Origin: a virus
Lineage: Duplodnaviria; Heunggongvirae; Uroviricota; Caudoviricetes
Virus record (IMG/VR): IMGVR_UViG_2690316156_000010
Length of the DNA stretch: 11,731 nt
Strand: one strand, 5' to 3'
The notes under the pieces: model-generated
Told to the model about the DNA's origin: nothing
Database searches by the model: none
What the model saw: the letters and a program-made list of their open reading frames with translations, nothing else
Shown: positions 1-11,731 of the stretch, one piece after another
Layout of the letters: the number at the start of each line of letters is the position of its first letter
Numbering within the stretch: the stretch's first letter is position 1
Made by a program: the position numbers and the translations under genes

Positions 1-486
1 ATGGGTGGCGCGGTAAACCAGACTACGATCAATAATGGAGTGCTACAGGTTTATGGCGCGGCGACTGATCCCACGATTAAAGGAGGGCGCGGTGATGCGG
101 CATTTACGTTGGGCAATGCCGGAAGCGTTGTTGATATCAGTACGTATGAATATACCTTGCTGGATAATGGCAACCATAGCTGGAGTCTCGCAGAGAATCG
201 CGTACAAATGCCCCCTTCAACCACGGATGTGCTGAATATGGCGGCAGCACAACCGCTGGTATTTGATGCAGAACTGGACACCGTGCGTGGGCGTCTTGGT
301 AGCGTAAAAGGCGTTAATTACGATACGGCGATGTGGAGTTCGGTAATTAACAGCCGCAACAACGTGAACACTGATGCGGGAGCTGGCTTTGAGCAAACAT
401 TGACGGGCCTGACGCTCGGTATCGACAGCCGTTTCTCCCGTGAAGAAAGCAGCACAACTCAGGCGGGTGTGGTCTGGACGTTCTGA
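1..486 (+). pseudogene. Autotransporter (AIDA-I/Ag43-type) C-terminal remnant; ORF enters from beyond the window start and appears internally deleted
   Basis: Translation shows the passenger/linker-to-barrel junction (…AAAQPLVFDAELDTVRGRLGSV…MWSSVINSRNN…GLTLGIDSRF) then jumps to a barrel-end-like …VVWTF and stops, with the ~250 aa beta-barrel body missing. The Met at position 1 is probably internal. Confidence 0.4.
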
Positions 487-498
487 TAACAGAAAATA

Positions 499-530
499 AA
501 CAGGCCGTGATGTGTCGCGGTCTGTTTATC
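499..530 (+). terminator. Rho-independent terminator after the autotransporter remnant
   Basis: Hairpin AACAGGCCG (499-507) / CGGTCTGTT (518-526), one G-U pair, followed by TTTAT. Confidence 0.45.
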
Positions 531-552
531 GAATTAAATGCAGATATAAAAA

Positions 553-579
553 AACCAACCGCAATAGGTTGGTTTTCTT
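553..579. terminator. Hairpin with flanking A and T runs (possible bidirectional terminator)
   Basis: AACCAACC (553-560), loop gcaatag, GGTTGGTT (568-575), then TTTTCTT; A-run immediately upstream. Confidence 0.4.
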
Positions 580-784
580 GGGATTCACGAGAGTAGTTTA
601 ATTTAGCGTGTAACCGCATGATTTTAATAAATATTATTGATTCAACTTTTAAACCGTATAACCAAACGTATAACTAAAATAATTTGCTGAAAAAATGCAC
701 AATTTAAACGGCGATTGCCCTAGCGACTTCCATGATTCTACCTGGATTTTTTTCGCTCATTCGTTTTTAAGCTGGTGGATGTTC

Positions 785-810
785 CCCGATATGGTGATCA
801 CCATATCGGG
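785..810. repeat. 26-bp perfect palindrome
   Basis: CCCGATATGGTGA|TCACCATATCGGG is exactly self-complementary. Confidence 0.5.
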
Positions 811-1242
811 ATTTACGCCAGGTTAATGTTAACCTCTGCCCTGTTAACATTTTTACCAAAAAGGTAGTTAACATTTTTTGCTCGCAACCAGATGAATCAT
901 AAAGACAAAATCAACAACAACGCTTCATCAGGCAGTTAACATGTTAACTACTACGAAACGGTAATTTTTTCTCTGCGTGAGAGGGGGCGCGGTGTCCAGC
1001 TTATTCGTTGTTCGTGGCTAACCACTCCCCCCCCCATGCCGGATTTTTTTTCCGGTTAACTGTTAATCAGGCTGGTGGGTTTTACCTGTTCTGTAGGAGT
1101 GGTCATTATGACCATCCCTTATATCGTCCGAATGCCGGACGAAGGCACACATCAACCGTAACGAAAATCGTTATGGTTGCCTTGATGGTCTGCGTGGTCA
1201 TTATGACCATTCAGCCAATGACCTTAATCAGAATTTTTCGCT

Positions 1243-1265
1243 AAAAAATGACGTTGACCACGTCA
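1243..1265 (-). terminator. Candidate rho-independent terminator downstream of the 93-aa ORF
   Basis: Stem TGACGT (1249-1254) / ACGTCA (1260-1265), 5-nt loop; A6 on plus strand upstream gives a U6 tail on the minus transcript. Confidence 0.4.
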
Positions 1266-1336
1266 TCCGGAAAGCACAAAATCACGTCGATTTTTAATGG
1301 ATGGTTAAACCGTCTTTATCTCGATGTCCGTACGTA

Positions 1337-1618
1337 TTACGTACGCAGTCGTTCCGGCTTCTTCCAGTGGTACGTTATTTTCTCCTTCTCCCGATACATC
1401 TCCACGCGGCGACGGTAGGCCAGCAACTCAAGAACTCTGGTTCGTATGTTGCGCATATCCACGCCATTAAGTTCTATACCATCACGGCGCATCACCTCAG
1501 CAACAACACGCACATAATTTTCAGCGGTCACGCTGTCCGGCTGTGTGGCCTGTTCGTCATGCTGCTGGCTGATTCCGGTAACGCGGCGGATTAATCCCAG
1601 TAGTTCGGCTTCTGTCAT
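1337..1618 (-). CDS. Hypothetical protein, 93 aa
   Basis: ATG at 1618-1616 with a G-rich SD about 5 nt upstream; balanced charged/helical composition (MTEAELLGLIRRVTG…). The overlapping plus-strand ORF 1301-1594 is H/L-rich and less protein-like. It sits beyond the cosB side of the cos region, where a phage would carry terS. Confidence 0.45.
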   Translation of the reverse strand: MTEAELLGLIRRVTGISQQHDEQATQPDSVTAENYVRVVAEVMRRDGIELNGVDMRNIRTRVLELLAYRRRVEMYREKEKITYHWKKPERLRT

Positions 1619-1649
1619 TGTGCCCCCATCGCTCTGATAGTCTGGTGTC

Positions 1650-1716
1650 GTCGGGTCCTTCCTGGAATTATGGCCCGTTACGGGGCGGCGACCTCGCGGT
1701 TTTTCGCTATTTATGA
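1650..1716 (+). other. Lambda-type cos site, copy 1 (cosQ-like + cosN + truncated cosB)
   Basis: Reads CGGGTCCTTCCTGG…CCCGTTACG|GGGCGGCGACCT|CGCGGTTTTTCGCTATTTATGA. The 12-nt cohesive-end sequence GGGCGGCGACCT is at 1683-1694 and the flanks match the lambda cos junction as I recall it. No R-type repeats follow. Confidence 0.7.
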
Positions 1717-2052
1717 GATTTTTTGAGGGGGTGGTTGTTGTTTAATTGTTTGGTATATCTAATTGATAAGTAAGGTAAAAATAAAATAAATACAACAACC
1801 TTACGATGTATTTTGATGTCATTAATGTGAAAAAATTCAATGATATCAAATGGTTTTGTAAAAACACATGGTTGTTGTATCGCGTATTTGATGGCGTAAC
1901 AGAAAGTGATTTTTAACTTTACCGCTCTGTAACTACGGATTATTCCATGCTGGCACGGAGAACGGCTACGGCATGACGCCACCCAGCCTATACAGAACAG
2001 TAAAGCCGATAAATTGTTAATCACGCGCAGCAATGCGTGTGATTTTTGCACA

Positions 2053-2250
2053 CTTCCGGTTAACGGGTACGATGTCCGGTTTTAGTGTCTGTTTTTTGCG
2101 CATGTCCGGTTCATAGAAAGCATGTTTTTATATTTTTCATATGGTTAACTTGCAGAGAAACCGGACATGGATCCCGGAAAATTTTCATAAATAGTGAAAA
2201 CGCGCGAGGTCGCCGCCCCGTAACGGGTCCATATGCCGGAAAGGACCCGT
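2053..2250 (-). other. Lambda-type cos site, copy 2 (cosQ-like + cosN + full cosB-like region), inverted relative to copy 1
   Basis: Reverse complement of 2171-2260 reads ACGGGTCCTTTCCGGCATATGGACCCGTTACG|GGGCGGCGACCT|CGCGCGTTTTCACTATTTATGAAAATTTTCCGG. cosN is at 2207-2218 (AGGTCGCCGCCC on plus). Three copies of ATGTCCGGTT follow at 2159-2168 (inverted), 2102-2111 and 2072-2081, with an AT-rich stretch between the first two, as in an R3-I1-R2-R1 cosB. Confidence 0.8.
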
Positions 2251-2274
2251 AAAAAAAAGCCGGATTTCTCCGGC
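2251..2274 (-). terminator. Rho-independent terminator of the capsid operon
   Basis: GCCGGA (2259-2264), loop TTTC, TCCGGC (2269-2274); A8 on plus (2251-2258) gives a U8 tail on the minus transcript, 7 nt past the stop of the 137-aa ORF. Confidence 0.6.
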
Positions 2275-2280
2275 CTTGTC

Positions 2281-2694
2281 TCAGATGGTTTTCAGTATGT
2301 GATCGATGTCGCCGTCATCGCCCTGGTTTCTGCCATCGTATGCCATGCCAGCTGATACGGCTTGCGGGCTGTGCATGTCCATAAAGTTTTCAAAGGCTGC
2401 GGTAAGCTCTGGTGCAACCTTTGGGCGCTCCTGCTCTATGGTCATGTTCAGGATTTCACGAGCATTATCGACGCTAATACATGGCACGTTTGCCATTGCA
2501 CGTAACAGCGGCTGATAGTCGTTATGTTCATGAAGCGCCATAATCGCATCAGCGCGCGGCTTGTCCTGTTCTTCCAGTTTGTTGAGTTGATATACGGCCT
2601 CGTAGGTTGATAACCCTCTGTCAGCCATTGCCCGCGCTTCGGCTTTAAATTTACTCGCCAGCGGTAGCGCCATGATGCTTTCATTCGTTGCCAT
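2281..2694 (-). CDS. Hypothetical protein, 137 aa, last gene of the capsid operon (positionally like lambda gpFI; unverified)
   Basis: ATG at 2694-2692 with SD AGGGGGAA about 4 nt upstream, 12 nt after the gpD-like stop; acidic C-terminus. No motif-level similarity to lambda FI that I can confirm. Confidence 0.55.
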   Translation of the reverse strand: MATNESIMALPLASKFKAEARAMADRGLSTYEAVYQLNKLEEQDKPRADAIMALHEHNDYQPLLRAMANVPCISVDNAREILNMTIEQERPKVAPELTAAFENFMDMHSPQAVSAGMAYDGRNQGDDGDIDHILKTI

Positions 2695-2706
2695 CGTTCC
2701 CCCTGC

Positions 2707-3042
2707 TTATCGGGCCAGCGGCTGAACGGATACGCCAGAACCCGCAAAGGCGGCGCATTTTTTCGCATCGGTGTCGACGCTCTCAGGCCAGTTAACGGCG
2801 GCGATATTGAATATCCCCGTCTTATAGCACTGTGCTGATTTCTGCGTCGACGTGTCAACGGGGTACGAGGTCAGATAAACAGCCTTGCCAGATTCCTGAC
2901 CATCCCACGGCTTAAACTCGCCATTGTCCGCCAGCATCAGCGGGGTAAATTCCTGAATAACGCCAGCATCAGCGGCAAAATGTACCAGCGTCGTTGATAC
3001 CTGCTGACTGCCTGCAAATAACTCAATGTATGGAGTGTTCAT
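2707..3042 (-). CDS. Head decoration protein, lambda gpD-like (111 aa)
   Basis: Motifs TPLMLAD, KPWDG, WPE, KK.AAFAG align with lambda gpD as recalled; size matches (lambda gpD is 110 aa). I place the start at ATG 3042-3040 with SD GGTGGA; the track's start at 3051 is a GTG inside that SD. Confidence 0.75.
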   Translation of the reverse strand: MNTPYIELFAGSQQVSTTLVHFAADAGVIQEFTPLMLADNGEFKPWDGQESGKAVYLTSYPVDTSTQKSAQCYKTGIFNIAAVNWPESVDTDAKKCAAFAGSGVSVQPLAR

Positions 3043-3053
3043 AGAATCCACCG

Positions 3054-4109
3054 TTAACCAATTTTGACGGTAACAAATTTGCGAATATCTGCCGGAACAG
3101 GCTGCGGTGCGCTGTGTGTCTGCACGTACTCAATCGCCGGATCGCCGTCTTCAATCCAGTTTTTCGGGTAAAACATGTTTTGCGTTGCGCCCGTTCTTAC
3201 CGCTTCCTGTTCCATAATCGCACCATAGGCCACCAGCCCTTTATTGTTGGTGTTGCCCAGGACCAGCAAATCAGGCTCAAGGAAATATTTTTCTGTGCCG
3301 TCGCTGTCAGTGTATTTGCCGGAATAGACGATAAGGGCCAGATCACCAAGATAGCCTTTAAAGCTCACCACTTCTCCCAGGTTTTTACATGCCAGCTCTG
3401 CGGCGGATTCTGAACCACGGGAGAGATCGTACAGTTCACGGAATTTTTTAAAGCTGCGTAACATGCGCCATACATCAACGCCCATAATCATGACGTTTGC
3501 GGGGCAACCTGCCTGATCTGCGTATAGCTCAATGTCATAGATTGGGTCGTGTATGTCTTTGTCCTGCTCTGACCATTTTTTACCGTCGGCCTGCTCTATG
3601 ATGTTTTTTTCCGGTATCTTCCAGTCGATTTCATAGCGCTCTATGCCTTCGCCCTCAATGATGTTTTTTCCGGTCGTTACCGCATTTACCGCCAGCCATT
3701 CCACGCGCGCTTTAATGGCGTTTATCTGGCGGCGCATGTTGCCAGTAATCAGGCGCATACGGCGGTAGGTAGGGTCGTTAAGCTGTGCTGGATCTTCTCC
3801 AGCCATGCGCATTATTGTTTTTAATGGATCGATTTCGTGTTTTGGCTTCATGTAGCCAGGGCGAATAATGCTTGTTTCGTACCCTTTATCGCGCTGAACC
3901 TGGCTACCCACCATAGGCGAACAAAACGCCGACATAGTGACTTCTTCAATATCCAGGTTATCTAACATGATGTCCTGTGTGTTGAATGTCGCCACGTTCG
4001 GGAAAAACAGCGCGGTAAACAGCGGACTGAATTTAAATTCCGCAATATCCTCGCGATTCAGGTACGCAAAAAGCTGGTTAGTGTTAAGTGATATTGCTTT
4101 TACTGTCAT
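3054..4109 (-). CDS. Major capsid protein, lambda gpE family (351 aa)
   Basis: Shared blocks with lambda gpE from memory: FKFSPLFTALFFP vs FKFDPLFLRLFFR; PGYMKPKHEIDP vs PGYVKPKHEVNP; EDPAQLNDPTYRRMRLI vs DEDPQNLADPAYRRRRII; YPKNWIEDGDPAIEYVQTHSAP vs YPKNWVTTGDPAREFTMIQSAP. ATG at 4109-4107 with SD GGGGGTGA; length close to lambda gpE (341 aa). Confidence 0.9.
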   Translation of the reverse strand: MTVKAISLNTNQLFAYLNREDIAEFKFSPLFTALFFPNVATFNTQDIMLDNLDIEEVTMSAFCSPMVGSQVQRDKGYETSIIRPGYMKPKHEIDPLKTIMRMAGEDPAQLNDPTYRRMRLITGNMRRQINAIKARVEWLAVNAVTTGKNIIEGEGIERYEIDWKIPEKNIIEQADGKKWSEQDKDIHDPIYDIELYADQAGCPANVMIMGVDVWRMLRSFKKFRELYDLSRGSESAAELACKNLGEVVSFKGYLGDLALIVYSGKYTDSDGTEKYFLEPDLLVLGNTNNKGLVAYGAIMEQEAVRTGATQNMFYPKNWIEDGDPAIEYVQTHSAPQPVPADIRKFVTVKIG

Positions 4110-4315
4110 TATTCACCCCCGTGAACCTGATTCATACCCAGCGCCGCGCGTAAATAGGCGCGTACCTGCCAGCCTGTTGACGGCTCAACCATCGCCAGCG
4201 GATCAAGTCCTGCCGCAATGCCTGCTTTTACGTTCTGCTGGTGGCGTTCCTTGAGCGCCTTCACGATGTCGGGGCTTATGTACACCGAAACACCGCCTTT
4301 TTTCTCTTCAGCCAT
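4109..4315 (-). CDS. Hypothetical protein, 68 aa, first gene of the capsid operon
   Basis: ATG at 4315-4313 with SD AGAGGAA about 9 nt upstream; its TAA overlaps the capsid ATG (TAATG), indicating translational coupling. No recognisable family. Confidence 0.5.
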   Translation of the reverse strand: MAEEKKGGVSVYISPDIVKALKERHQQNVKAGIAAGLDPLAMVEPSTGWQVRAYLRAALGMNQVHGGE

Positions 4316-4350
4316 AGTAAGAAATTCCTCTTTGACTTAAAAAATCATAA

Positions 4351-4399
4351 CTGGATGTTCATCCAGATCTGATTATAATCATGATTGCATTTTATGCAA
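4351..4399 (-). promoter_or_regulatory. Sigma70-like promoter of the capsid operon with palindromic operator candidates
   Basis: On the minus strand TTGCAT (plus 4394-4399), 16-nt spacer, TATAAT (plus 4372-4377). The -35 lies inside the palindrome TTGCATTTTATGCAA (4385-4399); the predicted start region overlaps the palindrome CTGGATGTTCATCCAG (4351-4366). Confidence 0.5.
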
Positions 4400-4480
4400 T
4401 GATGTTGAGTTGTGTTGCAAATTATGAAATGATGATCCCGATCATGTGTGTCAGTGCGCCAAAAAAAACCTCATATGCAA

Positions 4481-4521
4481 AAGCCCGATAAGATGCCTCC
4501 TGTACTTATCGGGCTTTTTTT
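4481..4521. terminator. Long hairpin flanked by A and T runs (bidirectional terminator candidate)
   Basis: AAGCCCGATAAG (4481-4492), 12-nt loop, CTTATCGGGCTT (4505-4516); T7 downstream and A8 upstream on the plus strand. Confidence 0.5.
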
Positions 4522-4526
4522 GGGTA

Positions 4527-4550
4527 CAAAAAAGCCGGATTACTCCGGCT
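4527..4550 (-). terminator. Rho-independent terminator of the replication/accessory operon
   Basis: AGCCGGA (4533-4539), loop TTAC, TCCGGCT (4544-4550); A-run on plus gives a U6 tail on the minus transcript, 6 nt after the stop at 4556. Confidence 0.6.
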
Positions 4551-4555
4551 GTTGA

Positions 4556-4828
4556 TTAGCTGCCTGGGTAATTACGCCATATTTCATCGCTTACACCATC
4601 TATACCCATTTCAGCATAAGTGCGATCGACTGCCTTTCTCAGGTCTCCGAAGTTATCCGGCGGCTCCGGTGGCCTCTGTGCCTTCCTGGAACATTCCAGC
4701 CGTCGCATCGTAACCTGATGCCGTTCCTTGTCTGTCTCCACCAGCTGCATGACTTCACCCCATCGTGCCGCCGCCCTCCGGTAAAAGCCTTTTGCCTCGA
4801 GTTCCTCCGCTATGCGGTCATGTACCAT
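4556..4828 (-). CDS. Small regulator, possibly PerC/Pch family (90 aa; track shows a longer 130-aa form from 4948 that overlaps ssb)
   Basis: ATG at 4828-4826 sits 11 nt after the ssb stop with SD GAGGGGGTGAGG. AEELEAKGFYRRAAARWGEVMQL resembles the PerC/Pch signature as I remember it (…LE..G.WRRAA.RW…); the family call is tentative. Confidence 0.45.
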   Translation of the reverse strand: MVHDRIAEELEAKGFYRRAAARWGEVMQLVETDKERHQVTMRRLECSRKAQRPPEPPDNFGDLRKAVDRTYAEMGIDGVSDEIWRNYPGS

Positions 4829-4838
4829 CCTCACCCCC

Positions 4839-5249
4839 TCAGAACGGAATATCATCACCGTAAGGGTCATCGCCTCCCGCTGGTGGCTGATTACCCTGTG
4901 TGCCTGTGGTTTTGCGTCTGTTCCCGCCAGGACGTGCCGCACGGGCACTGATTACGCTGTCTGCAATAACCTGATAACCCTGCCGCGTTTCCCCGTTCTG
5001 TCCGGTCCACTGGCTGACCTGCATCGTGCCGGATACGCTGGCAACGTCGCCTTTTTGATGTTTAGCCAGGAAGTCGGCCTGCTTACCAAATGCCATCACC
5101 GATAGCCATAACGTAGCCTGCCCATCCTGCGCCTGACTACATGGCAACGATACCGCCATACGTGCCAGCGTCATTGGTGTGCCCTTGCTGGTCTGTTTTA
5201 CCTGCGGGTCGTCCACCAGCCGCCCGTAAGCCGCTATCTGTGCTGTCAT
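4839..5249 (-). CDS. ssb: Single-stranded DNA-binding protein, short phage/plasmid-type (136 aa)
   Basis: OB-fold-like N-terminal region, Gly/Pro/Gln-rich linker, and the characteristic acidic C-terminal tail …DDPYGDDIPF. ATG at 5249-5247 overlaps the upstream stop (ATGA). Confidence 0.85.
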   Translation of the reverse strand: MTAQIAAYGRLVDDPQVKQTSKGTPMTLARMAVSLPCSQAQDGQATLWLSVMAFGKQADFLAKHQKGDVASVSGTMQVSQWTGQNGETRQGYQVIADSVISARAARPGGNRRKTTGTQGNQPPAGGDDPYGDDIPF

Positions 5250-5524
5250 GCTGTCTGCTCTCCGGTTTTAACGTTGATGGTTGTTACCTGTTCCGCTTCT
5301 GCAATCTCCCGCTCTGTCAGCGTGGCAAAGTTTGCCGCCGCCGTGGTCATGAATGCGCTTATTAGTTCGGGATGTGCTTTCGAGTATCCTTCTCCCGCTG
5401 TGATGTCTATCACCTTTATAGCCACCTTTAAGGCGTGCTCTGTCATCTCCAGCGCTTTATATCTTGGTGCTGTTCTGTCTTTGCGTTTTTTGAGTGATTT
5501 GTTAAATCTTCCTGATGTGTGCAT
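5246..5524 (-). CDS. Hypothetical protein, 92 aa, basic N-terminus
   Basis: ATG at 5524-5522 directly downstream of the iteron region; stop overlaps the ssb start, so it is co-translated with ssb. No family recognised. Confidence 0.45.
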   Translation of the reverse strand: MHTSGRFNKSLKKRKDRTAPRYKALEMTEHALKVAIKVIDITAGEGYSKAHPELISAFMTTAAANFATLTEREIAEAEQVTTINVKTGEQTA

Positions 5525-5572
5525 TTTTATTTTTACTCTCGTGTTTAAAAAGTTTTAGGTTGTGGTGCACCT

Positions 5573-5797
5573 CCTCTACCTCTCTACCTAATCATCTTTC
5601 ATGTCAGTAATGGCGCGGCTTTCAGATGGGTAGAGGGCTTTCGTGGCCCTCTACCCATCCTCTACCCGCCCCTCACAAACGATCTTAATCATGGTAGAAG
5701 AGGTAGAGAGGTTTTATTAGCCTTCTACCTAGCCCTCTACCCACTTATCATGTTGAATAATATGCGTTTATTTCATTCAGGTGGATGGGGTAGAGGA
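5573..5797. repeat. Iteron array, putative replication origin
   Basis: About ten copies of CTCTACC / GGTAGAG in both orientations (for example 5573-5580, 5582-5588, 5628-5637, 5648-5657, 5659-5667, 5693-5711, 5721-5730, 5733-5742, 5787-5797), with AT-rich stretches at 5745-5780 and 5800-5820, immediately 3' of the primase gene. Confidence 0.65.
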
Positions 5798-5810
5798 CTT
5801 TTACAAAAAA

Positions 5811-7559
5811 TTATAAAAACGCGTCACAATCATCAGTTGTAATTGCGTTGGTCTGCGTTACTCCCTTAACTCTCCGCGTAATATATTCATGTCCGTAAAC
5901 TTTTGCCGCTGGCTTCATGGCCTTGCTGAACTCAGCCACGTTTAGCGGTTTGCTCCTGCCTGCGTATGCCATAAACGCCAGATAGACGCGGTAAAGGCTG
6001 TTTCTGGTCGTGTACTTCACGGAATCGCCACCGCCACCCATCATCAGGCCGCGCGCTTCCTCCAGAAAATTCAGGAACTGGCAAAACTCAATAACCGGAT
6101 CCGTCTGTTGCTTTATCGCCAGTGCTTCATCACCGTCGCGCTGTTCCAGTAATAAAGCCCGTGCCTTTTCAGGGTCGGCAAAATTAGCCAGCAAGCGACG
6201 GATAATTACGGGGATTTCAGCCGCGACCTTCTCCGGCAAATCCTTGTCTTTTTCGTCCTCCCTTACAATGTTGTCGAACCGGAAAATCACCCGACGGCGT
6301 GACACACCTCCGGCCCGCTCGGTGAATATCATCGGGTTATTGTTGGTAGCCAGCACCACCGCCCTGATTACCGCCGTGAAACGCTTTTCATATTTCGGGT
6401 TAATTTCCACGGGGTCGCCGCCTGTGATTTTCTTGATGCCCGTTCCTTCGCCTGTATATTTCGGCTGGTCAGCCAGGACGATAAGACGACTCCCGACAAC
6501 CTGCGCACGTCCACCAGCATCATCAAGCGATGTCATTTCAGCGCTTACCGTGTTCTGTTTCCCTGCCAGAAGGCTGGCTATGTGTGTGAATGTACTTTTA
6601 CCGCTACCGCCCTCTCCGGTGGCCTCAATAAACATCTGCCAGTCGTACCGGTTCGCCATAATCATGTACAGCGCGGCACATATACGCATCATCTTGCGCG
6701 AGTCTTTTCCGGCTGCGTGCTCAAGCCATTTATGAAAGTTTGGCGCGTTATCGCGGATGTTCTCCCCTGGTGCTGGTGGCGTGTACTCAATGCCGTTGTT
6801 CGTGGTGATCCAGTTCTCCGGCGTGTGCGGGGAAAATTCCCCCGTTTTCAGGTCAAGCGCACCATTGGCGAACGGCAGCAAATCGCCGGACGGCTCGCCC
6901 ATTGGTTCGGCAATAACTTTTAACGCTTCCACGGCGTTATTGATTACGCGCTTGCTGAAAGTGGCCCTGTGCTCTGAATAGATCGCCACCATTTCGCGGC
7001 TAAGTTCCATTGTGCTGACCGGACACCATACCCCGCCGCGCCATACGTGAACGATTTCACTTTCCGGATGCACACAAACGCCATCAAATCGACCAGCAAG
7101 CATCTGTGCGCGCTCACTGTCTGCCATTTGTGCCAGTTGCGTATTTTTCTGCTCCGGCATGGTAAGCCCTGCGGCAATATTTTCACGCTCAGCATTCAGA
7201 TAGCGCCGCCAGTTTTCACACTTCTGGACGTGCATTCCTTCGGGGTAAAAATTTGCGTCCTGAATATCTGCCGCCGCCAGCTTCTGACCAATCTTTTTGG
7301 TCTCCACCAAATCCAGTTCTCCGGCCTGGTACAGCCTTACGCGTTTTTTTCCATCAGGAACAATTTGCAGTGCATCAAGTTCGGCAAGCTGATTTGGCCC
7401 AAGCCACACAGGAGGCACATTATCGCCGGATGCGGGGCCGTCCTGCTCCTGCCACTGTTTTGCATGTGCCCACGCATCACTACCCGCGAAAATAATCACC
7501 TCTGTGTCTTTGTGTTTTATTCCGCGTGGCTGTTTTTTTACGTTCGGTGCCAGTTTCAT
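5811..7559 (-). CDS. Replication initiator: primase / D5-type helicase fusion (P4 alpha-like, 582 aa)
   Basis: Walker A P-loop GEGGSGKST mid-protein with a downstream LIVLAD hydrophobic-acidic stretch (Walker B-like); size and position (after small early ORFs, before ori) match satellite pri/rep genes. ATG at 7559-7557 overlaps the upstream stop. Confidence 0.85.
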   Translation of the reverse strand: MKLAPNVKKQPRGIKHKDTEVIIFAGSDAWAHAKQWQEQDGPASGDNVPPVWLGPNQLAELDALQIVPDGKKRVRLYQAGELDLVETKKIGQKLAAADIQDANFYPEGMHVQKCENWRRYLNAERENIAAGLTMPEQKNTQLAQMADSERAQMLAGRFDGVCVHPESEIVHVWRGGVWCPVSTMELSREMVAIYSEHRATFSKRVINNAVEALKVIAEPMGEPSGDLLPFANGALDLKTGEFSPHTPENWITTNNGIEYTPPAPGENIRDNAPNFHKWLEHAAGKDSRKMMRICAALYMIMANRYDWQMFIEATGEGGSGKSTFTHIASLLAGKQNTVSAEMTSLDDAGGRAQVVGSRLIVLADQPKYTGEGTGIKKITGGDPVEINPKYEKRFTAVIRAVVLATNNNPMIFTERAGGVSRRRVIFRFDNIVREDEKDKDLPEKVAAEIPVIIRRLLANFADPEKARALLLEQRDGDEALAIKQQTDPVIEFCQFLNFLEEARGLMMGGGGDSVKYTTRNSLYRVYLAFMAYAGRSKPLNVAEFSKAMKPAAKVYGHEYITRRVKGVTQTNAITTDDCDAFL

Positions 7560-7855
7560 TTTTTACCCCTGAATACGTTAAGCATCTTTTTTATTTCCTG
7601 AATATTGGCGCGTGCTTTCTCCCTGCTGGTTGGAACGTTACGCGGTACAGCCTGCACCAGAGAAAAATCACGGTCGAACTGATAAACAGGCATCACGCAA
7701 TCATATTCGTAGCCTTCACGACGGTAGGTTACGCGCCGTTCCTCCACGCCCTTAATCATTACCGTGCCGCCGTACTGGTCGCGGTAAATATCACCGCGCA
7801 TGAATTTAGTGCGAGTTTTGCCACTGGCAGTTAAGCCAGAATATTTAAGTTTCAT
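7556..7855 (-). CDS. Hypothetical protein, 99 aa, immediately upstream of and coupled to the primase gene
   Basis: ATG at 7855-7853 with GGAG upstream; TGA overlaps the primase ATG. No family recognised. Confidence 0.5.
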   Translation of the reverse strand: MKLKYSGLTASGKTRTKFMRGDIYRDQYGGTVMIKGVEERRVTYRREGYEYDCVMPVYQFDRDFSLVQAVPRNVPTSREKARANIQEIKKMLNVFRGKK

Positions 7856-7860
7856 TATTT

Positions 7861-8088
7861 TTATTCTCCGGTATGGGGCGAGTTATTATTCTCGTGAATT
7901 GCCATCACTGTATTTAATTCATTAATAACAGGCGTTAATAGCGTACGCACGGCAGAAAACATCATTGAATCAGATTCATCGCCACTTTCCGGCACATCAA
8001 TTAACTTAAGTAGTAATGCGTCCATTTCCTTTGCGAGGATTAATGCGTTTTCAGAATGAACAAGAACATCAAAGGGTATTTTATGCAT
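7861..8088 (-). CDS. Hypothetical protein, ~75 aa (track shows 7861-8190 from a start without a ribosome-binding site)
   Basis: ATG at 8088-8086 preceded by GGGGGGAG; this start overlaps the stop of the upstream ORF by 8 nt (ATGCATAA). Confidence 0.4.
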   Translation of the reverse strand: MHKIPFDVLVHSENALILAKEMDALLLKLIDVPESGDESDSMMFSAVRTLLTPVINELNTVMAIHENNNSPHTGE

Positions 8089-8545
8089 GACTCCCCCCCT
8101 GGCGAATACGGGCGACAAAAATAAGATGTGCGTGCGGCAGCTGTGCACGTGCTTCGCGCTCAGTGGCAGCGGTAACGGTGAATATTGCAATACTGTCTGT
8201 CAGGCACTGCATAAAGCGCCAGACAAAATAAGGGCGTGCGGATACAGCCATGTGAAAGGCTCCCAGATGAATTTTAAGGAGTCTCGCTACTACGCTGTCA
8301 AACATGGTGGCGAGACGTAACAGGGTTGACAGACTGGTCATCTGGAAACCAGCGAGCACAAAGGCTCCCCCGTTACGCCCCGCCATAATGCGGGTATGGG
8401 TAGGTTTACGGACACAAAAAAACCGCTTATCGGATGTGGGCGGCTGTCCGCCAGATGTATTCAGGCTGTCAAACCCGGTCGCCATGTGGGCGACGGGGGA
8501 AGCATACAGCCCCGTGATAATTTTTTGCAAGCGGTTTTTACGCAT
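8081..8545 (-). CDS. Repeat-unit ORF B (154 aa from ATG 8545) ending in an Icd-like small domain; an internal SD+ATG at 8251 could give an independent 56-aa product
   Basis: C-terminal 56 aa MAVSARPYFVWRF…TEREARAQLPHAHLIFVARIRQGGSHA is paralogous to two other copies; GGGAG lies 8 nt before the internal ATG at 8251. The ATG at 8545 overlaps the stop of ORF A. Icd-like assignment is from memory of similarly annotated small proteins in P4/PICI elements. Confidence 0.45.
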   Translation of the reverse strand: MRKNRLQKIITGLYASPVAHMATGFDSLNTSGGQPPTSDKRFFCVRKPTHTRIMAGRNGGAFVLAGFQMTSLSTLLRLATMFDSVVARLLKIHLGAFHMAVSARPYFVWRFMQCLTDSIAIFTVTAATEREARAQLPHAHLIFVARIRQGGSHA

Positions 8546-9095
8546 GATGTGACCCCTGACGAATACGAGCGGCAAATACAGCAACACAACCTGACGGGCA
8601 ACGGCTACGCGCTTCGCGTTCTGTCCAGGCGGTTACGTGGATGATTTGAGATTCTGACGCGCCAAAGATGATAAAGCGCCAGATAAATGCGGTTTGAGAA
8701 TGTACAAGGGTAGGGATAGTAGCCATGTTGGCAGCCTCCTCAGTGTGGTTAAGATAACCGCCACGCAAAAGGCTAATTTCGCTGGTGGCGGACTGTACAG
8801 GGTTAGCCTTACCGGACACTGAAGAAACCGGCGCGGATTGCTCCGCCCCCGTACAGCCCACCATTGATAAGGTGTGACTATGCGGCACAAAAAAACACGC
8901 GGGGCGCGTGCTGTGCGCTTCAGTTGTTTTCAGGAGGCTAATCCCGACACCCGTTTTATGAGGTGCGCGGGAATCATAGCCATTTTTGCTGGTGGCGATC
9001 AAGCGGTTTTTTTCTCCGGCACTCAGTGCCAGAAAACGCCACACAAAGGCCGTTTGTGTGTGTACAAGGTGTGGTATATGATTTACGGCAACCAT
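8538..9095 (-). CDS. Repeat-unit ORF A (185 aa from ATG 9095) carrying two Icd-like repeats; an internal SD+ATG at 8726 could give an independent 62-aa product
   Basis: N-terminal copy MVAVNHIPHLVHTQTAFVWRF (SD GGAG before 9095) and C-terminal copy MATIPTLVHSQTAFIWRF…TEREARSRC…FAARIRQGSHHA (SD GAGGAGG before 8726). Between the copies, differences are mostly synonymous in this frame (CAT/CAC, ACC/ACG, GCA/GCC, CGC/CGT) and non-synonymous in the plus frame, which supports minus-strand coding. Confidence 0.45.
   Translation of the reverse strand: MVAVNHIPHLVHTQTAFVWRFLALSAGEKNRLIATSKNGYDSRAPHKTGVGISLLKTTEAHSTRPACFFVPHSHTLSMVGCTGAEQSAPVSSVSGKANPVQSATSEISLLRGGYLNHTEEAANMATIPTLVHSQTAFIWRFIIFGASESQIIHVTAWTEREARSRCPSGCVAVFAARIRQGSHHA
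8889..8910 (-). terminator. Intrinsic-terminator-like hairpin plus U7 inside ORF A (possible attenuator)
   Basis: On the minus transcript CACGCG-CCC-CGCGUG followed by UUUUUUU (plus 8896-8910 with A7 at 8889-8895), about 190 nt after the ORF A start; the U-run encodes the conserved CFFV residues. Confidence 0.35.
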
Positions 9096-9104
9096 AACGG
9101 CTCC

Positions 9105-9224
9105 TAGTTTACGTTGTTGGTTAGAAGCCCCGTTACTGCTCCTACAGTGCGGGGCTTTGCTTTTTGTGTTGATTGTGTGTAATGTGTCATTACACATAAA
9201 TACATTACATGAGGTGTAATTAAC
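9105..9224. promoter_or_regulatory. Divergent control region between the RHH gene (plus) and the early/replication operon (minus), with operator-like palindromes
   Basis: Inverted repeat TGTGTAATG-N3-CATTACACA at 9176-9196, further half-sites CATTACA (9203-9209) and TGTAAT (9215-9220), and a 7-bp-stem hairpin at 9126-9156. I could not place convincing -35/-10 boxes. Confidence 0.45.
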
Positions 9225-9404
9225 GTGTCAACACACAAAAACGAAAGGCGTGGTAATCCTCCGTTCCAGTTCCGTTTAGATCCTGACTTACGGGAAAAGA
9301 TGGAAAAGGCACAACAACAGGACGGCGATGATTCTCTTGCTGCCTGGATAAAGCGAATAATCCGCAAAGAATTACAGCAACGCGGCATAGAACCCAAAGG
9401 ATAA
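9225..9404 (+). CDS. Arc/Mnt-type ribbon-helix-helix DNA-binding protein (59 aa, GTG start; not in the ORF track)
   Basis: GTG at 9225 with SD GAGGTG 8 nt upstream and an in-frame stop just before it; translation VSTHKNERRGNPPFQFRLDPDLREKMEKAQQQDGDDSLAAWIKRIIRKELQQRGIEPKG shows the beta-strand (FQFRL) then two helices typical of Arc/CopG-type repressors. The plus strand is purine-rich here, consistent with sense orientation. Confidence 0.6.
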   Translation: MSTHKNERRGNPPFQFRLDPDLREKMEKAQQQDGDDSLAAWIKRIIRKELQQRGIEPKG

Positions 9405-9461
9405 AAACTATCAGCGCCGTGGTGTGAGGTACTCCGGCGCATTGCTTTACAGGCGCACACA

Positions 9462-9638
9462 ATGACCAACGAAGAATCAACCGAAAAAACATCACCTGCA
9501 CGAAAAAGACGACGCAGAAAGAAAGAGCATGAATCAGAACGATTCGCGCCGTGTTCTTTTGCCCTTGAGAAGTACCTTAAAGAATACTCATCAAAGGAGA
9601 GAGCTTCGCAGTTATGGCAACGAACTGAACCAGACTGA
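9462..9638 (+). CDS. Possible small basic protein (58 aa) downstream of the RHH gene; coding status uncertain
   Basis: ATG at 9462, weak SD, Lys/Arg-rich N-terminus (ARKRRRRKK). An alternative plus frame (9529-9780) and an antisense ORF also exist, so the true product here is unresolved. Confidence 0.2.
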   Translation: MTNEESTEKTSPARKRRRRKKEHESERFAPCSFALEKYLKEYSSKERASQLWQRTEPD

Positions 9639-9734
9639 TTGCATTGCCCACCAGCCTGATAGCGGCTATCATCCCCGTGCTTATGTTTGGGATCACACAC
9701 ACAAACAGCGCAGCGGGTTATCTGTTCAGAAAGA

Positions 9735-9760
9735 CGGCTCCATATCGGGGCCGCTTTTTT
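9735..9760 (+). terminator. Candidate rho-independent terminator for the plus-strand RHH transcript
   Basis: CGGCTCC (9735-9741), loop ATATC, GGGGCCG (9747-9753), then TTTTTT (9755-9760). Confidence 0.4.
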
Positions 9761-9786
9761 CGTGTTTGTCATATCTGTGATACCCG

Positions 9787-9993
9787 TTAAGCAGCCGTTC
9801 CGCGTGCTTCCTCTTCGCGTTCTTTCTGCCAGGACAACACATCATCCTCATACCATCCGCGACGGCGTAAACCAACGCGAAAACCCTGCGGAAATTCTCC
9901 GGCGTTGATCATGCTTTGCAGCGTGCTGTCTGCCTTGATGTGGATAATTTTTTTTACTTCCTGGCGAAAGATAATTTTTCTGATTGCTTCCAT
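9787..9993 (-). CDS. alpA: AlpA-family (MerR-like HTH) transcriptional regulator, 68 aa
   Basis: …IRKIIFRQEV…STLQSMINAGEFPQGFRVGLRRRGWYEDDVLSWQ matches the AlpA pattern (…FP.p.klg.R.v.W.e.ev..W…) and the position just downstream of int is typical for PICI-type islands. ATG at 9993-9991. Confidence 0.7.
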   Translation of the reverse strand: MEAIRKIIFRQEVKKIIHIKADSTLQSMINAGEFPQGFRVGLRRRGWYEDDVLSWQKEREEEARGTAA

Positions 9994-10123
9994 CGTGATT
10001 TACCTTGTGAATCCGGTGTATTCCGGTGACAAATACGGTAAATCATCAGATATGGGTAAAAACAGTTCCCACCGTTTTTAAACGGTATACACCGTTTTTT
10101 ATATTGATGATTTGAAATGGAAT

Positions 10124-10150
10124 TATAAAAAAAGCGGCATTTCTGCCGCT
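10124..10150 (-). terminator. Rho-independent terminator after the int-proximal small ORF
   Basis: AGCGGCA (10133-10139), loop TTTC, TGCCGCT (10144-10150); A-run on plus gives a U7 tail on the minus transcript. Confidence 0.55.
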
Positions 10151-10160
10151 TCCAGGATTG

Positions 10161-10412
10161 TTACCGCCATTTTTTGGGCCTGCCTCCGATCTTCATAGAT
10201 GCCGGACGTACGACCTTATCAATACTTACCGCCAGATTTCTGGAAGCGCCACGGGATACCAGAAAATCTACTACCTGTTTTTTTGATGGGGCCGTCGTTC
10301 TGTCCTCCGGATCGTAGGTTGACCAAAATTCATGCTGAACCATCAGGGCCAGTTGCAGCCCGTCGCAATTGCATCTGATATTTTTTTGCATCTTAACGGT
10401 TTCATGTTTCAC
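10161..10412 (-). CDS. Hypothetical protein, 83 aa, between int and alpA (GTG start at 10412; ATG alternative at 10391)
   Basis: ORF followed immediately by a clean terminator; first codon is GTG on checking the sequence. No family recognised. Confidence 0.4.
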   Translation of the reverse strand: MKHETVKMQKNIRCNCDGLQLALMVQHEFWSTYDPEDRTTAPSKKQVVDFLVSRGASRNLAVSIDKVVRPASMKIGGRPKKWR

Positions 10413-10489
10413 GGCCTTGTCGTTAAATTTGATGCAATTATACGACGGTTTTACATGGTTTTCGTAGTTTTTACTGGTTTTCTGTACAG

Positions 10490-11731
10490 CTACACGGCTC
10501 GGATACCCCTTTTACCACTGGCGAGGGTTACGCCCGTCGCCGCAGCCTCGACAAATTCGCCCCACCAGCGCATCAGCACGATGCGTTTTTCTATGTAGTT
10601 GCTCCGGTTGTATGCCCGTCTAACTTCGTTGGTGTCGACGTGGGCAAGTGCCGCCTCTATTACGTCCGGCTCGAATCCTTCCTCGTTCGCTGCTGTGCTG
10701 AATATGGCGCGTAATCCATGAGACACCAGCACGCCAGCGAATCCCATACGCCGCAATGCTGCGTTAGCTGTCTGGCTGTTCATCGGCTGCTGTGGGTCTT
10801 TCAGACTTGGGAAAACGTAATTGCGGTGGTGGCTGATTGGTTTCATGGCCTCCAGCACCGCCATAGCCTGACCGGAAAGCGGGATAACGTGATCCCTGCG
10901 CATCTTCATGCGTCCGGCAGGTATCGTCCATTGCTTCGCGTCCAGGTTGATTTCATCCCACCGCGTTGATGACGCTTCGGCGGGACGGGTTACGGTCAGT
11001 AACTGCCATTCAATCAGTAATCTGGTCTGCCGTTCTGTTGCCGATACTGATAAAGCCTGCATAAGCTCGGGCAGCTGTTCGGGGCGGATTGTTGGCATAT
11101 GTTTTTTTACAGGTGAGGGAAACGCCTTACGCACATTCATAGCCGGATTGGCATCAATCAGCCCACTGTTGGCGGCGTAATCCATTACCTCATTAACGCG
11201 CTGTAAAACCCGCTTGAGTGTTTCCAGGTTGCCGCGCTCCTTGATGGGGGTAAGCACTTCAACGAACCTTCGGGCGGTGAGGGTATCTATTGGCGTGTTG
11301 CCGATGAACGGGAATACATATTTATCCAGCGAACGCCAGATGTCTTTAATCGTGTTGGGGGCCAGATTCTGGCTGATTTTCACCTGGTACCATGCCGCCG
11401 CCACATTTTCGAACGTGTTCCCTTGTCTTCGGGCCTCTGTCTCTCTTTTTTGCCTCTCGTGGTCCTGCGGGTCAGTTCCGGCACTGATTAACGTCCTGTA
11501 CTCGCTACGGCGTTTTCTGGCATCAGCCAGGGAAACATCTTCAAGCGATCCAAAACTCAGCAATATTCTTTTTTTGTCCGATGGTCGGTAGTAGGAAAAT
11601 CTCCAGAGTTTTGATCCAGACGGTTTGACCAGGAGAAAAAGCCCTCCGCCGTCCTGCAGGGTGTACTCCTTTTGCGCTGGTCTGGCTGCTTTGATCTGCA
11701 CTGTGGTTAATGGGTGTGTTTTTCTCGCCAT
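10490..11731 (-). CDS. int: Tyrosine recombinase / integrase, P4-type (413 aa)
   Basis: N-terminal arm-binding-like region (…LFLLVKPSGSKLWRFSYY…) and C-terminal catalytic motifs (HGLRAIF = H-x-x-R; RRAYNRSNY with the Tyr). The ATG is the last three bases of the window, so the attachment site and tRNA are outside it. Confidence 0.9.
   Translation of the reverse strand: MARKTHPLTTVQIKAARPAQKEYTLQDGGGLFLLVKPSGSKLWRFSYYRPSDKKRILLSFGSLEDVSLADARKRRSEYRTLISAGTDPQDHERQKRETEARRQGNTFENVAAAWYQVKISQNLAPNTIKDIWRSLDKYVFPFIGNTPIDTLTARRFVEVLTPIKERGNLETLKRVLQRVNEVMDYAANSGLIDANPAMNVRKAFPSPVKKHMPTIRPEQLPELMQALSVSATERQTRLLIEWQLLTVTRPAEASSTRWDEINLDAKQWTIPAGRMKMRRDHVIPLSGQAMAVLEAMKPISHHRNYVFPSLKDPQQPMNSQTANAALRRMGFAGVLVSHGLRAIFSTAANEEGFEPDVIEAALAHVDTNEVRRAYNRSNYIEKRIVLMRWWGEFVEAAATGVTLASGKRGIRAV

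Follow-up and report, generated by a model that had tools for sequence, protein, structure and literature searches.

EcCICFT073 of Escherichia coli CFT073, the prototype of a published family of Gram-negative PICIs, is an experimentally proven cos-type satellite of 11.4 kb that carries two cos sites, both of them functional (Fillol-Salom et al., 2018, PMC6092414; Fillol-Salom et al., 2019, PMC6739421). Its DNA is packaged into phage-sized capsids as concatemers of roughly 45 kb (PMC6092414, PMC10111431). Efficient transfer depends on RppA, the product of its rpp gene; with lambda and phi80, the satellite can do without its cos2, which has a B2-type cosB (PMC6739421). In EcCICFT073, Rpp retargets the helper TerS to the satellite's own cosB. 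Four further PICIs, EcCIED1a.1, EcCIATCC25922, SdCI1012 and SbCISb277, have been catalogued at the yejM-luxR/aidA site (PMC6092414, Table S1); they share with the island described below the chromosomal site, a size of about 11 kb and TTTAGTTATACG-type repeats, given in that paper as the att core.

Here we analyse a stretch of 11,731 nucleotides (IMG/VR record IMGVR_UViG_2690316156_000010; hereafter the window) that an earlier note, made from its letters, had read as a cos-type phage satellite and not a prophage. The window holds most of an 11.4 kb island of E. coli that sits beside yejO at the 3′ end of tRNA-Pro (proL) and is, very probably, an EcCICFT073-type PICI. Its anatomy, homology, boundaries and cos type could be observed directly.

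Chromosomal Site and Island Boundaries

The boundaries were obtained by comparison with the empty site of K-12, where the yejO terminator is directly joined to tRNA-Pro. The 11.4 kb island has a copy of the core ATTTGGTCGGCACGAGAG at either end, one complete and the other damaged, and runs from about position 586 to about 230 bp beyond the end of the window; its start had been placed too far in, at 1337, by the earlier note. At the yejO-side attachment junction (577..593), located with the empty K-12 site and three relatives (L001, L002 and L010), chromosomal CTTGGGATT is followed by CACGAGAG, which is what is left of the core from the displaced 3′ end of tRNA-Pro; it lacks 9 nt in the window as against 1-2 nt in the relatives. 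Such damage to the displaced tRNA fragment is described as a typical PICI trait (PMC10111431). The intact tRNA-Pro lies about 220 bp past the window end, on the int side. The adjoining yejO gene has a deletion of about 632 bp.

Tandem CGTATAAC(C/T)AAA repeats (655..683) have been published as the “att site core” of islands at the yejO/tRNA-Pro site (PMC6092414, Table S1). Because they stand about 65 bp inside the island and are missing from the empty site, they are probably arm-type sites of the integrase, and the true junction, the tRNA-Pro 3′ end, falls outside the published repeats by about 65 bp on the yejO side and 130-190 bp on the int side.

Phage structural and lysis genes beyond the window, which according to the earlier note would make the unit part of a full prophage, were looked for in a near-identical genome, S1-CAM-02-A (99.5% identity to the window over 457-11731 and 94.7% over 85-457). 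None were found next to the island there: its flanks are chromosomal, with narP and yejO on one side and tRNA-Pro, yejM and yejL on the other, and those in DETEC-S792 are identical in kind.

Gene Content

All the elements named by the earlier note (int, AlpA-like gene, primase-helicase, iteron origin, ssb, a regulator that proved to be PerC, capsid and decoration genes, cos) were recovered in the order it gave and on the minus strand. The same order can be read in the RefSeq annotation of CFT073, where EcCICFT073 has int, alpA, Icd-like and small genes, DUF4222, pri-rep, iteron ori, ssb and PerC, and then the 68-aa gene, capsid, decoration, the 137-aa gene, cos, cassette, inverted cos and the 93-aa gene; from DUF4222 to cos (window 7886-2172) the two elements are about 90% identical in DNA. 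The att site differs, however, being tRNA-Pro/yejO in the island and ycfD-phoQ in EcCICFT073, and consistent with this the tyrosine integrase (int, 413 aa; 10490..11731, minus strand; Phage_integrase, Arm-DNA-bind_3 and Phage_int_M domains) is only 24% identical to that of the prototype. A small hypothetical protein encoded between int and alpA (10161..10412, minus; RefSeq annotation) had no family match in domain and PHROG scans. The AlpA-like HTH regulator or excisionase (9787..9993, minus), 27% identical to its EcCICFT073 homologue, matched a PHROG excisionase/regulator family (E=2.5e-6), and its Pfam AlpA match was below threshold (E=0.0028).

Nearly all genes do lie on one strand, but two small ORFs on the plus strand run antiparallel to the others, an Arc-like repressor ORF (9225-9404; PHROG E=2e-6) and an ORF of phrog_21027 (9462-9638). 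What had been described as small early ORFs (8081-9197) is also largely made of non-coding RNA genes. A duplicated P1-immI-like RNA module (8081..8966, minus; Rfam matches above gathering score, RefSeq annotation) is represented by isrK RNA (8890-8966), two C4 antisense RNAs (8781-8868 and 8303-8390) and a c4-a1b1 target element (8458-8507), all found by Rfam on the minus strand. Short Icd-like ORFs are nonetheless present (about 8538-8726 and the 3′ part of 8081-8545, minus; RefSeq annotation), together with an ash-family pseudogene (approximately 8765..9103, minus; coordinates transferred from the RefSeq annotation of a near-identical genome).

Downstream of a DUF4222 protein gene (7556..7855, minus; domain match) lies pri-rep, encoding a primase-helicase (5811..7559, minus; D5_N, DUF5906 and Pox_D5 domains) with 89% identity to its EcCICFT073 counterpart, for which experiments show replication driven from the neighbouring ori (PMC6092414). 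Directly 3′ of this gene is a predicted iteron origin (5574..5795) that holds all 8 exact GGTAGAG copies of the window (0.46 expected); these iterons and their variants stand in both orientations around an AT-rich centre, an arrangement that matches the layout of EcCICFT073 (PMC6092414, Fig. 2). Then follow the genes of a 92-aa conserved protein (phrog_1231; 5246..5524, minus; PHROG), a single-stranded DNA-binding protein (ssb; 4839..5249, minus; domain match) and a PerC-family transcriptional activator (4556..4828, minus; domain match, RefSeq annotation), the last of which published work counts among the accessory genes of EcCICFT073-type PICIs.

Several of these traits, namely the D5_N-type primase-helicase, the Icd-like and Ash-family genes, the AlpA-like regulator, the integrase beside a tRNA and the size of about 11 kb, would also suit a P4-like satellite with a P2-type helper. 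We hold such an identity to be highly improbable, because no ORF matched the psu, sid or delta families in Pfam and PHROG scans, the 19-nt P2/P4 cohesive end (with up to 3 mismatches allowed) was not found, the cos is lambda-type and the capsid genes belong to the lambda gpE/gpD family.

Capsid-Type Genes

A 68-aa conserved protein gene (phrog_3255; 4109..4315, minus; PHROG) is translationally coupled to the gene for a major capsid protein homologue of the lambda gpE family (3054..4109, minus; Phage_cap_E, E=4e-49), which along its whole length shares 45% identity with a lambdoid prophage gpE. Next to it are a head decoration protein homologue of the lambda gpD family (2707..3051, minus; HDPD, E=4e-18), with 45% identity to a lambdoid prophage gpD over 75 aa, and a 137-aa protein (2281..2694, minus) which resembles the C-terminal scaffold (Nu3-like) part of the lambdoid gpC/S49 head protease (37% identity across 83 aa when aligned with residues 416-493 of a prophage protease from CFT073). 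Beyond the cos sites, a 93-aa conserved PICI protein (phrog_1561; 1337..1618, minus; PHROG) shares 84% identity with the corresponding EcCICFT073 protein. Pfam and PHROG scans of the window ORFs revealed no gene for terminase, portal, tail or lysis functions, as the earlier note had maintained.

The lambda-family character of the capsid, decoration and scaffold-like proteins and of cos is what would be left if deletion had reduced a lambdoid prophage to these genes. The gene order in lambda is cos-Nu1-A-W-B-C/Nu3-D-E, and the island order E, D, Nu3-like, cos is the reverse of it; the proteins, too, are merely 37-45% identical to their prophage counterparts. Furthermore, att copies bound the unit precisely at 11.4 kb with no phage genes beyond the window, the unit brings along an integrase, a primase and an iteron origin, and it is met again at several att sites and matches a satellite proven by experiment, all of which makes a prophage remnant scarcely credible.

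An element that forms its own small heads and takes tails, perhaps with portal and terminase, from a helper would also account for the intact capsid gene, for the decoration gene next to it and for the Nu3-like scaffold fragment, and one 11.4 kb unit is far below the capacity of a lambda-sized head. Yet capsid-forming PICIs are defined by portal, protease, terminase and head-tail connector genes, which are missing here according to the Pfam and PHROG scans. In EcCICFT073, the packaged DNA is all phage-sized, and loss of the capsid or decoration homologue (c1499, c1500) leaves transfer and interference unchanged (PMC6092414), so that we think a capsid-forming satellite improbable. The choice between multimers and smaller shells, which had been left as a question, is answered for EcCICFT073 by its concatemer packaging.

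The cos Cassette and the rpp Stub

The lambda cosN 12-mer GGGCGGCGACCT occurs in two exact copies, at 1683-1694 (plus) and 2207-2218 (minus), where about 0.001 would be expected by chance, and both are flanked by lambda-like cosQ and I2. The two sites, 524 bp apart, are the arms (1652-1723 and 2178-2249) of a 72-nt inverted repeat, and their cosB sides look towards one another over the 454 bp in between; the pair does not bracket the satellite. EcCICFT073 likewise has two lambda-type cos sites, one of them with a B2 cosB, but the cosB types are placed differently. The cos on the side of the 93-aa gene (1652..1723, plus; cosQ-like, cosN, I2-like) points rightward into the cassette and is the positional counterpart of EcCICFT073 cos2; it is joined to a satellite-type, cosB-like sequence termed “S” (1724..1801, plus) in contrast to the RppA-recognised cosB of EcCICFT073. 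S resembles the cosB ahead of a Nu1-family terS in DETEC-S792, and a phage match past cosN/I2 was not found. The cos on the side of the 137-aa gene (2178..2249, minus; cosQ, cosN, I2), co-oriented with the island genes, occupies the EcCICFT073 cos1 position and carries the phage-type B2 cosB (1984..2177, minus), which matches the cosB of EcCICFT073 cos2 at 94%.

B2 has a lambda-like layout, in which an inverted R3 (2159-2169) is followed by an AT-rich spacer, R2 (2101-2111) and R1 (2070-2080). Compared with lambda cos (cosQ-cosN-I2-R3-I1-R2-R1), the 12-nt cohesive end has the identical sequence and the flanking cosQ and I2 are similar, whereas the core shared by the R sites, CCGGACAT, differs from that of lambda. 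Over 2072-2255, the window shares 94% identity with the cos-cosB of the lambdoid phage PhiR12_1 (PV340549), and the match ends 49 nt upstream of that phage's Nu1 gene. Unlike in lambda and PhiR12_1, no Nu1 or A follows the island cos, and a second, inverted cos faces the first.

Where EcCICFT073 carries rppA, the island retains a short non-coding stub (1919..1987, minus; tblastn, blastn), which aligns to the last 23 codons of RppA at 74% identity in tblastn; manual reading gives about 15 in-frame codons with a stop ahead. Nu1-type TerS proteins of relatives had no tblastn match in the window. This loss of rpp could simply be decay, given that efficient transfer of EcCICFT073 requires RppA, and the ash pseudogene, the 9-nt deletion in the att core, which could impair excision, and the truncated neighbouring yejO would fit a decayed, immobile PICI relic spread by vertical descent and homologous recombination and not by transduction. 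We regard a relic as rather unlikely. The int, AlpA-like, pri-rep, ssb and capsid genes are intact full-length ORFs, exact cosN, cosQ and I2 are retained at both cos sites, and damage to the displaced tRNA fragment is, as said, usual in PICIs. The rpp-less cassette is present at 97% identity or more in 11 complete genomes, one copy, 99.8% identical, being in an island at cspD-clpS whose integrase and replication protein are different, which argues against a single dead copy. Among relatives, the inter-cos cassette is also seen in either orientation, with flanks that diverge to varying degrees, and this indicates ongoing exchange. The strains of the four PICIs catalogued at yejM-luxR/aidA are not among the 14 genomes with a window-type cassette, and thus their packaging cassettes probably differ from that of the island.

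Possible Packaging without Rpp

By analogy with the characterised prototype, a lambdoid helper would activate the island, Int and AlpA would excise it, and the primase-helicase would turn it into concatemers by replication from the GGTAGAG iteron origin. The helper terminase would then cut the lambda-type cos and fill helper-made heads, each phage-sized head being expected to take up 45.6 kb, or four units of 11.4 kb.

Of 5426 complete E. coli genomes, 1141 contain a PhiR12_1-type cos-Nu1 module. It is present at 100% identity within an S1-CAM-02-A prophage with full lambda-like head, tail and lysis genes, and also in NCTC9112, STEC2018-607 and SCU-172, all of which carry the rpp-less cassette. 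Among the top 60 matches listed, a PhiR12-type prophage co-occurs in at least 4 of the 11 cassette genomes, which are not independent strains, and against a background carriage of 21% this is not remarkable (P=0.18).

A comparable logic is known from SaPIbov5-type cos SaPIs, which carry the cos of their helper and manage without a packaging specificity factor encoded by the satellite. These belong to an unrelated lineage with a Gram-positive host, but the island resembles them in having a helper-type cos, including cosB, that may be read directly by the helper terminase. Both carry a capsid-protein homologue; Ccm, the SaPI homologue, is known to redirect capsid size, whereas no phenotype is known for the E. 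coli homologues.

As a bounded 11.4 kb island with its own integrase, AlpA-like gene, primase, iteron origin and lambda-type cos and with no virion or lysis machinery, the element supports the satellite reading of the earlier note. Judged from its sequence, that call appears correct yet not new, since the match to the EcCICFT073 type and the packaging already settled for the prototype make the interpretation an ordinary one. Less ordinary are the loss of the packaging-redirection gene rpp and the inversion of the inter-cos segment in related strains. Given this loss and a gene-oriented cos with a phage-type cosB, there is in our view an even chance that the island would be packaged directly by the unmodified terminase of a PhiR12_1-like helper. 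Binding of a PhiR12_1-type TerS to B2, despite a match of 94% and not 100%, is assumed here because the CCGGACAT repeats are conserved. The rpp-less island would then travel in the manner of a natural cosmid, with no Rpp-based interference.

Boundaries of the Island

The DNA carries an island of about 11.4 kb at the 3′ end of a chromosomal tRNA-Pro gene of E. coli. The window is E. coli DNA; all 5426 complete genomes match part of it and seven match at least 80% of it. The near-identical genome S1-CAM-02-A (locus L001) agrees with the window at 99.5% over 457–11731 and at 94.7% over 85–457, and its island is flanked by ccm, narP and yejO at one end and by tRNA-Pro, yejM and yejL at the other. 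The same neighbors surround the island of strain DETEC-S792 (L002). Neither island has phage structural or lysis genes next to it; the earlier note had held that such genes beyond the window would speak for a full prophage, and the chromosomal flanks of both strains leave its satellite reading standing.

The empty site is seen in K-12 MG1655 (L003), where nothing separates the yejO terminator from the 3′ end of tRNA-Pro (CTTGGGATTTTTGGTCGGCACGAGAGGATTTGAACC). In carriers, the integrase side restores an intact tRNA, and the yejO side reads TAGTTTAATT..., a displaced core copy that runs into island DNA. Comparison of these junctions places the island from about window position 586 to about 230 bp past the window end, a length of 11,409 bp in S1-CAM-02-A. 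The search for attL and attR against an island-free strain, as proposed in the earlier note, thus succeeded, with the tRNA-Pro 3′ core and a damaged copy of it bracketing 11.4 kb and K-12 empty. A tRNA scan found none inside the window, tRNA-Pro sitting just outside. When window 577–593 was compared with S1-CAM-02-A, DETEC-S792, a further related locus (L010) and K-12, the displaced core proved to be damaged to different degrees, with 9 nt missing from the window, 2 from S1-CAM-02-A and 1 from each of two relatives. Such loss may hinder excision or, once the island has left, disable the tRNA, and it bears on whether the island is a stranded relic, decaying and no longer mobile, which we consider rather improbable; PMC10111431 describes damage to the displaced tRNA fragment as typical of PICIs.

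PICIs at the yejM-luxR/aidA site have already been catalogued, with TTTGTAGTTATACG... repeats published as their “att core” (PMC6092414 Table S1). These repeats map to window 655–683 and to 130–190 bp inside the integrase end (L001 20321–20377). This 26-bp direct repeat was rejected as the att site, as the K-12 comparison places it inside the island; given its absence from the empty K-12 site, the copies are more likely to be arm-type binding sites of the integrase than the crossover core.

As for the neighboring DNA, yejO in the window is without about 632 bp of its 3′ part (at ~457), a segment present in S1-CAM-02-A (L001 8375–9006), and DETEC-S792 has the same deleted allele. An IMG/VR provirus of 11730 nt (IMGVR_UViG_2563366903_000013, locus L028) is 99.75% identical to the window in reverse complement, so the window probably derives from a provirus prediction of this type.

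Gene Content and Family Assignment

The window opens with the 3′ end of the autotransporter gene yejO (1–486, plus strand). Read from the other end, the minus strand encodes a tyrosine integrase (10490–11731), a small ORF of no assigned family (10161–10412), an AlpA-like HTH protein (9787–9993; PHROG E = 2.5e-6, with a Pfam AlpA match below threshold), a regulatory stretch (8081–9197), a DUF4222 protein (7556–7855) and the primase-helicase pri-rep (5811–7559; D5_N/DUF5906/Pox_D5). Beyond a non-coding stretch (5525–5810) the same strand continues with a 92-aa ORF (5246–5524), ssb (4839–5249), a PerC-family regulator (4556–4828), a 68-aa ORF (4109–4315), a capsid protein of the lambda gpE family (3054–4109), a decoration protein of the gpD family (2707–3051), a 137-aa ORF (2281–2694) and a 93-aa ORF (1337–1618). 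The order from int to cos given in the earlier note holds, but its placing of all genes on one strand fails for two small plus-strand ORFs, one Arc-like repressor ORF (9225–9404; PHROG E = 2e-6) and a second antiparallel one (9462–9638). EcCICFT073, the prototype cos-type PICI of E. coli CFT073, has antiparallel ORFs at the same place, and the pair may be the island's own repressor module.

Part of what had been described as small early ORFs consists of RNA genes on the minus strand, all above the Rfam gathering threshold: two copies of C4 antisense RNA (8781–8868 and 8303–8390), an isrK sRNA gene (8890–8966) and a c4-a1b1 target element (8458–8507). Short Icd-like ORFs and an ash pseudogene lie among these RNA genes. 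The stretch 8303–8966 is a duplicated P1 immI-like RNA/Icd module, in which mechanical ORF calling gives long overlapping ORFs. All eight exact window copies of GGTAGAG fall inside 5574–5795, in both orientations and with an AT-rich center (chance expectation 0.46 copies; 0 of 200 shuffles reached eight), and the island matches the published layout of PICI origins, which lie directly 3′ of pri-rep (PMC6092414). At the opposite end of the island, the ~750 bp of window 586–1336 gave no convincing ORF or Rfam match. This stretch is rich in symmetry, with a perfect 26-bp palindrome (785–810), GTTAAC-containing repeats (843–951) and a 17-nt repeat, GTGGTCATTATGACCAT, at 1099 and 1194.

From DUF4222 to cos (window 7886–2172) the DNA is about 90% identical to EcCICFT073, the pri-rep protein is 89% identical to its counterpart, and the RefSeq annotation of EcCICFT073 shows an identical gene order. 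The integrase and AlpA differ, at 24% and 27% identity respectively, a divergence expected with the different att site. The island has the gene set of a PICI: an att-bounded length within ~8–15 kb, int followed by alpA, pri-rep with an iteron ori, a lambda-type cos as judged by sequence alone, and at most capsid-related homologues of phage genes. Pfam and PHROG scans of all substantial ORFs matched no terminase, portal, tail or lysis family, which together with the chromosomal flanks bears out the absence of these genes claimed in the earlier note; its cos-type phage satellite is likewise supported by the att-bounded unit and the homology to EcCICFT073. We thus regard the island, with good support, as a further member of the well-studied EcCICFT073-type family of Gram-negative PICIs.

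Other classes of element were weighed against this assignment. The 11.4 kb unit between its att copies, with a gene order the reverse of a lambdoid phage's, a replicon of its own and chromosomal DNA on both sides, rules out a remnant of a lambdoid prophage; the window holds no contiguous terminase-to-lysis genes with immunity and replication functions, as would make up a prophage of ~40–60 kb. The lambda-type cos and the absence of P4-like features rule out a P4-like satellite, in that no ORF matched the psu, delta or sid families in Pfam or PHROGs, and the P2-type 19-nt cos sequence GGCGAGGCGGGGAAAGCAC had no match in the window with up to 3 mismatches allowed. A capsid-forming PICI would bring its own full head module; the island has just capsid, decoration and a scaffold-like fragment, and the absent portal, protease, terS and connector genes exclude this class. 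The fragment is the 137-aa protein, 37% identical over 83 aa to the C-terminal, scaffold-bearing (Nu3-like) part of a lambdoid gpC-type protease, so that the island carries a scaffold-like gene beside capsid and decoration; the “head-tail connector” label of some RefSeq records is unsupported by this comparison. Each of the three proteins is 37–45% identical to prophage counterparts. In EcCICFT073, deletion of capsid c1499 or decoration c1500 had no effect on interference or transfer (PMC6092414), and a literature search found nothing on the phenotype of these genes after 2019.

Facing cos Sites and the Packaging Load

The lambda cohesive-end 12-mer GGGCGGCGACCT occurs in two exact copies, at 1683–1694 (plus) and 2207–2218 (minus), each inside one arm of a 72-nt inverted repeat (1652–1723 and 2178–2249; 83% complementary). 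Alignment with lambda shows a cosQ-like GGGTCCTT(T)CC upstream of each 12-mer and an I2-like CGCGGNTTTTCNCTATTTATGA downstream of it. The cosB sides of the two sites are turned inward, toward each other, across the 454-bp segment between them.

The earlier note had asked whether so small a unit is packaged as multimers or in smaller shells. Four units of 11.4 kb make 45.6 kb, which is 84–88% of the PhiR12 phage genomes (51.9–54.4 kb) and 94% of the 48.5 kb lambda genome; three units make 34.2 kb, about 70% of lambda length. The packaging window of lambda is usually ~78–105%, by which a three-unit load would be too short for lambda packaging. For the prototype the question is already answered. 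EcCICFT073 is induced, excised and replicated from pri-rep/ori, and lambda, phi80 and a resident prophage all transfer it. Both of its two cos sites are functional, and its packaged DNA is all phage-sized, so that the terminase must skip cos sites (PMC6092414). Its load was later summarized as concatemers of ~45 kb (PMC10111431).

A Packaging Cassette Without rpp

In EcCICFT073, the cassette between the inverted cos sites runs from cos1 through a satellite cosB and the packaging-redirection gene rppA to a phage-type cosB, here termed B2, on the inverted cos2; a phage cosB was described as unrecognizable at either EcCICFT073 cos in 2018 (PMC6092414) and 2019 (PMC6739421). RppA binds the helper TerS, redirects it to the cosB of cos1 and is needed for efficient transfer (PMC6739421; PMC9026076). 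In a tblastn search of the window, the last 23 codons of RppA alone matched (1987–1919), with a stop before them, and the Nu1-family TerS of DETEC-S792 as query had no match. Rpp, a feature of the EcCICFT073 subgroup and not of all PICIs, is here a short non-coding stub, and there is no TerS homologue; a 36-aa plus-strand ORF in the cassette (1806–1916) had no family match. In relatives the same slot holds rppA, other Rpp-like HTH genes or a Nu1-family terS. The DETEC-S792 island, at the same chromosomal site, encodes a full-length Nu1-family small terminase (L002 8156–8698; Pfam Phage_Nu1, 82.6 bits) where EcCICFT073 has rppA and the window nothing, which argues that the slot is a swappable packaging-specificity cassette.

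B2 adjoins the cos co-oriented with the island genes (2207–2218) and is a phage cosB: window 2072–2255 is 94% identical to a region of the lambdoid PhiR12_1 ending 49 nt before Nu1, and its layout is lambda-like, with an inverted R3, an AT-rich spacer, R2 and R1, every R core being CCGGACAT. The cosB-like sequence at the other cos (1683–1694), termed S, resembles the cosB before the DETEC-S792 terS, and many islands with an Rpp gene have a similar sequence on the cos2 side. An origin by plain inversion of the EcCICFT073 cassette was rejected, as the rpp stub keeps its orientation and B2 is reversed; the window cassette is better described as one of the type found in two related loci (L008 and L009) with cosB and most of rpp replaced by B2.

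The full length of the 451-bp cassette (1725–2175) is present in 11 complete genomes at ≥97% identity, among them one with an island at cspD-clpS whose integrase differs and whose replicase is of the DUF927 type. The PhiR12_1 cos-Nu1 module itself occurs in 1141 of 5426 complete genomes. In S1-CAM-02-A a copy with 100% identity belongs to a prophage that has a complete set of lambda-like head, tail and lysis genes and lies 1.6 Mb from the island. NCTC9112, STEC2018-607 and SCU-172, which have the same rpp-less cassette, carry the module among the best 60 of the 1141 matches. This gives 4 of 11 cassette genomes with the module among the best 60 of 1141 matches, for which P = 4e-6 against the top-60 list and P = 0.18, not unlikely by chance, against the 21% overall carriage, the strains not being independent. 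We judge it about evenly balanced whether an unmodified PhiR12_1-type terminase packages this variant directly or the variant is decaying.

Inversion of the Cassette Among Related Islands

Relative to the flanking 93-aa and 137-aa genes, the cassette is window-like in eight and flipped in three of the 11 complete genomes, and window-like in five and flipped in four of nine IMG/VR loci. Loci compared with window 1652–2249 for orientation include L011, L015, L019, L022, L024, L025, L027 and L029. Both orientations occur on flanks of varied divergence (91.6–99.9%), which points to several independent flips. The cosQ halves remain with the outer flanks and the cosB halves exchange, and the window-type switch point lies within a 25-bp identity, CCCGTTACG-GGGCGGCGACCT-CGCG, that includes cosN. 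In WP4-S17-ESBL-08 (L022) an rppA cassette, 99.4% identical to that of EcCICFT073, is inverted, with rppA antiparallel to the island genes; 14 further genomes give the same junction, by match alone. The breakpoint of one arm there lies within the cos arms, 30–37 nt outside cosN. At least some flips are thus explained by recombination of the ordinary kind, or by gene conversion, between the two arms, and the idea that exact cutting by terminase is the only mechanism of inversion is unsupported. Megablast counts of junction types are partly informative, the 487 for one junction being inflated since the S cosB resembles the terS-type cosB. Orientation or inversion of cos in PICIs received no mention in PMC6092414, PMC6739421 or the results of a literature search. 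Separately, E. coli O121 strain 201805972 (L023) has only ~386 bp between its 93-aa-like and 137-aa genes, which suggests that it lost the cassette and one cos altogether.

Tentatively, it is possible that the 0.5 kb inter-cos cassette is a recurrently flipping, exchangeable module that sets helper specificity. A terminase cutting both facing cos sites would release a fragment with the same cohesive overhang at both ends. With identical overhangs, this fragment could rejoin either way round, or be replaced by the left end of a helper or another satellite, which would amount to a terminase-driven mechanism of inversion and cassette swap. The rpp-less form of the window would then be no wreck; it would be a working “natural cosmid” variant tuned to helpers of the PhiR12_1 type.

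Significance

PICIs mobilize genes for virulence and regulation, perC among them, at high frequency, and the main value of the identification is the correct annotation of a member of a well-characterized satellite family. The rpp-less, flipping cassette with its phage cosB is the sole part that a specialist might find new. As a natural rpp-less member with a real phage cosB on the co-oriented cos, the island makes it possible to test directly whether Rpp can be dispensed with when a satellite copies the packaging signal of its helper. A flipping cassette would explain in a simple way how helper specificity is switched in these islands, and may bear on why EcCICFT073 retains a second, apparently counter-productive cos.

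Follow-up and report, generated by a model that had tools for sequence, protein, structure and literature searches.

An EcCICFT073-family chromosomal island with a probable dual-helper packaging module: two inverted lambda-type cos sites around a naturally inverting segment

The window, i.e. the whole 11,731-nt stretch of DNA analysed here, is by its sequence a phage-inducible chromosomal island (PICI) of the cos-packaged EcCICFT073 family, and its region 1650-2250 is probably a packaging module with two cos sites for two classes of helper phage, in which the core shared by the two sites also acts as the crossover point for inversion of the segment between them. The most likely function of this module would be to offer two alternative packaging starts, one for each helper class, and its layout can reasonably be read as allowing packaging in both directions. 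The comparisons described below establish the homology, the architecture, the two specificity classes, the loss of rpp and the natural inversion; from them we infer the use of both sites, the helpers that use them and the route of the flip.

The window matched a chromosomal island of E. coli S1-CAM-02-A, located between tRNA-Pro/yejM and yejO, with 99.3% identity, and was syntenic gene by gene with EcCICFT073 on the CFT073 chromosome (NC_004431). The shared order is int, HTH, icd, DUF4222, primase, SSB, PerC, a 68-aa protein, a lambda E-like capsid protein and a D-like decoration protein, followed by a 137-aa protein, cos, a cassette, cos and a 93-aa protein. The listed genes of the window are on the minus strand throughout, and Ash- and Icd-like proteins and a small HTH regulator are among them. 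The organisation conserved in the cos PICIs of this family, with an integrase, a regulator, a primase-replication module and a late module in about 10-15 kb at a specific attachment site, was found in this island. A P4-like element or a capsid-forming PICI had also been considered on account of the Icd, primase and capsid annotations, and the synteny with EcCICFT073 decided the family. Close to the cos region lie the genes for the lambda gpE-like major capsid protein (3054-4109, minus strand) and the gpD-like decoration protein (2707-3051, minus strand), and the capsid-gene operon is closed by a terminator-like hairpin with a 9-bp stem and a T-run (2256-2277, minus strand), just outside the right cos. 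The 137-aa gene (2281-2694, minus strand; phrog_1999) forms the conserved outer flank of the cos arm at the cos1 position; its product is weakly similar to head maturation proteases in their C-terminal part. In all family members that were compared, the outer flank of the cos2-position arm is the 93-aa gene (1337-1618, minus strand; phrog_1561, function unknown).

Exact copies of the cosN 12-mer GGGCGGCGACCT were found at 1683-1694 (plus strand) and, as the reverse complement, at 2207-2218 (minus strand), and these are the only two in the window, just as the initial annotation had it. In a search that tolerated one mismatch, chance would give 0.09 matches, and two or more occurred in 1 of 200 shuffles. 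Both copies are held by the longest inverted repeat of the window, whose left arm (1652-1723, plus strand) occupies the cos2 position of the EcCICFT073 family and whose right arm (2178-2249, minus strand), 454 nt away, occupies the cos1 position and adjoins the capsid operon. An inverted repeat of about 55 bp had been proposed; the repeat exists, but it is 72 nt long and 83% complementary. The cosB sides of the two arms point inward, toward each other. The segment between the cosN sites (1695-2206) is 512 bp long with a G+C content of 38%, compared with 49% for the whole window, which agrees with the AT-rich spacer of about 0.5 kb initially described. No family match was obtained for any of the ORFs in this segment. 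A 114-aa ORF (1707-2051, minus strand) was considered as a truncated terS or another gene and rejected; it is without a Pfam or PHROG match and overlaps the cosB repeats.

The lambda reference junction was assembled from both ends of NC_001416 and both arms were aligned to it, which confirmed the lambda cos junction, the cosQ flank and the start of cosB as given in the initial annotation. The cosQ heptamer GGGTCCT was located exactly 30 nt upstream of cosN in both arms (1653-1659, plus strand; 2242-2248, minus strand), at the same distance as in lambda, and both retain the initial ~25 bp of the left end of lambda (CGCGxxTTTTCxCTATTTATGA). The lambda repeats R3, R2 and R1 (CGTTTCC) are at bp 53 (+), 114 (-) and 155 (+). 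In the island arms the cohesive end is identical to that of lambda, and three repeats are arranged in a similar way, the first near bp 51, the second near bp 110 and in the opposite orientation, and the third farther out; their sequences are unrelated to CGTTTCC. With its 12-nt cohesive end, cosQ spacing and cosB repeat array, each arm is recognisable as a putative lambda-type cos, and the description of two such sites in a helper-dependent satellite, inverted and with cosB inward, held up, with cosQ, cosN and cosB present in both. Unlike lambda, in which a terminase gene follows cos, the island has none and carries two opposed sites per genome.

The two arms differ in their cosB. The left cosB (1695-1883, plus strand), which we call A type, is a predicted TerS-binding array of three GGTTGTTGT repeats at 1733-1741 (+), 1792-1800 (-) and 1870-1878 (+), i.e. 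at bp 51, 110 and 188 from cosN. This result overturned the earlier claim that only the right copy has a full cosB; in the shuffled controls for the cosB arrays, 0 of 200 shuffles reached three repeat copies. A lambdoid prophage of strain CFSAN061770 (prophage A; uncharacterised) has, directly before terS-terL-portal, a cos region with 98% identity to the 207 bp at 1677-1883 and with its repeats at identical positions. A cos region in a prophage of an O111:H8 strain was 92% identical to the same region of the left arm, and the left cosB also had 83% identity to cos2 of CH4799. In the phage collection no sequenced phage carries a left-type cosB, which is known only from prophages. By a consensus scan, an IHF-like site with 1 mismatch was found at bp 74 of the left arm, which puts it between repeats one and two, much like the lambda site (bp 79), and none was found by the same scan in the right arm or in PhiR12.

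The right cosB (2072-2206, minus strand; PhiR12 type) is predicted to be a TerS-binding array of repeats with a CCGGACAT core at 2159-2168, 2102-2111 and 2072-2081, which correspond to bp 51 (-), 110 (+) and 140 (+) from cosN. In a 185-bp BLAST match, window positions 2072-2256 were 94% identical to the cos of the phages PhiR12_1 to PhiR12_5, just before Nu1; the cosB of the right arm was 85% identical to PhiR12 over 178 nt and 96% identical to the cos2 cosB of EcCICFT073. The repeats of PhiR12 are at positions equal to those of the right arm. In the matching phages the arrays end directly before the start of terS.

The two cos copies are no simple duplicate; they carry cosB modules with two different predicted specificities. 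In a BLASTP comparison, PhiR12 Nu1 and the prophage-A TerS shared 70-73% identity across the C-terminal 146 aa, and no similarity was detectable between their N-terminal DNA-binding regions. The combination of similar C-termini and unrelated N-terminal ends fits two recognition specificities that work with one kind of large terminase. When the arms were compared half by half, the cosQ halves proved to be fixed by position and the cosB halves to be mobile. The 45-nt cosQ half at the cos2 position was 100% identical in four islands (the window, CFT073, CH4799 and NCTC9112), and the cosQ half of the window at the cos1 position had 89-100% identity to its counterparts in CFT073, CH4799 and NCTC9112. 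The host genome closest to the window (CP145707) contains extra right-type cosB sequences at 3 places, and its left type is the island copy only, so this genome shows no obvious resident helper to match the left arm.

In the published work on EcCICFT073, both of its cos sites (cos1 and cos2) were functional: each gives lambda- or phi80-mediated plasmid transfer, and deletion of both abolishes transfer of the island (Fillol-Salom et al. 2018, ISME J, PMC6092414; Fillol-Salom et al. 2019, Mol Cell, PMC6739421; reviewed in PMC9026076). Its RppA protein forms a pair with the small terminase of the helper, which is thereby directed to cosB at cos1 (PMC6092414; PMC6739421). The words "inverted" and "orientation" are absent for the cos pair from the main texts of these two papers. 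In the CFT073 locus (L009), cosN was found at 7559-7570 (+), rppA at 7660-8094 (+) and a second cosN at 8298-8309 (-), followed by the 93-aa gene and phoQ, and the published cos1 and cos2 sequences match these two positions, so the published pair is inverted, with cosB inward, and brackets rppA. An inverted pair is also present in CH4799, which has an rppA cassette, in NCTC9112, which has a terS cassette, and in most of the IMG/VR relatives. An inverted duplicate had been regarded as unexpected for a satellite; with CFT073 and these relatives at hand it is the norm of the family. L067-type relatives have a single cos only. For comparison, the staphylococcal island SaPIbov4 is likewise a satellite with two putative cos sites (cited in PMC6092414); its sequences are unrelated, and its likeness to the window lies in having two candidate sites.

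EcCICFT073 and the window share the family, the gene order, the two cos positions, the cosQ halves and the inverted, cosB-inward layout. EcCICFT073 has rppA and an island-specific cosB at cos1, whereas the window has neither and keeps only a 3' remnant of rpp; a cosB of the cos2 type stands at its cos1 position, and a third, prophage-like cosB stands at its cos2 position. The EcCICFT073 papers mention no phage cosB at either site, while in the present comparison the cos2 cosB matches PhiR12-type phages. The islands with terS cassettes (for example in NCTC9112, O157:H7 and O26:H11 strains) have the same inverted cos pair and flanks as the window. Their cos1 cosB, built from GGTTGGTGT repeats, is 73% identical to the left arm of the window (value for NCTC9112), and a complete TerS of 180 aa is encoded between their sites, unlike the window island, which encodes none. 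By BLASTP this TerS had 49% identity to the prophage-A TerS, with the DNA-binding end included. No significant match was returned when the sequence of a relative's 180-aa TerS was compared with PDB for a link to lambda Nu1 or RppC.

The remnant of rpp lies at 1917-1987 on the minus strand. It translates to AGWRHAVAVLRASME followed by a stop, which corresponds to the C-terminus of RppA (...AGWRHAVSVRRASMEQS...), and comprises the last ~16-23 codons with an internal stop; the start codon and the DNA-binding domain are gone. The window island consequently has no rpp in the sense of a gene downstream of cos1 that redirects the helper TerS. A hairpin with a T-run (2022-2039, plus strand) has its CFT073 counterpart just past the rppA stop. 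We read it as the rpp terminator; in the window it goes with the right arm and points the opposite way to the remnant of rpp. Positions 1344-1988 of the window are colinear with CH4799, and positions 1984-2249 are the reversed cos2 arm of CFT073, hairpin included, so that the remnant directly abuts an inverted copy of the arm from the EcCICFT073 cos2 position. The initial suggestion of a past rearrangement was borne out by this junction. Together, the remnant and the colinearity indicate that an rpp-bearing cassette gave rise to this one, through a rearrangement in which most of rpp and the island-specific cosB were lost.

It could be argued that the right arm is nothing but the scar of this event, which would have destroyed rpp and cos1 and left a defective or single-cos island with a functionless second site. 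An illegitimate event is indeed shown by the rpp remnant and by the junction at ~1984-1988, where the 3' regions of two rpp genes meet head to head, the diagnostic junction of the cassette was found in only 11 of 5426 complete E. coli genomes, and the L067-type relatives cope with one cos. Without Rpp the island has no known means to outcompete its helper and could be a decaying variant. We nevertheless consider a mere scar unlikely. The arrays are intact, with every repeat at the position seen in the matching phage, and the cosQ heptamers keep the lambda spacing. Furthermore, the near-identical cassette occurs in many assemblies, on two island backbones and at two attachment sites: the exact 93-aa protein was found in 194 index blocks, with the gene-less cassette at 10 of 10 among the places listed, and NCTC9112 carries the same gene-less cassette in a second island between clpS and cspD that has another integrase and another replication module. 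This distribution suggests that the cassette spread after the rearrangement.

For the preferred reading, a packaging module serving two helper classes, the following mechanism is proposed. If the TerS of the helper binds the GGTTGTTGT array, packaging would begin at the left cos and run rightward; if it binds the CCGGACAT array, packaging would begin at the right cos and run leftward. For termination of the lambda type, the moving terminase has to meet cosQ before cosN (Murialdo and Feiss 2022, PMC9026076). The inverted partner would therefore be invisible to the translocating terminase, and the whole island unit would be packaged either way. A direct repeat, on the other hand, would risk genomes that lack or duplicate the cassette, or deletion of the cassette by recombination, and these risks offer a rationale for the inverted layout. 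The 25-nt core common to the arms would double as a crossover point. Across the family, cosB modules are reshuffled onto the fixed cosQ halves.

A second cos can also carry a cost, as indicated by the raised transfer of EcCICFT073 upon deletion of cos2 (PMC6092414). The close mimicry of helper cosB by both arms would also suit a decoy, by which phage-type arms draw the helper terminase into unproductive cutting and so replace the lost Rpp in lowering the helper yield; replication of the island on induction, inferred from PICI biology (PMC6092414), would offer many such sites. The published interference was mapped to Rpp (PMC6739421), and a cut, terminase-bound cos is a packaging start as well, so that the two roles are inseparable by sequence. 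Of the alternatives weighed here, this is the one to which we give the least credence.

The segment between the cosN sites (1695-2206) occurs in both orientations in other strains. Among the ten contigs with an identical 93-aa gene, one (L012) matched the window at 715 of 716 positions when 1695-2206 was flipped, compared with 365 of 716 unflipped. This pattern places the exchange within the identical 25-nt core cccgttacg-GGGCGGCGACCT-cgcg. In complete genomes, the gene-less cassette was found flipped in STEC2018-607 (99.6% identity once flipped), JNEC-KY203 and GF4, and in the state of the window in S1-CAM-02-A, SCU-172, CEA601S and NCTC9112; in IMG/VR, 6 of 10 gene-less copies were in the window state and 4 were flipped. 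The other two cassette types behave in the same way. WP4-S17-ESBL-08 and CFT073 share the phoQ locus and the RppA accession, and their 727-bp rppA segments have 100.0% identity in opposite orientations; junction-specific queries of the 5426 complete genomes returned 69 rppA cassettes in the CFT073-like orientation and 15 flipped. Among terS cassettes, 2014C-4587 has an 855-bp segment that runs opposite to the one in NCTC9112, with 88% identity when flipped and 60% when compared directly. Assembly artefacts were rejected as an explanation for the flipped copies, which come from complete genomes of several laboratories and from all three cassette types, with an identical core of 25-50 nt that is shorter than the read length. 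Independent acquisition of cosB does not account for the gene-less and rppA cassettes either: their entire segments (512 bp and 727 bp), with the unique junctions inside, are 99.6-100% identical in reverse. Nothing relevant to inversion in PICIs or to inverted cos sites was found in the searched literature.

A short segment between inverted repeats that is found in both orientations in natural isolates resembles the Hin, Gin, Cin and fim switches. In contrast to those systems, the repeats here are packaging sites, flipping is apparently slow and a dedicated invertase is lacking: no serine or tyrosine invertase was found near the segment, and the sole recombinase is the island integrase ~8 kb away. 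Three assemblies of CFT073 have one and the same orientation, from which it follows that flipping is not rapid. The most likely route of the flip would be homologous recombination between the arms or gene conversion, to which breaks made by terminase at cosN may contribute. The cos2-type 30-nt cosQ present on both arms in many relatives is evidence of gene conversion between them.

The absence of an invertase gene would also be accounted for if the helper terminase itself made the switch, by cutting both cosN sites so that the freed fragment, with identical 12-nt overhangs, is religated either way and the packaging direction is reversed. An inward-facing cos pair gives compatible ends in both orientations, as follows from the known structure of the lambda cohesive ends. 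The exchange in the gene-less cassette is confined to the 25-nt core with cosN, and the flanking polymorphisms are unconverted (715/716); but this core is also the longest perfect identity of the arms, and homologous recombination predicts equal breakpoints, so the two routes look alike at the sequence level. The homogenised 30-nt cosQ of many relatives speaks for ordinary gene conversion, and the uniform orientation in the three independent CFT073 assemblies speaks against fast flipping. In gene-bearing cassettes, a flip may change the expression of rpp or terS. All 57 of 57 gene-bearing cassettes in IMG/VR are co-directional with the capsid operon, which hints, although the sampling is clonal, that the orientation of the cassette matters when there is a gene inside. 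Together with the 4 flipped copies among the 10 gene-less ones, this is what a terminase-made switch would lead one to expect if orientation matters only with a gene; the clonal sampling means that such counts are not rates, and promoter scans gave no clear sign of orientation-dependent rpp expression. We therefore regard it as doubtful that the terminase makes the switch, and it seems equally improbable that the cos pair is, in the wider sense, a recombinase-free switch run by helper terminase that reverses packaging polarity, uncouples rpp or terS from the late operon and explains the shuffling of cosB at cosN. Recombination or conversion between the arms is kept as the preferred route.

The presence of two cos sites in these E. 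coli islands was established in 2018, and the reason for having two was left open. The inverted pair is a published property of the family, and what is new within the searched literature is the rpp-less variant with two phage-type arms, the varying helper-type cosB at cos2 and the inversion in three cassette classes. At the cos2 position the phage-type cosB varies by island (PhiR12-like, prophage-A-like or phage-4/lambda-like), which suggests that the family combines one "private" site, served by Rpp or an island TerS, with one "public" site matched to a helper. The window island has given up Rpp and would instead offer a public site to each of two TerS classes, which would be another strategy for reaching a range of helpers. 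The natural inversion of the cassette means that packaging sites act as points of recombination or inversion. If the terminase drives the flip, this would be a new way to make an invertible element, and also a concrete way in which lambdoid phages and their satellites could exchange packaging specificity in mosaic fashion. Since such islands move virulence-linked regulators (PerC homologues) and are being engineered as delivery vehicles, the packaging rules and the stability of their cos modules matter in practice.

The left-type cosB, the array of the left arm at positions 1695-1900 of the window, was found in 232 of 5426 complete E. coli genomes but in none of the sequenced phages of the phage collection. 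The helper class that matches it is known as prophages only. Sequence exchange has also taken place between the two arms of the cos pair. In many relatives (L036, L039, L055-L062, L064, L070, L076, L078 and L020), the 30-nt cosQ stretch of the arm at the cos1 position, beside the 137-aa gene, was swapped for the cos2-type sequence, and the arms are identical across about 50 nt where both carry cos2-type cosQ. The cos2-type cosQ at the cos1 position is a footprint of gene conversion between the arms. A single cos was found in other relatives, represented by L067 (3400-4085) and also including L068, L069, L099 and L101. Their cosN-like sequence differs (…CACGGGGCGGGAGCGGCGCAG…). After it come a PhiR12-type cosB and, directly ahead of the 93-aa gene, an ORF that codes for no more than the N-terminal DNA-binding part of the small terminase Nu1 of PhiR12.

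Many relatives encode a full-length 180-aa small terminase (TerS) between the two cos sites, in place of Rpp, the protein that redirects the helper TerS. In one of the two island loci of strain NCTC9112, L003, this gene is located at 4220-4762 on the minus strand, and the cassette is also present in O157:H7, O26:H11 and O145 strains. The encoded protein shares 49% identity, DNA-binding end included, with the TerS of prophage A, the lambdoid prophage of strain CFSAN061770, and the cosB preceding its gene is related, with GGTTGGTGT repeats. Such relatives would be cos-packaged islands whose strategy is to supply a small terminase of their own.

Outside the cos region, a 16-nt direct repeat, AAACGTATAACTAAAA, occurs at window 664-679 and at 15362-15377 of locus L001, one copy lying close to the island end that faces yejO, the other between the integrase gene and tRNA-Pro. 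This repeat is a candidate for the core of the attachment site, which would give an island of about 11 kb. Further repeats were found in the early or regulatory region (window 8211-9078), where ATAAAGCGCCAGAyAAA recurs at 8211, 8671 and 9031 and two 46-nt copies, at 8673 and 9033, share 74% identity; these direct repeats may be operators or iterons. A 27-nt inverted repeat (window 5612-5672; 7-nt loop, 78% complementary) separates the primase gene from the operon that follows and may form an origin or terminator structure. A PerC-family transcriptional activator is encoded at window 4556-4948 on the minus strand (Pfam PerC, E 2.5e-44). Repression of the LEE pathogenicity island by an E. coli island is reported in the title of PMC11773190.

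The capsid-gene block (window 2281-4315, minus strand) has a counterpart in EcCICFT073 at 5463-7497 of its chromosomal locus L009. Both islands encode a major capsid protein resembling lambda gpE (Pfam Phage_cap_E, E 4e-49), a gpD-like decoration protein and a conserved 68-aa protein, as well as the 137-aa protein, which shows weak similarity to the C-terminal part of head maturation proteases. Strain NCTC9112 harbours two islands (L003 and L105) in which the capsid, decoration and 137-aa proteins are identical. The two differ in integrase, replication module, attachment site (tRNA-Pro/yejO versus clpS/cspD) and cos cassette (terS versus gene-less). This combination suggests that modules have been exchanged between co-resident islands.

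Follow-up and report, generated by a model that had tools for sequence, protein, structure and literature searches.

A satellite island of Escherichia coli carries beside its right cosN a repeat array matching the native cosB of lambda-like phages

The window analysed here, a stretch of 11,731 nucleotides held as virus record IMGVR_UViG_2690316156_000010 of IMG/VR, matches a chromosomal island of E. coli S1-CAM-02-A with 100% identity across the stretch tested; that island lies between yejO and tRNA-Pro. Genes on the minus strand of the island encode an integrase, an AlpA-like HTH protein, Icd-like and Ash-like proteins, a DUF4222 protein, a primase, an SSB and a PerC-like regulator, as well as a lambda E-like major capsid protein and a D-like decoration protein. 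A further island protein, of 137 aa, weakly resembles head proteases in their C-terminal (scaffold) part, and a 93-aa protein of unknown function is encoded past the cos sites.

Judged by gene set and gene order, both of which match EcCICFT073, the prototype PICI of Gram-negative bacteria, the element is a PICI satellite of the EcCICFT073 family. It possesses int, an alpA-like gene, a primase/replication module, two convergent cos sites distal to int and a specific chromosomal site. Shared with EcCICFT073 are int, the alpA-like, primase, SSB, PerC, capsid and decoration genes, the two convergent cos sites and the 93-aa ORF. The two elements differ in attachment, which is at tRNA-Pro here, whereas phoQ adjoins the cos-distal side of the CFT073 element. 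Judging from a weak copy of the 3′ end of tRNA-Pro, the element may measure some 11.4 kb and include both cos sites.

The two convergent cos sites are of lambda type and lie 524 bp apart in the window (Table 1). Their cores form a 72-nt inverted repeat, inside which the right cosN is found. The first-pass annotation had reported a repeat array adjoining this right cosN, and the cosN itself proved to be real, being identical to that of lambda. A terminator-like hairpin followed by a T run lies between the 137-aa gene and the right cosQ. Predicted to be strong, it would close the capsid-gene operon shortly ahead of cosQ.

Table 1. Features at and around the two cos sites of the island, stretches aligned with CFT073 (L003) by blastn, and positions of cosB subsites relative to those of lambda and phage 21. 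Repeat-core positions in the last four lines are counted from cosN nt 1; I1 of phage 21 is the site annotated in the phage 21 record.
Feature	Sequence	Position in window	Strand	Position from cosN nt 1	Remarks
R3-equivalent repeat	ATGTCCGGTT	2159-2168	-	51-60	R3 position of lambda and phage 21
R2-equivalent repeat	ATGTCCGGTT	2102-2111	+	108-117	Inverted relative to R3; R2 position and orientation of lambda and phage 21
Third repeat	ATGTCCGGTT	2072-2081	+	138-147	R2 orientation
Degenerate fourth copy	ACTTCCGGTT	2052-2061	+		In a 25-nt duplicated unit (2037-2061 versus 2087-2111, 80%)
IHF-like site, putative	TTTCATATGGTTA	2135-2147	+	72-84, cos bottom strand	In A+T-rich spacer
Right cosN	GGGCGGCGACCT	2207-2218	-		Exact match to lambda cohesive end
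Right cosQ heptamer	GGGTCCT	2242-2248	-		In block conserved with PhiR12_1 and left cos
Left cosN	GGGCGGCGACCT	1683-1694	+		Exact match; convergent with right cos
Left cosQ heptamer	GGGTCCT	1653-1659	+		Read directly and by alignment
Left cosB repeats	GGTTGTTGT	1733-1741, 1792-1800, 1870-1878	+, -, +		Span 1733-1878
Left IHF-like site, putative		1756-1768			
Terminator-like hairpin and T run		2256-2277	-		9-pair stem with 5 G-C pairs
rppA 3′-end remnant		1922-1987	-		22 codons with internal stop; tblastn with RppA, E=1.7e-5
Weak copy of tRNA-Pro 3′ end		about 580-594			
Match to CFT073 8450-9022		2748-2175			92.7%; 137-aa gene and cosQ/cosN side of cos1
Match to CFT073 9760-9495, inverted		2249-1984			94.4%; cos2 with its cosB
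Match to CFT073 9445-9516		1988-1917			84.7%; final 72 bp of rppA
Match to CFT073 9688-10059		1724-1353			89.8%; cosQ side of cos2 and 93-aa gene
Subsites, right cos				R3 51-58 forward; IHF-like 72-84 bottom strand; R2 110-117 inverted; third copy 140-147 inverted	
Subsites, left cos				R3 51-58 forward; IHF-like 74-86 bottom strand; R2 111-118 inverted; third copy 188-195 forward	
Subsites, lambda				R3 53-59 forward; I1 74-86 bottom strand; R2 114-120 inverted; R1 154-160 forward	
Subsites, phage 21				R3 55-60 forward; I1 74-86 bottom strand; R2 112-117 inverted; R1 155-160 forward	

The array next to the right cosN is built from ATGTCCGGTT, which occurs as three exact copies in the 11.7-kb window, all inside 97 bp. 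Both the coordinates and the strands given for these copies by the first-pass annotation were correct, as was the A+T-rich stretch it had placed after the inverted copy, ahead of the direct ones (2115-2150; 78% A+T by direct count). Only 0.04 exact matches are expected across the window, and three were reached in none of 200 dinucleotide-preserving shuffles; the whole-window test allowing one mismatch was weaker, with three reached in 10 of 200 shuffles. The spacer contains an IHF-like site with two mismatches to the consensus WATCAANNNNTTR, a putative site called by its consensus match.

Comparison with the cosB of lambda and phage 21 revealed a partly common layout. An R3 is expected about 50-65 bp from the nick and an inverted R2 about 55-60 bp beyond it, and the right array has both. 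Its IHF-like site occupies the place of I1 on the same strand, and its two mismatches to the IHF consensus compare with two in lambda I1 and one in phage 21 I1. Alike too are the sequences of cosQ and cosN, and phage versions of the array directly precede terS, with cosB and the TerS N-terminus exchanging as a module. The repeat itself differs, ATGTCCGGTT standing against CGTTTCC in lambda, as already pointed out from the letters alone, and against (C/G)(A/G)TGTCGG in phage 21. The third copy also departs from the lambda rule that R1 has the orientation of R3, since it points as R2 does and lies nearer to it, starting 30 bp away. The proposed mirroring of the lambda R3-I1-R2-R1 layout thus stands for the positions of R3, a putative I1 and R2 but fails for the orientation and spacing of the third copy. 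Going by these positions, the R3-I1-R2 unit keeps its place across four different repeat sequences. This is the part of cosB proposed to be bridged by a TerS dimer over an IHF bend (PMC9026076). The array is probably the cosB subsite of a complete lambda-type cos composed of cosQ, cosN, R3, an IHF-like site, R2 and a third R.

The same array was found in phages. The right cos arm, from cosQ to the third repeat (2072-2255), shares 94.1% identity with the cos of five PhiR12 phages, the host named in their records being E. coli K-12 MG1655 or E. coli C. In these phages the arm lies immediately 5′ of a Nu1-like terS, followed by terL, W and portal. Island-phage homology ends exactly past the third repeat, and the positional context of the array is different in CFT073. 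The stretch from R3 to the third copy was detected in 1185 of 5426 complete E. coli genomes (22%), at 1910 places. In all prophage contexts examined (O157:H7, ST131, 08-00022, M8 and STEC711) a 169-aa TerS is encoded about 50 bp after the array, the protein being WP_000235436.1 in three of these prophages, and TerL, W and portal come next. The search for the motif near phage cos sites for which the first-pass annotation had called identified the array as the native cosB of PhiR12 phages and of many E. coli prophages. The island array and its native counterpart in viable PhiR12 phages and in these prophages share 86-94% identity. Scanning species-representative genomes (596 Gb) with the pattern ATGTCCGGN{45,55}CCGGACAT was uninformative, as its 16 specified bases are too few and the matches listed were chance hits in unrelated taxa; a literature search for the PhiR12 phages returned unrelated papers only.

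The repeats are conserved among these phage copies. The R3-equivalent copy was unchanged in each of the 24 distinct cos sequences from phages and prophages, the R2-equivalent copy showed rare single-base variants and no other changes, and the third copy had one polymorphic column. Across 23 distinct phage and prophage copies, nucleotide diversity (pi) was 0.026 in the repeats compared with 0.109 in the rest of positions 41-155. Random placements gave a pi as low as that of the repeats in 345 of 20,000 trials; in the actual copies R3 was invariant. The footprint test on the right array is modest, since p rises to about 0.10 if a single deletion variant is included with its gaps counted; on the more diverse set of left-type arrays, 2 of 20,000 placements were as extreme. 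In islands of differing architecture the array retains 94-97% identity, with all three repeats exact.

The left cos offers a parallel case. Its cosB, made of GGTTGTTGT repeats, is the native cosB of prophages whose TerS is WP_001426432 or WP_032211162, and in both island cos sites the phage-derived segment is trimmed just beyond the last repeat.

Alignment with CFT073 (Table 1) showed that the right array is essentially the same DNA as the cosB of EcCICFT073 cos2. The cos2 sequence printed in Figure S1A of Fillol-Salom et al. includes this cosB with all three repeats. In the present island, in contrast to EcCICFT073, the cos2-type cosB is found at the cos1 position, beside the 137-aa gene and joined to a cos1-type cosQ flank, rppA and the Rpp-specific cosB1 are missing, and a cosB of a third type takes the cos2 position. 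What is left of rppA is a 3′-end piece translated as AGWRHAVAVLRASME followed by a stop. An arrangement covering at least 80% of window positions 1600-2300 was present in 14 of the 5426 complete genomes and the cos1-rppA junction in 97, and NCTC86 has cos1-rppA together with a third-type cos2. These alignments indicate that the cos modules have evidently been shuffled at cosN. The host of the present island harbors two more copies of the array. CFT073 has none besides cos2, which implies that it carries no resident cognate prophage.

Published work established that EcCICFT073 possesses two cos sites, in both of which cosQ and cosN resemble those of lambda (Fillol-Salom et al. 2018, 2019; PMC6092414, PMC6739421). 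A phage cosB, that of phage 4 included, was not identifiable in either site, and the role of the second cos was left open (PMC6092414, PMC6739421). Transfer of EcCICFT073 by lambda and phi80 needs cos1 (PMC6092414, PMC6739421). Murialdo and Feiss (2022) analysed cos1 alone and did not mention cos2 (PMC9026076), and our literature search found no mention of cos2 beyond the Fillol-Salom papers. The cos2 sequence is therefore already published, and its repeat structure and reader are undescribed in the searchable literature.

An alternative is that the array has no role in the island. Without cos2, EcCICFT073 was transferred by lambda or phi80 no less well than with it, and even better (PMC6092414). 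The cosQ/cosB pairings also differ between this island and CFT073, which points to frequent exchange at cosN. Both observations suit an array that is a mere passenger, gained by recombination at cosN with a helper, in an island that uses only cosQ and cosN or initiates packaging at its other cos. We nevertheless regard this explanation as unlikely. Since lambda and phi80 are non-cognate, the deletion experiment could not have revealed a function, and preservation of exact repeats across island architectures, together with trimming of both segments past the last repeat, argues against a passenger. Furthermore, because no Rpp-dependent cos is left in the present island, continued mobility of the island would require one or both of its two phage-type cosB arrays to be functional.

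The presumed reader of the array is the TerS encoded next to it in phages. We compared the TerS found beside the right array (B2 type) with that beside the left-type array (B3 type; WP_001426432 and WP_032211162). Past approximately residue 55 the two types share 84-85% identity and their last ~85 residues are identical, whereas their N-terminal ~50 residues share 16%. The B2 N-terminal domain is 17% identical to that of lambda Nu1 and 21% identical to that of phage 21 gp1. The Pfam family Phage_Nu1 (PF07471) matched B2 TerS WP_000235436 at residues 49-150 only (profile positions 62-163) and B3 TerS at residues 6-149. The helper TerS appears to combine the usual Nu1-type C-terminal two-thirds with a different N-terminal domain, putatively of helix-turn-helix type. 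The AF2 single-sequence model of B2 residues 1-52 (pLDDT ~78) has helices at 4-10, 15-22 and 38-52, the third being long and preceded by a loop. Alignment of the B2 domain by hhalign with the Nu1, gp1, B3 and RppA domains was in register but weak (probability 13%). B2 TerS had no match among PDB sequences at E≤0.01, and Foldseek of the domain model against the PDB gave nothing significant, the top hits being MerR-type winged-HTH domains and RppC ranking 20th. Homology searches with the 62 N-terminal residues of B2 returned near-identical E. coli sequences only, many of them truncated ORF calls, and no satellite protein.

To relate TerS type to array type, we retrieved IMG/VR loci through their TerS proteins, keeping B2 loci with enough upstream sequence and B3 loci with cosN in range; being picked through the protein, this sample is blind to the DNA motif. 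At least two copies of TGTCCGG were present upstream of terS in 77 of 77 B2 loci (three copies in 72), and GTTGTTG in none. Conversely, GTTGTTG copies were present in 73 of 73 B3 loci (three copies in 72), and TGTCCGG in none. Array type and TerS N-terminal domain hence co-varied in 150 of 150 loci, although, with only about 50 bp separating cosB from the 5′ end of terS, simple linkage would be enough to explain the co-occurrence. Divergence of the N-termini on a shared TerS chassis indicates that cosB and the DNA-binding domain are exchanged together as one module, which is the classical situation of lambda and phage 21. The mosaic breakpoint within terS, with shared cosQ and cosN beyond, is the modular pattern that also defines the lambda and phage 21 specificities (PMC4669245). 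In the literature searched, the specificities of lambda, 21 and N15 were the only ones documented, as a 2015 paper states (PMC4669245). The suggestion that a small terminase of non-Nu1 specificity recognizes the array is consistent with the 17% domain identity, the native phage array and the complete co-variation.

A terminase of phage 21 type, such as that of CFT073 prophage 4, which has been described as encoding a 21-type TerS (Murialdo and Feiss, PMC9026076), might instead read the array through an R-box-like core. With CATGTCCGG as its core, the repeat is similar to the phage 21 R core CATGTCGG but for one additional base, and compared with the phage 21 R boxes (CGTGTCGG, CATGTCGG and CCGACATG) it is one base longer at the same positions. 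We find this very improbable. A 1-bp insertion in the core would shift the contacts, and differences smaller than this suffice for lambda and 21 to discriminate more than 1000-fold (PMC4669245). The array is, moreover, paired in every B2 locus with a TerS domain only 21% identical to that of gp1, and Fillol-Salom et al. could identify no phage cosB, that of phage 4 included, in the island (PMC6092414).

The first-pass annotation had offered as another option a satellite-encoded factor that retargets the helper terminase, and such retargeting is proven at a sister site. In EcCICFT073, a member of the same family, RppA (c1503, 144 aa) forms with helper TerS a heterodimer that reads the cosB of cos1 (PMC6739421). 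Like the right cos of the present island, the Rpp-dependent cos1, for which an R3-PICI has been proposed (Murialdo and Feiss 2022), belongs to a satellite and combines lambda-like cosQ and cosN with a non-lambda cosB. It differs in having no repeated R or I1 and in needing the Rpp-TerS heterodimer, whereas the array has three repeats, occurs in phages and sits in an rpp-less island. The sequence following the right cosN is distinct from the cos1-type cosB (GTGAAGGTGACACCACCACC...) of CFT073 and NCTC86. RppA lifted transfer of plasmids with the cosB of cos1 and not of plasmids with the cosB of cos2, which carries this array (PMC6739421). In addition, the 22-codon remnant with its stop is all that the island has of rppA beside cos. 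A tblastn search of the window with RppA, lambda Nu1, phage 21 gp1 and both TerS types found that remnant and no other TerS- or Rpp-like ORF, and four small island proteins had no PDB relative in sequence searches, although RppC is in the PDB. Phages to which the array is native have a cognate TerS of their own. That an Rpp-type adaptor with helper TerS, rather than TerS alone, reads the ATGTCCGGTT array is thus highly doubtful, and the retargeting claim is not supported. Least credible of all is a role of the repeats in transcription rather than packaging, as operator or promoter elements of a regulator: operators typically consist of short inverted and direct repeats around an A+T-rich stretch, but we found no sigma-70-like promoter in 1600-2350 (shuffles averaged 1.9) and no match to Rfam families within 1500-2400, the distance between array and cosN is fixed in phages and islands, and no intact gene lies downstream of the island array.

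We consider it likely that the array was copied, in trimmed form, from the native cosB of common lambda-like E. coli phages, such as PhiR12 and the O157:H7 and ST131 prophages, and that it is read by their non-lambda TerS. In favor of this reading, a plasmid with cloned EcCICFT073 cos2, which includes the array, could be moved by phages, if inefficiently by lambda and phi80, which are non-cognate (PMC6092414, PMC6739421). TerS binding, a role for IHF and packaging of the island itself we infer from these comparisons as follows. A lambda-like helper of PhiR12 or O157 type growing in a cell with the island would supply its own TerS, which would bind ATGTCCGGTT at R3 and R2 and perhaps at the third copy. 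A TerS dimer would probably bridge R3 and R2 over an IHF-induced bend, as modelled for lambda, and position the phage TerL to nick at the island cosN. Packaging of the concatemer would then proceed leftwards in window coordinates, past the left cos, and end at the next right cos. The orientation of the left cos is wrong for the cosQ-dependent termination of lambda. With a helper having a B3-type TerS, the left cos would be used, in the opposite direction. In neither case would recognition need a satellite protein. The poor performance of cos2 with lambda and phi80, its failure to respond to RppA and its dispensability would all be due to those helpers being non-cognate.

This reading can be extended to the island as a whole. 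With about even confidence, we propose a ‘two-key’ satellite: a lineage of EcCICFT073 type that dropped Rpp retargeting and carries two convergent, minimally trimmed helper cosB modules, each keyed to one variant of the DNA-binding domain of the same TerS/TerL chassis. It predicts that cos2 is the main packaging origin with helpers of PhiR12 or O157 type. If true, ATGTCCGGTT and GGTTGTTGT would join lambda, 21 and N15 as natural packaging specificities. If the main reading is right, a PICI family could be mobilised without an Rpp adaptor by a prophage group present in about one fifth of complete E. coli genomes, O157:H7 and ST131 prophages among them. Helper cos sites are known from SaPIbov5-type satellites, which carry the cos of their helper phage (PMC6092414). 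In both cases the packaging signal of the helper is copied and the unmodified helper terminase packages (or, here, would package) the satellite, but the present island belongs to another host and phage family and holds two helper cosB types side by side, in convergent orientation.

The complex cosB layout of lambda type, helper-cos mimicry as in SaPIbov5 and the sequence of EcCICFT073 cos2 were already known. What is new is that the repeats and their lambda-like geometry are recognized, that the phage group and the TerS domain belonging to them are identified, that the left cos presents a parallel case, and that there is an rpp-less island variant relying on two helper-cos mimics. Packaging specificity sets which phages move which islands, and their cargo, among E. 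coli strains. Why such islands have two cos sites, and what cos2 is for, becomes testable with available phages such as PhiR12_1. Two natural pairs of TerS domain and cosB on an otherwise identical chassis should also be useful for studying DNA recognition by small terminases and for building orthogonal cosmid or transduction systems.

Two minor features of the array vary between its copies. Most phage arrays possess an extra, overlapping inverted copy, ATGACCGGTT, which is itself variable and is absent from the island array. The degenerate fourth copy, ACTTCCGGTT, which is probably nonfunctional, is more decayed in CFT073 cos2, where it reads AACCGAAAGT on the cos strand.

Comparison of both cos regions with those of CFT073, the strain carrying EcCICFT073 (window 1650-2250 against L003 8950-9760), revealed mixed modules. 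The right cos joins a cosQ flank resembling that of CFT073 cos1 to a cosB resembling that of CFT073 cos2, and the left cos joins a cos2-type cosQ flank to a third type of cosB, built on its own repeat, GGTTGTTGT. Since these combinations of cosQ flank and cosB differ at both sites from those of CFT073, they imply that exchange or inversion at the common cosN has probably occurred repeatedly, among islands and phages. At the left cos, homology between island and phage stops just past the third repeat (window 1883-1895).

Of 5426 E. coli genomes, 299 contain prophages to which the left-type cosB is native. The TerS encoded downstream of it in these prophages has an N-terminal domain unlike that of the right-type TerS. 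Alignment of the TerS types encoded at two prophage loci, L004 (3156-3665) and L006 (3189-3695), showed C-terminal two-thirds that are nearly identical and N-terminal DNA-binding domains that are unrelated (16% identity). The pair is a case of naturally exchanged domains on a shared terminase chassis. For the domain of the B2-type TerS, the type found beside the right-type array, the relatives detected were near-identical E. coli sequences only.

The right array also differs between phages and islands. In phage arrays, the third repeat is overlapped by a fourth copy in inverted orientation, ATGACCGGTT (4183-4192 in comparison locus L002, and equivalent prophage positions), in an arrangement that forms a near-palindrome, AACCGGACATGACCGGTT. 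The fourth copy is missing from islands and changed in a few phage variants. A 25-nt direct repeat in the window (2037-2061 and 2087-2111, 80% identity) shows that duplication of R2 and its flank gave rise to a degenerate copy, ACTTCCGGTT, which lies in the segment specific to the island; the decay of this copy has gone further in CFT073. On the island's host chromosome (NZ_CP145707.1), three places match the ATGTCCGGTT array, namely the island and two outside the window. The latter two could be cognate helper prophages.

Features of the left cos and of the genes around the two cos sites are collected in the table. The Rpp adaptor, which defines EcCICFT073 packaging, is no longer encoded by the island. 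The capsid, decoration and 137-aa protein genes (window 2281-4109) are also present in CFT073.

Coordinates of left cos elements and of genes and signals near the cos sites
Feature	Window position	Strand	Remarks
Left cos	1653-1880		lambda-type, convergent with right cos
Left cosB repeat	1733-1741	plus	GGTTGTTGT
IHF-like site	1756-1768		in left cosB
Left cosB repeat	1792-1800	minus	GGTTGTTGT
Left cosB repeat	1870-1878	plus	GGTTGTTGT
rppA remnant	1922-1987	minus	final 22 codons, internal stop
Terminator-like hairpin and T run	2256-2277	minus	strong, intrinsic type; directly between 137-aa gene and cosQ
137-aa protein gene	2281-2694	minus	resembles C-terminal scaffold part of head proteases
Decoration protein gene	2707-3051	minus	D-like
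Major capsid protein gene	3054-4109	minus	lambda E-like

Close to both presumed island ends, a 12-13-nt motif, CGTATAACTAAA, is clustered in direct and inverted orientation (window about 652-685 and L001, a further comparison locus, 22163-22223). These clusters are possible arm-type sites for the binding of integrase or excisionase. At its left edge (1-486), the window consists of the 3′ part of the autotransporter gene yejO, a pseudogene with an internal stop according to the RefSeq annotation.

Follow-up and report, generated by a model that had tools for sequence, protein, structure and literature searches.

The four-gene module at positions 2281-4315 of the 11,731-nt stretch of viral DNA analysed here (hereafter the window) is almost certainly the capsid-morphogenesis (late) zone of a classical Gram-negative PICI of the EcCICFT073 / O157 OI-51 (CP-933C, Sp7) family. 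We base this account on the gene identities, the operon anatomy, the conservation of the module, the selection acting upon it and the absence of other head genes. As to what the module does, our leading reading, which we hold tentatively and with less than even confidence, is that it is a cognate shell-building set used by the satellite only with some helpers. A capsid module in a satellite is a known and common property of Gram-negative PICIs rather than a new one; what we add is the Nu3-like identity of the 137-aa protein, selection values for all four genes, a ceiling of 48% on identity to phage capsid proteins, a conserved promoter with its dyads, and the loss of rppA.

Proteins encoded by the module

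The four ORFs are co-directional on the minus strand, with products of 68, 351, 111 and 137 aa, and lie exactly where an original prediction made from the sequence had put a four-gene operon (Table 1). That prediction had named two of the products as gpE-like and gpD-like, and the profile searches agree: the 351-aa protein matches Pfam Phage_cap_E (PF03864) with an E of 3.9e-49 over 314 of the 329 profile positions (167.9 bits, gathering cut-off 22.9) and the PHROGs major head protein at 5e-107, and the 111-aa protein matches Pfam HDPD (PF02924) with an E of 3.7e-18 (66.2 bits, gathering cut-off 29.1) and phrog_49, head decoration, at 5.9e-28. The order of capsid then decoration, the reverse of lambda C/Nu3-D-E, is also as predicted. 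In the PDB, the capsid protein matches lambda gpE 7VI9 (3.9e-81) and, at 6.7e-229, 3BQW, deposited as a CFT073 "putative capsid protein of prophage" and the crystal structure of c1499 of EcCICFT073. The ATG start of the decoration gene gives 111 aa, and an alternative GTG at 3051 would give 114 aa.

The capsid protein is 94.9% identical to the CFT073 copy, 45.5% to gpE of the CFT073 helper and 43% to lambda gpE over 328 aa, and the closest capsid protein among 50,697 phage records reaches 47.6%. For the decoration protein the values are 96.4% to the CFT073 copy and 37% to lambda gpD over 76 aa, and the N-terminal arms of both proteins do not align to their lambda counterparts. The identity to phage proteins of at most 47.6%, the reversed gene order and the unalignable N-terminal arms suggest that the module is a matched set and not a recent capture.

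The 137-aa protein matches phrog_53 (head maturation protease) with an E of 7e-10 and only over profile positions 494-567 of 583, and is 37% identical over 83 aa to gpC of the CFT073 helper (residues 416-493 of 501; BLASTP E 1e-9). Its repeat also occurs once within lambda Nu3; a direct BLASTP comparison with lambda's own Nu3 gives no significant match, and the link runs through the CFT073 helper gpC and phrog_53. The AF2 model is all-helical (pLDDT 67), and a fold search with it was uninformative. Judged by its sequence, then, the protein is a homologue of the C-terminus of the lambdoid gpC/Nu3 scaffold, with a predicted scaffold role. Two other identities were considered for this ORF and rejected. 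Its size and adjacent position resemble those of Rpp; a PDB search at E <= 10 gave it no match to RppC (the 137-aa and 93-aa ORFs were the two searched, neither with a match to RppC), and in CFT073 the 137-aa gene exists alongside a distinct rppA of 144 aa. The NCBI name "head-tail connector" has no NCBIfam or Pfam support.

The 68-aa protein belongs to phrog_3255 (function unknown; 8e-37), has no Pfam or NCBIfam match, and finds only 14 matches among 1.84 billion representatives; its family is an orphan one, confined to satellites of this kind. Its gene always lies directly upstream of the capsid gene in the E. coli, Salmonella and Pluralibacter islands. The AF2 model is a short strand followed by two helices (pLDDT 73), with no match in a fold search.

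Of 5,426 complete E. coli genomes, 598 (about 1 in 9) carry the module, O157:H7 and uropathogenic strains included, and 590 of these 598 have at least 80% of it. Median dN/dS is 0.11 for the capsid gene, 0.13 for the decoration gene and 0.24 for both the 68-aa and the 137-aa genes, and every ORF of the module is intact in each of the 9-11 diverged islands sampled; all four genes are under purifying selection. Querying one-genome-per-species contigs with the capsid protein returned no relatives, and the diverged islands were reached through homologues of the 68-aa and 137-aa proteins. Islands of E. coli, Salmonella and Pluralibacter with three different replication proteins all retain the order of 68-aa gene, capsid, decoration and small ORF.

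Table 1. Features of the module and its surroundings, by position in the window.
Feature	Positions	Strand	Remarks
cosN GGGCGGCGACCT	2207..2218	-	exact lambda match; same orientation as the genes; just downstream of the four-gene module
Terminator-like hairpin with T8	2256..2277	-	four bases past the 137-aa stop codon; 9-bp stem, 5 GC pairs
Stand-alone "mini-Nu3" scaffold-like protein, 137 aa	2281..2694	-	two gpC/Nu3 C-terminal repeats and C-terminal tail; without S49 protease domain
Head decoration (cement) protein, lambda gpD family, 111 aa	2707..3042	-	orthologue of c1500
Major capsid protein, lambda gpE family, 351 aa	3054..4109	-	orthologue of EcCICFT073 c1499
68-aa protein	4109..4315	-	first gene of the operon; stop overlaps capsid gene start (TAATG)
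Leader hairpin CTGGATGAACATCCAG then TTATGATTTTTT	4351..4366	-	between promoter and ribosome-binding site; terminator-like
Candidate sigma-70 promoter TTGCAT-16 nt-TATAAT	4372..4399	-	between upstream terminator and first gene; read from sequence and alignment
Site 2, perfect dyad TTGCATAAAATGCAA	4385..4399	-	overlaps -35 hexamer and spacer; candidate operator
Site 1, imperfect dyad TTTCATAATTTGCAA	4415..4429	-	30 bp centre-to-centre from site 2
Second hairpin GCCCGATAAG...CTTATCGGGC then TTTT	4479..4514	-	directly after first terminator; conserved in aligned E. coli islands
Terminator-like hairpin with T-run	4533..4550	-	3' of perC-like gene; 7-bp stem, 5 GC pairs, TTTTTG tail

Control region and island context

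The promoter and terminator that the original prediction had assigned to the module are borne out by hairpins at both ends and a conserved candidate promoter. The hairpin 3' of the perC-like gene belongs to a 26-nt terminator repeat found three times in the island, is also conserved among related islands, and would shield the module from upstream transcription; we infer a function for the second hairpin as well. Between these hairpins and the first gene lie two dyads, with the columns ATTTCAT..TG.AA of site 1 invariant in 11 aligned E. coli, Salmonella and Pluralibacter islands and the columns TTGC..AA.TGCAA of site 2 invariant in the aligned islands. The exact motif TTGCA-N5-TGCAA has a single copy per island in 11 of the 16 loci examined, is absent from the lambda and CFT073 helper-prophage loci, and appears with one mismatch in the CFT073 island and a Salmonella island. 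A consensus promoter scan missed the candidate promoter because its -35 matches at only 3 of 6 positions; its -10 region, G.TTA.AATCA, is invariant across genera, and no resemblance was seen to the helper region downstream of Q. Across three genera, the promoter with its two dyad sites hardly varies, and it is specific to this module position.

The leader folds with a free energy of -18.5 kcal/mol (z = -2.6), and the arms of its hairpin are kept in the E. coli and Salmonella islands and not in two other loci (L009 and L016); the hairpin could act as an attenuator or an operator. Terminators on both sides and the conserved candidate promoter support the reading of the four genes as a probable independent transcription unit.

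The island itself measures 11.14 kb and is bounded by imperfect 37-nt direct repeats, 11,139 bp apart, one of them beside tRNA-Pro. In the annotated genome with an exact match (NZ_CP145707.1), the island lies between nap/ccm/narP/yejO and tRNA-Pro/yejM, and no portal, protease or terminase is annotated in the island or in 15 kb of either flank. Tail, lysis, portal and large-terminase genes are neither annotated nor detected in the island, whose 11.14 kb falls in the range of about 10-15 kb of classical Gram-negative PICIs. A P4-type tyrosine integrase of 413 aa (Arm-DNA-bind_3, Phage_int_M and Phage_integrase domains) stands at the island end and adjoins the specific att site. The 582-aa primase-replicase matches D5_N, DUF5906 and Pox_D5, as well as phrog_864 (DNA primase, 5e-168), and is adjoined by an SSB. 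A separate 68-aa helix-turn-helix ORF at 9787-9993 has a weak Phage_AlpA match (E 0.0028; 17.9 bits, under the 21-bit cut-off), and its size and position fit alpA. All island genes share one strand except a short annotated gene of 180 nt (9225-9404, plus strand), and C4/isrK RNAs and Ash/Icd-like genes, common to P4, are present.

Two cosN sites, both exact, are found in the island. The one in Table 1 is followed by three CCGGACAT repeats resembling cosB sites, in a region 95.6% identical to the lambda left end over 45 nt, and together with these repeats it is the predicted packaging site of the island. Of rppA only a 3' remnant of about 70 nt is left, at a position where rppA or a 180-aa TerS-like gene sits in sister islands, and no TerS-like ORF is found in the island. 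The combination of cos with Rpp/TerS redirection is common, and not universal, among EcCICFT073-type PICIs.

The att repeats, P4-type integrase, primase, two cosN sites and core genes on both sides make the element a satellite and not a decayed prophage, as the original prediction had held. A degraded prophage with its head genes just outside the window was also considered and is ruled out, the 15-kb flanks being core genes and the att repeats bounding the island. The further claim that no other head genes are present holds for portal, protease and terminase, in the island as in the 15-kb flanks, and fails for the scaffold, given the gpC/Nu3 C-terminal homology of the 137-aa ORF.

Possible functions of the module

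The original prediction had presented a satellite supplying shell subunits as an unusual strategy, which is no discovery, as capsid genes have already been published in 21 of 29 reference Gram-negative PICIs (bioRxiv 10.1101/2022.07.18.500453), SatelliteFinder lists "capsid morphogenesis" among the core components of PICIs (PMC10085698), and c1499 and c1500 of EcCICFT073 have been described (PMC6092414). Nor did any of the three roles it had proposed (supply of the shell, redirection of capsid size, poisoning of the helper) produce a phenotype in the published module, 92-98.5% identical to this one, with lambda, phi80 or the native CFT073 helper. Islands deleted for c1499 or c1500 were transferred as before by the native helper and still interfered with lambda, a c1499::cat island transfers at 10^5-10^6 per ml (up to 10^6 with phi80), and the DNA packaged by lambda in the presence of EcCICFT073 was all phage-sized (PMC6092414). 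When the post-ori genes of EcCICFT073 were expressed singly from pBAD18, only c1503 (rppA) cut lambda plaques, and deletion of rppA fully restored lambda plating (PMC6739421). Induction, replication and transfer by a helper have been shown by experiment for EcCICFT073 (PMC6092414) and partly for Sp7 (PMC2669165). Precedents for the shell-building reading are the helper-embedded PICIs, which interrupt the helper gene E and bring their own E, and Sp7, whose DNA gets packaged in O157 Sakai. We found no demonstrated function of PICI gpE-like genes in the post-2019 papers searched. Purifying selection nevertheless means that the module does something, and all three mechanisms thus stay available for helpers beyond those tried.

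If the module is a cognate shell-building set, as we tentatively favor, the mini-Nu3 protein would nucleate the island capsid protein on a helper portal, and shells that had expanded and filled with DNA would be stabilised by the island cement protein. Protease, terminase, head-completion proteins and tail would come from the helper. With lambda, phi80 or the native CFT073 helper, whose own heads suffice, the set seems to be unnecessary, and it would matter only when the shell genes of a helper are defective, interrupted or repressed, with helper types beyond these three, or once some signal switches on the operator-controlled promoter. The lambda cement protein binds expanded heads only, and the C-terminus of Nu3 type is the portion of gpC/Nu3 that is carried into procapsids. 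The presence of cement and scaffold-like proteins points towards real, DNA-filled shells, since a mere decoy would need neither. For a selected, ancient and satellite-specific set with a scaffold homologue and a conserved control region, the lack of a phenotype with three helpers may therefore come from a wrong choice of helper or from an operon that was not expressed, and not from an absence of function. Weak points of this account are the null c1499/c1500 knockouts in a 95%-identical orthologue (PMC6092414), a 68-aa protein to which no role can be assigned, and a capsid protein that is only 43-48% identical to that of the helper and would have to use the helper portal and protease. Particle assembly, dependence on the helper portal and conditional expression are steps that we infer, and the last of these is an assumption that conveniently explains the negative knockouts.

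It is conceivable, if unlikely, that the island is a "shell-only" capsid-forming satellite between classical PICIs and cf-PICIs, in which a helper-specific or stress signal would turn on the dyad promoter and a gpE/gpD shell would be built with the mini-scaffold, the 68-aa partner and a stolen portal, giving possibly smaller particles with helper portal, terminase and tail. Such signal dependence would explain the null experiments with lambda, phi80 and phage-4.

The island capsid protein may instead co-assemble with helper gpE (at pentamers, for example) in the manner of Ccm, yielding small shells that would hold one or two 11-kb genomes and exclude that of the helper. There is precedent in SaPIbov5 Ccm, a satellite capsid homologue that occupies the pentamers of T=4 procapsids (PMC8569155), and in the Pasteurella PICI PmCI172, which encodes a capsid homologue and yields small heads, and purifying selection on the module is consistent with it. 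We regard this redirection of size as unlikely, however, as lambda packaged only phage-sized DNA with EcCICFT073, the c1499 deletion neither relieved interference nor altered transfer, and a specialist for the pentons would have no obvious need of a cement protein and a scaffold-like protein of its own.

Compared with our favored shell-building role, interference or exclusion, in which the capsid protein and/or the scaffold mimic would poison head assembly in the helper or in rival lambdoid phages (a protease-less Nu3 mimic displacing gpC/Nu3, for instance), seems improbable. The 137-aa protein does copy only the C-terminal part of gpC, without its protease domain, and satellites often interfere at the assembly stage, but it was rppA alone that acted on lambda plaques and plating (PMC6739421; single genes, lambda), the c1499 or c1500 deletions gave no relief, there are no PADLOC defence model matches, and a decoy role leaves the conserved cognate cement protein unexplained. 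That the genes are an evolutionary leftover, captured from a helper and of no present function to the island, is very improbable: PICIs do pick up late-gene clusters of helpers in their late zones (PMC10111431) and the knockouts lack a phenotype, but dN/dS is 0.11-0.24 with ORFs intact in every sampled island, no phage copy exceeds 48% identity, order, the overlap of the first two genes and a promoter nearly invariant across three genera are conserved, and at least 80% of the module persists in 590 of 598 genomes. With the module counted as a core PICI component and found in about one in nine complete E. coli genomes, the present analysis sharpens the question of its function and does not solve it.

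Comparison with known systems

Relative to lambda, the capsid protein (43%), the decoration protein (37%) and the Nu3 C-terminal repeat and tail are homologous, whereas the order is E, D, Nu3-like here and Nu3, D, E in lambda, the island is without protease domain, portal, W, FI/FII and terminase, and it has an extra 68-aa gene overlapping the capsid start. P4 is likewise an enterobacterial satellite of about 11 kb with a P4-type integrase, an alpha-like primase, C4/isrK immunity RNAs and a cos site, and P4 Psu is a satellite-encoded capsid decoration function to which the decoration gene of the island may be likened. The late operon of P4 is sid-delta-psu, however, and P4 uses the P2 capsid protein and encodes none, whereas the helpers of the island are lambdoid siphoviruses; Pfam and PHROG searches found no Sid, Delta or Psu homologues among the island ORFs.

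With Ccm of SaPIbov5, a cos-type satellite of Staphylococcus aureus, the island shares a satellite-encoded homologue of the HK97-fold capsid protein of the helper and the lack of portal and terminase. The protein families are unrelated, SaPIbov5 has no cognate cement protein, and Ccm has been shown at pentamers, giving small T=4 capsids, whereas the E. coli orthologue goes with phage-sized packaging and no knockout phenotype.

EcCICFT073, the model Gram-negative PICI of E. coli CFT073, matches in all four proteins (92-98.5% identical), gene order, size of about 11 kb, P4-type integrase and neighbours (DUF4222/RgdR, D5_N primase, an identical SSB and PerC upstream; cos sites and a 93-aa ORF downstream). 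The two differ in integration site, on the tRNA-Pro/yejM side here and next to phoQ in CFT073, in the loss of rppA here (apart from the 3' remnant of about 70 nt) and in the inter-cos segment, which is inverted here relative to CFT073.

The capsid-forming PICIs (cf-PICIs; EcCIEDL933) have in common with the island the PICI backbone (int and pri-rep, with only a candidate alpA in the island) and satellite capsid proteins in clades apart from phage homologues. They differ in carrying the full set for head and packaging, with TerS and TerL, HNH, portal, protease and head-tail connectors beside a capsid protein of HK97 type; Pfam, PHROGs and annotation detected none of these in the island. Should the shell-building reading prove true, the module would close a gap between satellites that only remodel the capsids of a helper and those that assemble complete ones themselves.

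The island and its cos segment

The window is an exact match to the genome of E. coli S1-CAM-02-A, in whose annotation a yejO autotransporter pseudogene lies on one side and tRNA-Pro/yejM on the other, with nap/ccm/narP beyond; the first bases of the window belong to the 3' end of yejO, which an internal stop interrupts in that genome. Imperfect 37-nt direct repeats, 11,139 bp apart, delimit an island that carries a P4-type integrase, an AlpA-like helix-turn-helix protein (weak match), an Ash pseudogene and Icd-like ORFs holding two C4 antisense RNAs, isrK and an a1b1 target, a DUF4222 protein, a D5_N primase, an SSB, a PerC homologue, the capsid module, two cosN sequences that match lambda's exactly and are inverted relative to each other, and a terminal ORF of 93 aa. 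The element is a phage satellite; the core-gene flanks, the direct repeats and the satellite gene content rule out a decayed prophage. The original prediction had allowed for portal or terminase genes just outside the window, and no portal, protease or terminase is annotated within 15 kb on either side of the island in S1-CAM-02-A.

Window positions of the island's features
Feature	Position	Strand	Remark
yejO 3' end	1-486	plus	
37-nt direct repeat 1	~655-691		
93-aa ORF	1337-1618	minus	phrog_1561, 2e-57
Inter-cos segment	1652-2249		between inverted cosN-containing repeats
cosN	1683-1694	plus	
rppA 3' remnant	~1917-1988		~70 nt
cosN	2207-2218	minus	
26-nt terminator copy	2249-2274	minus	after capsid module
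Third terminator hairpin	2277-2256	minus	past last gene
137-aa ORF, putative mini-Nu3	2281-2694	minus	phrog/gpC C-terminal homology
111-aa ORF, decoration	2707-3042	minus	Pfam HDPD (lambda gpD), 3.7e-18
351-aa ORF, major capsid	3054-4109	minus	Pfam Phage_cap_E, 3.9e-49
68-aa ORF	4109-4315	minus	first gene; stop overlaps capsid start (TAATG)
Candidate promoter	4399-4372	minus	TTGCAT-16 nt-TATAAT
Second hairpin and T-run	4514-4479	minus	directly next to first; read from sequence
26-nt terminator copy	4524-4549	minus	after perC
Terminator hairpin	4550-4533	minus	after perC
PerC-family activator	4556-4828	minus	Pfam 2.5e-44
99-aa DUF4222 protein	7556-7855	minus	RGD motif, residues 20-22
P4-type RNA immunity region	8303-8966		duplicated
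C4 antisense RNAs	8303-8390; 8781-8868	minus	
a1b1 target	8458-8507	minus	
isrK RNA	8890-8966	minus	
26-nt terminator copy	10124-10149	minus	after 83-aa ORF just downstream of int
37-nt direct repeat 2	~60-100 bp beyond window end		beside tRNA

The RNA elements inside the Icd-like and Ash-like ORFs make up a duplicated P4-type immunity region. The counterpart of the DUF4222 protein is RgdR (ECs1581/C1493), an OI-51 protein that regulates motility and LEE type III secretion in EHEC (PMC3378721); this connects the island with the OI-51/CP-933C/Sp7 family.

Relative to EcCICFT073, the model Gram-negative PICI of E. coli CFT073, the inter-cos segment is flipped, and the packaging-redirection gene rppA is reduced to its remnant, with ~190 nt of AT-rich sequence in its place. 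Strain EC21Z-144 has an intact rppA inverted relative to the module, and two other genomes carry the rpp-less segment on the opposite strand. Given these opposite orientations, the segment flips in nature, either through recombination between the repeats or, conceivably, through terminase cuts at the two cos sites. Of 5,426 complete genomes, 14 (isolates from human, yak and chicken) carry the rpp-less version. The 93-aa ORF, directly after the second cos site and 83.7% identical to the CFT073 copy, ends every E. coli island of the same type examined.

Capsid, decoration and a scaffold-like protein

The gpE-like and gpD-like genes of the original prediction are upheld by Pfam, by PHROGs ('major head protein', 5e-107, for the 351-aa protein; 'head decoration', 6e-28, for the 111-aa protein) and by direct comparison with lambda (43% identity to gpE over 328 residues; 37% to gpD over 76 residues), matches that far exceed chance. 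The capsid protein also matches PDB 3BQW ('putative capsid protein of prophage', CFT073) at 6.7e-229, and the identity of the module's parts is near-certain. As predicted, the order of capsid then decoration is reversed relative to lambda, whose head genes run C/Nu3, D, E. Searches of the module with NCBIfam and PADLOC were dead ends, as were structural fold searches with models of the 68-aa and 137-aa proteins.

The accompanying claim that the island has no scaffold seems wrong, because the 137-aa protein is probably a stand-alone mini-Nu3. In the PHROG 'head maturation protease' profile it aligns with the very end of the C-terminus (positions 494-567 of 583, E 7e-10), and in gpC from the helper prophage that CFT073 itself carries it aligns with residues 416-493 of 501 (E 1e-9, 37% identity). 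The S49 protease domain present in gpC is missing, and the predicted structure of the 137-aa protein is all-helical. In alignment, a ~40-residue repeat (IMAL..EA.G.E..A..LA..PGMTV..AR.ILAA) occurs twice, and a conserved tail (FE.FM..HSP.AV...D.D) comes after it. This repeat is present three times in the helper's gpC and once in lambda gpC, where it falls inside the part also translated as the scaffold Nu3. The link to lambda Nu3 is only transitive, since direct BLASTP of the 137-aa protein against it gave no significant match.

This fourth gene is the module's most variable. Natural 93-aa variants lack exactly 44 residues, one repeat unit, and other islands have more divergent 115-aa and 134-aa versions in its place (40-43% identity). 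The NCBI label 'phage head-tail connector protein' is without profile support.

The module is under selection: the four ORFs are intact in the 9-11 islands compared, and median pairwise dN/dS is 0.11 for the capsid gene, 0.13 for the decoration gene and 0.24 for both the 68-aa and the 137-aa gene. No capsid match in 50,697 phage records comes closer than 47.6% identity, and the 137-aa protein has a single match there, ~0.5 kb upstream of the same record's gpE-like match; the module is an old, satellite-specific lineage. The 68-aa family, with just 14 members among 1.84 billion representatives, is specific to module-bearing satellites. In E. coli, in Pluralibacter and in Salmonella, where one of the islands sits within a terminase gene, the arrangement of 68-aa gene, overlapping capsid gene, decoration gene and small ORF is kept by islands with three different replication proteins (D5_N primase, DUF927 and RepA/AAA_25 helicase). 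A scan of species-representative genomes with the capsid protein turned up no relatives.

In E. coli CFIAFB20180511 (locus L016, 1-1157) a related island directly adjoins P2-type baseplate genes (gpV, gpW, baseplate assembly), and in Salmonella (locus L007, 157-1284) one comes after a truncated terminase gene A fragment. Both are helper-embedded configurations and hint at helpers outside the classical lambda-type siphoviruses.

Control of the module

The operon had been credited with its own promoter and terminator. Terminator-like hairpins lie on both sides, and the candidate promoter is conserved, its activity being something we infer. A perfect dyad, TTGCATAAAATGCAA, covers the spacer and the -35; there is a second, imperfect one 30 bp farther upstream, and a leader hairpin with a T-run lies downstream of the -10. 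These positions are nearly invariant across three genera while neighbouring sequence is variable, and the perfect dyad occurs once per island and is absent from the helper-prophage and lambda loci. With terminators at both ends and a candidate promoter of its own, the operon is probably insulated and separately controlled. A search of the helper's late region for similarity to the module promoter was a dead end.

Three copies (73-100% identical) of a 26-nt terminator unit, GCCGGAGAAATCCGGC followed by a T-run, split the island into separate transcription units. The PerC gene adjoins the module upstream; PerC is unlikely to be an obligatory regulator of the module promoter, since the islands at L009, L015 and L016 have the same conserved promoter and no PerC gene.

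Shell building and the published record

In lambda, gpD attaches solely to expanded, DNA-containing heads, and the N-arms of gpE and gpD help form the contact between them. The N-terminal arms of the satellite's capsid and decoration proteins do not align to lambda's, which fits a co-evolved pair. Selection, a cognate cement protein and a scaffold homologue argue for real shell assembly, not a decoy or relic. Our leading but tentative reading, which we hold with somewhat less than even confidence, is a matched shell-building set whose products would assemble a shell with portal, protease, terminase and tail from a helper. Its value would be conditional: redundant wherever the helper's own heads exist, it would pay off with defective or interrupted helper head genes, with helpers other than the published three, or under a regulatory signal that the published experiments did not provide.

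In EcCICFT073 the capsid (c1499) and head decoration (c1500) genes were named and tested by Fillol-Salom et al., 2018 (PMC6092414): deletion of either left native-helper transfer the same and did not relieve interference with lambda, c1499::cat transfers at 10^5-10^6 per ml, and with lambda the packaged DNA was all phage-sized. The three mechanisms originally proposed (shell supply to a helper, capsid-size redirection and poisoning of helper assembly) were each tested with three helpers in the published work on EcCICFT073, with no phenotype. Size redirection, for which the SaPIbov5 capsid homologue Ccm is the precedent, seems unlikely, and the phage-sized DNA contradicts it for lambda. Interference with helper assembly is more doubtful still, contradicted for lambda by the lack of relief on c1499/c1500 deletion and by rppA (c1503) being the sole single-gene blocker; when post-ori genes were cloned one by one, only c1503 blocked lambda, and plaques returned on its deletion (Fillol-Salom et al., 2019, PMC6739421). 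That the module is a relic is highly improbable given the low dN/dS, the identity of at most 47.6% to phage capsids and the near-invariant promoter region.

The capsid/decoration observation is correct and already known, since the EcCICFT073 genes and PICI capsid genes are published. A capsid gene is found in 21 of 29 reference Gram-negative PICIs (10.1101/2022.07.18.500453, preprint of the helper-embedded PICI paper), the published version of which defines the 'Late zone' (PMC10111431); in the SatelliteFinder paper 'capsid morphogenesis' is among the five components that make up the PICI core (PMC10085698); Dokland's review mentions the EcCICFT073 capsid homologue and full-size packaging; and the O157 versions (OI-51/CP-933C/Sp7) were described earlier still than PMC6092414. 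The purpose of the PICI gpE/gpD genes is a real question already recognised in the field, to which the putative mini-Nu3 assignment, the selection data and the conserved operator-promoter add useful, incremental leads. The window island is one further member of a well-described family: it shares its gene order with EcCICFT073 (CFT073 chromosome locus L003, 27931-39000), its SSB is identical and its module proteins nearly so (68 aa 98.5%, capsid 94.9%, decoration 96.4%, 137 aa 92.0%), whereas EcCICFT073 has the inter-cos segment in the opposite orientation with rppA present.

Follow-up and report, generated by a model that had tools for sequence, protein, structure and literature searches.

A described counterpart of the locus analysed here is EcCICFT073, a phage-inducible chromosomal island (PICI) in which c1499 encodes a capsid homologue and c1500 a decoration homologue (PMC6092414). 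Deletion of either c1499 or c1500 had no phenotype, and induction of alpA on this island requires a helper phage and is independent of the SOS response (PMC6092414). In Gram-negative PICIs, AlpA serves as a helper-dependent activator (PMC6092414, PMC6739421). Neither of these two papers describes the promoter reported here or any LexA box, and late-gene control in Gram-negative PICIs has so far been poorly described. Our survey of the literature found no prior description of this promoter, although its coverage was incomplete and such an absence is unproven.

Some SOS promoters are double-locked, as exemplified by colicin promoters, which are held by LexA together with a second repressor. LexA boxes of the Gram-positive type differ from the CTG-N10-CAG box of E. 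coli. A published set of 18 E. coli LexA boxes includes those of ruvA (CTGGATATCTATCCAG) and cho (CTGGAT...) (PMC3009722). Among phage satellites, the nearest precedent is operon I of the staphylococcal SaPIs, which LexA represses (Ubeda et al. 2007, Mol Microbiol 65:41; cited in PMC6092414).

The stretch of DNA analysed in this study (the window, 11,731 nt) is, judged by its genes, an EcCICFT073-type PICI, an E. coli phage satellite. Gene order is shared with EcCICFT073, which also has this promoter block, composed of two dyads (O2 and O1), TATAAT, and a LexA-like box of 20.3 bits, before a small ORF, c1499, and c1500 (NC_004431.1, approximately 1385205-1385465 for the promoter region). Like SaPI operon I, the capsid unit of the window is a satellite morphogenesis and packaging operon with its own promoter that is apparently under the host SOS repressor, which is a prediction in the present case; late genes would thereby respond to the signal that also induces helper prophages. 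Unlike that operon, it resides in another host phylum and has no sequence relationship to it, and it carries lambda E-like and D-like head proteins instead of the terS and cpm genes of the SaPI. In addition, SaPI operon I has no described counterpart of the second dyad pair over the −35 region. Homology to the SaPI packaging operon was considered and rejected because no terS, cpm, or pti homologues are found, and the resemblance is functional only.

The box at the predicted start site shares the unusual CTGG...CCAG form of the ruvA and cho SOS boxes, and the arms of ruvA are identical to those of the window's CTGGATGAACATCCAG. However, the central four bases differ between ruvA and the window box, which scores lower at 16.2 bits; ruvA and cho reach 20.3 and 20.7 bits, compared to 18.5-22.2 bits for most of the PICI versions. 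Moreover, LexA binding is established for ruvA and cho, whereas the window box is a predicted site. The arrangement also recalls colicin-type promoters, which combine a start-site LexA box with an independent second operator set, although the putative second operators in this locus lie upstream of the start, over the −35 region and at −57. A LexA-controlled satellite operon is already known from the SaPIs. What is new is the candidate SOS-box promoter, predicted from sequence, on a Gram-negative satellite late operon with an extra operator pair.

The island and its capsid unit

The window matches E. coli chromosomes and is 100% identical to a region of strain S1-CAM-02-A, where the element is bordered by yejO/narP on one side and by tRNA-Pro/yejM on the other. 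Pfam hits and the RefSeq annotation reveal co-directional integrase, AlpA, and primase genes, with a tRNA-Pro that adjoins int, as is expected for a PICI. The annotated products comprise an integrase (10490-11731), an AlpA-type helix-turn-helix regulator (9787-9993), a D5_N/P4-type primase (5811-7559), SSB (4839-5249), PerC (4556-4948), a major capsid protein, and a head decoration protein. All of these main genes are located on the minus strand. An Arc-like ribbon-helix-helix (RHH) protein is encoded on the plus strand (9225-9404; PHROG 'Arc-like repressor', E = 2e-6). Of 5426 complete E. coli genomes, 713 match a 551-bp query over the promoter region; these include O157:H7 strains and a derivative of Nissle 1917, and CFT073 has the same block.

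The capsid unit, which is also on the minus strand, begins with a 68-aa ORF (4109-4315, ATG at 4315) and continues with genes for a lambda E-like major capsid protein (3054-4109), a lambda D-like decoration protein (2707-3051), and a 137-aa protein that resembles the C-terminal scaffold-like part of head proteases (2281-2694). The 68-aa protein corresponds to PHROG 3255 and has no Pfam family, and its remote homologues fall only within a narrow enterobacterial family. Its AlphaFold2 model has a strand-strand-helix-helix arrangement of moderate confidence (pLDDT 74.6) and yielded no Foldseek match with E < 1. The island in the window is without a terminase-small-subunit-like gene, which the O157 and Nissle relatives possess downstream; in EcCICFT073, a 435-nt gene at the equivalent position is annotated only as hypothetical.

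Architecture of the control region

Two terminator-like hairpins precede the capsid unit. The first (4533-4550, minus strand; AGCCGGAGTAATCCGGCT followed by TTTTTG in a terminator scan) is a hairpin with a T run that ends the PerC/SSB/primase unit, and the PerC ORF, which ends at 4556, is directly upstream of the capsid unit. The second (4479-4518) is bidirectional and is formed by AAAAGCCCGATAAG and CTTATCGGGCTTTT, which are separated by 12 nt and provide 14-nt arms with 100% complementarity; this hairpin is kept in relatives. Together, the two terminators would insulate the capsid promoter from the replication genes. The initial annotation had called this segment a capsid-operon promoter, and its position agrees with that assignment: it is the control region of a separate capsid/decoration unit, situated behind two terminators and before the 68-aa ORF and the E-like and D-like genes.

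On the gene strand (minus), the predicted promoter consists of the −35 hexamer TTGCAT (4399-4394), a 16-nt spacer, and the −10 hexamer TATAAT (4372-4377), with the 68-aa ORF downstream. The −10 hexamer matches the consensus at six of six positions, and TATAAT is shared by every lineage but group B, where the hexamer reads TAAAAT. The −35 hexamer matches TTGACA at only three of six positions, with TTG kept, and a sigma-70 consensus scan did not list the promoter for this reason. Thus, the original description of a near-consensus sigma-70 promoter applies to the perfect −10 hexamer and not to the weak −35 hexamer. The placement of this sequence behind two terminators and in front of an operon supports the promoter call. 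Farther downstream is a Shine-Dalgarno region (AAGAGGA, 4326-4332, minus strand) with a conserved T run just before it, and the surrounding sequence TTTTT..GTC..AGAGGA is invariant in the lineage alignment.

All three palindromes claimed in the initial annotation are present, namely CTGGATGTTCATCCAG (4351-4366, arms of 7 nt and a spacer of 2 nt), TTGCATTTTATGCAA (4385-4399), and ATGATCCCGATCAT (4432-4445), as read on the plus strand. The second of these extends to ATTGCATTTTATGCAAT (4384-4400). A fourth perfect palindrome, TGATTATAATCA (4370-4381), had been overlooked and runs across the −10 hexamer. When perfect palindromes with arms of at least 6 nt and spacers of at most 4 nt were counted within 95 bp, only 2 of 5000 shuffles that preserved dinucleotide composition contained four, and 38 of 5000 contained at least three. 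No other 95-bp stretch of the 11.7-kb window carries four perfect palindromes.

Two of the elements in this region are 17-bp dyads of the ATTGCA-N5-TGCAAT type. Dyad O1 (4384-4400, minus strand; ATTGCATAAAATGCAAT on the gene strand) is centred at approximately −27 and encloses TTGCAT, in agreement with the earlier placement of the −35 hexamer inside a palindrome. Its counterpart O2 (4414-4430, minus strand; ATTTCATAATTTGCAAC on the gene strand) is centred at approximately −57. The LexA (SOS) box candidate occupies positions 4349-4368 (ATCTGGATGAACATCCAGTT on the gene strand), with its core at 4351-4366. The core covers approximately −1 to +15 of the predicted promoter and thus overlaps the predicted start, in line with the overlap between start region and palindrome that was originally proposed.

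Related loci and the third palindrome

Conservation statistics are based on 87 related loci, which represent 61 unique segments and 52 unique cores, and CFT073 was treated separately. The sources include O157:H7 and the Nissle 1917 derivative, as well as Salmonella, Pluralibacter, and metagenomic contigs reached via the 68-aa protein. Eighty of the loci are IMG/VR contigs that were retrieved by means of a degenerate pattern spanning O1 and the −10 hexamer, and the invariance of these two elements in the pattern-derived loci is by construction. The lineages anchored by the protein, which were found independently of the pattern, exhibit the same O1 and −10 conservation. The 87 loci are for the most part closely related, so that conservation among them counts for little, and independent support comes mainly from the Salmonella and Pluralibacter lineages. 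Searches of representative genomes gave only chance matches in unrelated taxa with the degenerate DNA pattern and no loci with the 68-aa protein as the query.

The initial annotation had placed three operator palindromes around the promoter. The palindrome CTGGATGAACATCCAG and the −35 dyad are indeed conserved, but the third, ATGATCCCGATCAT (ATGATCGGGATCAT on the gene strand), is perfect in only 16 of the 87 loci. The commonest forms at its position are ATGATCGGGATAAT and GTGATCGGGATAAT, and unrelated sequence is found there in the Salmonella, Pluralibacter, group-B, and L059-type promoters. This distribution suggests that the third palindrome is most likely incidental.

A LexA-box candidate at the predicted start site

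The box begins 5 nt after TATAAT and extends from approximately −1 to +15 relative to a start site predicted from sequence, which is the usual position of a LexA operator. To score it, we used a symmetrised LexA matrix built from 18 E. coli SOS boxes (PMC3009722, Table 4), with which the known boxes span 13.2 bits (polB) to 28.4 bits. The capsid-promoter box scores 16.2 bits, and this CTG-N10-CAG site therefore falls within the LexA range, close to dinB (16.4 bits) and ftsK (17.8 bits). The probability of at least 16.2 bits is 1.4e-6 per position, so that 0.016 such sites would be expected in the window. A score of 16 bits was attained in none of 300 first-order Markov simulations, and 230 kb of unrelated DNA contained two sites of at least 13.2 bits and none of at least 16. 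Rebuilding the matrix without ruvA, cho, and dinG lowers the score only to 15.6 bits.

The box is present in 80 of the 87 loci, with scores from 16.2 to 22.2 bits. In 79 of these it has the same offset, and in the Pluralibacter locus a box of 17.8 bits with a different centre is located 12 bp further downstream. Six group-B promoters lack it altogether, and in one further locus a 1-nt insertion falls in the box; the existence of group B without a box indicates that the promoter can do without it. The box occurs in 12 distinct versions, none of which departs from CTG or CAG. Positions of higher LexA information content have fewer alleles (Spearman −0.59, p = 0.006, for a set in which many loci are closely related). 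In four loci, representing two box versions, ATCCAG is changed to ATACAG, which breaks the hairpin and takes the LexA score up to 21.7 bits. The window happens to carry the weakest of the 12 versions, with G and C at the fourth position of each arm where the consensus has T and A. In 49 kb of CFT073 that includes the icd prophage, the only site of at least 16 bits is the one at the EcCICFT073 capsid promoter (AACTGGATGAACATCCAGTT, 20.3 bits).

The window has a second LexA-like box, of 17.0 bits, at 10472-10491 (AGCTGTACAGAAAACCAGTA on the gene strand), which immediately follows the stop codon of int and precedes a 76-aa ORF and alpA. Analogous boxes occur in the int-alpA region of most of the related loci that include this region. 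The next-best site for the LexA matrix in the window after these two boxes scores 7.3 bits. Although the window contains eight CTG-N10-CAG words where 1.9 are expected, only the two boxes are LexA-like and the rest score no higher than 7.3 bits; the surplus may simply be due to how common CTG and CAG are.

The initial annotation had pointed to the LexA-like CTG-N10-CAG spacing and to a possible DNA-damage cue, with the reservation that the internal bases differ. This suggestion is better supported than it was claimed to be, given a score of 16.2 bits, conservation of the box, and ruvA arms (CTGGAT/ATCCAG). On these comparisons of sequence, we consider LexA control of the capsid unit likely, although well short of certain.

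Alternative explanations for the start-site palindrome

LexA might not be the cognate protein. CTGGAT-N4-ATCCAG could be the operator of another dimeric protein from the island, the helper, or the host, with the LexA likeness arising by coincidence. This is an unlikely explanation in our judgement, although the fourth arm base is off the LexA consensus in nearly all versions, induction in the EcCICFT073 family is helper-dependent and not SOS-dependent (PMC6092414), and the promoter carries other unexplained dyads of the protein-binding type. A coincidental match of 16-22 bits is expected only about 0.001-0.02 times per window, and the flanking A and T outside of the palindrome also fit the LexA consensus. 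Furthermore, the only arm change among the E. coli versions, ATACAG, goes towards that consensus, a second LexA-like box lies elsewhere on the same island, and the reading based on another dimer has no candidate protein to offer. It is far less probable that the palindromes arose by chance in AT-rich promoter DNA and lack any regulatory role. The region is AT-rich and full of ATGAT and ATCAT words, and ATGATCCCGATCAT does behave in this manner. However, the observed number of palindromes was reached in only 2 of 5000 shuffles, and O1, O2, and the LexA-like box persist in lineages with diverged flanking sequence.

We also regard as highly improbable a function of the palindrome in RNA, where a 5ˊ hairpin and a U-rich tract might form an attenuator, a terminator, or a stabilising stem-loop, possibly read through after a helper-phage antiterminator acts on RNA polymerase. 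The terminator scan does list the palindrome, with a 6-bp stem and a 4-nt loop followed by TTATGATTTT, and the Pluralibacter version has TTTTTT directly after it and keeps its pairing through a G-U pair. However, transcription from the predicted start, which falls within the left arm, would not produce the full stem. The fold of the 5ˊ leader (−9.6 kcal/mol) is unexceptional relative to shuffles (z = −0.63, and z = +0.11 without the left arm). The ATACAG variants break the stem, no compensatory double changes were seen, and in the E. coli versions the U tract does not directly follow the stem. An intrinsic terminator or attenuator was rejected because the 6-bp stem has three GC pairs and UUAUGA intervenes between the stem and the U tract. 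Q-type antitermination was likewise set aside, since a −10-like TATGAT downstream of the box is not conserved and no obvious downstream terminator was seen.

Dyads over and upstream of the −35 hexamer

O2, which was missed in the initial annotation, is a direct repeat of O1 at a spacing of 30 bp, with 85% identity over 20 nt. O1 covers the −35 hexamer and most of the 16-bp spacer, and its TTGC-N7-GCAAT sequence is kept in the lineages found via the protein. The conservation of its right half, which is located in the spacer, is more than promoter function by itself would account for. O2 falls outside of the retrieval pattern, and its ATTTCAT and TG.AA segments are invariant in E. coli, Salmonella, Pluralibacter, and group B while the flanks diverge. 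Conserved nucleotides also include TCAA between the dyads and TTGC...TGCAAT in O1.

Regulators encoded on the island had been suggested previously as candidates for binding in this region, namely the RHH protein, AlpA, and PerC. These do not fit the −35 dyads. When CytR of the host and CI of a helper prophage are added, it is still very unlikely that one of this group is the binder. The RHH protein is encoded on the island itself, on the opposite strand (9225-9404), its own operators are TGTAAT-N5-ATTACA and ATTACA-N5-TGTAAT, and the upstream dyads of the latter form differ from O1 by one base per half-site. However, Pluralibacter has a different RHH protein with different upstream repeats (of the GTGCTATTCAC type) and yet the same O1 and O2, and the Salmonella island keeps the TGTAAT operators along with O1 and O2 of the same type. 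The RHH dyads therefore co-vary with the protein (TGTAAT versus GTGCTAT type) while O1 and O2 stay constant, and we rejected RHH as the binder on this basis.

PerC has the attraction of being encoded immediately upstream of the capsid promoter, but the annotation of the Nissle island lacks PerC and its O1 and O2 are kept. The region upstream of alpA carries unrelated ACGGTG/ACCGGA repeats, and the icd prophage immunity region in CFT073 has no O-like dyad, which argues against AlpA and helper CI, respectively. CytR half-sites of the form TGCAA/TTGCA have been published, and CytR sites need flanking CRP sites (PMC3454398). In O1 the half-sites have the opposite orientation (TTGCA-N5-TGCAA versus TGCAA-N2-3-TTGCA), and no CRP flanks (TGTGA-N6-TCACA) are evident; O1 was therefore rejected as a CytR operator. 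The 68-aa protein was rejected as an RHH-type autoregulator as well, because it has no family or fold match and is absent from L141, another PICI that bears such dyads.

Proposed regulation of the capsid unit

The architecture and its statistics are accompanied by conservation across the 87 loci and EcCICFT073. From the sequence, we infer where transcription starts, that LexA binds, in which direction regulation acts, and that there is a second regulator. The region would be the promoter/operator block of the late (capsid) unit of an EcCICFT073-family island, with transcription presumably running leftwards on the minus strand from a sigma-70-type promoter. In undamaged cells, LexA on the start-site palindrome would block initiation. 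During the SOS response, RecA-stimulated cleavage of LexA would free the capsid promoter, and the SOS response is the same signal that induces lambdoid helper prophages. O1 and O2 would be the sites of a second dimeric regulator, whose binding is probably cooperative and which is probably a repressor. Since the −35 hexamer and the spacer are overlapped by O1, repression with cooperative binding at O2 is the most likely mode. As in the colicin-type double lock, this second operator set would delay or gate expression beyond LexA cleavage.

The published helper-dependent, SOS-independent induction of alpA and the lack of a phenotype for c1499 and c1500 deletions imply that SOS control, if real, is not the main induction switch. 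It would add to the AlpA/helper switch and not replace it, and the lack of a deletion phenotype limits its immediate biological weight. A LexA box on the capsid promoter would provide a helper-independent input from DNA damage, including SOS-triggering antibiotics, and would parallel SaPI operon I in staphylococci as a case of convergent wiring. We advance only tentatively the broader proposal that EcCICFT073-family PICIs are wired into the host SOS regulon both at the capsid promoter and at the int-proximal box, with the capsid promoter also gated by the regulator of the paired ATTGCA-N5-TGCAAT dyads. If two SOS inputs and a dyad gate do exist, then the picture of helper-dependent, SOS-independent induction would need to be amended.

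Paired dyads in other elements

A similar pair of dyads is present in L141, where ATTGCAATACACGCAAT and ATTGCAATTTATGCAAT are separated by 13 nt in an intergenic region upstream of unrelated late genes. When the promoter was compared to phage records, the only match, a weak one, was to the T1-like virulent phage phiA2-1. This phage has four such dyads in intergenic DNA, arranged as two pairs with each pair 30 bp apart. No protein common to phiA2-1 and the islands was found that would account for the dyads, and the 74-aa ORF adjoining them in the phage belongs to no known family. That paired dyads occur in a T1-like phage as well as in a PICI whose late genes differ raises the possibility that they are recognised by a host factor with no role so far assigned in phages or satellites.

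A scan of viral contigs for paired ATTGCA-N5-TGCAAT dyads returned 52 matches. Nearly all of these are 30-nt coding repeats that specify Ile-Ala-x-x-Ala-Ile and looked like tail-fibre-type repeats. Only the matches in L141 and L159 were confirmed to be intergenic, and the match in L177 is coding. Two further loci, L175 and L179, are near-identical to L177.

LexA-like boxes in the island

The window contains eight CTG-N10-CAG words, compared to the 1.9 expected from shuffled sequences, and only two of these score as LexA-like: the site at the capsid promoter and a second box at 10472-10491, which reads AGCTGTACAGAAAACCAGTA on the gene strand and scores 17.0 bits. The second box is immediately preceded by the int stop codon, and the genes downstream of it are a 76-aa ORF (10161-10391) and alpA. 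A TATAAT sequence at 10430-10425 is positioned approximately 31 nt downstream of the box, which therefore may not occlude that promoter. Analogous LexA-like boxes are present in the int-alpA interval of related islands that carry other integrase types, with examples including TACTGGTTTTTTATACACTA (19.3 bits) and TACTGTATTTTAATCCAGTA (25.0 bits).

A GATC (Dam) site at 4367-4370 overlaps the left flank of the capsid-promoter box (AGATCT), and the third palindrome, GATCGGGATC, located upstream of this promoter, carries two more at 4434-4443. Neither arrangement is kept in the relatives compared.

Paired dyads in other genomes

The paired ATTGCA-N5-TGCAAT-type dyads of the capsid promoter (O1 and O2) have counterparts elsewhere. 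Four such dyads are found at 37540-37634 of the T1-like, virulent Escherichia phage phiA2-1 (OR861626.1; locus L182, with the same stretch present as L011:3004-3097), where they form two pairs with 30 bp spacing within each. These dyads are intergenic and reside just 5ˊ of a 74-aa ORF that lacks annotation and belongs to PHROG 4344, a family of unknown function. No common protein that accounts for the dyads in both phiA2-1 and the PICIs was found. A pair of the same kind as O1/O2 also occurs upstream of the late genes in another satellite (L141, 8962-9008), which lacks the 68-aa gene that begins the capsid unit and whose late genes are quite unlike those of the island examined here. This satellite carries an integrase that is 36% identical, homologues of the Icd/ash-like and DUF4222 proteins, a large primase-type protein, and a weak match to AlpA.

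In the viral-contig loci L130-L181, paired ATTGCA-N5-TGCAAT matches are mostly 30-nt repeats within coding sequence, which translate as Ile-Ala-x-x-Ala-Ile and looked like tail-fibre-type repeats. Such repeats are a pitfall for motif searches that use this dyad.

Other candidate regulatory elements and ORFs

The sole plus-strand gene annotated within the island in the RefSeq record (9225-9404) specifies an Arc-like ribbon-helix-helix protein of 59 aa (PHROG 'Arc-like repressor', E = 2e-6). Two dyads precede it, TGTAAT-N5-ATTACA at 9178-9194 and ATTACA-N5-TGTAAT at 9204-9220, with the latter overlapping the Shine-Dalgarno sequence of the gene. The protein and its dyads are retained in a Salmonella island, and a Pluralibacter island has others in place of each. 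This protein is a candidate for an autoregulated island repressor.

The region upstream of alpA (9994-10160) includes a hairpin that resembles a terminator (10153-10130), the palindrome AAACGGTATACACCGTTT (10080-10097), an additional copy of AAAAACGGTG, and direct ACCGGA repeats. These elements are unrelated to the capsid-promoter dyads and are possible sites of AlpA autoregulation.

At the downstream end of the capsid unit, the O157:H7 and Nissle relatives (L002 3481-4023 and L003 3484-4026) have a gene with the annotation 'terminase small subunit' 3ˊ of the scaffold-like gene, and this annotated gene may be the counterpart of the Rpp-type gene of PMC6739421. The sequence of the window differs from these relatives at this position (1619-2280) and includes a 114-aa ORF (1707-2051) that has no RefSeq annotation. 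Elsewhere, the zone spanning 8081-9197 holds two overlapping minus-strand ORFs with near-identical C-terminal motifs (...TEREARxxxP...ARIRQGxxHA); the RefSeq labels in this zone are Icd-like and 'ash family' proteins, some given as pseudogenes.

What the first reader, a model, noticed from the sequence alone, without database searches (positions are those of the whole stretch)
8081..9095. Tandemly duplicated small-ORF block with three Icd-like paralogs and read-through frames
Three copies of a ~56-62-aa unit (M-A-x…V-H-[ST]-Q-T-A-F-[VI]-W-R-F … T-E-R-E-A-R … F-[VA]-A-R-I-R-Q-G) each have their own Shine-Dalgarno sequence, yet the reading frames run through so that two long ORFs (185 and 154 aa) contain them. 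Substitutions between copies are mostly synonymous in the minus frame. Linker segments between copies are also related (RFFCVRKPTHTRIMAG vs ACFFVPHSHTLSMVG). This looks like a recently expanded small-protein family at the head of the replication operon, where division-inhibitor or helper-interference genes are found in related elements.
Basis: seen in the sequence. Interest (0 to 1): 0.55.

Follow-up and report, generated by a model that had tools for sequence, protein, structure and literature searches.

The report
Two stacked P4-type RNA immunity switches
The "three small-protein copies with read-through frames" are two complete copies, in tandem, of the known antisense-RNA immunity switch of satellite phage P4 and phage P1. 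Each copy has its own recognition code, which makes this an unusual doubled version of a known system and not a new protein family.

Summary
The sequence observation holds. On the minus strand there are three SD-preceded starts, at 9095, 8726 and 8251, and two long ORFs of 185 and 154 aa.

- **Icd-like units.** Only two units are complete Icd-like proteins (NF033153, the family that also holds P4 Kil and P1 Icd). The third is the first 28 codons of an Icd-like gene fused in frame to the long ORF.
- **"Linkers".** They are RNA genes. Each module has a promoter-like site, a seqA/isrK-type leader with terminator, a C4/CI antisense RNA, and a second target pair overlapping the Shine-Dalgarno of the Icd-like ORF.
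- **Recognition codes.** The two C4 RNAs carry different two-part codes: ACUGAAG + UUAGCCU versus CAUCUGG + UUGACAG. Each code is matched upstream and downstream. Across 45 unique related modules the code co-varies at all three sites.
- **Long frames.** They correspond to P4's eta/kil nesting, where translating through the RNA gene bypasses immunity. The frame is kept open in relatives.
- **Age and frequency.** The modules are about 55% identical, so the duplication is old. The tandem form occurs in 22 of 5426 complete E. coli genomes.

Verdict: a known mechanism in a new variant (stacked, heterospecific). Interest is moderate.

The parts
9015..9095 (-). Head of long ORF1. SD GGAG (9104-9101) and ATG 9095, followed by the first 27-28 codons of an Icd-like gene (MVAVNHIPHLVHTQTAFVWRFLALSAGE), fused in frame to KNRLIAT...
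   Evidence: The same head precedes a full-length 65-aa Icd-like gene in L004, L045, L047 and L051. The fragment alone gives no NF033153 hit.
8538..9095 (-). Long ORF1 (185 aa), eta-like. It reads through promoter-like site 1, the isrK/seqA leader, the terminator, C4-1 and Icd-like-1.
   Evidence: Pfam Phage_ASH at 44 bits covers residues 74-167, which is nt 8978-8697. phrog_29966 matches end to end at 379 bits. The frame is open in relatives.
8973..9002 (-). Internal sigma-70-like promoter 1 (TTGATC N18 TATGAT), at the position equivalent to P4 PLE.
   Evidence: P4 has TTGCCT N18 TATAGT at the equivalent place, just before its isrK hit.
8890..8966 (-). Leader 1, a seqA/IsrK-type RNA. It has two hairpins, upstream targets b (8941-8935, UUAGCCU) and a (8924-8918, ACUGAAG), and an intrinsic terminator (8912-8894 plus a U-run).
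   Evidence: Rfam isrK at 61.8 bits against a gathering score of 50. Complementarity. Terminator.
8781..8868 (-). C4-1 antisense RNA (P4 CI-like). Specificity loop a' is CUUCAGU and junction b' is AAGGCUAA.
   Evidence: Rfam C4 at 75.4 bits against a gathering score of 45. Structure covariation.
8732..8776 (-). Downstream targets of C4-1: b (8776-8769, UUAGCCUU) and a (8746-8732, ACACUGAGGAGGCUG). The a site covers the SD of Icd-like-1.
8538..8726 (-). Icd-like-1 (62 aa), a homologue of P4 Kil and P1 Icd.
   Evidence: NF033153 at 59.6 bits. Orthologues have pN/pS 0.28 overall and 0.15 in the C-terminal half. 98 homologous protein clusters were returned, most of those that carry a source name being called Icd-like.
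8081..8545 (-). Long ORF2 (154 aa), eta-like. Its ATG 8545 overlaps the stop of Icd-like-1 (ATGCGTAA). It reads through the module-2 RNA elements and Icd-like-2.
   Evidence: PGAP annotates this long form as 'Icd-like protein' in NZ_CP145707.
8501..8530 (-). Internal promoter-like site 2 (TTGCAA N18 TATGCT, 8 of 12 matches), positionally homologous to promoter 1 and to P4 PLE.
   Evidence: It falls below the threshold of the scan.
8416..8507 (-). Leader 2. It carries a1b1-type hairpins with upstream targets b (8472-8466, UUGACAG) and a (8457-8451, CAUCUGG), then a weak terminator-like hairpin plus U7 (8444-8416).
   Evidence: Rfam c4-a1b1 at 46.8 bits against a gathering score of 46.7. Complementarity. 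Fold.
8303..8390 (-). C4-2 antisense RNA. Loop a' is CCAGAUG(A) and junction b' is CUGUCAA.
   Evidence: Rfam C4 at 72.6 bits..
8258..8301 (-). Downstream targets of C4-2: b (8301-8295, UUGACAG) and a (8270-8258, UCAUCUGGGAGCC). The a site covers the SD of Icd-like-2.
8081..8251 (-). Icd-like-2 (56 aa). Its stop overlaps the ATG (8088) of the next gene (ATGCATAA).
   Evidence: NF033153 at 53.7 bits. pN/pS is 0.10 in the C-terminal half. Sequence.

Best explanation
Region 9095-8081 (minus strand) holds two tandem copies of the P4-type (P1 immI-type) RNA immunity module. They sit at the head of the replication operon of a PICI/P4-like satellite of E. coli.

**Parts of each module, in order**
- an internal constitutive promoter;
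- a short leader (seqA/IsrK type) carrying two target boxes (b, a) and a terminator;
- an 88-nt C4/CI antisense RNA, released by processing;
- a second b/a target pair whose a-box covers the Shine-Dalgarno of a small Icd/Kil-like ORF.

**Immune state (inferred from P4 and P1).** Each C4 RNA pairs with its own targets. This blocks translation of its Icd-like ORF, and transcription stops before the replication genes.

**Two locks.** The two C4 RNAs have different two-part codes, so the operon lies behind two independent locks. The resident element should also repress incoming elements of either code.

**Bypass (inferred).** The long ORFs are the counterpart of P4 eta, with Kil/Icd nested at the 3' end.
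- Transcripts from the upstream regulated promoter are translated from ATG 9095 straight through leader 1, terminator 1 and C4-1.
- Ribosomes then reinitiate at ATG 8545, which overlaps the stop of Icd-like-1.
- They read through module 2 and couple into the next gene at 8088.
- In this way both locks are bypassed.

**What is shown and what is inferred.** Shown here: the RNA family hits, the three-site code covariation, protein-level selection on the Icd-like ORFs, and conservation of the reading frame. Inferred: promoter use, RNA processing, the mode of termination, the translational bypass, and the division-inhibitor activity.
For: - **RNA family hits.** Rfam gathering-score hits are C4 x2, isrK and c4-a1b1, in collinear order.
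- **P4 has the same layout.** Its isrK hit is at 8692-8615 and its C4 hit at 8507-8420. The 65-aa ORF 54 nt downstream scores 76 bits on NF033153. A P1-like phage also has C4, a 54-nt gap, then Icd.
- **Complementarity at fixed offsets.** Each C4 loop/junction has perfect 7-15 nt complements upstream and downstream in M1, M2 and P4.
- **Covariation.** In 45 unique modules from 80 IMG/VR loci, the many a- and b-variants co-vary at all three sites while the scaffold stays constant. For the a-loop core, cognate pairs give a mean summed match of 14.6 nt against 8.4 for non-cognate pairs.
- **C4 fold.** 93.9% of cells are paired, against 38-48% in slid controls, and 13 pairs show double changes.
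- **Frame conservation.**
  - The Icd frame is open for at least 174 nt upstream in every module, while the other two frames close within 12-276 nt.
  - Indels in module 2 are net zero in 10 of 11 variants.
  - Stops are avoided in the hypervariable blocks in frame 0: 1 observed against 4.5 expected, compared with 13 and 5 in the other frames.
- **Promoter-like sites** occur at homologous positions in P4, M1 and M2.
- **Purifying selection** acts on both Icd-like ORFs.
- **Literature.** PMC10111431 describes P4 eta/kil/CI/seqA and notes C4 and isrK hits in Gram-negative PICIs. PMC4825925 equates IsrK with P4 SeqA.
Against: - No expression data exist for this element.
- The module-2 promoter matches only 8 of 12 positions. 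Its terminator is weak, and in RNAfold it forms only when the a-site is blocked.
- ORF2 has no Pfam hit.
- In one relative (L042) a 1-nt deletion breaks the ORF2 frame. In the Stx phage the frame is shorter.
- The related modules share ancestry, so the frame and stop statistics are not independent samples.
- Unlike P4, the alpA homologue is about 700 nt upstream with an opposite-strand gene in between. Coupling of the eta-like ORF to alpA therefore does not apply here.
- The activity of these particular Icd-like proteins is untested. The fold search gave nothing.
Confidence: 0.8

Rival explanations
1. First reader's view. This is a recently expanded family of three small Icd-like protein genes. 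The linkers are coding, and the long ORFs (or the three short ORFs) are the only functional products.
For: - Two units hit NF033153.
- All three have an SD and an ATG.
- The long ORFs are called as proteins in databases: Pfam Phage_ASH, phrog_29966, and the PGAP 154-aa 'Icd-like' protein.
Against: - The linkers are Rfam C4, isrK and a1b1 with strong structural and three-site covariation.
- Single-base indels between the modules destroy protein-level similarity while the RNA architecture is preserved.
- Unit 3 is only a 28-codon fragment.
- DNA identity of about 55% and a saturated dS mean the duplication is not recent.
Confidence: 0.05
2. The RNA modules and the short Icd-like ORFs are functional, but the long read-through ORFs are not translated. 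They are open only because GC-rich structured RNA genes seldom contain stop codons.
For: - ORF2 has no Pfam hit.
- L042 and the Stx phage have interrupted frames.
- PGAP treats ORF1 as a pseudogene fragment.
- Very long upstream 'open' frames in relatives look like antisense shadow ORFs.
Against: - Only the Icd frame is open in every lineage. The other two frames close within 12-276 nt.
- Indels are net zero.
- Stops are avoided in the hypervariable blocks only in frame 0, with P about 0.005 (rough).
- The ATG of ORF2 overlaps the Icd-1 stop in the same ATGNNTAA arrangement used for the next operon gene.
- Eta translation has been shown experimentally in P4 (Forti et al. 1999, as summarised in PMC10111431).
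Confidence: 0.25
3. One of the two modules is a decaying relic of a duplication or recombination event. Only one lock is active.
For: - Module 2 has a weaker promoter match and a weaker terminator.
- The tandem form is rare, at 22 of 5426 genomes.
Against: - Both modules keep perfect a and b complementarity at both target pairs.
- Both Icd-like ORFs are under purifying selection.
- Module-2 specificity variants keep co-varying at three sites in many loci, including a recent specificity swap between the window and E. coli S1-CAM-02-A.
- The same module-1 type is found combined with at least four module-2 types.
Confidence: 0.12

Closest known systems
Satellite phage P4 immunity region (PLE - seqA - cI/CI RNA - seqC - kil nested in eta)
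   Same: The order and spacing match: promoter-like site, isrK-type leader with U-run terminator, C4-type RNA, a 54-nt (51-nt in module 2) leader, then a 56-65-aa NF033153 ORF. The recognition is two-part and matched both upstream and downstream. The downstream a-box covers the SD. The small ORF is the 3' end of a long ORF that overlays the RNA gene. Its stop overlaps the start of the next gene. Replication genes (primase) lie downstream.
   Different: Here the module is present twice in tandem with different codes. Long ORF1 starts with a fragment of another Icd-like gene and has its own SD, so it is not coupled to the alpA/vis homologue. The element carries lambda E/D-like capsid genes and lacks sid, psu and delta. 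Sequence identity to P4 is low outside the RNA scaffold.
Phage P1/P7 immI operon (a1 b1 - c4 - a2 b2 - icd - ant)
   Same: A C4 RNA with a'/b' elements, targets on both sides, and a2/b2 masking the ribosome-binding site of icd. Icd belongs to the same NCBIfam family. A P1-like phage has the same 54-nt C4-to-Icd spacing.
   Different: No antirepressor (ant) gene follows. The next genes are a 75-aa unknown, DUF4222 and a primase. P1 has a single module.
Salmonella Gifsy-1 IsrK / STnc1160 locus and Stx-phage isrK-C4 loci
   Same: An IsrK-type leader RNA with a terminator, followed by a C4-type RNA on the same transcript.
   Different: In those phages the downstream gene is a Rha/Ant-type regulator or orf45-anrP, not an Icd-like ORF. 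There is a single module.
Gram-negative PICIs / HE-PICIs with CI and seqA homologues in their 'Bro zone' (PMC10111431)
   Same: The element type is the same: integrase, alpA, primase, SSB and a lambda E-like capsid gene. That paper already notes that Rfam C4 and isrK hit these islands, inside Phage_ASH/eta-like genes.
   Different: That paper does not describe tandem modules, the two-part code, its covariation, or the Icd-fragment head.

Membership tests
NCBIfam NF033153 phage_ICD_like (P1 Icd / P4 Kil family) | HMM score above the curated cut-off of 25 bits | tested here: met
   Unit at 8726-8538 scores 59.6 bits and unit at 8251-8081 scores 53.7 bits. For comparison, P4 Kil scores 76.1 and P1-like Icd 49.8.
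NCBIfam NF033153 phage_ICD_like (third unit, ATG 9095) | HMM score above the cut-off; presence of the conserved C-terminal TEREAR...ARIRQG half | tested here: not met
   No hit. Only residues 1-28 are Icd-like, and the rest is the translation of the leader and C4.
NCBIfam NF033153 phage_ICD_like | Inhibition of cell division, or killing on overexpression | not testable with these tools
   Known for P1 Icd and P4 Kil from the literature. The AF2 model (pLDDT 71) has no significant PDB neighbour.
Rfam RF01695 C4 antisense RNA (includes P4 CI RNA) | Covariance-model score above the gathering score of 45, full-length match | tested here: met
   75.4 and 72.6 bits, model positions 1-87 of 87.
Rfam RF01695 C4 antisense RNA | Long closing stem plus two inner hairpins, supported by compensatory changes | tested here: met
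   93.9% of cells paired against 38-48% in slid controls. 13 pairs have changes on both sides. 0 of 500 shuffles reach the observed value.
Rfam RF01695 C4 antisense RNA | Single-stranded a'/b' elements complementary to targets on the same transcript, upstream and downstream | tested here: met
   perfect 7-15 nt matches at fixed offsets, co-varying across relatives.
Rfam RF01695 C4 antisense RNA | Release from the primary transcript by RNase P / PNPase processing | not testable with these tools
   Needs RNA analysis.
Rfam RF01394 isrK / RF03163 c4-a1b1 (P4 seqA-type leader) | Score above the gathering threshold, located upstream of C4 on the same strand | tested here: met
   isrK scores 61.8 against 50 for module 1. 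c4-a1b1 scores 46.8 against 46.7 for module 2, which is borderline.
P4-type immunity system | Small kil-type ORF nested in frame at the 3' end of a long ORF (eta) that overlays the RNA gene | tested here: met
   The 185-aa and 154-aa ORFs. The frame is conserved in relatives. In P4 the same frame is open for 456 nt and starts at a triple ATG.
P4-type immunity system | Constitutive promoter inside the long ORF, just upstream of seqA | tested here: inconclusive
   Consensus matches at homologous positions: 9 of 12 for module 1, 8 of 12 for module 2, 9 of 12 for P4. No transcript data.
P4-type immunity system | [quoted passage not shown] | tested here: not met
   The alpA-like gene (9993-9787) lies about 700 nt upstream, with a + strand gene (9225-9404) in between. 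ORF1 has its own SD and ATG.
P4-type immunity system | CI-dependent premature (Rho-dependent or antisense-dependent) termination | not testable with these tools
   Only fold predictions are available. Terminator 1 is constitutive. Terminator 2 forms when the a-site is blocked.
P1 immI operon | Antirepressor gene (ant) translationally coupled downstream of icd | tested here: not met
   The next ORF is a 75-aa protein of unknown function (phrog_2196), with no ANT or Rha domain.
Pfam PF10554 Phage_ASH | HMM score above the gathering score of 26 | tested here: met
   ORF1 scores 44.1 bits over residues 74-167, which is nt 8978-8697 and so overlies isrK and C4-1. ORF2 gives no hit. The old P4 'cI protein' ORF scores 59.7 bits.

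The most novel reading that the evidence does not exclude
The two heterospecific RNA locks work in series as a combinatorial 'barcode' immunity.

- The resident satellite would repress, and be repressed by, elements of two different immunity types.
- The eta-like ORFs, chained by stop/start overlaps, would form a single translational master key that opens both locks on induction.
- Module number (0, 1 or 2) and code would be shuffled between satellites by recombination within the constant C4 scaffold and the Icd-like genes. Two observations fit this. One is the 320-bp patch that swaps the code between the window and E. coli S1-CAM-02-A. The other is the set of Icd chimeras.
- The result would be an RNA-based exclusion system with diversifying selection among satellites.
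Probability: 0.35. Interest if true: 0.6.

Novelty: new variant of a known kind. Interest (0 to 1): 0.42.

Why it matters
P4 and P1 antisense-RNA immunity is a classic system that has been treated as a single module per element.

**What this locus adds**
- Modules can be stacked, each with an orthogonal code.
- The recognition code sits in two short blocks that co-vary at three sites on a constant scaffold.
- The long overlapping ORF is kept open even through the hypervariable blocks.

**What that makes testable**
- The rules of RNA-based heteroimmunity among the very common E. coli satellites.
- The P4 idea that translating through an RNA gene overrides immunity.

**Annotation problem**
- 'Ash family protein', the long 'Icd-like' calls and the PHROG 'transcriptional repressor' families overlie unannotated RNA genes.
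- PGAP annotates no ncRNA at this locus.

Tried and rejected
- **Genome-contig scan** with the Icd alignment found only one locus, so it was not useful for diversity. IMG/VR gave 80 loci instead.
- **tblastn of Icd-like-1 against the phage collection** found one record. The family is mostly in prophages and satellites, not in deposited phage genomes.
- **RNAduplex over long flanks** gave messy though cognate-favouring energies. I replaced it with ungapped complement scans.
- **AlphaFold2 and Foldseek on Icd-like-1.** The model is a small beta-beta-alpha-beta fold with pLDDT 71, and no PDB match had E<0.1. No functional inference was drawn.
- **Original P4 papers** (Forti 1999, Sabbattini 1995) are not held in the library. 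Their content is taken from PMC10111431 and PMC4825925 and from my own knowledge.
- **Several literature searches** returned only irrelevant hits.
- **Possibility considered and rejected:** that very long (380-757 aa) upstream extensions of the frame in some relatives are real Eta-like proteins. Their translations look like antisense shadows of + strand genes.
- **No paper describing tandem C4/CI modules** turned up. The held library is incomplete, so this is not proof that none exists.
Full report
**1. The observation**

On the minus strand, ATG 9095 opens a 185-aa ORF that ends at 8538. ATG 8545 opens a 154-aa ORF that ends at 8081. Three ATGs (9095, 8726, 8251) are preceded by GGAG, GAGGAGG and GGGAG.

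- The units starting at 8726 (62 aa) and 8251 (56 aa) are 48% identical. Both hit NCBIfam NF033153 'host cell division inhibitor Icd-like protein', at 59.6 and 53.7 bits against a cut-off of 25.
- The unit at 9095 resembles unit 1 (BLASTP E=2e-10), and only its first 27-28 residues are Icd-like. It gives no HMM hit.
- So the coordinates, the SDs, the long frames and the family guess are correct. There are two complete copies plus one fragment, not three paralogs.

**2. What lies between the units**

| Feature | Coordinates | Bits (gathering score) |
|---|---|---|
| isrK | 8966-8890 | 61.8 (50) |
| C4 antisense RNA | 8868-8781 | 75.4 (45) |
| c4-a1b1 | 8507-8458 | 46.8 (46.7) |
| C4 antisense RNA | 8390-8303 | 72.6 (45) |

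- The related 'linker peptides' (RFFCVRKPTHTRIMAG / ACFFVPHSHTLSMVG) are the translation of a terminator U-run plus the 5' arm of the C4 stem.
- Downstream of that point the two C4 genes differ by single-base indels. Protein similarity is then lost while the RNA architecture is kept.

**3. The same layout in P4 and P1**

- In P4 (NC_001609) isrK hits 8692-8615 and C4 hits 8507-8420, the known CI RNA region.
- The old P4 'cI protein' CDS (8584-8168) hits Pfam Phage_ASH. Its last 65 codons begin 54 nt after C4 and score 76 bits on NF033153. This ORF is P4 Kil.
- In a P1-like phage, C4 is followed after 54 nt by the 73-aa Icd, which belongs to the same family.
- PMC4825925 states that IsrK is a structural homologue of P4 SeqA RNA.
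- PMC10111431 summarises the P4 mechanism:
  - A constitutive promoter lies inside eta.
  - CI and seqA cause early termination.
  - Kil is a truncated Eta.
  - Translation of full-length eta from an upstream late promoter prevents termination.
- That paper also notes that Rfam C4 and isrK hit Gram-negative PICIs.
- The 'read-through frames' are therefore the known eta/kil nesting.

**4. The recognition code**

Each C4 has a hairpin loop (a') and a junction (b'). Ungapped complement scans show perfect matches for both, at an upstream pair and at a downstream pair.

| Module | b box | a box (upstream) | a box (downstream, covers SD) |
|---|---|---|---|
| 1 | UUAGCCU at 8941-8935; UUAGCCUU at 8776-8769 | ACUGAAG, 8924-8918 | ACACUGAGGAGGCUG, 8746-8732 |
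| 2 | UUGACAG at 8472-8466 and 8301-8295 | CAUCUGG, 8457-8451 | UCAUCUGGGAGCC, 8270-8258 |
| P4 | GUGAGAA | UUCACAGG | same offsets |

- The codes of modules 1 and 2 are unrelated, so the two RNAs should be orthogonal. This is inferred from sequence.
- A covariance model built from four C4 sequences found 63 hits in 85 sources.
- The scaffold is almost invariant within each type. The a' and b' blocks are hypervariable.
- In 45 unique modules the upstream and downstream targets change together with the loop, at fixed offsets.
- The C4 fold itself has 13 pairs with double changes. 93.9% of cells are paired, against 38-48% in slid controls.

**5. Are the small ORFs real proteins?**

Among orthologues, pN/pS is 0.28 for type 1 and 0.36 for type 2. 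It falls to 0.15 and 0.10 in the C-terminal half that contains TEREAR...ARIRQG. Icd-like genes also occur with no C4 nearby, for example in L004 and L051. A protein search returned 98 homologous clusters, and most of those that carry a source name are called Icd-like. The two full units are therefore genuine coding genes.

Between the two window copies there are more non-synonymous than synonymous differences (49 against 24). Per site pS still exceeds pN, and dS is saturated. The modules are about 55% identical at the DNA level in every segment. The duplication is old, not recent.

**6. Are the long frames meaningful?**

- In every module examined, P4 and an Stx phage included, the frame of the downstream ORF stays open for 174-2271 nt upstream. 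The other two frames close within 12-276 nt.
- Among module-2 variants there are +1/-1 indels in the a-up box, the terminator loop and the C4 loop. They cancel in 10 of 11 variants. One (L042) is frameshifted.
- I replaced the co-varying blocks by random sequence. About 4.5 of 16 distinct codes should then carry a stop in the Icd frame. One does (the Stx phage), against 13 and 5 in the other frames. This is a rough test and the samples are not independent.
- ATG 8545 overlaps the stop of Icd-like-1 (ATGCGTAA). The same 8-nt overlap links Icd-like-2 to the next gene (ATGCATAA), and it links P4 kil to epsilon.
- I conclude that the long ORFs are probably translated under some conditions, as eta is in P4. 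This is not shown for this element.

**7. The third unit**

The sequence from about 9230 to 9015 is the standard head of these operons. In L004, L045, L047 and L051 it precedes a full 65-aa Icd-like gene, MVAVNHIPHLVHTQTAFVWRFLALSAGESQIIHVTAWTEREAR... (P0012, P0014 and P0016).

- In the window, codon 28 is joined in frame to KNRLIAT... This is the start of the eta-like ORF, which in module 2 begins as MRKNRLQK at the stop/start overlap.
- Other relatives have a different and shorter Icd-derived head (MLNHTTHPQG...).
- The family thus follows a grammar: head promoter, then an Icd-like gene (full or truncated), then n modules of [eta-like start, promoter, seqA leader, terminator, C4, seqC/SD, Icd-like], with n = 0, 1 or 2.
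- Chimeric Icd proteins (P0084, P0086, P0087) point to unequal crossing-over.
- A 320-bp patch (8140-8456) holds all 27 differences between the window and E. coli S1-CAM-02-A. Thirteen of them lie in the three a-blocks. This points to patch recombination that swaps the code.

**8. Promoters and terminators**

- A sigma-70-like site, TTGATC N18 TATGAT, lies at 9002-8973, just before the 5' end of isrK.
- P4 has TTGCCT N18 TATAGT at the homologous place. Module 2 has TTGCAA N18 TATGCT, matching 8 of 12 positions.
- Terminator 1 (8912-8894 plus U7) forms constitutively in RNAfold, as in P4.
- In module 2 a competing hairpin (GGCGG/CCGCC) overlaps the a-up box. The U7-terminated hairpin appears only when the target boxes are blocked. 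This hints at C4-dependent termination, but the idea is speculative.

**9. Context and frequency**

The window is 97.9% identical over 8000-9250 to an island in E. coli S1-CAM-02-A. That island is integrated at tRNA-Pro next to yejM. It carries an integrase, an alpA-like gene, a primase, SSB, a PerC-like regulator, and lambda E/D-like capsid and decoration genes.

PGAP annotates 'ash family protein (pseudo)', a 62-aa Icd-like protein and a 154-aa 'Icd-like' protein, and no ncRNA. A span covering both C4 genes is at least 80% covered in 22 of 5426 complete E. coli genomes. 2945 genomes have some match. In the IMG/VR sample, 11 loci (besides the window itself and L001) have two C4 genes. Within an island the two codes always differ, and one module-1 type is combined with at least four module-2 types.

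**10. Verdict**

The mechanism class is known: P4 CI/seqA/seqC with kil in eta, and P1 c4-icd. Its presence in Gram-negative PICIs has been noted before.

What I could not find described is the following:
- the tandem, heterospecific stacking of modules;
- the Icd-fragment head;
- the quantitative three-site covariation;
- the conservation of the reading frame.

I classify this as a new variant of a known kind, of moderate interest.

Noticed in passing
window 9177-9220 (+), between ORF1 head (ATG 9095, -) and the 59-aa gene 9225-9404 (+): There is a perfect palindrome GTGTAATG-TGT-CATTACAC (9177-9195), plus further TGTAAT/ATTACA half-sites. It looks like the operator of a divergent promoter pair. 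The 59-aa + strand product is weakly Arc-like (phrog_228) and is called YlcI/YnfO family in other genomes. It may be the protein regulator of the upstream, immunity-insensitive promoter.
   Followed up: partly
window 9104-9772 (-); L013, L014, L017, L021 upstream of module 1: A 222-aa minus-strand ORF lies antisense to small + strand genes. In relatives the equivalent antisense frame stays open for 380-757 codons and runs in frame into the eta-like ORF. The translations are S/C-rich with a repeated 'HHGADS.YS.SLALRRW' motif. It is probably a shadow ORF of tandem + strand paralogs, but it is strikingly long.
   Followed up: partly
window 8140-8456 vs L001 (NZ_CP145707): All 27 differences in 1252 aligned bases fall within this 320-bp patch. 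Thirteen lie in the three a-specificity blocks of module 2, and compensating +1/-1 indels occur in the a-up box and the terminator loop. This is a recombination patch that changes the immunity code between otherwise identical islands.
   Followed up: yes
Pfam PF10554 Phage_ASH; phrog_29966, phrog_1743, phrog_6196; RefSeq P4 'cI gene product' CDS (L003 8168-8584): These protein families and annotations ('Ash family protein', 'transcriptional repressor') are built on ORFs that overlie the isrK/C4 RNA genes, or on Kil/Icd itself. This is a legacy of the old P4 'cI protein' annotation. PGAP annotates no C4 or isrK RNA at this locus.
   Followed up: partly
proteins P0084, P0086, P0087: These are chimeric Icd-like proteins. 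They have the N-terminal two-thirds of the head type and the C-terminus of the module-2 type, joined at the conserved TEREAR motif. This is consistent with unequal crossing-over that deletes a whole module.
   Followed up: no
window about 8174-8203 (codons 17-26 of Icd-like-2) and orthologues: A central segment of Icd-like-2 is hypervariable at the protein level (LTDSIAIF / HHSSIDIY / QEKQTSLF / HGKNIRLH). Its pN/pS is 0.76, against 0.10 in the C-terminal half. The cause is unknown.
   Followed up: partly
L004, L051-L063 and similar loci: Full-length Icd-like genes with the same head sequence occur with no C4 or isrK RNA at all, in a Shigella flexneri chromosome (L004) and in IMG/VR viral contigs, several of them about 50 kb long. 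The small protein therefore does not depend on the RNA module.
   Followed up: partly
window 1-5800 and 9787-11731: The host element is a PICI-like island at tRNA-Pro/yejM that ends in a yejO autotransporter pseudogene. It has a lambda E-like major capsid gene (4109-3054), a D-like decoration gene, a PerC-family regulator, SSB, a primase, an alpA-like gene and an integrase.
   Followed up: partly
window 9120-9165: A GC-rich hairpin (GCCCCG...CGGGGC) is followed by a T-run on the + strand. It is terminator-like for transcription running antisense to the immunity modules, and it is conserved in the heads of related loci.
   Followed up: no

Follow-up and report, generated by a model that had tools for sequence, protein, structure and literature searches.

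Among the closest known relatives of the element analysed here is the immunity region of the satellite phage P4, whose seqA and CI RNAs correspond to IsrK and C4 in Rfam (PMC3632133; PMC4825925). In P4, a constitutive promoter lies inside eta, and the transcripts that start from it are terminated through interactions between CI and seqA (PMC10111431). Read-through yields Kil, a truncated Eta, and only transcription from a late promoter further upstream gives the full Eta; translation of eta prevents termination (PMC10111431, citing Forti 1999). When the P4 genome was searched with the Rfam models, isrK was found with 60.8 bits (8692-8615) and C4 with 74.9 bits (8507-8420). A scan of P4 positions 8150-8850 gave exactly one promoter, TTGCCT-18-TATAGT, which has the geometry of PLE, and one terminator, GACGCGCCACGCGTC followed by T7 (8635-8621). 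The C4/CI loop of P4, CCUGUGAA, complements UUCACAGG twice, once 5' of the terminator and once in the Shine-Dalgarno (SD) region of kil. In 2000, Briani and co-workers reportedly described a typical intrinsic terminator, t1, between PLE and cI, which is enhanced by CI RNA via seqA. By this description and the terminator scan, the hairpin at 8635-8621 is presumably t1.

Related arrangements occur elsewhere. In Gifsy-1, IsrK (RF01394) ends in a leaky Rho-independent terminator, behind which a processed C4-type RNA of about 80 nt, STnc1160, is found inside a translated upstream ORF (PMC4825925). The immI region of P1/P7 has the order a1b1 - c4 - a2b2 - icd - ant (RF03163, RF01695), with the SD of icd as the target of antisense control. 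C4 and isrK Rfam matches have also been found in the 'Bro zone' of several enterobacterial phage-inducible chromosomal islands (PICIs; PMC10111431).

The stretch of DNA analysed in this study (hereafter the window) is 11,731 nucleotides long. The island that it represents was found in E. coli at tRNA-Pro, beside yejM. Its genes include those for an integrase, an AlpA-like ORF, a D5-type primase, SSB, PerC, and the lambda-type capsid protein E and decoration protein D. The set of integrase, primase, SSB and capsid genes and the tRNA-Pro site therefore identify it as a PICI-like satellite of about 11 kb. It resembles the enterobacterial and helper-embedded PICIs that Mageeney et al. (2023) described with capsid E genes, which are also about 11 kb in size and possess integrase, primase/SSB and capsid genes; the location at tRNA-Pro next to yejM is a difference from them. 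This carrier also differs from P4, an alpha/sid/psu/delta element, in that its primase is of the D5 type and its capsid genes are lambda E/D. The features of the region in question (module 1) are as follows.

8538-9095, minus strand: ORF A, Eta/Ash-type, 185 aa, ATG 9095-9093, SD AGGAG
8973-9002, minus strand: internal sigma-70-like promoter TTGATC-18-TATGAT within ORF A, analogue of P4 PLE
8890-8966, minus strand: IsrK/seqA-type leader RNA with hairpin 1, hairpin 2, linker and terminator (Rfam RF01394)
8935-8941, minus strand: b1-like target UUAGCCU in the hairpin-2 loop, complement of the C4 junction AGGCUAA
8918-8924, minus strand: seqA-like target ACUGAAG, 5-7 nt upstream of the terminator stem, complement of C4 loop-2 CUUCAGU
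8889-8910, minus strand: probable intrinsic-terminator hairpin with U7, counterpart of the P4 hairpin with U7 at 8635-8621
8882-8918, minus strand: outer helix GCG-CACA 8918-8912 / UGUG-c-CGC 8889-8882 from MFE folds, enclosing the terminator and the U-run
8781-8868, minus strand: C4/CI-type antisense RNA of module 1 (Rfam RF01695, 75.4 bits, cut-off 45)
8769-8776, minus strand: b2-like target UUAGCCUU downstream of C4, from the exact-complement search
8735-8746, minus strand: seqC-like target ACACUGAGGAGG, covering the SD of kil/icd-like ORF 1
8538-8726, minus strand: kil/icd-like ORF 1, 62 aa, ATG 8726, nested in frame within ORF A

The original prediction had pointed to an intrinsic-terminator-like structure inside ORF A, consisting of a GC hairpin and seven U residues about 190 nt after the ORF A start. 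The hairpin and the U-run are indeed present on the minus strand, the coordinates 8889-8910 are exact, and the stem begins 185 nt past the ATG at 9095. In the minus-strand sequence from 8914 to 8888, ACAGCACGCGCCCCGCGUGUUUUUUUG, the stem is formed by C8910-G8905 and C8901-G8896 (6 bp, of which 5 are GC) with the loop CCC (8904-8902), and it can be extended to 8 pairs by G8911.U8895 and A8912-U8894. The U7 (8895-8889) abuts the stem directly. What is expected of an intrinsic terminator (a GC-rich stem of at least 5 bp, a short loop and at least 5 U residues within 0-2 nt) can thus be read from the sequence, and the consensus terminator scan lists the site with 8 pairs, 5 GC, a loop of 3 and the tail TTTTTGTGCC. 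The 30-nt hairpin folds with -11 kcal/mol, compared with -4.8 +/- 1.8 kcal/mol for shuffled sequences (z -3.4; 1 of 200 shuffles was equal), the overall range being -10 to -11 kcal/mol. The pair probability of the terminator was about 0.77 with leaders of 77, 206 and 306 nt, that is, with any plausible 5' end. Folding of these three leader lengths gave no trp-type antiterminator helix that competes with terminator 1. A classical trp-type ribosome-sensing attenuator was rejected for this terminator, as mutually exclusive hairpins were not found.

The bare pattern of a hairpin and a U-run is weak evidence and is unremarkable on its own; the window holds 23 terminator-like sites, compared with 14.4 +/- 3.6 expected from shuffles. 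The hairpin is raised above chance because the isrK match of Rfam ends in it and because it is conserved among related loci. The isrK model (RF01394) matched with 61.8 bits (cut-off 50; E 1.5e-11) over its full length, model positions 1-77. Two 5' hairpins, a linker and the GC hairpin with its U tail were seen in both the MFE and the centroid folds of the leader RNA of about 77 nt. The internal promoter ends 7 nt before 8966, which is the first base of the isrK match, and the predicted TSS is at about 8966. By its fold, the Rfam match and its conservation, the structure is a credible terminator. The original prediction noticed it but overlooked the surroundings, namely the promoter of its own and the IsrK/seqA-type RNA, which were revealed by the promoter scan and the Rfam search.

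The C4/CI-type RNA follows the terminator after 22 nt, and its fold has an energy of -47.1 kcal/mol (z -5.5 against shuffles). Its loop 2, CUUCAGUGU, is complementary to ACUGAAG (8924-8918) and to ACACUGAGGAGG (8746-8735), and its junction segment, AAGGCUAA, complements UUAGCCU (8941-8935) and UUAGCCUU (8776-8769). The contact between ACACUGAGGAGG and loop 2 comprises 7 Watson-Crick pairs (ACACTGA from the search), or 12 pairs when G.U is included, the extension having been read from the sequence. These contacts come from exact-complement searches, which were used instead of RNAduplex; on the full-length RNAs the latter gave long, unrealistic duplexes with poor z-scores. In L001, a locus with 98% identity, the ORF whose SD is covered, ORF 1, carries the PGAP label 'host cell division inhibitor Icd-like protein'. 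The likeness to P4 immunity had been proposed before, and it holds; the downstream C4/CI-type antisense RNA with its matching targets, found by the Rfam and complement searches, had been missed.

The resemblance to P4 is a true homology, since isrK and C4 are found in both and Phage_ASH of Pfam matches both ORF A and the translation of P4 eta. P4 and the window share the order PLE, seqA, hairpin with U7, CI, (seqC) and kil, nested in eta, as well as the promoter geometry; the isrK and C4 matches in the P4 genome have the same order as in the window. In both, the start codon of a longer ORF precedes the internal promoter, and this ORF shares its reading frame with kil. ORF A begins upstream of the internal promoter (-35 at 9002), spans the isrK-like RNA, the terminator and C4, and enters the kil-like ORF in frame. 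Its Phage_ASH match has 44.2 bits (cut-off 26; aa 40-133). The P4 eta translation matches with 82.4 bits over residues 22-146, which correspond to the translated seqA-terminator-CI region, and BLASTP of ORF A against this translation gave an E value of 1e-5. A search of genome contigs with ORF A as query found a single locus, in Shigella. We consider it probable that the hairpin with U7 acts as a Rho-independent terminator and forms the 3' end of a leader RNA of the IsrK/seqA type in a P4-type immunity module.

There are also differences from P4, some of which count against this P4-type reading. The terminator-to-C4 gap is 107 nt in P4, compared with the short spacing in the window. P4 eta is coupled to the alpA/vis homologue, whereas ORF A, preceded by a leader of about 100 nt, is equipped with an SD of its own and is uncoupled from the alpA homologue, which counts against the reading; the AlpA-like ORF (9790-9993, a weak Pfam match) lies about 700 nt upstream of ORF A, beyond a plus-strand ORF. 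The N-terminus of ORF A is a remnant of an Icd-like gene; in repeat D1, its first 27 codons or so are a duplicate of those that open the Icd-like ORFs. Also to be counted against the reading is that PGAP treats the counterpart of ORF A in a 98% identical locus as a pseudogene. The consensus scan of the minus strand gave no good match for the promoter that was called the hub promoter in the original prediction, which is a further point against it. A candidate analogue of PLL, TTGACA at 9231-9226, has a poor -10 and is absent from the promoter scan list. Finally, the work of Forti in 1999 is said to have assigned the protection by eta translation mainly to a Rho-dependent site, timm, and not specifically to the intrinsic terminator, which again speaks against the P4-type reading.

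It is possible, though on balance doubtful, that the terminator has another role, namely in producing a short RNA that acts in trans and turns on the translation of the ORFs downstream. The short RNA would then pair with the read-through transcript or titrate the C4-like RNA, and the element would not mainly be an immunity attenuator. The model for this is Gifsy-1, where some transcripts pass the IsrK terminator and the short form of IsrK acts in trans to stimulate the translation of orf45/anrP (PMC4825925). The window element scores above the isrK gathering score, its terminator is followed by a C4-type RNA, and this RNA lies inside an upstream ORF as STnc1160 does. In addition, the IsrK-like hairpin 2, AGCCUCCU, is also complementary to AGGAGGCU, which is the SD belonging to the kil-like ORF. 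The context, however, with integrase, primase and nested eta/kil-type ORFs in a satellite island, is that of P4 rather than of the Gifsy-1 antQ/anrP region; in Gifsy-1 the downstream genes are orf45-anrP, controlling antQ, and in the window they are a kil/icd-like ORF and replication genes. It is worth noting that the activator and immunity readings are compatible, the same terminator being needed by both.

The P4-type immunity reading was further analyzed in related loci, which were collected from IMG/VR by a C4 pattern. The promoter, the hairpin and the U-run keep their positions in about 60 of them, and the promoter is at a fixed distance in 68/68 unique loci. A run of at least five T was found 51-106 nt upstream of the conserved GGTTTC motif inside C4 at 111 of the 119 C4-pattern sites that had enough upstream sequence, and the 8 exceptions are mostly chance matches of the pattern. 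Nearly all distinct sequences have a hairpin directly before the T-run, and those of the short-loop type fold with -6 to -10 kcal/mol. Distant loci use different stems, such as GUCCG/CGGGC and AGCCGC/GCGGCU. With 25 short-loop sequences, RNAalifold independently predicted hairpin 1, hairpin 2 and the terminator, with helices that are 99-100% paired. The terminator is 100% paired in these sequences, its basal pair being exchanged between C-G and G-C in a ratio of 14:11, and hairpin 1 shows compensatory changes at all six pairs; every control was far lower. Among 13 further loci, isrK or c4-a1b1 was found at the gathering level upstream of 11 of the 15 C4 sites.

The antisense contacts covary as well. 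In 56 distinct loci, which have more than 20 C4 loop specificities, the C4 loop matches its own linker over a mean of 7.0 nt and its own downstream SD region over a mean of 8.1 nt, compared with 4.2 and 4.6 nt for non-cognate combinations. Since loop and target change together throughout these specificities, the survey gives comparative support for an antisense RNA acting beside the terminator.

The Rfam model lacks the outer helix, whose formation requires the read-through RNA. In the MAFFT alignment it was shifted out of register in many rows, with 66% of the cells paired. It was therefore judged by duplex energies in the related loci, where the cognate flanks gave -8.9 kcal/mol and non-cognate ones -5.9 kcal/mol. 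The hairpin and the outer helix might direct nuclease release of the C4 precursor or shield a 3' end, with little termination. Both the need for read-through before the helix can form and its covariation among loci would agree with this, as would the fact that C4/CI RNAs arise from a longer transcript by processing (PMC4825925). In essentially all related loci, however, a U-run of 5-7 abutting the stem is kept; this is the signature of intrinsic termination and would be superfluous for a processing site. We therefore regard a processing or stability element with little termination as improbable.

An explanation by coding alone is still harder to maintain, and we give it very little credence. 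According to it, the hairpin and the U-run are nothing more than coding sequence of ORF A (..RPACFFV..), without a function at the RNA level. The frame is indeed open across the region in the window. Of 68 related loci, 50, P4 included, likewise have no stop in the kil/icd frame when it is followed upstream across C4, the terminator and the leader, and a protein family, Phage_ASH, exists in Pfam for the region. The stem changes are, however, compensated while the peptide varies, and the U-run occurs in all three codon phases (17, 22 and 29 loci). The P1-type loci keep the hairpin and the U-run without an open frame. These two facts indicate that the RNA structure is conserved, not the peptide. 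The Rfam covariance models scoring above threshold also argue against coincidence. The P1-type hairpin differs in its long loop and shorter U-run. The converse view, in which ORF A is a spurious frame over non-coding RNAs, was rejected too: related loci have start codons in this frame a short distance before the internal -35, and the open frame with its upstream start codon recurs in P4-type loci, including P4. A terminator for opposite transcripts, using the palindrome on the plus strand (hairpin 8901-8921, tail AGTTGTTTTC), is listed by the scan but is hardly credible, as the tail is poor, no plus-strand gene lies upstream and every homologous feature is on the minus strand.

The P4-type module just described is followed by a second, weaker module on the minus strand (8530-8081). 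Its features are as follows.

8501-8530, minus strand: internal promoter TTGCAA-18-TATGCT of module 2
8458-8507, minus strand: a1b1/seqA-type hairpins of module 2 (Rfam RF03163 c4-a1b1, 46.8 bits, cut-off 46.7, marginal)
8416-8443, minus strand: weak terminator counterpart CCGC(8443-8440)...GCGG(8426-8423) with U7 (8422-8416)
8303-8390, minus strand: C4/CI-type antisense RNA of module 2, loop CCAGAUGA (Rfam RF01695, 72.6 bits; z -6.5)
8081-8545, minus strand: Eta-like ORF of module 2, 154 aa, ATG 8545; the start codon lies before promoter 2 (-35 at 8530) and overlaps the last bases of ORF 1

The isrK model reached 35.2 bits on the leader of module 2, which is sub-threshold. The targets are a loop-2 site, CAUCUGG, at 8457-8451 and a b1 site, UUGACAG, at 8472-8466. 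The loop CCAGAUGA contacts CAUCUGG and UCAUCUGG, and CUGUCAA contacts UUGACAG twice, which gives four contacts as in module 1. An icd-like ORF 2 (ATG 8251) is nested in the Eta-like ORF, and its SD region, UCAUCUGGGAG (8270-8260), matches the loop of the second C4. The PGAP names in L001 support a kil/icd-like ORF after each C4. Phage_ASH of Pfam gave no match in the Eta-like ORF of module 2. With the c4-a1b1 cut-off reached, a C4 and an icd-like ORF, module 2 resembles the P1/P7 immI region, in which icd is likewise the site of antisense control.

The original prediction had also held that weaker U-rich hairpins recur at the equivalent place in the other repeat units. This applies to one unit, module 2, where the hairpin has a 4-bp stem with a 13-nt loop; the 29-nt segment 8440-8412 folds with -2.9 kcal/mol (z -0.2), and folding showed competing helices at this terminator. 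It does not apply to the truncated unit 9095-8967, which has no counterpart of the terminator hairpin.

Two tandem modules with different specificities distinguish the window from P4. The exact-complement search found no antisense matches between modules 1 and 2. Tandem pairs of modules were detected with Rfam in 2 of 13 further loci; an earlier pattern-based count of 3 in 122 was too strict. The start of the Eta-like ORF overlaps the end of ORF 1, and the next start (8088) is overlapped by ORF 2. These overlaps of successive starts and stops indicate that the operon is translationally chained. As a tentative suggestion, which we think rather unlikely as a whole, the pair might form a double RNA lock, or one module might act against a competing satellite or helper, and the outer helix may be a separate functional element. 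Each module has its own predicted promoter, targets, terminator, C4 and nested ORFs, and if the double lock is real, the replication genes would need both to be open because the modules are chained by the start/stop overlaps. The outer helix, if separate, could serve, for instance, as a signal for the processing step that frees the C4 precursor.

The anatomy of the element and its covariation are established at the level of sequence analysis. From P4 and from IsrK of Gifsy-1, we infer termination, its dependence on C4 and protection by translation for the window element, and the following mechanism is the most likely. Most transcripts from the internal promoter would end at the hairpin as a short RNA. 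Some would be read through and processed to the C4-like RNA, which would pair beside the terminator and increase termination, a form of autoregulation, and would also block the downstream SD. Termination and SD blocking together would silence the replication genes and the kil-like gene. In this model, the start codon of ORF A is present on transcripts that begin at the hub promoter, and by the P4 precedent they would escape because ORF A, like eta, is translated across the terminator, the ribosomes crossing the hairpin preventing termination. Such read-through would allow the translationally coupled operon to be expressed. The original prediction had the hub-promoter transcripts as those that are stopped, which is probably the reverse of the actual situation; in P4 it is the internal-promoter transcripts that are terminated and those from the upstream promoter that escape (PMC10111431). 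The need for escape from the terminator, which had been foreseen as antitermination, would remain, but its means would be translation of ORF A and not a dedicated factor.

The device itself is already known from P4 and enterobacterial PICIs, and the window is a further example of it. Only two features go beyond the published accounts that were compared: the tandem arrangement of heteroimmune modules and the outer helix with its covariation. For the field, the result is a confirmation and an extension rather than a surprise. It also explains the 'ash family' pseudogenes and the oversized 'Icd-like' proteins of annotation pipelines, since such ORFs are read through non-coding RNAs. The model predicts which RNAs and which 3' ends are to be expected from this region. 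For the island, the first genes would gain a regulatory logic, that of P4-type RNA immunity instead of a plain operon.

The terminator hairpin within ORF A (stem 8910-8896, U-run 8895-8889, minus strand), at the 3' end of the isrK/seqA-type RNA, is enclosed together with its U-run by a further pairing.

8918-8912 paired with 8889-8882, minus strand: outer helix, GCGCACA/UGUGcCGC in the window

Counterparts were found at the equivalent position in the related loci L004, L006, L012, L025, L049 and L101 and in satellite phage P4 (L123, 8647-8608), and the arms in other loci read GCGAUAU/AUAUCGC or GCAGACA/UGUCUGC. The outer helix covaries, with -8.9 kcal/mol for cognate flanks versus -5.9 kcal/mol for non-cognate ones. 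The read-through RNA is the only RNA able to form this helix, which is not included in the Rfam isrK model.

Within 8897-8878 (minus strand), on a reading of the sequence alone in the frame of ORF A, the U-run is U_UUU_UUU, a classical -1 slippery heptamer, and the -1 frame reaches a UAG stop (8880-8878) three codons on. P4 does not conserve this codon phase.

A common segment was observed in the -35 regions of both internal promoters.

9013-9001, minus strand: AAAAA(AA)CCGCUU(G), first internal promoter
8539-8528, minus strand: AAAAA(AA)CCGCUU(G), second internal promoter

This segment and the terminator of module 2, AAGCGGUUUUUUU (8428-8416, minus strand), are perfect complements of each other (inverted repeat I3). 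In the minimum free energy fold of an RNA begun upstream of promoter 2, the two were paired and the U-run was sequestered. The pairing may act as a read-through-specific antiterminator.

Consecutive early genes on the minus strand overlap, start on stop.

8545, minus strand: ATG overlapping the TAA at 8540
8088, minus strand: ATG overlapping the TAA at 8083
7559, minus strand: primase ATG overlapping the DUF4222 stop at 7556

Such an arrangement fits a ribosome relay along the entire operon. Upstream, the hub region (9100-9235) holds a near-perfect palindrome, TTGTGTGTAATG/CATTACACATAA (9173-9199), between ORF A and a divergent plus-strand ORF of 59 aa (9225-9404), for which no match was found in Pfam. 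The palindrome has the look of an operator for a protein-based switch placed ahead of the RNA modules. Two terminator-like hairpins with T-rich tails were also found.

9129-9160, plus strand: in the ORF A leader region, with no obvious plus-strand gene for it to terminate
9735-9763, plus strand: after an 83-aa ORF (9529-9780)

The Pfam Phage_ASH match spans the translated isrK-like and C4 RNAs (8697-8978, minus strand). In the 98% identical locus L001 (9032-10046), PGAP names an 'ash family protein' (pseudogene) and a 154-aa 'Icd-like protein' over the translation of the same RNAs. Protein annotation in this region mostly describes RNA genes nested inside eta-type ORFs.

The N-terminus of ORF A (..PHLVHTQTAFVWRF.., 9095-9015, minus strand) is a repeat of the beginning of each Icd-like ORF (8726-8650 and 8251-8200; repeats D1/D2). 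It is apparently a third unit that has been truncated, with its junction to module 1 at the conserved AAAAACCGCTTG. Full promoter-seqA-terminator-C4-kil modules are in tandem in the window (8966-8538 and 8530-8081, minus strand), and also in L103, L100, L004 (6535-7379) and L006 (4574-5421). The loop specificities of tandem modules do not match each other. Since L103 has the same first module as the window but a different second module, the comparison suggests module swapping.

What the first reader, a model, noticed from the sequence alone, without database searches (positions are those of the whole stretch)
9105..9404. Unannotated GTG-start Arc/Mnt-type repressor gene divergent from the replication operon
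A clear ribbon-helix-helix ORF (59 aa) is below the track's length cut-off. It is the only convincing plus-strand gene in the island and sits beside a perfect 9-bp inverted repeat with 3-bp spacer plus extra half-sites. Gram-negative PICIs are generally described as AlpA-activated without a dedicated repressor, so an Arc-like repressor at this position would be a distinct control layer.
Basis: partly seen in the sequence, partly recalled or inferred. Interest (0 to 1): 0.6.

Follow-up and report, generated by a model that had tools for sequence, protein, structure and literature searches.

The report
Arc-like repressor gene in PICI
A real, strongly conserved 59-residue ribbon-helix-helix protein gene sits on top of the promoter of a phage-satellite island's replication operon, next to binding-site-like repeats that change whenever the protein's DNA-reading strand changes, which makes it a testable candidate for the repressor that Gram-negative satellite islands were thought to lack.

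Summary
The GTG-start ORF at 9225-9404 (+) is a real gene. Its pN/pS is 0.13, and it keeps 51-62 aa in Enterobacterales, Orbaceae, Pasteurellaceae and Aeromonadales. The predicted fold matches only ribbon-helix-helix (RHH) proteins, and it hits PHROG "Arc-like repressor". The perfect 9-bp inverted repeat at 9176-9196 is there.

New evidence:
- The family splits into at least 5 classes that differ in the N-terminal DNA-reading strand. Each class has its own palindromic repeats at the same two positions.
- One repeat fills the spacer of a conserved minus-strand promoter whose -35 (TTGACA) overlaps the RHH start codon. This promoter drives the ash/C4/icd to primase operon.
- The other repeat covers the start points of that promoter and of the gene's own promoter, which face each other.

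Most likely the protein is a class-specific, autoregulated repressor of the early/replication operon, comparable to Mnt/Arc in P22 immI. Repression itself is inferred, not shown.

- RefSeq already annotates the ORF as a hypothetical protein.
- It is not the only plus-strand gene.
- The island also carries C4/isrK immunity RNAs and an undescribed antisense RNA.
- The prototype EcCICFT073 has a small protein of the RHH-related YlcI/YnfO family in the same slot.

Verdict: a new member of a known kind. Interest 0.6.

The parts
9225..9404 (+). 59-aa ribbon-helix-helix gene (GTG start; stop included). Predicted strand about residues 13-18 (PFQFRL), helix A 20-33, helix B 38-53.
9211..9214 (+). GAGG Shine-Dalgarno-like element, 10 nt before the GTG
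   Evidence: read from the sequence
9176..9196 (.). Distal operator candidate: perfect inverted repeat TGTGTAATG-TGT-CATTACACA. It covers the -10 of the + promoter and both predicted start points.
9214..9224 (.). Proximal operator candidate GTGTAATTAAC. It abuts the start codon and lies inside the -35/-10 spacer of the minus-strand promoter. Class-specific counterparts are GGTAATTACC (class C), TGTAATTACA (class D) and GTGTC(N)GACAC (class B).
9226..9231 (-). -35 hexamer TTGACA of the minus-strand early promoter. It is the reverse complement of codons 1-3 of the RHH gene.
   Evidence: the Ser codon is TCA in about 94% of 79 loci
9202..9207 (-). -10 hexamer TAATGT of the minus-strand early promoter (18-nt spacer). 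Predicted start near 9195.
   Evidence: inferred, not mapped
9157..9162 (+). -35-like TTGCTT of the RHH gene's own promoter. It lies in the T-run of the upstream terminator.
9180..9185 (+). -10-like TAATGT of the RHH promoter (17-nt spacer). Predicted start near 9192.
   Evidence: inferred
9089..9166 (+). Candidate antisense small RNA of about 77 nt. SL1 is 9096-9115, with the anti-Shine-Dalgarno CTCC in its loop. SL2 is the terminator hairpin 9125-9157 plus T-run. The RNA is complementary to the ribosome-binding site and start codon of the first early gene.
9077..9082 (+). -10 hexamer TATGAT of the antisense-RNA promoter, inside codons 5-7 of the minus-strand ash gene
8757..9095 (-). First gene of the early operon: ash family, truncated in this island. 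It is the target of the promoter under RHH control.
8303..8966 (-). RNA-immunity modules in the early leader: isrK 8890-8966, C4 8781-8868, c4-a1b1 8458-8507, C4 8303-8390. They are interleaved with Icd-like ORFs.
9462..9638 (+). ORF2: 58 aa, basic, function unknown. It is co-oriented with and downstream of the RHH gene. Detected only in the 4 E. coli and Shigella loci of the 88-locus tblastn set, and seen separately in EcCICFT073 by translation.
9735..9763 (+). Intrinsic-terminator-like hairpin plus T-run on the + strand, ending the RHH/ORF2 unit before the convergent alpA-like gene
9787..9993 (-). alpA-like HTH/excisionase-family gene, convergent with the RHH gene and upstream of the early operon on the same strand

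Best explanation
The ORF encodes a small Arc/Mnt-like ribbon-helix-helix DNA-binding protein. As a dimer, probably a dimer of dimers, it would recognise class-specific palindromic operators through its N-terminal beta-strand. In this island the operators are TGTAAT-type sites.

The operators lie in a compact control region holding two face-to-face promoters.
- The leftward early promoter has -35 TTGACA at 9231-9226, overlapping the RHH start codon, and -10 at 9207-9202. It drives ash, the C4/icd modules, DUF4222 and the primase.
- The rightward promoter (9157-9185) drives the RHH gene itself.
- Their predicted start points nearly coincide, at about 9192 and 9195.

The proximal operator (9214-9224) fills the spacer of the early promoter. 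The distal operator (9176-9196) covers both start points. Binding should therefore shut off the early/replication operon and, at higher occupancy, the protein's own synthesis. This would keep the island quiescent in an island-class-specific way.

This protein layer would act together with two RNA layers on the same operon: a plus-strand antisense RNA over the first gene's ribosome-binding site, and the C4/isrK immunity RNAs.

Induction would bypass or overcome it. The most plausible route is AlpA-dependent transcription entering from the alpA side, antisense to the RHH gene, because the only terminator between them is oriented for the + strand.

Shown in silico: real gene, RHH fold, co-variation of operators with the DNA-reading strand, and conserved promoter geometry. 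Inferred: DNA binding, repression, autoregulation and the induction route.
For: Gene reality:
- pN/pS is 0.13.
- 117 homologues of conserved length across several families of Gammaproteobacteria.

Fold:
- AF2 gives helices 20-33 and 38-53 at pLDDT 93, preceded by an extended segment.
- Nearly all of the 38 Foldseek PDB hits are RHH or RHH-like (NikR, Arc 1par TM 0.68/0.76, CopG, ParD, AmrZ); the clear exception is a methionyl-tRNA synthetase at rank 16.
- phrog_228 'Arc-like repressor' scores 2e-6 for classes A, B and C.
- The broadened profile hits HP0222, NikA, TacA, CopG, VapB, SvtR and Arc in the PDB. Distant members hit Pfam HicB, RHH_1, NikA-like, RHH_10 and others.

Operator link:
- The beta-strand classes are A PPFQFRL, B KQIALRV, C (P/Q)(Y/F)QMRL and D DQYQIRL. 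Each has its own palindrome in two copies at equivalent positions.
- Operators follow the RHH class, not the type of the neighbouring early gene.
- The window and the O26 island are about 100% identical on both sides but differ across operators plus RHH codons 1 to about 45. This is a natural cassette swap.
- N-terminal pN is 0.49 against C-terminal pN 0.17, with pS saturated in both.
- The exact operator is essentially found only next to the gene.

Promoter geometry:
- TTGACA(16-18)TAnnnT on the minus strand occurs in 69 of 77 regions, against 1% of shuffles.
- TTGnnn(16-18)TAnnnT on the plus strand occurs in 69 of 77 regions, against 6% of shuffles.
- The -10 hexamers are mostly 16 nt apart.

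Synteny:
- The primase homologue is always on the divergent side. The integrase homologue lies on the convergent side, with two extra plus-strand copies in 88 loci.
- The same slot in Klebsiella and Mannheimia islands holds the gene.
- EcCICFT073 carries a 59-aa YlcI/YnfO-family protein in that slot.
Against: - There is no experimental datum for this protein or any homologue.
- The promoters are not consensus matches and were missed by the standard scan. No start point has been mapped.
- In class A the operator half-sites overlap the -10 hexamers, so part of the symmetry could come from the two promoters alone.
- Co-variation of operators with the N-terminus could partly reflect physical linkage in one recombination cassette.
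- In EcCICFT073, AlpA over-expression alone induces excision and runaway replication (PMC6092414). Any RHH block is therefore not absolute there.
- The early operon already has RNA-based immunity elements, which could make the protein a minor player.
- No other operator copies exist in the island, so it is a local regulator, not a global one.
Confidence: 0.6

Rival explanations
1. The protein is an Arc-like shut-off factor rather than a maintenance repressor. It would be made mainly after induction and would limit over-expression of the early (ash/Bro/Icd-like, primase) operon, as Arc limits ant expression in P22 lytic growth. Quiescence would be kept by the RNAs and by the lack of AlpA.
For: The operator and promoter evidence is the same as for the main model. 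AlpA alone suffices for induction in EcCICFT073. RNA immunity elements are present.
Against: The gene has its own promoter facing the early promoter. It is not part of the early operon, unlike arc. The hetero-specific classes look like immunity determinants.
Confidence: 0.15
2. The protein only autoregulates, or insulates, its own small + strand unit (RHH, with ORF2 where present). It would have no consequence for the replication operon.
For: The distal operator overlaps its own -10 and start point. Small RHH autoregulators are common (general knowledge).
Against: The proximal operator sits exactly in the spacer of the conserved minus-strand promoter in every class. The Ser-2 codon is held as TCA to keep TTGACA. 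ORF2 is absent from most loci.
Confidence: 0.1
3. The protein is an orphan or unconventional type II antitoxin (JGI names homologues 'HicB family'), with ORF2 or another neighbour as the toxin.
For: RHH antitoxin families appear among weak hits: VapB at 0.012, HicB, TacA and CopG_antitoxin for distant members. A recent survey lists 'HicB' among PICI accessory genes (PMC13612085).
Against: There is no conserved downstream partner. ORF2 was found only in the E. coli/Shigella loci of the tblastn set and in EcCICFT073, and Klebsiella loci have nothing between the gene and alpA. ORF2 hits no toxin family. The C-terminus is only a short tail, not a toxin-binding domain.
Confidence: 0.04
4. The protein acts mainly in trans on other elements, either helper-phage promoters (interference) or sibling islands (incompatibility), rather than on its own island.
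For: Up to six related places occur per E. coli genome. Specificity classes would matter most when elements coexist. Two classes occur in tandem in Citrobacter.
Against: Of 38 exact operator copies in the viral collection, 36 lie next to the gene itself, one is cut by a contig end, and only one has no gene beside it. Only exact matches of one class were searched.
Confidence: 0.08
5. The ORF is not a gene. The real feature would be the 222-aa minus-strand ORF (9104-9772), or non-coding DNA.
For: A long stop-free minus-strand stretch crosses the gene in many loci, with a median of 154 aa. PGAP placed an 'Icd-like' pseudogene there in O26 11368.
Against: The plus frame has pN/pS 0.13 against 0.29 in the minus frame. 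The minus frame has stops in 6 of 24 class-A sequences. The 222-aa product has no family hit. The plus-frame protein has a confident fold and profile hits.
Confidence: 0.01

Closest known systems
Mnt and Arc repressors of the phage P22 immI region (with sar antisense RNA)
   Same: Both are small RHH proteins with a PxFxFR-type recognition strand. hhalign against Mnt aligns residues 8-49 with Mnt 2-42 at P = 8e-4 (the Mnt sequence was recalled from memory). Both genes are divergent from an operon that starts with antirepressor-like genes. Both have operators overlapping that operon's promoter. Both systems include an antisense RNA over the first gene's ribosome-binding site (P22 facts from PMC2629481).
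   Different: The protein is not a Pfam Arc member. It has no Mnt-like C-terminal tetramerisation domain. There is a single protein instead of two. The controlled operon leads to a primase, not only to ant. The -35 of the opposing promoter lies inside the gene's first codons. The element is a satellite island, not a phage.
P1/P7 immI (C4 antisense RNA, icd, ant) and P4 CI RNA immunity
   Same: The operon downstream of the RHH-controlled promoter carries two C4 RNAs, an a1b1 target and isrK elements above Rfam gathering scores, together with Icd-like ORFs. PMC10111431 already reports C4/isrK hits in GN-PICIs.
   Different: Those systems, as far as I recall, have no divergent RHH gene at the promoter. 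tblastn of the 59-aa protein found four phage records, one a 15-kb Pasteurella record and two short unannotated records, and none is P4, P1 or P7.
Stl/Rpr master repressors of Gram-positive PICIs (SaPIs)
   Same: The position and logic match: a regulatory gene transcribed divergently from the xis/replication operon (PMC6092414).
   Different: Stl proteins are larger and, from my knowledge, HTH-type repressors relieved by helper-phage proteins. Here the protein is a 59-aa RHH. No inducer is known, and AlpA activation is the established trigger.
YlcI/YnfO family (NF041551, DUF3950) protein of EcCICFT073
   Same: It has the same slot, the same 59-aa size and the same orientation in the prototype GN-PICI. 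It is followed by an ORF2 homologue and preceded by the same terminator hairpin, with its own repeats AGGTGTGGCCCAC x2. There is weak mutual similarity, with E about 1e-3 to the NCBIfam model.
   Different: The window protein scores 20 bits against a cut-off of 30. hhalign against the CFT073 protein is not significant. The intergenic region is longer and organised differently.
CopG, omega and other plasmid RHH repressors
   Same: They share the fold, the size and binding to short repeated or palindromic sites at promoters (structural hits).
   Different: They control plasmid copy number or partition. No such context exists here.

Membership tests
Ribbon-helix-helix (MetJ/Arc) superfamily | Beta-strand followed by two helices in a domain of about 45 residues | tested here: met
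   AF2 gives an extended N-terminal segment, then helices 20-33 and 38-53 at pLDDT 93. DSSP does not call the strand in a monomer model, as expected for a strand that pairs only in the dimer.
Ribbon-helix-helix (MetJ/Arc) superfamily | Structural similarity to solved RHH proteins | tested here: met
Ribbon-helix-helix (MetJ/Arc) superfamily | Sequence-profile continuity with RHH families | tested here: met
   phrog_228 'Arc-like repressor' scores 2e-6. The broadened profile hits PDB RHH chains at E of 0.007-0.1. Distant members hit HicB (4.5e-7), RHH_1, NikA-like and RHH_10. The window protein alone has no Pfam hit.
Ribbon-helix-helix (MetJ/Arc) superfamily | Obligate dimer forming a two-stranded antiparallel sheet that enters the major groove | not testable with these tools
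   Only monomer prediction was available.
Arc/Mnt family in the strict sense (Pfam PF03869) | Significant match to the Arc family model | tested here: not met
   No hit at E of 0.1 or better. One distant relative scores 0.063. hhalign gives P = 8e-4 against Mnt and 2e-3 against Arc. It works like Arc/Mnt but is not a sequence member.
YlcI/YnfO family (NF041551) | Score above the curated cut-off (30 bits) | tested here: not met
   20 bits. Classes B, C and D score 18.7-19.5 bits.
Type II toxin-antitoxin antitoxin (HicB, VapB or ParD-like) | Adjacent, co-transcribed cognate toxin gene conserved with it | tested here: not met
   No conserved partner. ORF2 has no toxin-family hit.
Mobile-element immunity repressor (functional class) | Repeated operators overlapping the promoter of the lytic or replication operon | tested here: met
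   The proximal palindrome lies in the -35/-10 spacer and the distal one lies at the start points, conserved in all classes. The promoters are predicted, not mapped.
Mobile-element immunity repressor (functional class) | Specificity classes in which the recognition element and the operators change together | tested here: met
Mobile-element immunity repressor (functional class) | Loss of the protein de-represses the element, and the protein binds the operators | not testable with these tools
   Requires EMSA, reporters and deletion mutants.
Gram-negative PICI of the EcCICFT073 type (host element) | int, alpA-like gene and primase co-oriented, about 10-15 kb, at a specific chromosomal site, with an EcCICFT073-like late module | tested here: met
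   The window has int, an alpA-like gene, DUF4222, a D5_N primase, SSB, PerC, and lambda E- and D-like capsid genes. It lies at tRNA-Pro next to yejM. EcCICFT073 has the same late genes. Helper-dependent induction was not testable.

The most novel reading that the evidence does not exclude
The RHH protein, the plus-strand antisense RNA and the C4/isrK RNAs together form a three-layer, immI-like immunity switch. This switch would define hetero-immune classes of Gram-negative PICIs and be the long-sought master repression system of these islands. In this reading, the nearly invariant C-terminal helix and tail (WIKRIIRKELQQRGIEPKG) is the surface through which a helper-phage or host factor inactivates the repressor, as helper proteins inactivate Stl in SaPIs. 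That tail is conserved at the protein level while synonymous sites are saturated. AlpA would then be the downstream amplifier rather than the primary sensor.
Probability: 0.15. Interest if true: 0.85.

Novelty: new member of a known kind. Interest (0 to 1): 0.6.

Why it matters
For Gram-negative phage-inducible chromosomal islands the published model is activation by AlpA. [quoted passage not shown]

This small gene occupies a fixed slot between alpA and the early/replication operon. It does so in islands from Enterobacterales, Orbaceae, Pasteurellaceae and Aeromonadales. The prototype EcCICFT073 carries a small protein of the RHH-related YlcI/YnfO family in the same slot.

The gene comes with class-specific operators placed exactly where a repressor of the early promoter would bind. 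That makes an open question directly testable with a 59-residue protein and a 70-bp DNA fragment.

If confirmed, it would explain three things: how these islands stay silent, why related islands can coexist in one cell, and how specificity cassettes are exchanged.

The gene is also regularly missed or mis-annotated. In O26 11368 a pseudogene is called on the opposite strand across it.

Tried and rejected
- Pfam scan of the ORF: no hit at E of 0.1 or better.
- PDB sequence search with the narrow family profile: only noise. It became informative only after distant relatives from the 1.84-billion-protein scan were added.
- Toxin-antitoxin reading: rejected, because no conserved partner exists.
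- The 222-aa minus-strand ORF, annotated by PGAP as a pseudogene in O26: rejected as a shadow frame.
- Additional operator copies elsewhere in the island, for example at alpA or int: none found.
- Operator copies in helper phages: of 38 exact matches, 36 lie beside the gene. One match inside a 287-kb contig (L096) was not examined.
- Rfam family for the hairpin or antisense RNA: none found.
- Standard promoter scan: found nothing in 9100-9224. The class-A -10 hexamers match the TATAAT consensus at too few positions for that scan. The promoters were instead inferred from cross-locus conservation.
- Similarity to the EcCICFT073 slot protein by hhalign: not significant, so only positional equivalence is claimed.
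- Literature searches for an RHH or Arc-like regulator in PICIs: nothing found.
Full report
WHAT THE WINDOW IS

The window matches the chromosome of E. coli S1-CAM-02-A at 100% across the 801-base stretch searched (9000-9800), and that record's gene order matches the window's ORFs. It is a satellite island of about 11 kb inserted at tRNA-Pro next to yejM. On the minus strand it carries:
- an integrase (10490-11731);
- a small hypothetical gene;
- an alpA-like HTH/excisionase-family gene (9787-9993);
- an early operon: a truncated ash gene (8757-9095), two Icd-like ORFs, a hypothetical gene, DUF4222 and a D5_N-type primase (5811-7559);
- SSB, PerC, and lambda E-like capsid and D-like decoration genes.

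The prototype Gram-negative PICI, EcCICFT073, has the same gene order and the same late genes. The island is therefore an EcCICFT073-type PICI.

The ORF at 9225-9404 (+) encodes 59 residues. An in-frame TGA at 9210-9212 makes GTG 9225 the first possible start. GAGG lies at 9211-9214.

The perfect inverted repeat TGTGTAATG-TGT-CATTACACA lies at 9176-9196. Further TGTAAT/ATTACA hexamers lie at 9204-9209 and 9215-9220. These motifs occur nowhere else in the window.

RefSeq does annotate the ORF, as hypothetical protein WP_000103622.1. In the related O26:H11 11368 island the homologous ORF is not annotated. A pseudogene is called on the opposite strand across it.

IT IS A GENE

A search of 5.8 billion proteins returned 117 relatives. 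Nearly all are 51-62 aa and come from many genera of Enterobacterales plus Mannheimia and Frischella. A genome scan added Gilliamella, Pasteurella, Testudinibacter, Oceanisphaera and Oceanimonas.

Over 24 distinct class-A coding sequences, synonymous sites are saturated (pS 0.79) while pN is 0.106, a ratio of 0.13. The overlapping 222-aa minus-strand frame has a ratio of 0.29, stops in 6 of 24 sequences, and no family hit.

The GTG start is conserved in 38 of 39 class-A loci and aligns with the ATG of the other classes.

IT HAS A RIBBON-HELIX-HELIX FOLD

Pfam gives nothing for the protein itself. NCBIfam gives only a sub-threshold YlcI/YnfO match of 20 bits against a cut-off of 30. The evidence for the fold comes from elsewhere:
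- AlphaFold2 with the family alignment predicts an extended N-terminal segment followed by helices 20-33 and 38-53 at pLDDT 93.
- Nearly all of the 38 Foldseek hits in the PDB are RHH or RHH-like proteins: NikR, pCXC100 ParB, CopA, VapB, Arc, CopG, PutA, AmrZ, NikA, ParD and MatP. The clear exception is a methionyl-tRNA synthetase at rank 16. E-values are near 1 because the domain is so small.
- PHROGs assigns classes A, B and C to phrog_228 "Arc-like repressor" at E of 2e-6 to 7e-5.
- An exhaustive profile scan of 1.84 billion representatives found only 63 relatives, so the family is small.
- A profile that includes the distant relatives hits HP0222, NikA, TacA, a CopG-family protein, VapB26, SvtR and Arc in the PDB.
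- Those distant relatives individually hit Pfam HicB, NikA-like, RHH_1, TacA1, RHH_10 and others.
- hhalign places residues 8-49 on Mnt 2-42 in the correct register, with P = 8e-4.

The conclusion is that this is an RHH protein that resembles Arc and Mnt in its PxFxFR strand. By sequence it is not a member of Pfam Arc, nor of YlcI/YnfO.

THE REPEATS BEHAVE AS ITS OPERATORS

In 79 distinct loci the C-terminal half is almost invariant (DGD.SLAAWIKRIIRKELQ.RGIEPKG). The N-terminal strand falls into classes:
- class A: RRGNPPFQFRL;
- class A2: (G/K)S(Q/A)PFQLRL;
- class B: GKGNKQIA(L/F)RV;
- class C: EKRS(P/K)(Q/P)(Y/F)QMRL;
- class D: KAKTDQYQIRL.

Between classes the strand block has pN 0.49 and the C-terminal block has pN 0.17. 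pS is saturated in both (0.79 and 0.82). The C-terminal conservation is therefore at the protein level, and the strand is the fast-evolving part.

Each class has its own repeat in the intergenic region:
- class A has TGTAAT/ATTACA hexamers, at 2.0 per 81 nt against 0.05 elsewhere;
- class C has GGTAATTACC, at 1.24 per region against 0 elsewhere;
- class D has TGTAATTACA twice;
- class B has GTGTC(N)GACAC-like sites.

One copy always abuts the start codon. The classes that share Gln-15 and Arg-17 (A, C, D) share the TAAT/ATTA core. Class B, with Ala-15, has a different core. This is what beta-sheet recognition would predict, but it is my inference.

The repeats follow the RHH class and not the neighbouring early gene. 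The same early-gene N-terminal families occur with several classes.

The clearest case is a natural swap. The window (class A) and the O26 11368 island (class C) are about 100% identical up to the end of the hairpin, and again from RHH codon 45 or so onward. They differ only across the operators and the recognition half of the gene.

In 2.9 million viral contigs, 36 of 38 exact copies of the class-A core are followed by a class-A gene at a fixed distance. One of the other two is cut by a contig end.

WHERE THE OPERATORS SIT

On the minus strand, the reverse complement of codons 1-3, (A/G)TGTCAAC, reads TTGACA. The Ser-2 codon is TCA in about 94% of 79 loci, which is a constraint at the DNA level.

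Sixteen to eighteen nt further on lies a TAnnnT hexamer in 69 of 77 distinct regions, against 1% of shuffles. In the window this is TTGACA 9231-9226, an 18-nt spacer and TAATGT 9207-9202. The spacer is the proximal operator.

On the plus strand, TTGnnn lies in the T-run after the upstream hairpin, followed by a 16-18 nt spacer and TAnnnT. This also occurs in 69 of 77 regions, against 6% of shuffles. In the window it is TTGCTT 9157-9162 and TAATGT 9180-9185.

The two -10 hexamers face each other, usually 16 nt apart. The predicted start points therefore nearly coincide, at about 9192 (+) and 9195 (-). The distal operator lies between or over them.

The standard promoter scan missed both promoters, because the class-A -10 hexamers match the consensus at too few positions. 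The promoters remain predictions.

This geometry is that of a repressor which blocks the early promoter at its spacer and start point and also limits its own synthesis. With face-to-face promoters, silencing the early promoter should also free the RHH promoter.

OTHER CONTROL LAYERS ON THE SAME OPERON

Rfam finds two C4 antisense RNAs, an isrK element and a c4-a1b1 target above gathering scores in the early leader. Such hits in GN-PICIs have been reported before (PMC10111431).

There is also a candidate plus-strand RNA of about 77 nt at roughly 9089-9166.
- Its -10 (TATGAT 9077-9082) lies 10 nt before the CAT that is the start codon of the first early gene.
- In all 60 distinct loci listed, the TAnnnT pattern is kept although the encoded residues vary. 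Codon 6 is CAT, TCT, TGT, AGT, CGT, GAT, TTT, TAT or GGT. Its third base is always T, never the synonymous C.
- The RNA would have a first stem-loop that presents CCTC/CTCC, the complement of the Shine-Dalgarno sequence. One of its pairs covaries (GC 30, AU 12, CG 3).
- Its second stem-loop is a terminator hairpin with compensatory changes in 8 of 13 pairs. 96% of cells are paired, against 37-51% in slid controls.
- Stems contain 72 G.T against 6 A.C mispairs, which assigns the structure to the plus strand.
- No Rfam family matches it.

The combination of a divergent RHH gene, an antisense RNA over the first ribosome-binding site, and antirepressor-like first genes recalls P22 immI, which has mnt, arc, sar and ant (PMC2629481). 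The C4/icd part recalls P1 immI and P4.

HOW INDUCTION MIGHT FIT

In EcCICFT073, AlpA is an activator. It is induced by the helper phage, is required for transfer, and is sufficient when over-expressed. [quoted passage not shown]

Here the only terminator-like site between alpA and the early operon is oriented for the plus strand (9735-9763). Klebsiella loci show the same arrangement. AlpA-dependent transcripts could therefore run antisense through the RHH gene into the early operon. That would bypass the repressed promoter and interfere with RHH expression. This is inference only.

EcCICFT073 carries, in the same slot and orientation, a 59-aa YlcI/YnfO-family protein followed by an ORF2 homologue. 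It has its own repeats (AGGTGTGGCCCAC x2) and the same hairpin. I found no paper that discusses it. A 2026 survey merely lists "HicB" and "YlcI/YnfO" among PICI accessory genes.

RIVAL READINGS

- An antitoxin role is unlikely, because no conserved partner exists.
- A role limited to self-regulation does not explain the proximal operator in the early-promoter spacer.
- An Arc-like late shut-off role remains possible.
- A trans role on helper phages finds no support from exact operator matches.

VERDICT

The fold assignment and the operator link are well supported. The repressor function is a strong but untested inference, with confidence 0.6.

The protein is a new, unnamed family within a known kind, the RHH repressors of mobile-element immunity regions. 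Its main value is that it gives Gram-negative PICI biology a concrete, easily testable repressor candidate.

Noticed in passing
window 9077-9166 (+): Candidate antisense small RNA of about 77 nt. Its -10 is conserved inside the first codons of the early gene. It has an anti-Shine-Dalgarno loop and a covarying intrinsic terminator on the plus strand, complementary to the ribosome-binding site and start codon of the first early gene. No Rfam family matches it.
   Followed up: partly
window 8303-8966 (-): Two tandem C4 antisense RNA genes (75 and 73 bits), an isrK element (62 bits) and a c4-a1b1 target (46.8 bits), interleaved with two Icd-like ORFs in the leader of the primase operon. This is P1/P4-type RNA immunity, duplicated.
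   Followed up: partly
window 9462-9638 (+): ORF2: 58 aa with a basic KRRRRKK stretch, downstream of the RHH gene. It is clearly similar to an ORF in the same place in EcCICFT073, hits phrog_21027 (unknown function) at 2e-12, and is annotated in only some RefSeq genomes. In the 88-locus set it was found only in E. coli and Shigella.
   Followed up: partly
L003 3245-3760 (O26:H11 11368, NC_013361) and window 9104-9772 (-): PGAP calls an 'Icd-like' pseudogene on the minus strand across the intact but unannotated class-C RHH gene. The equivalent 222-aa minus-strand ORF in the window has no family hit and looks like a shadow frame. This is probably a misannotation.
   Followed up: partly
A2 alignment: window 9040-9470 against L003 3037-3465: Sharp mosaic boundaries. 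The two islands are about 100% identical on both sides and differ only across the operators plus RHH codons 1 to about 45. This is a specificity cassette exchanged between otherwise near-identical islands.
   Followed up: yes
window 9345-9401 (RHH residues 41-59): Helix B and the tail WIKRIIRKELQQRGIEPKG are nearly invariant across all classes and four bacterial orders, although synonymous sites are saturated. The constraint seems stronger than dimerisation alone would need, so this may be a partner-binding surface.
   Followed up: partly
L031 3769-4174 and L040 3763-4168 (Citrobacter): Two RHH genes of different classes (B then A) lie in tandem, each preceded by repeats of its own class.
   Followed up: no
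L090 9474-9653 (EcCICFT073, NC_004431 1380473-1380652): The prototype GN-PICI carries a 59-aa YlcI/YnfO-family protein in the same slot and orientation. Direct repeats AGGTGTGGCCCAC x2 lie upstream, and the same terminator hairpin is present.
   Followed up: partly
window 9735-9763 (+): A strong terminator-like hairpin plus T-run, reported only on the plus strand, lies between ORF2 and the convergent alpA-like gene. Minus-strand transcripts from alpA may therefore read through.
   Followed up: no
window 8757-9095 (-): The first early gene (ash family) is annotated as truncated, missing its C-terminus. The isrK and first C4 elements lie within or just after it.
   Followed up: no
window 1-486 (+) and 2707-4109 (-): The left end of the window is the yejO autotransporter pseudogene, which is chromosomal flank. 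The island's late module has lambda E-like capsid and D-like decoration genes plus PerC, as in EcCICFT073.
   Followed up: no
L096 (IMGVR_UViG_3300013104_000001, 287-kb contig): This is the only exact copy of the class-A operator core with no RHH gene detected beside it. It was not examined.
   Followed up: no
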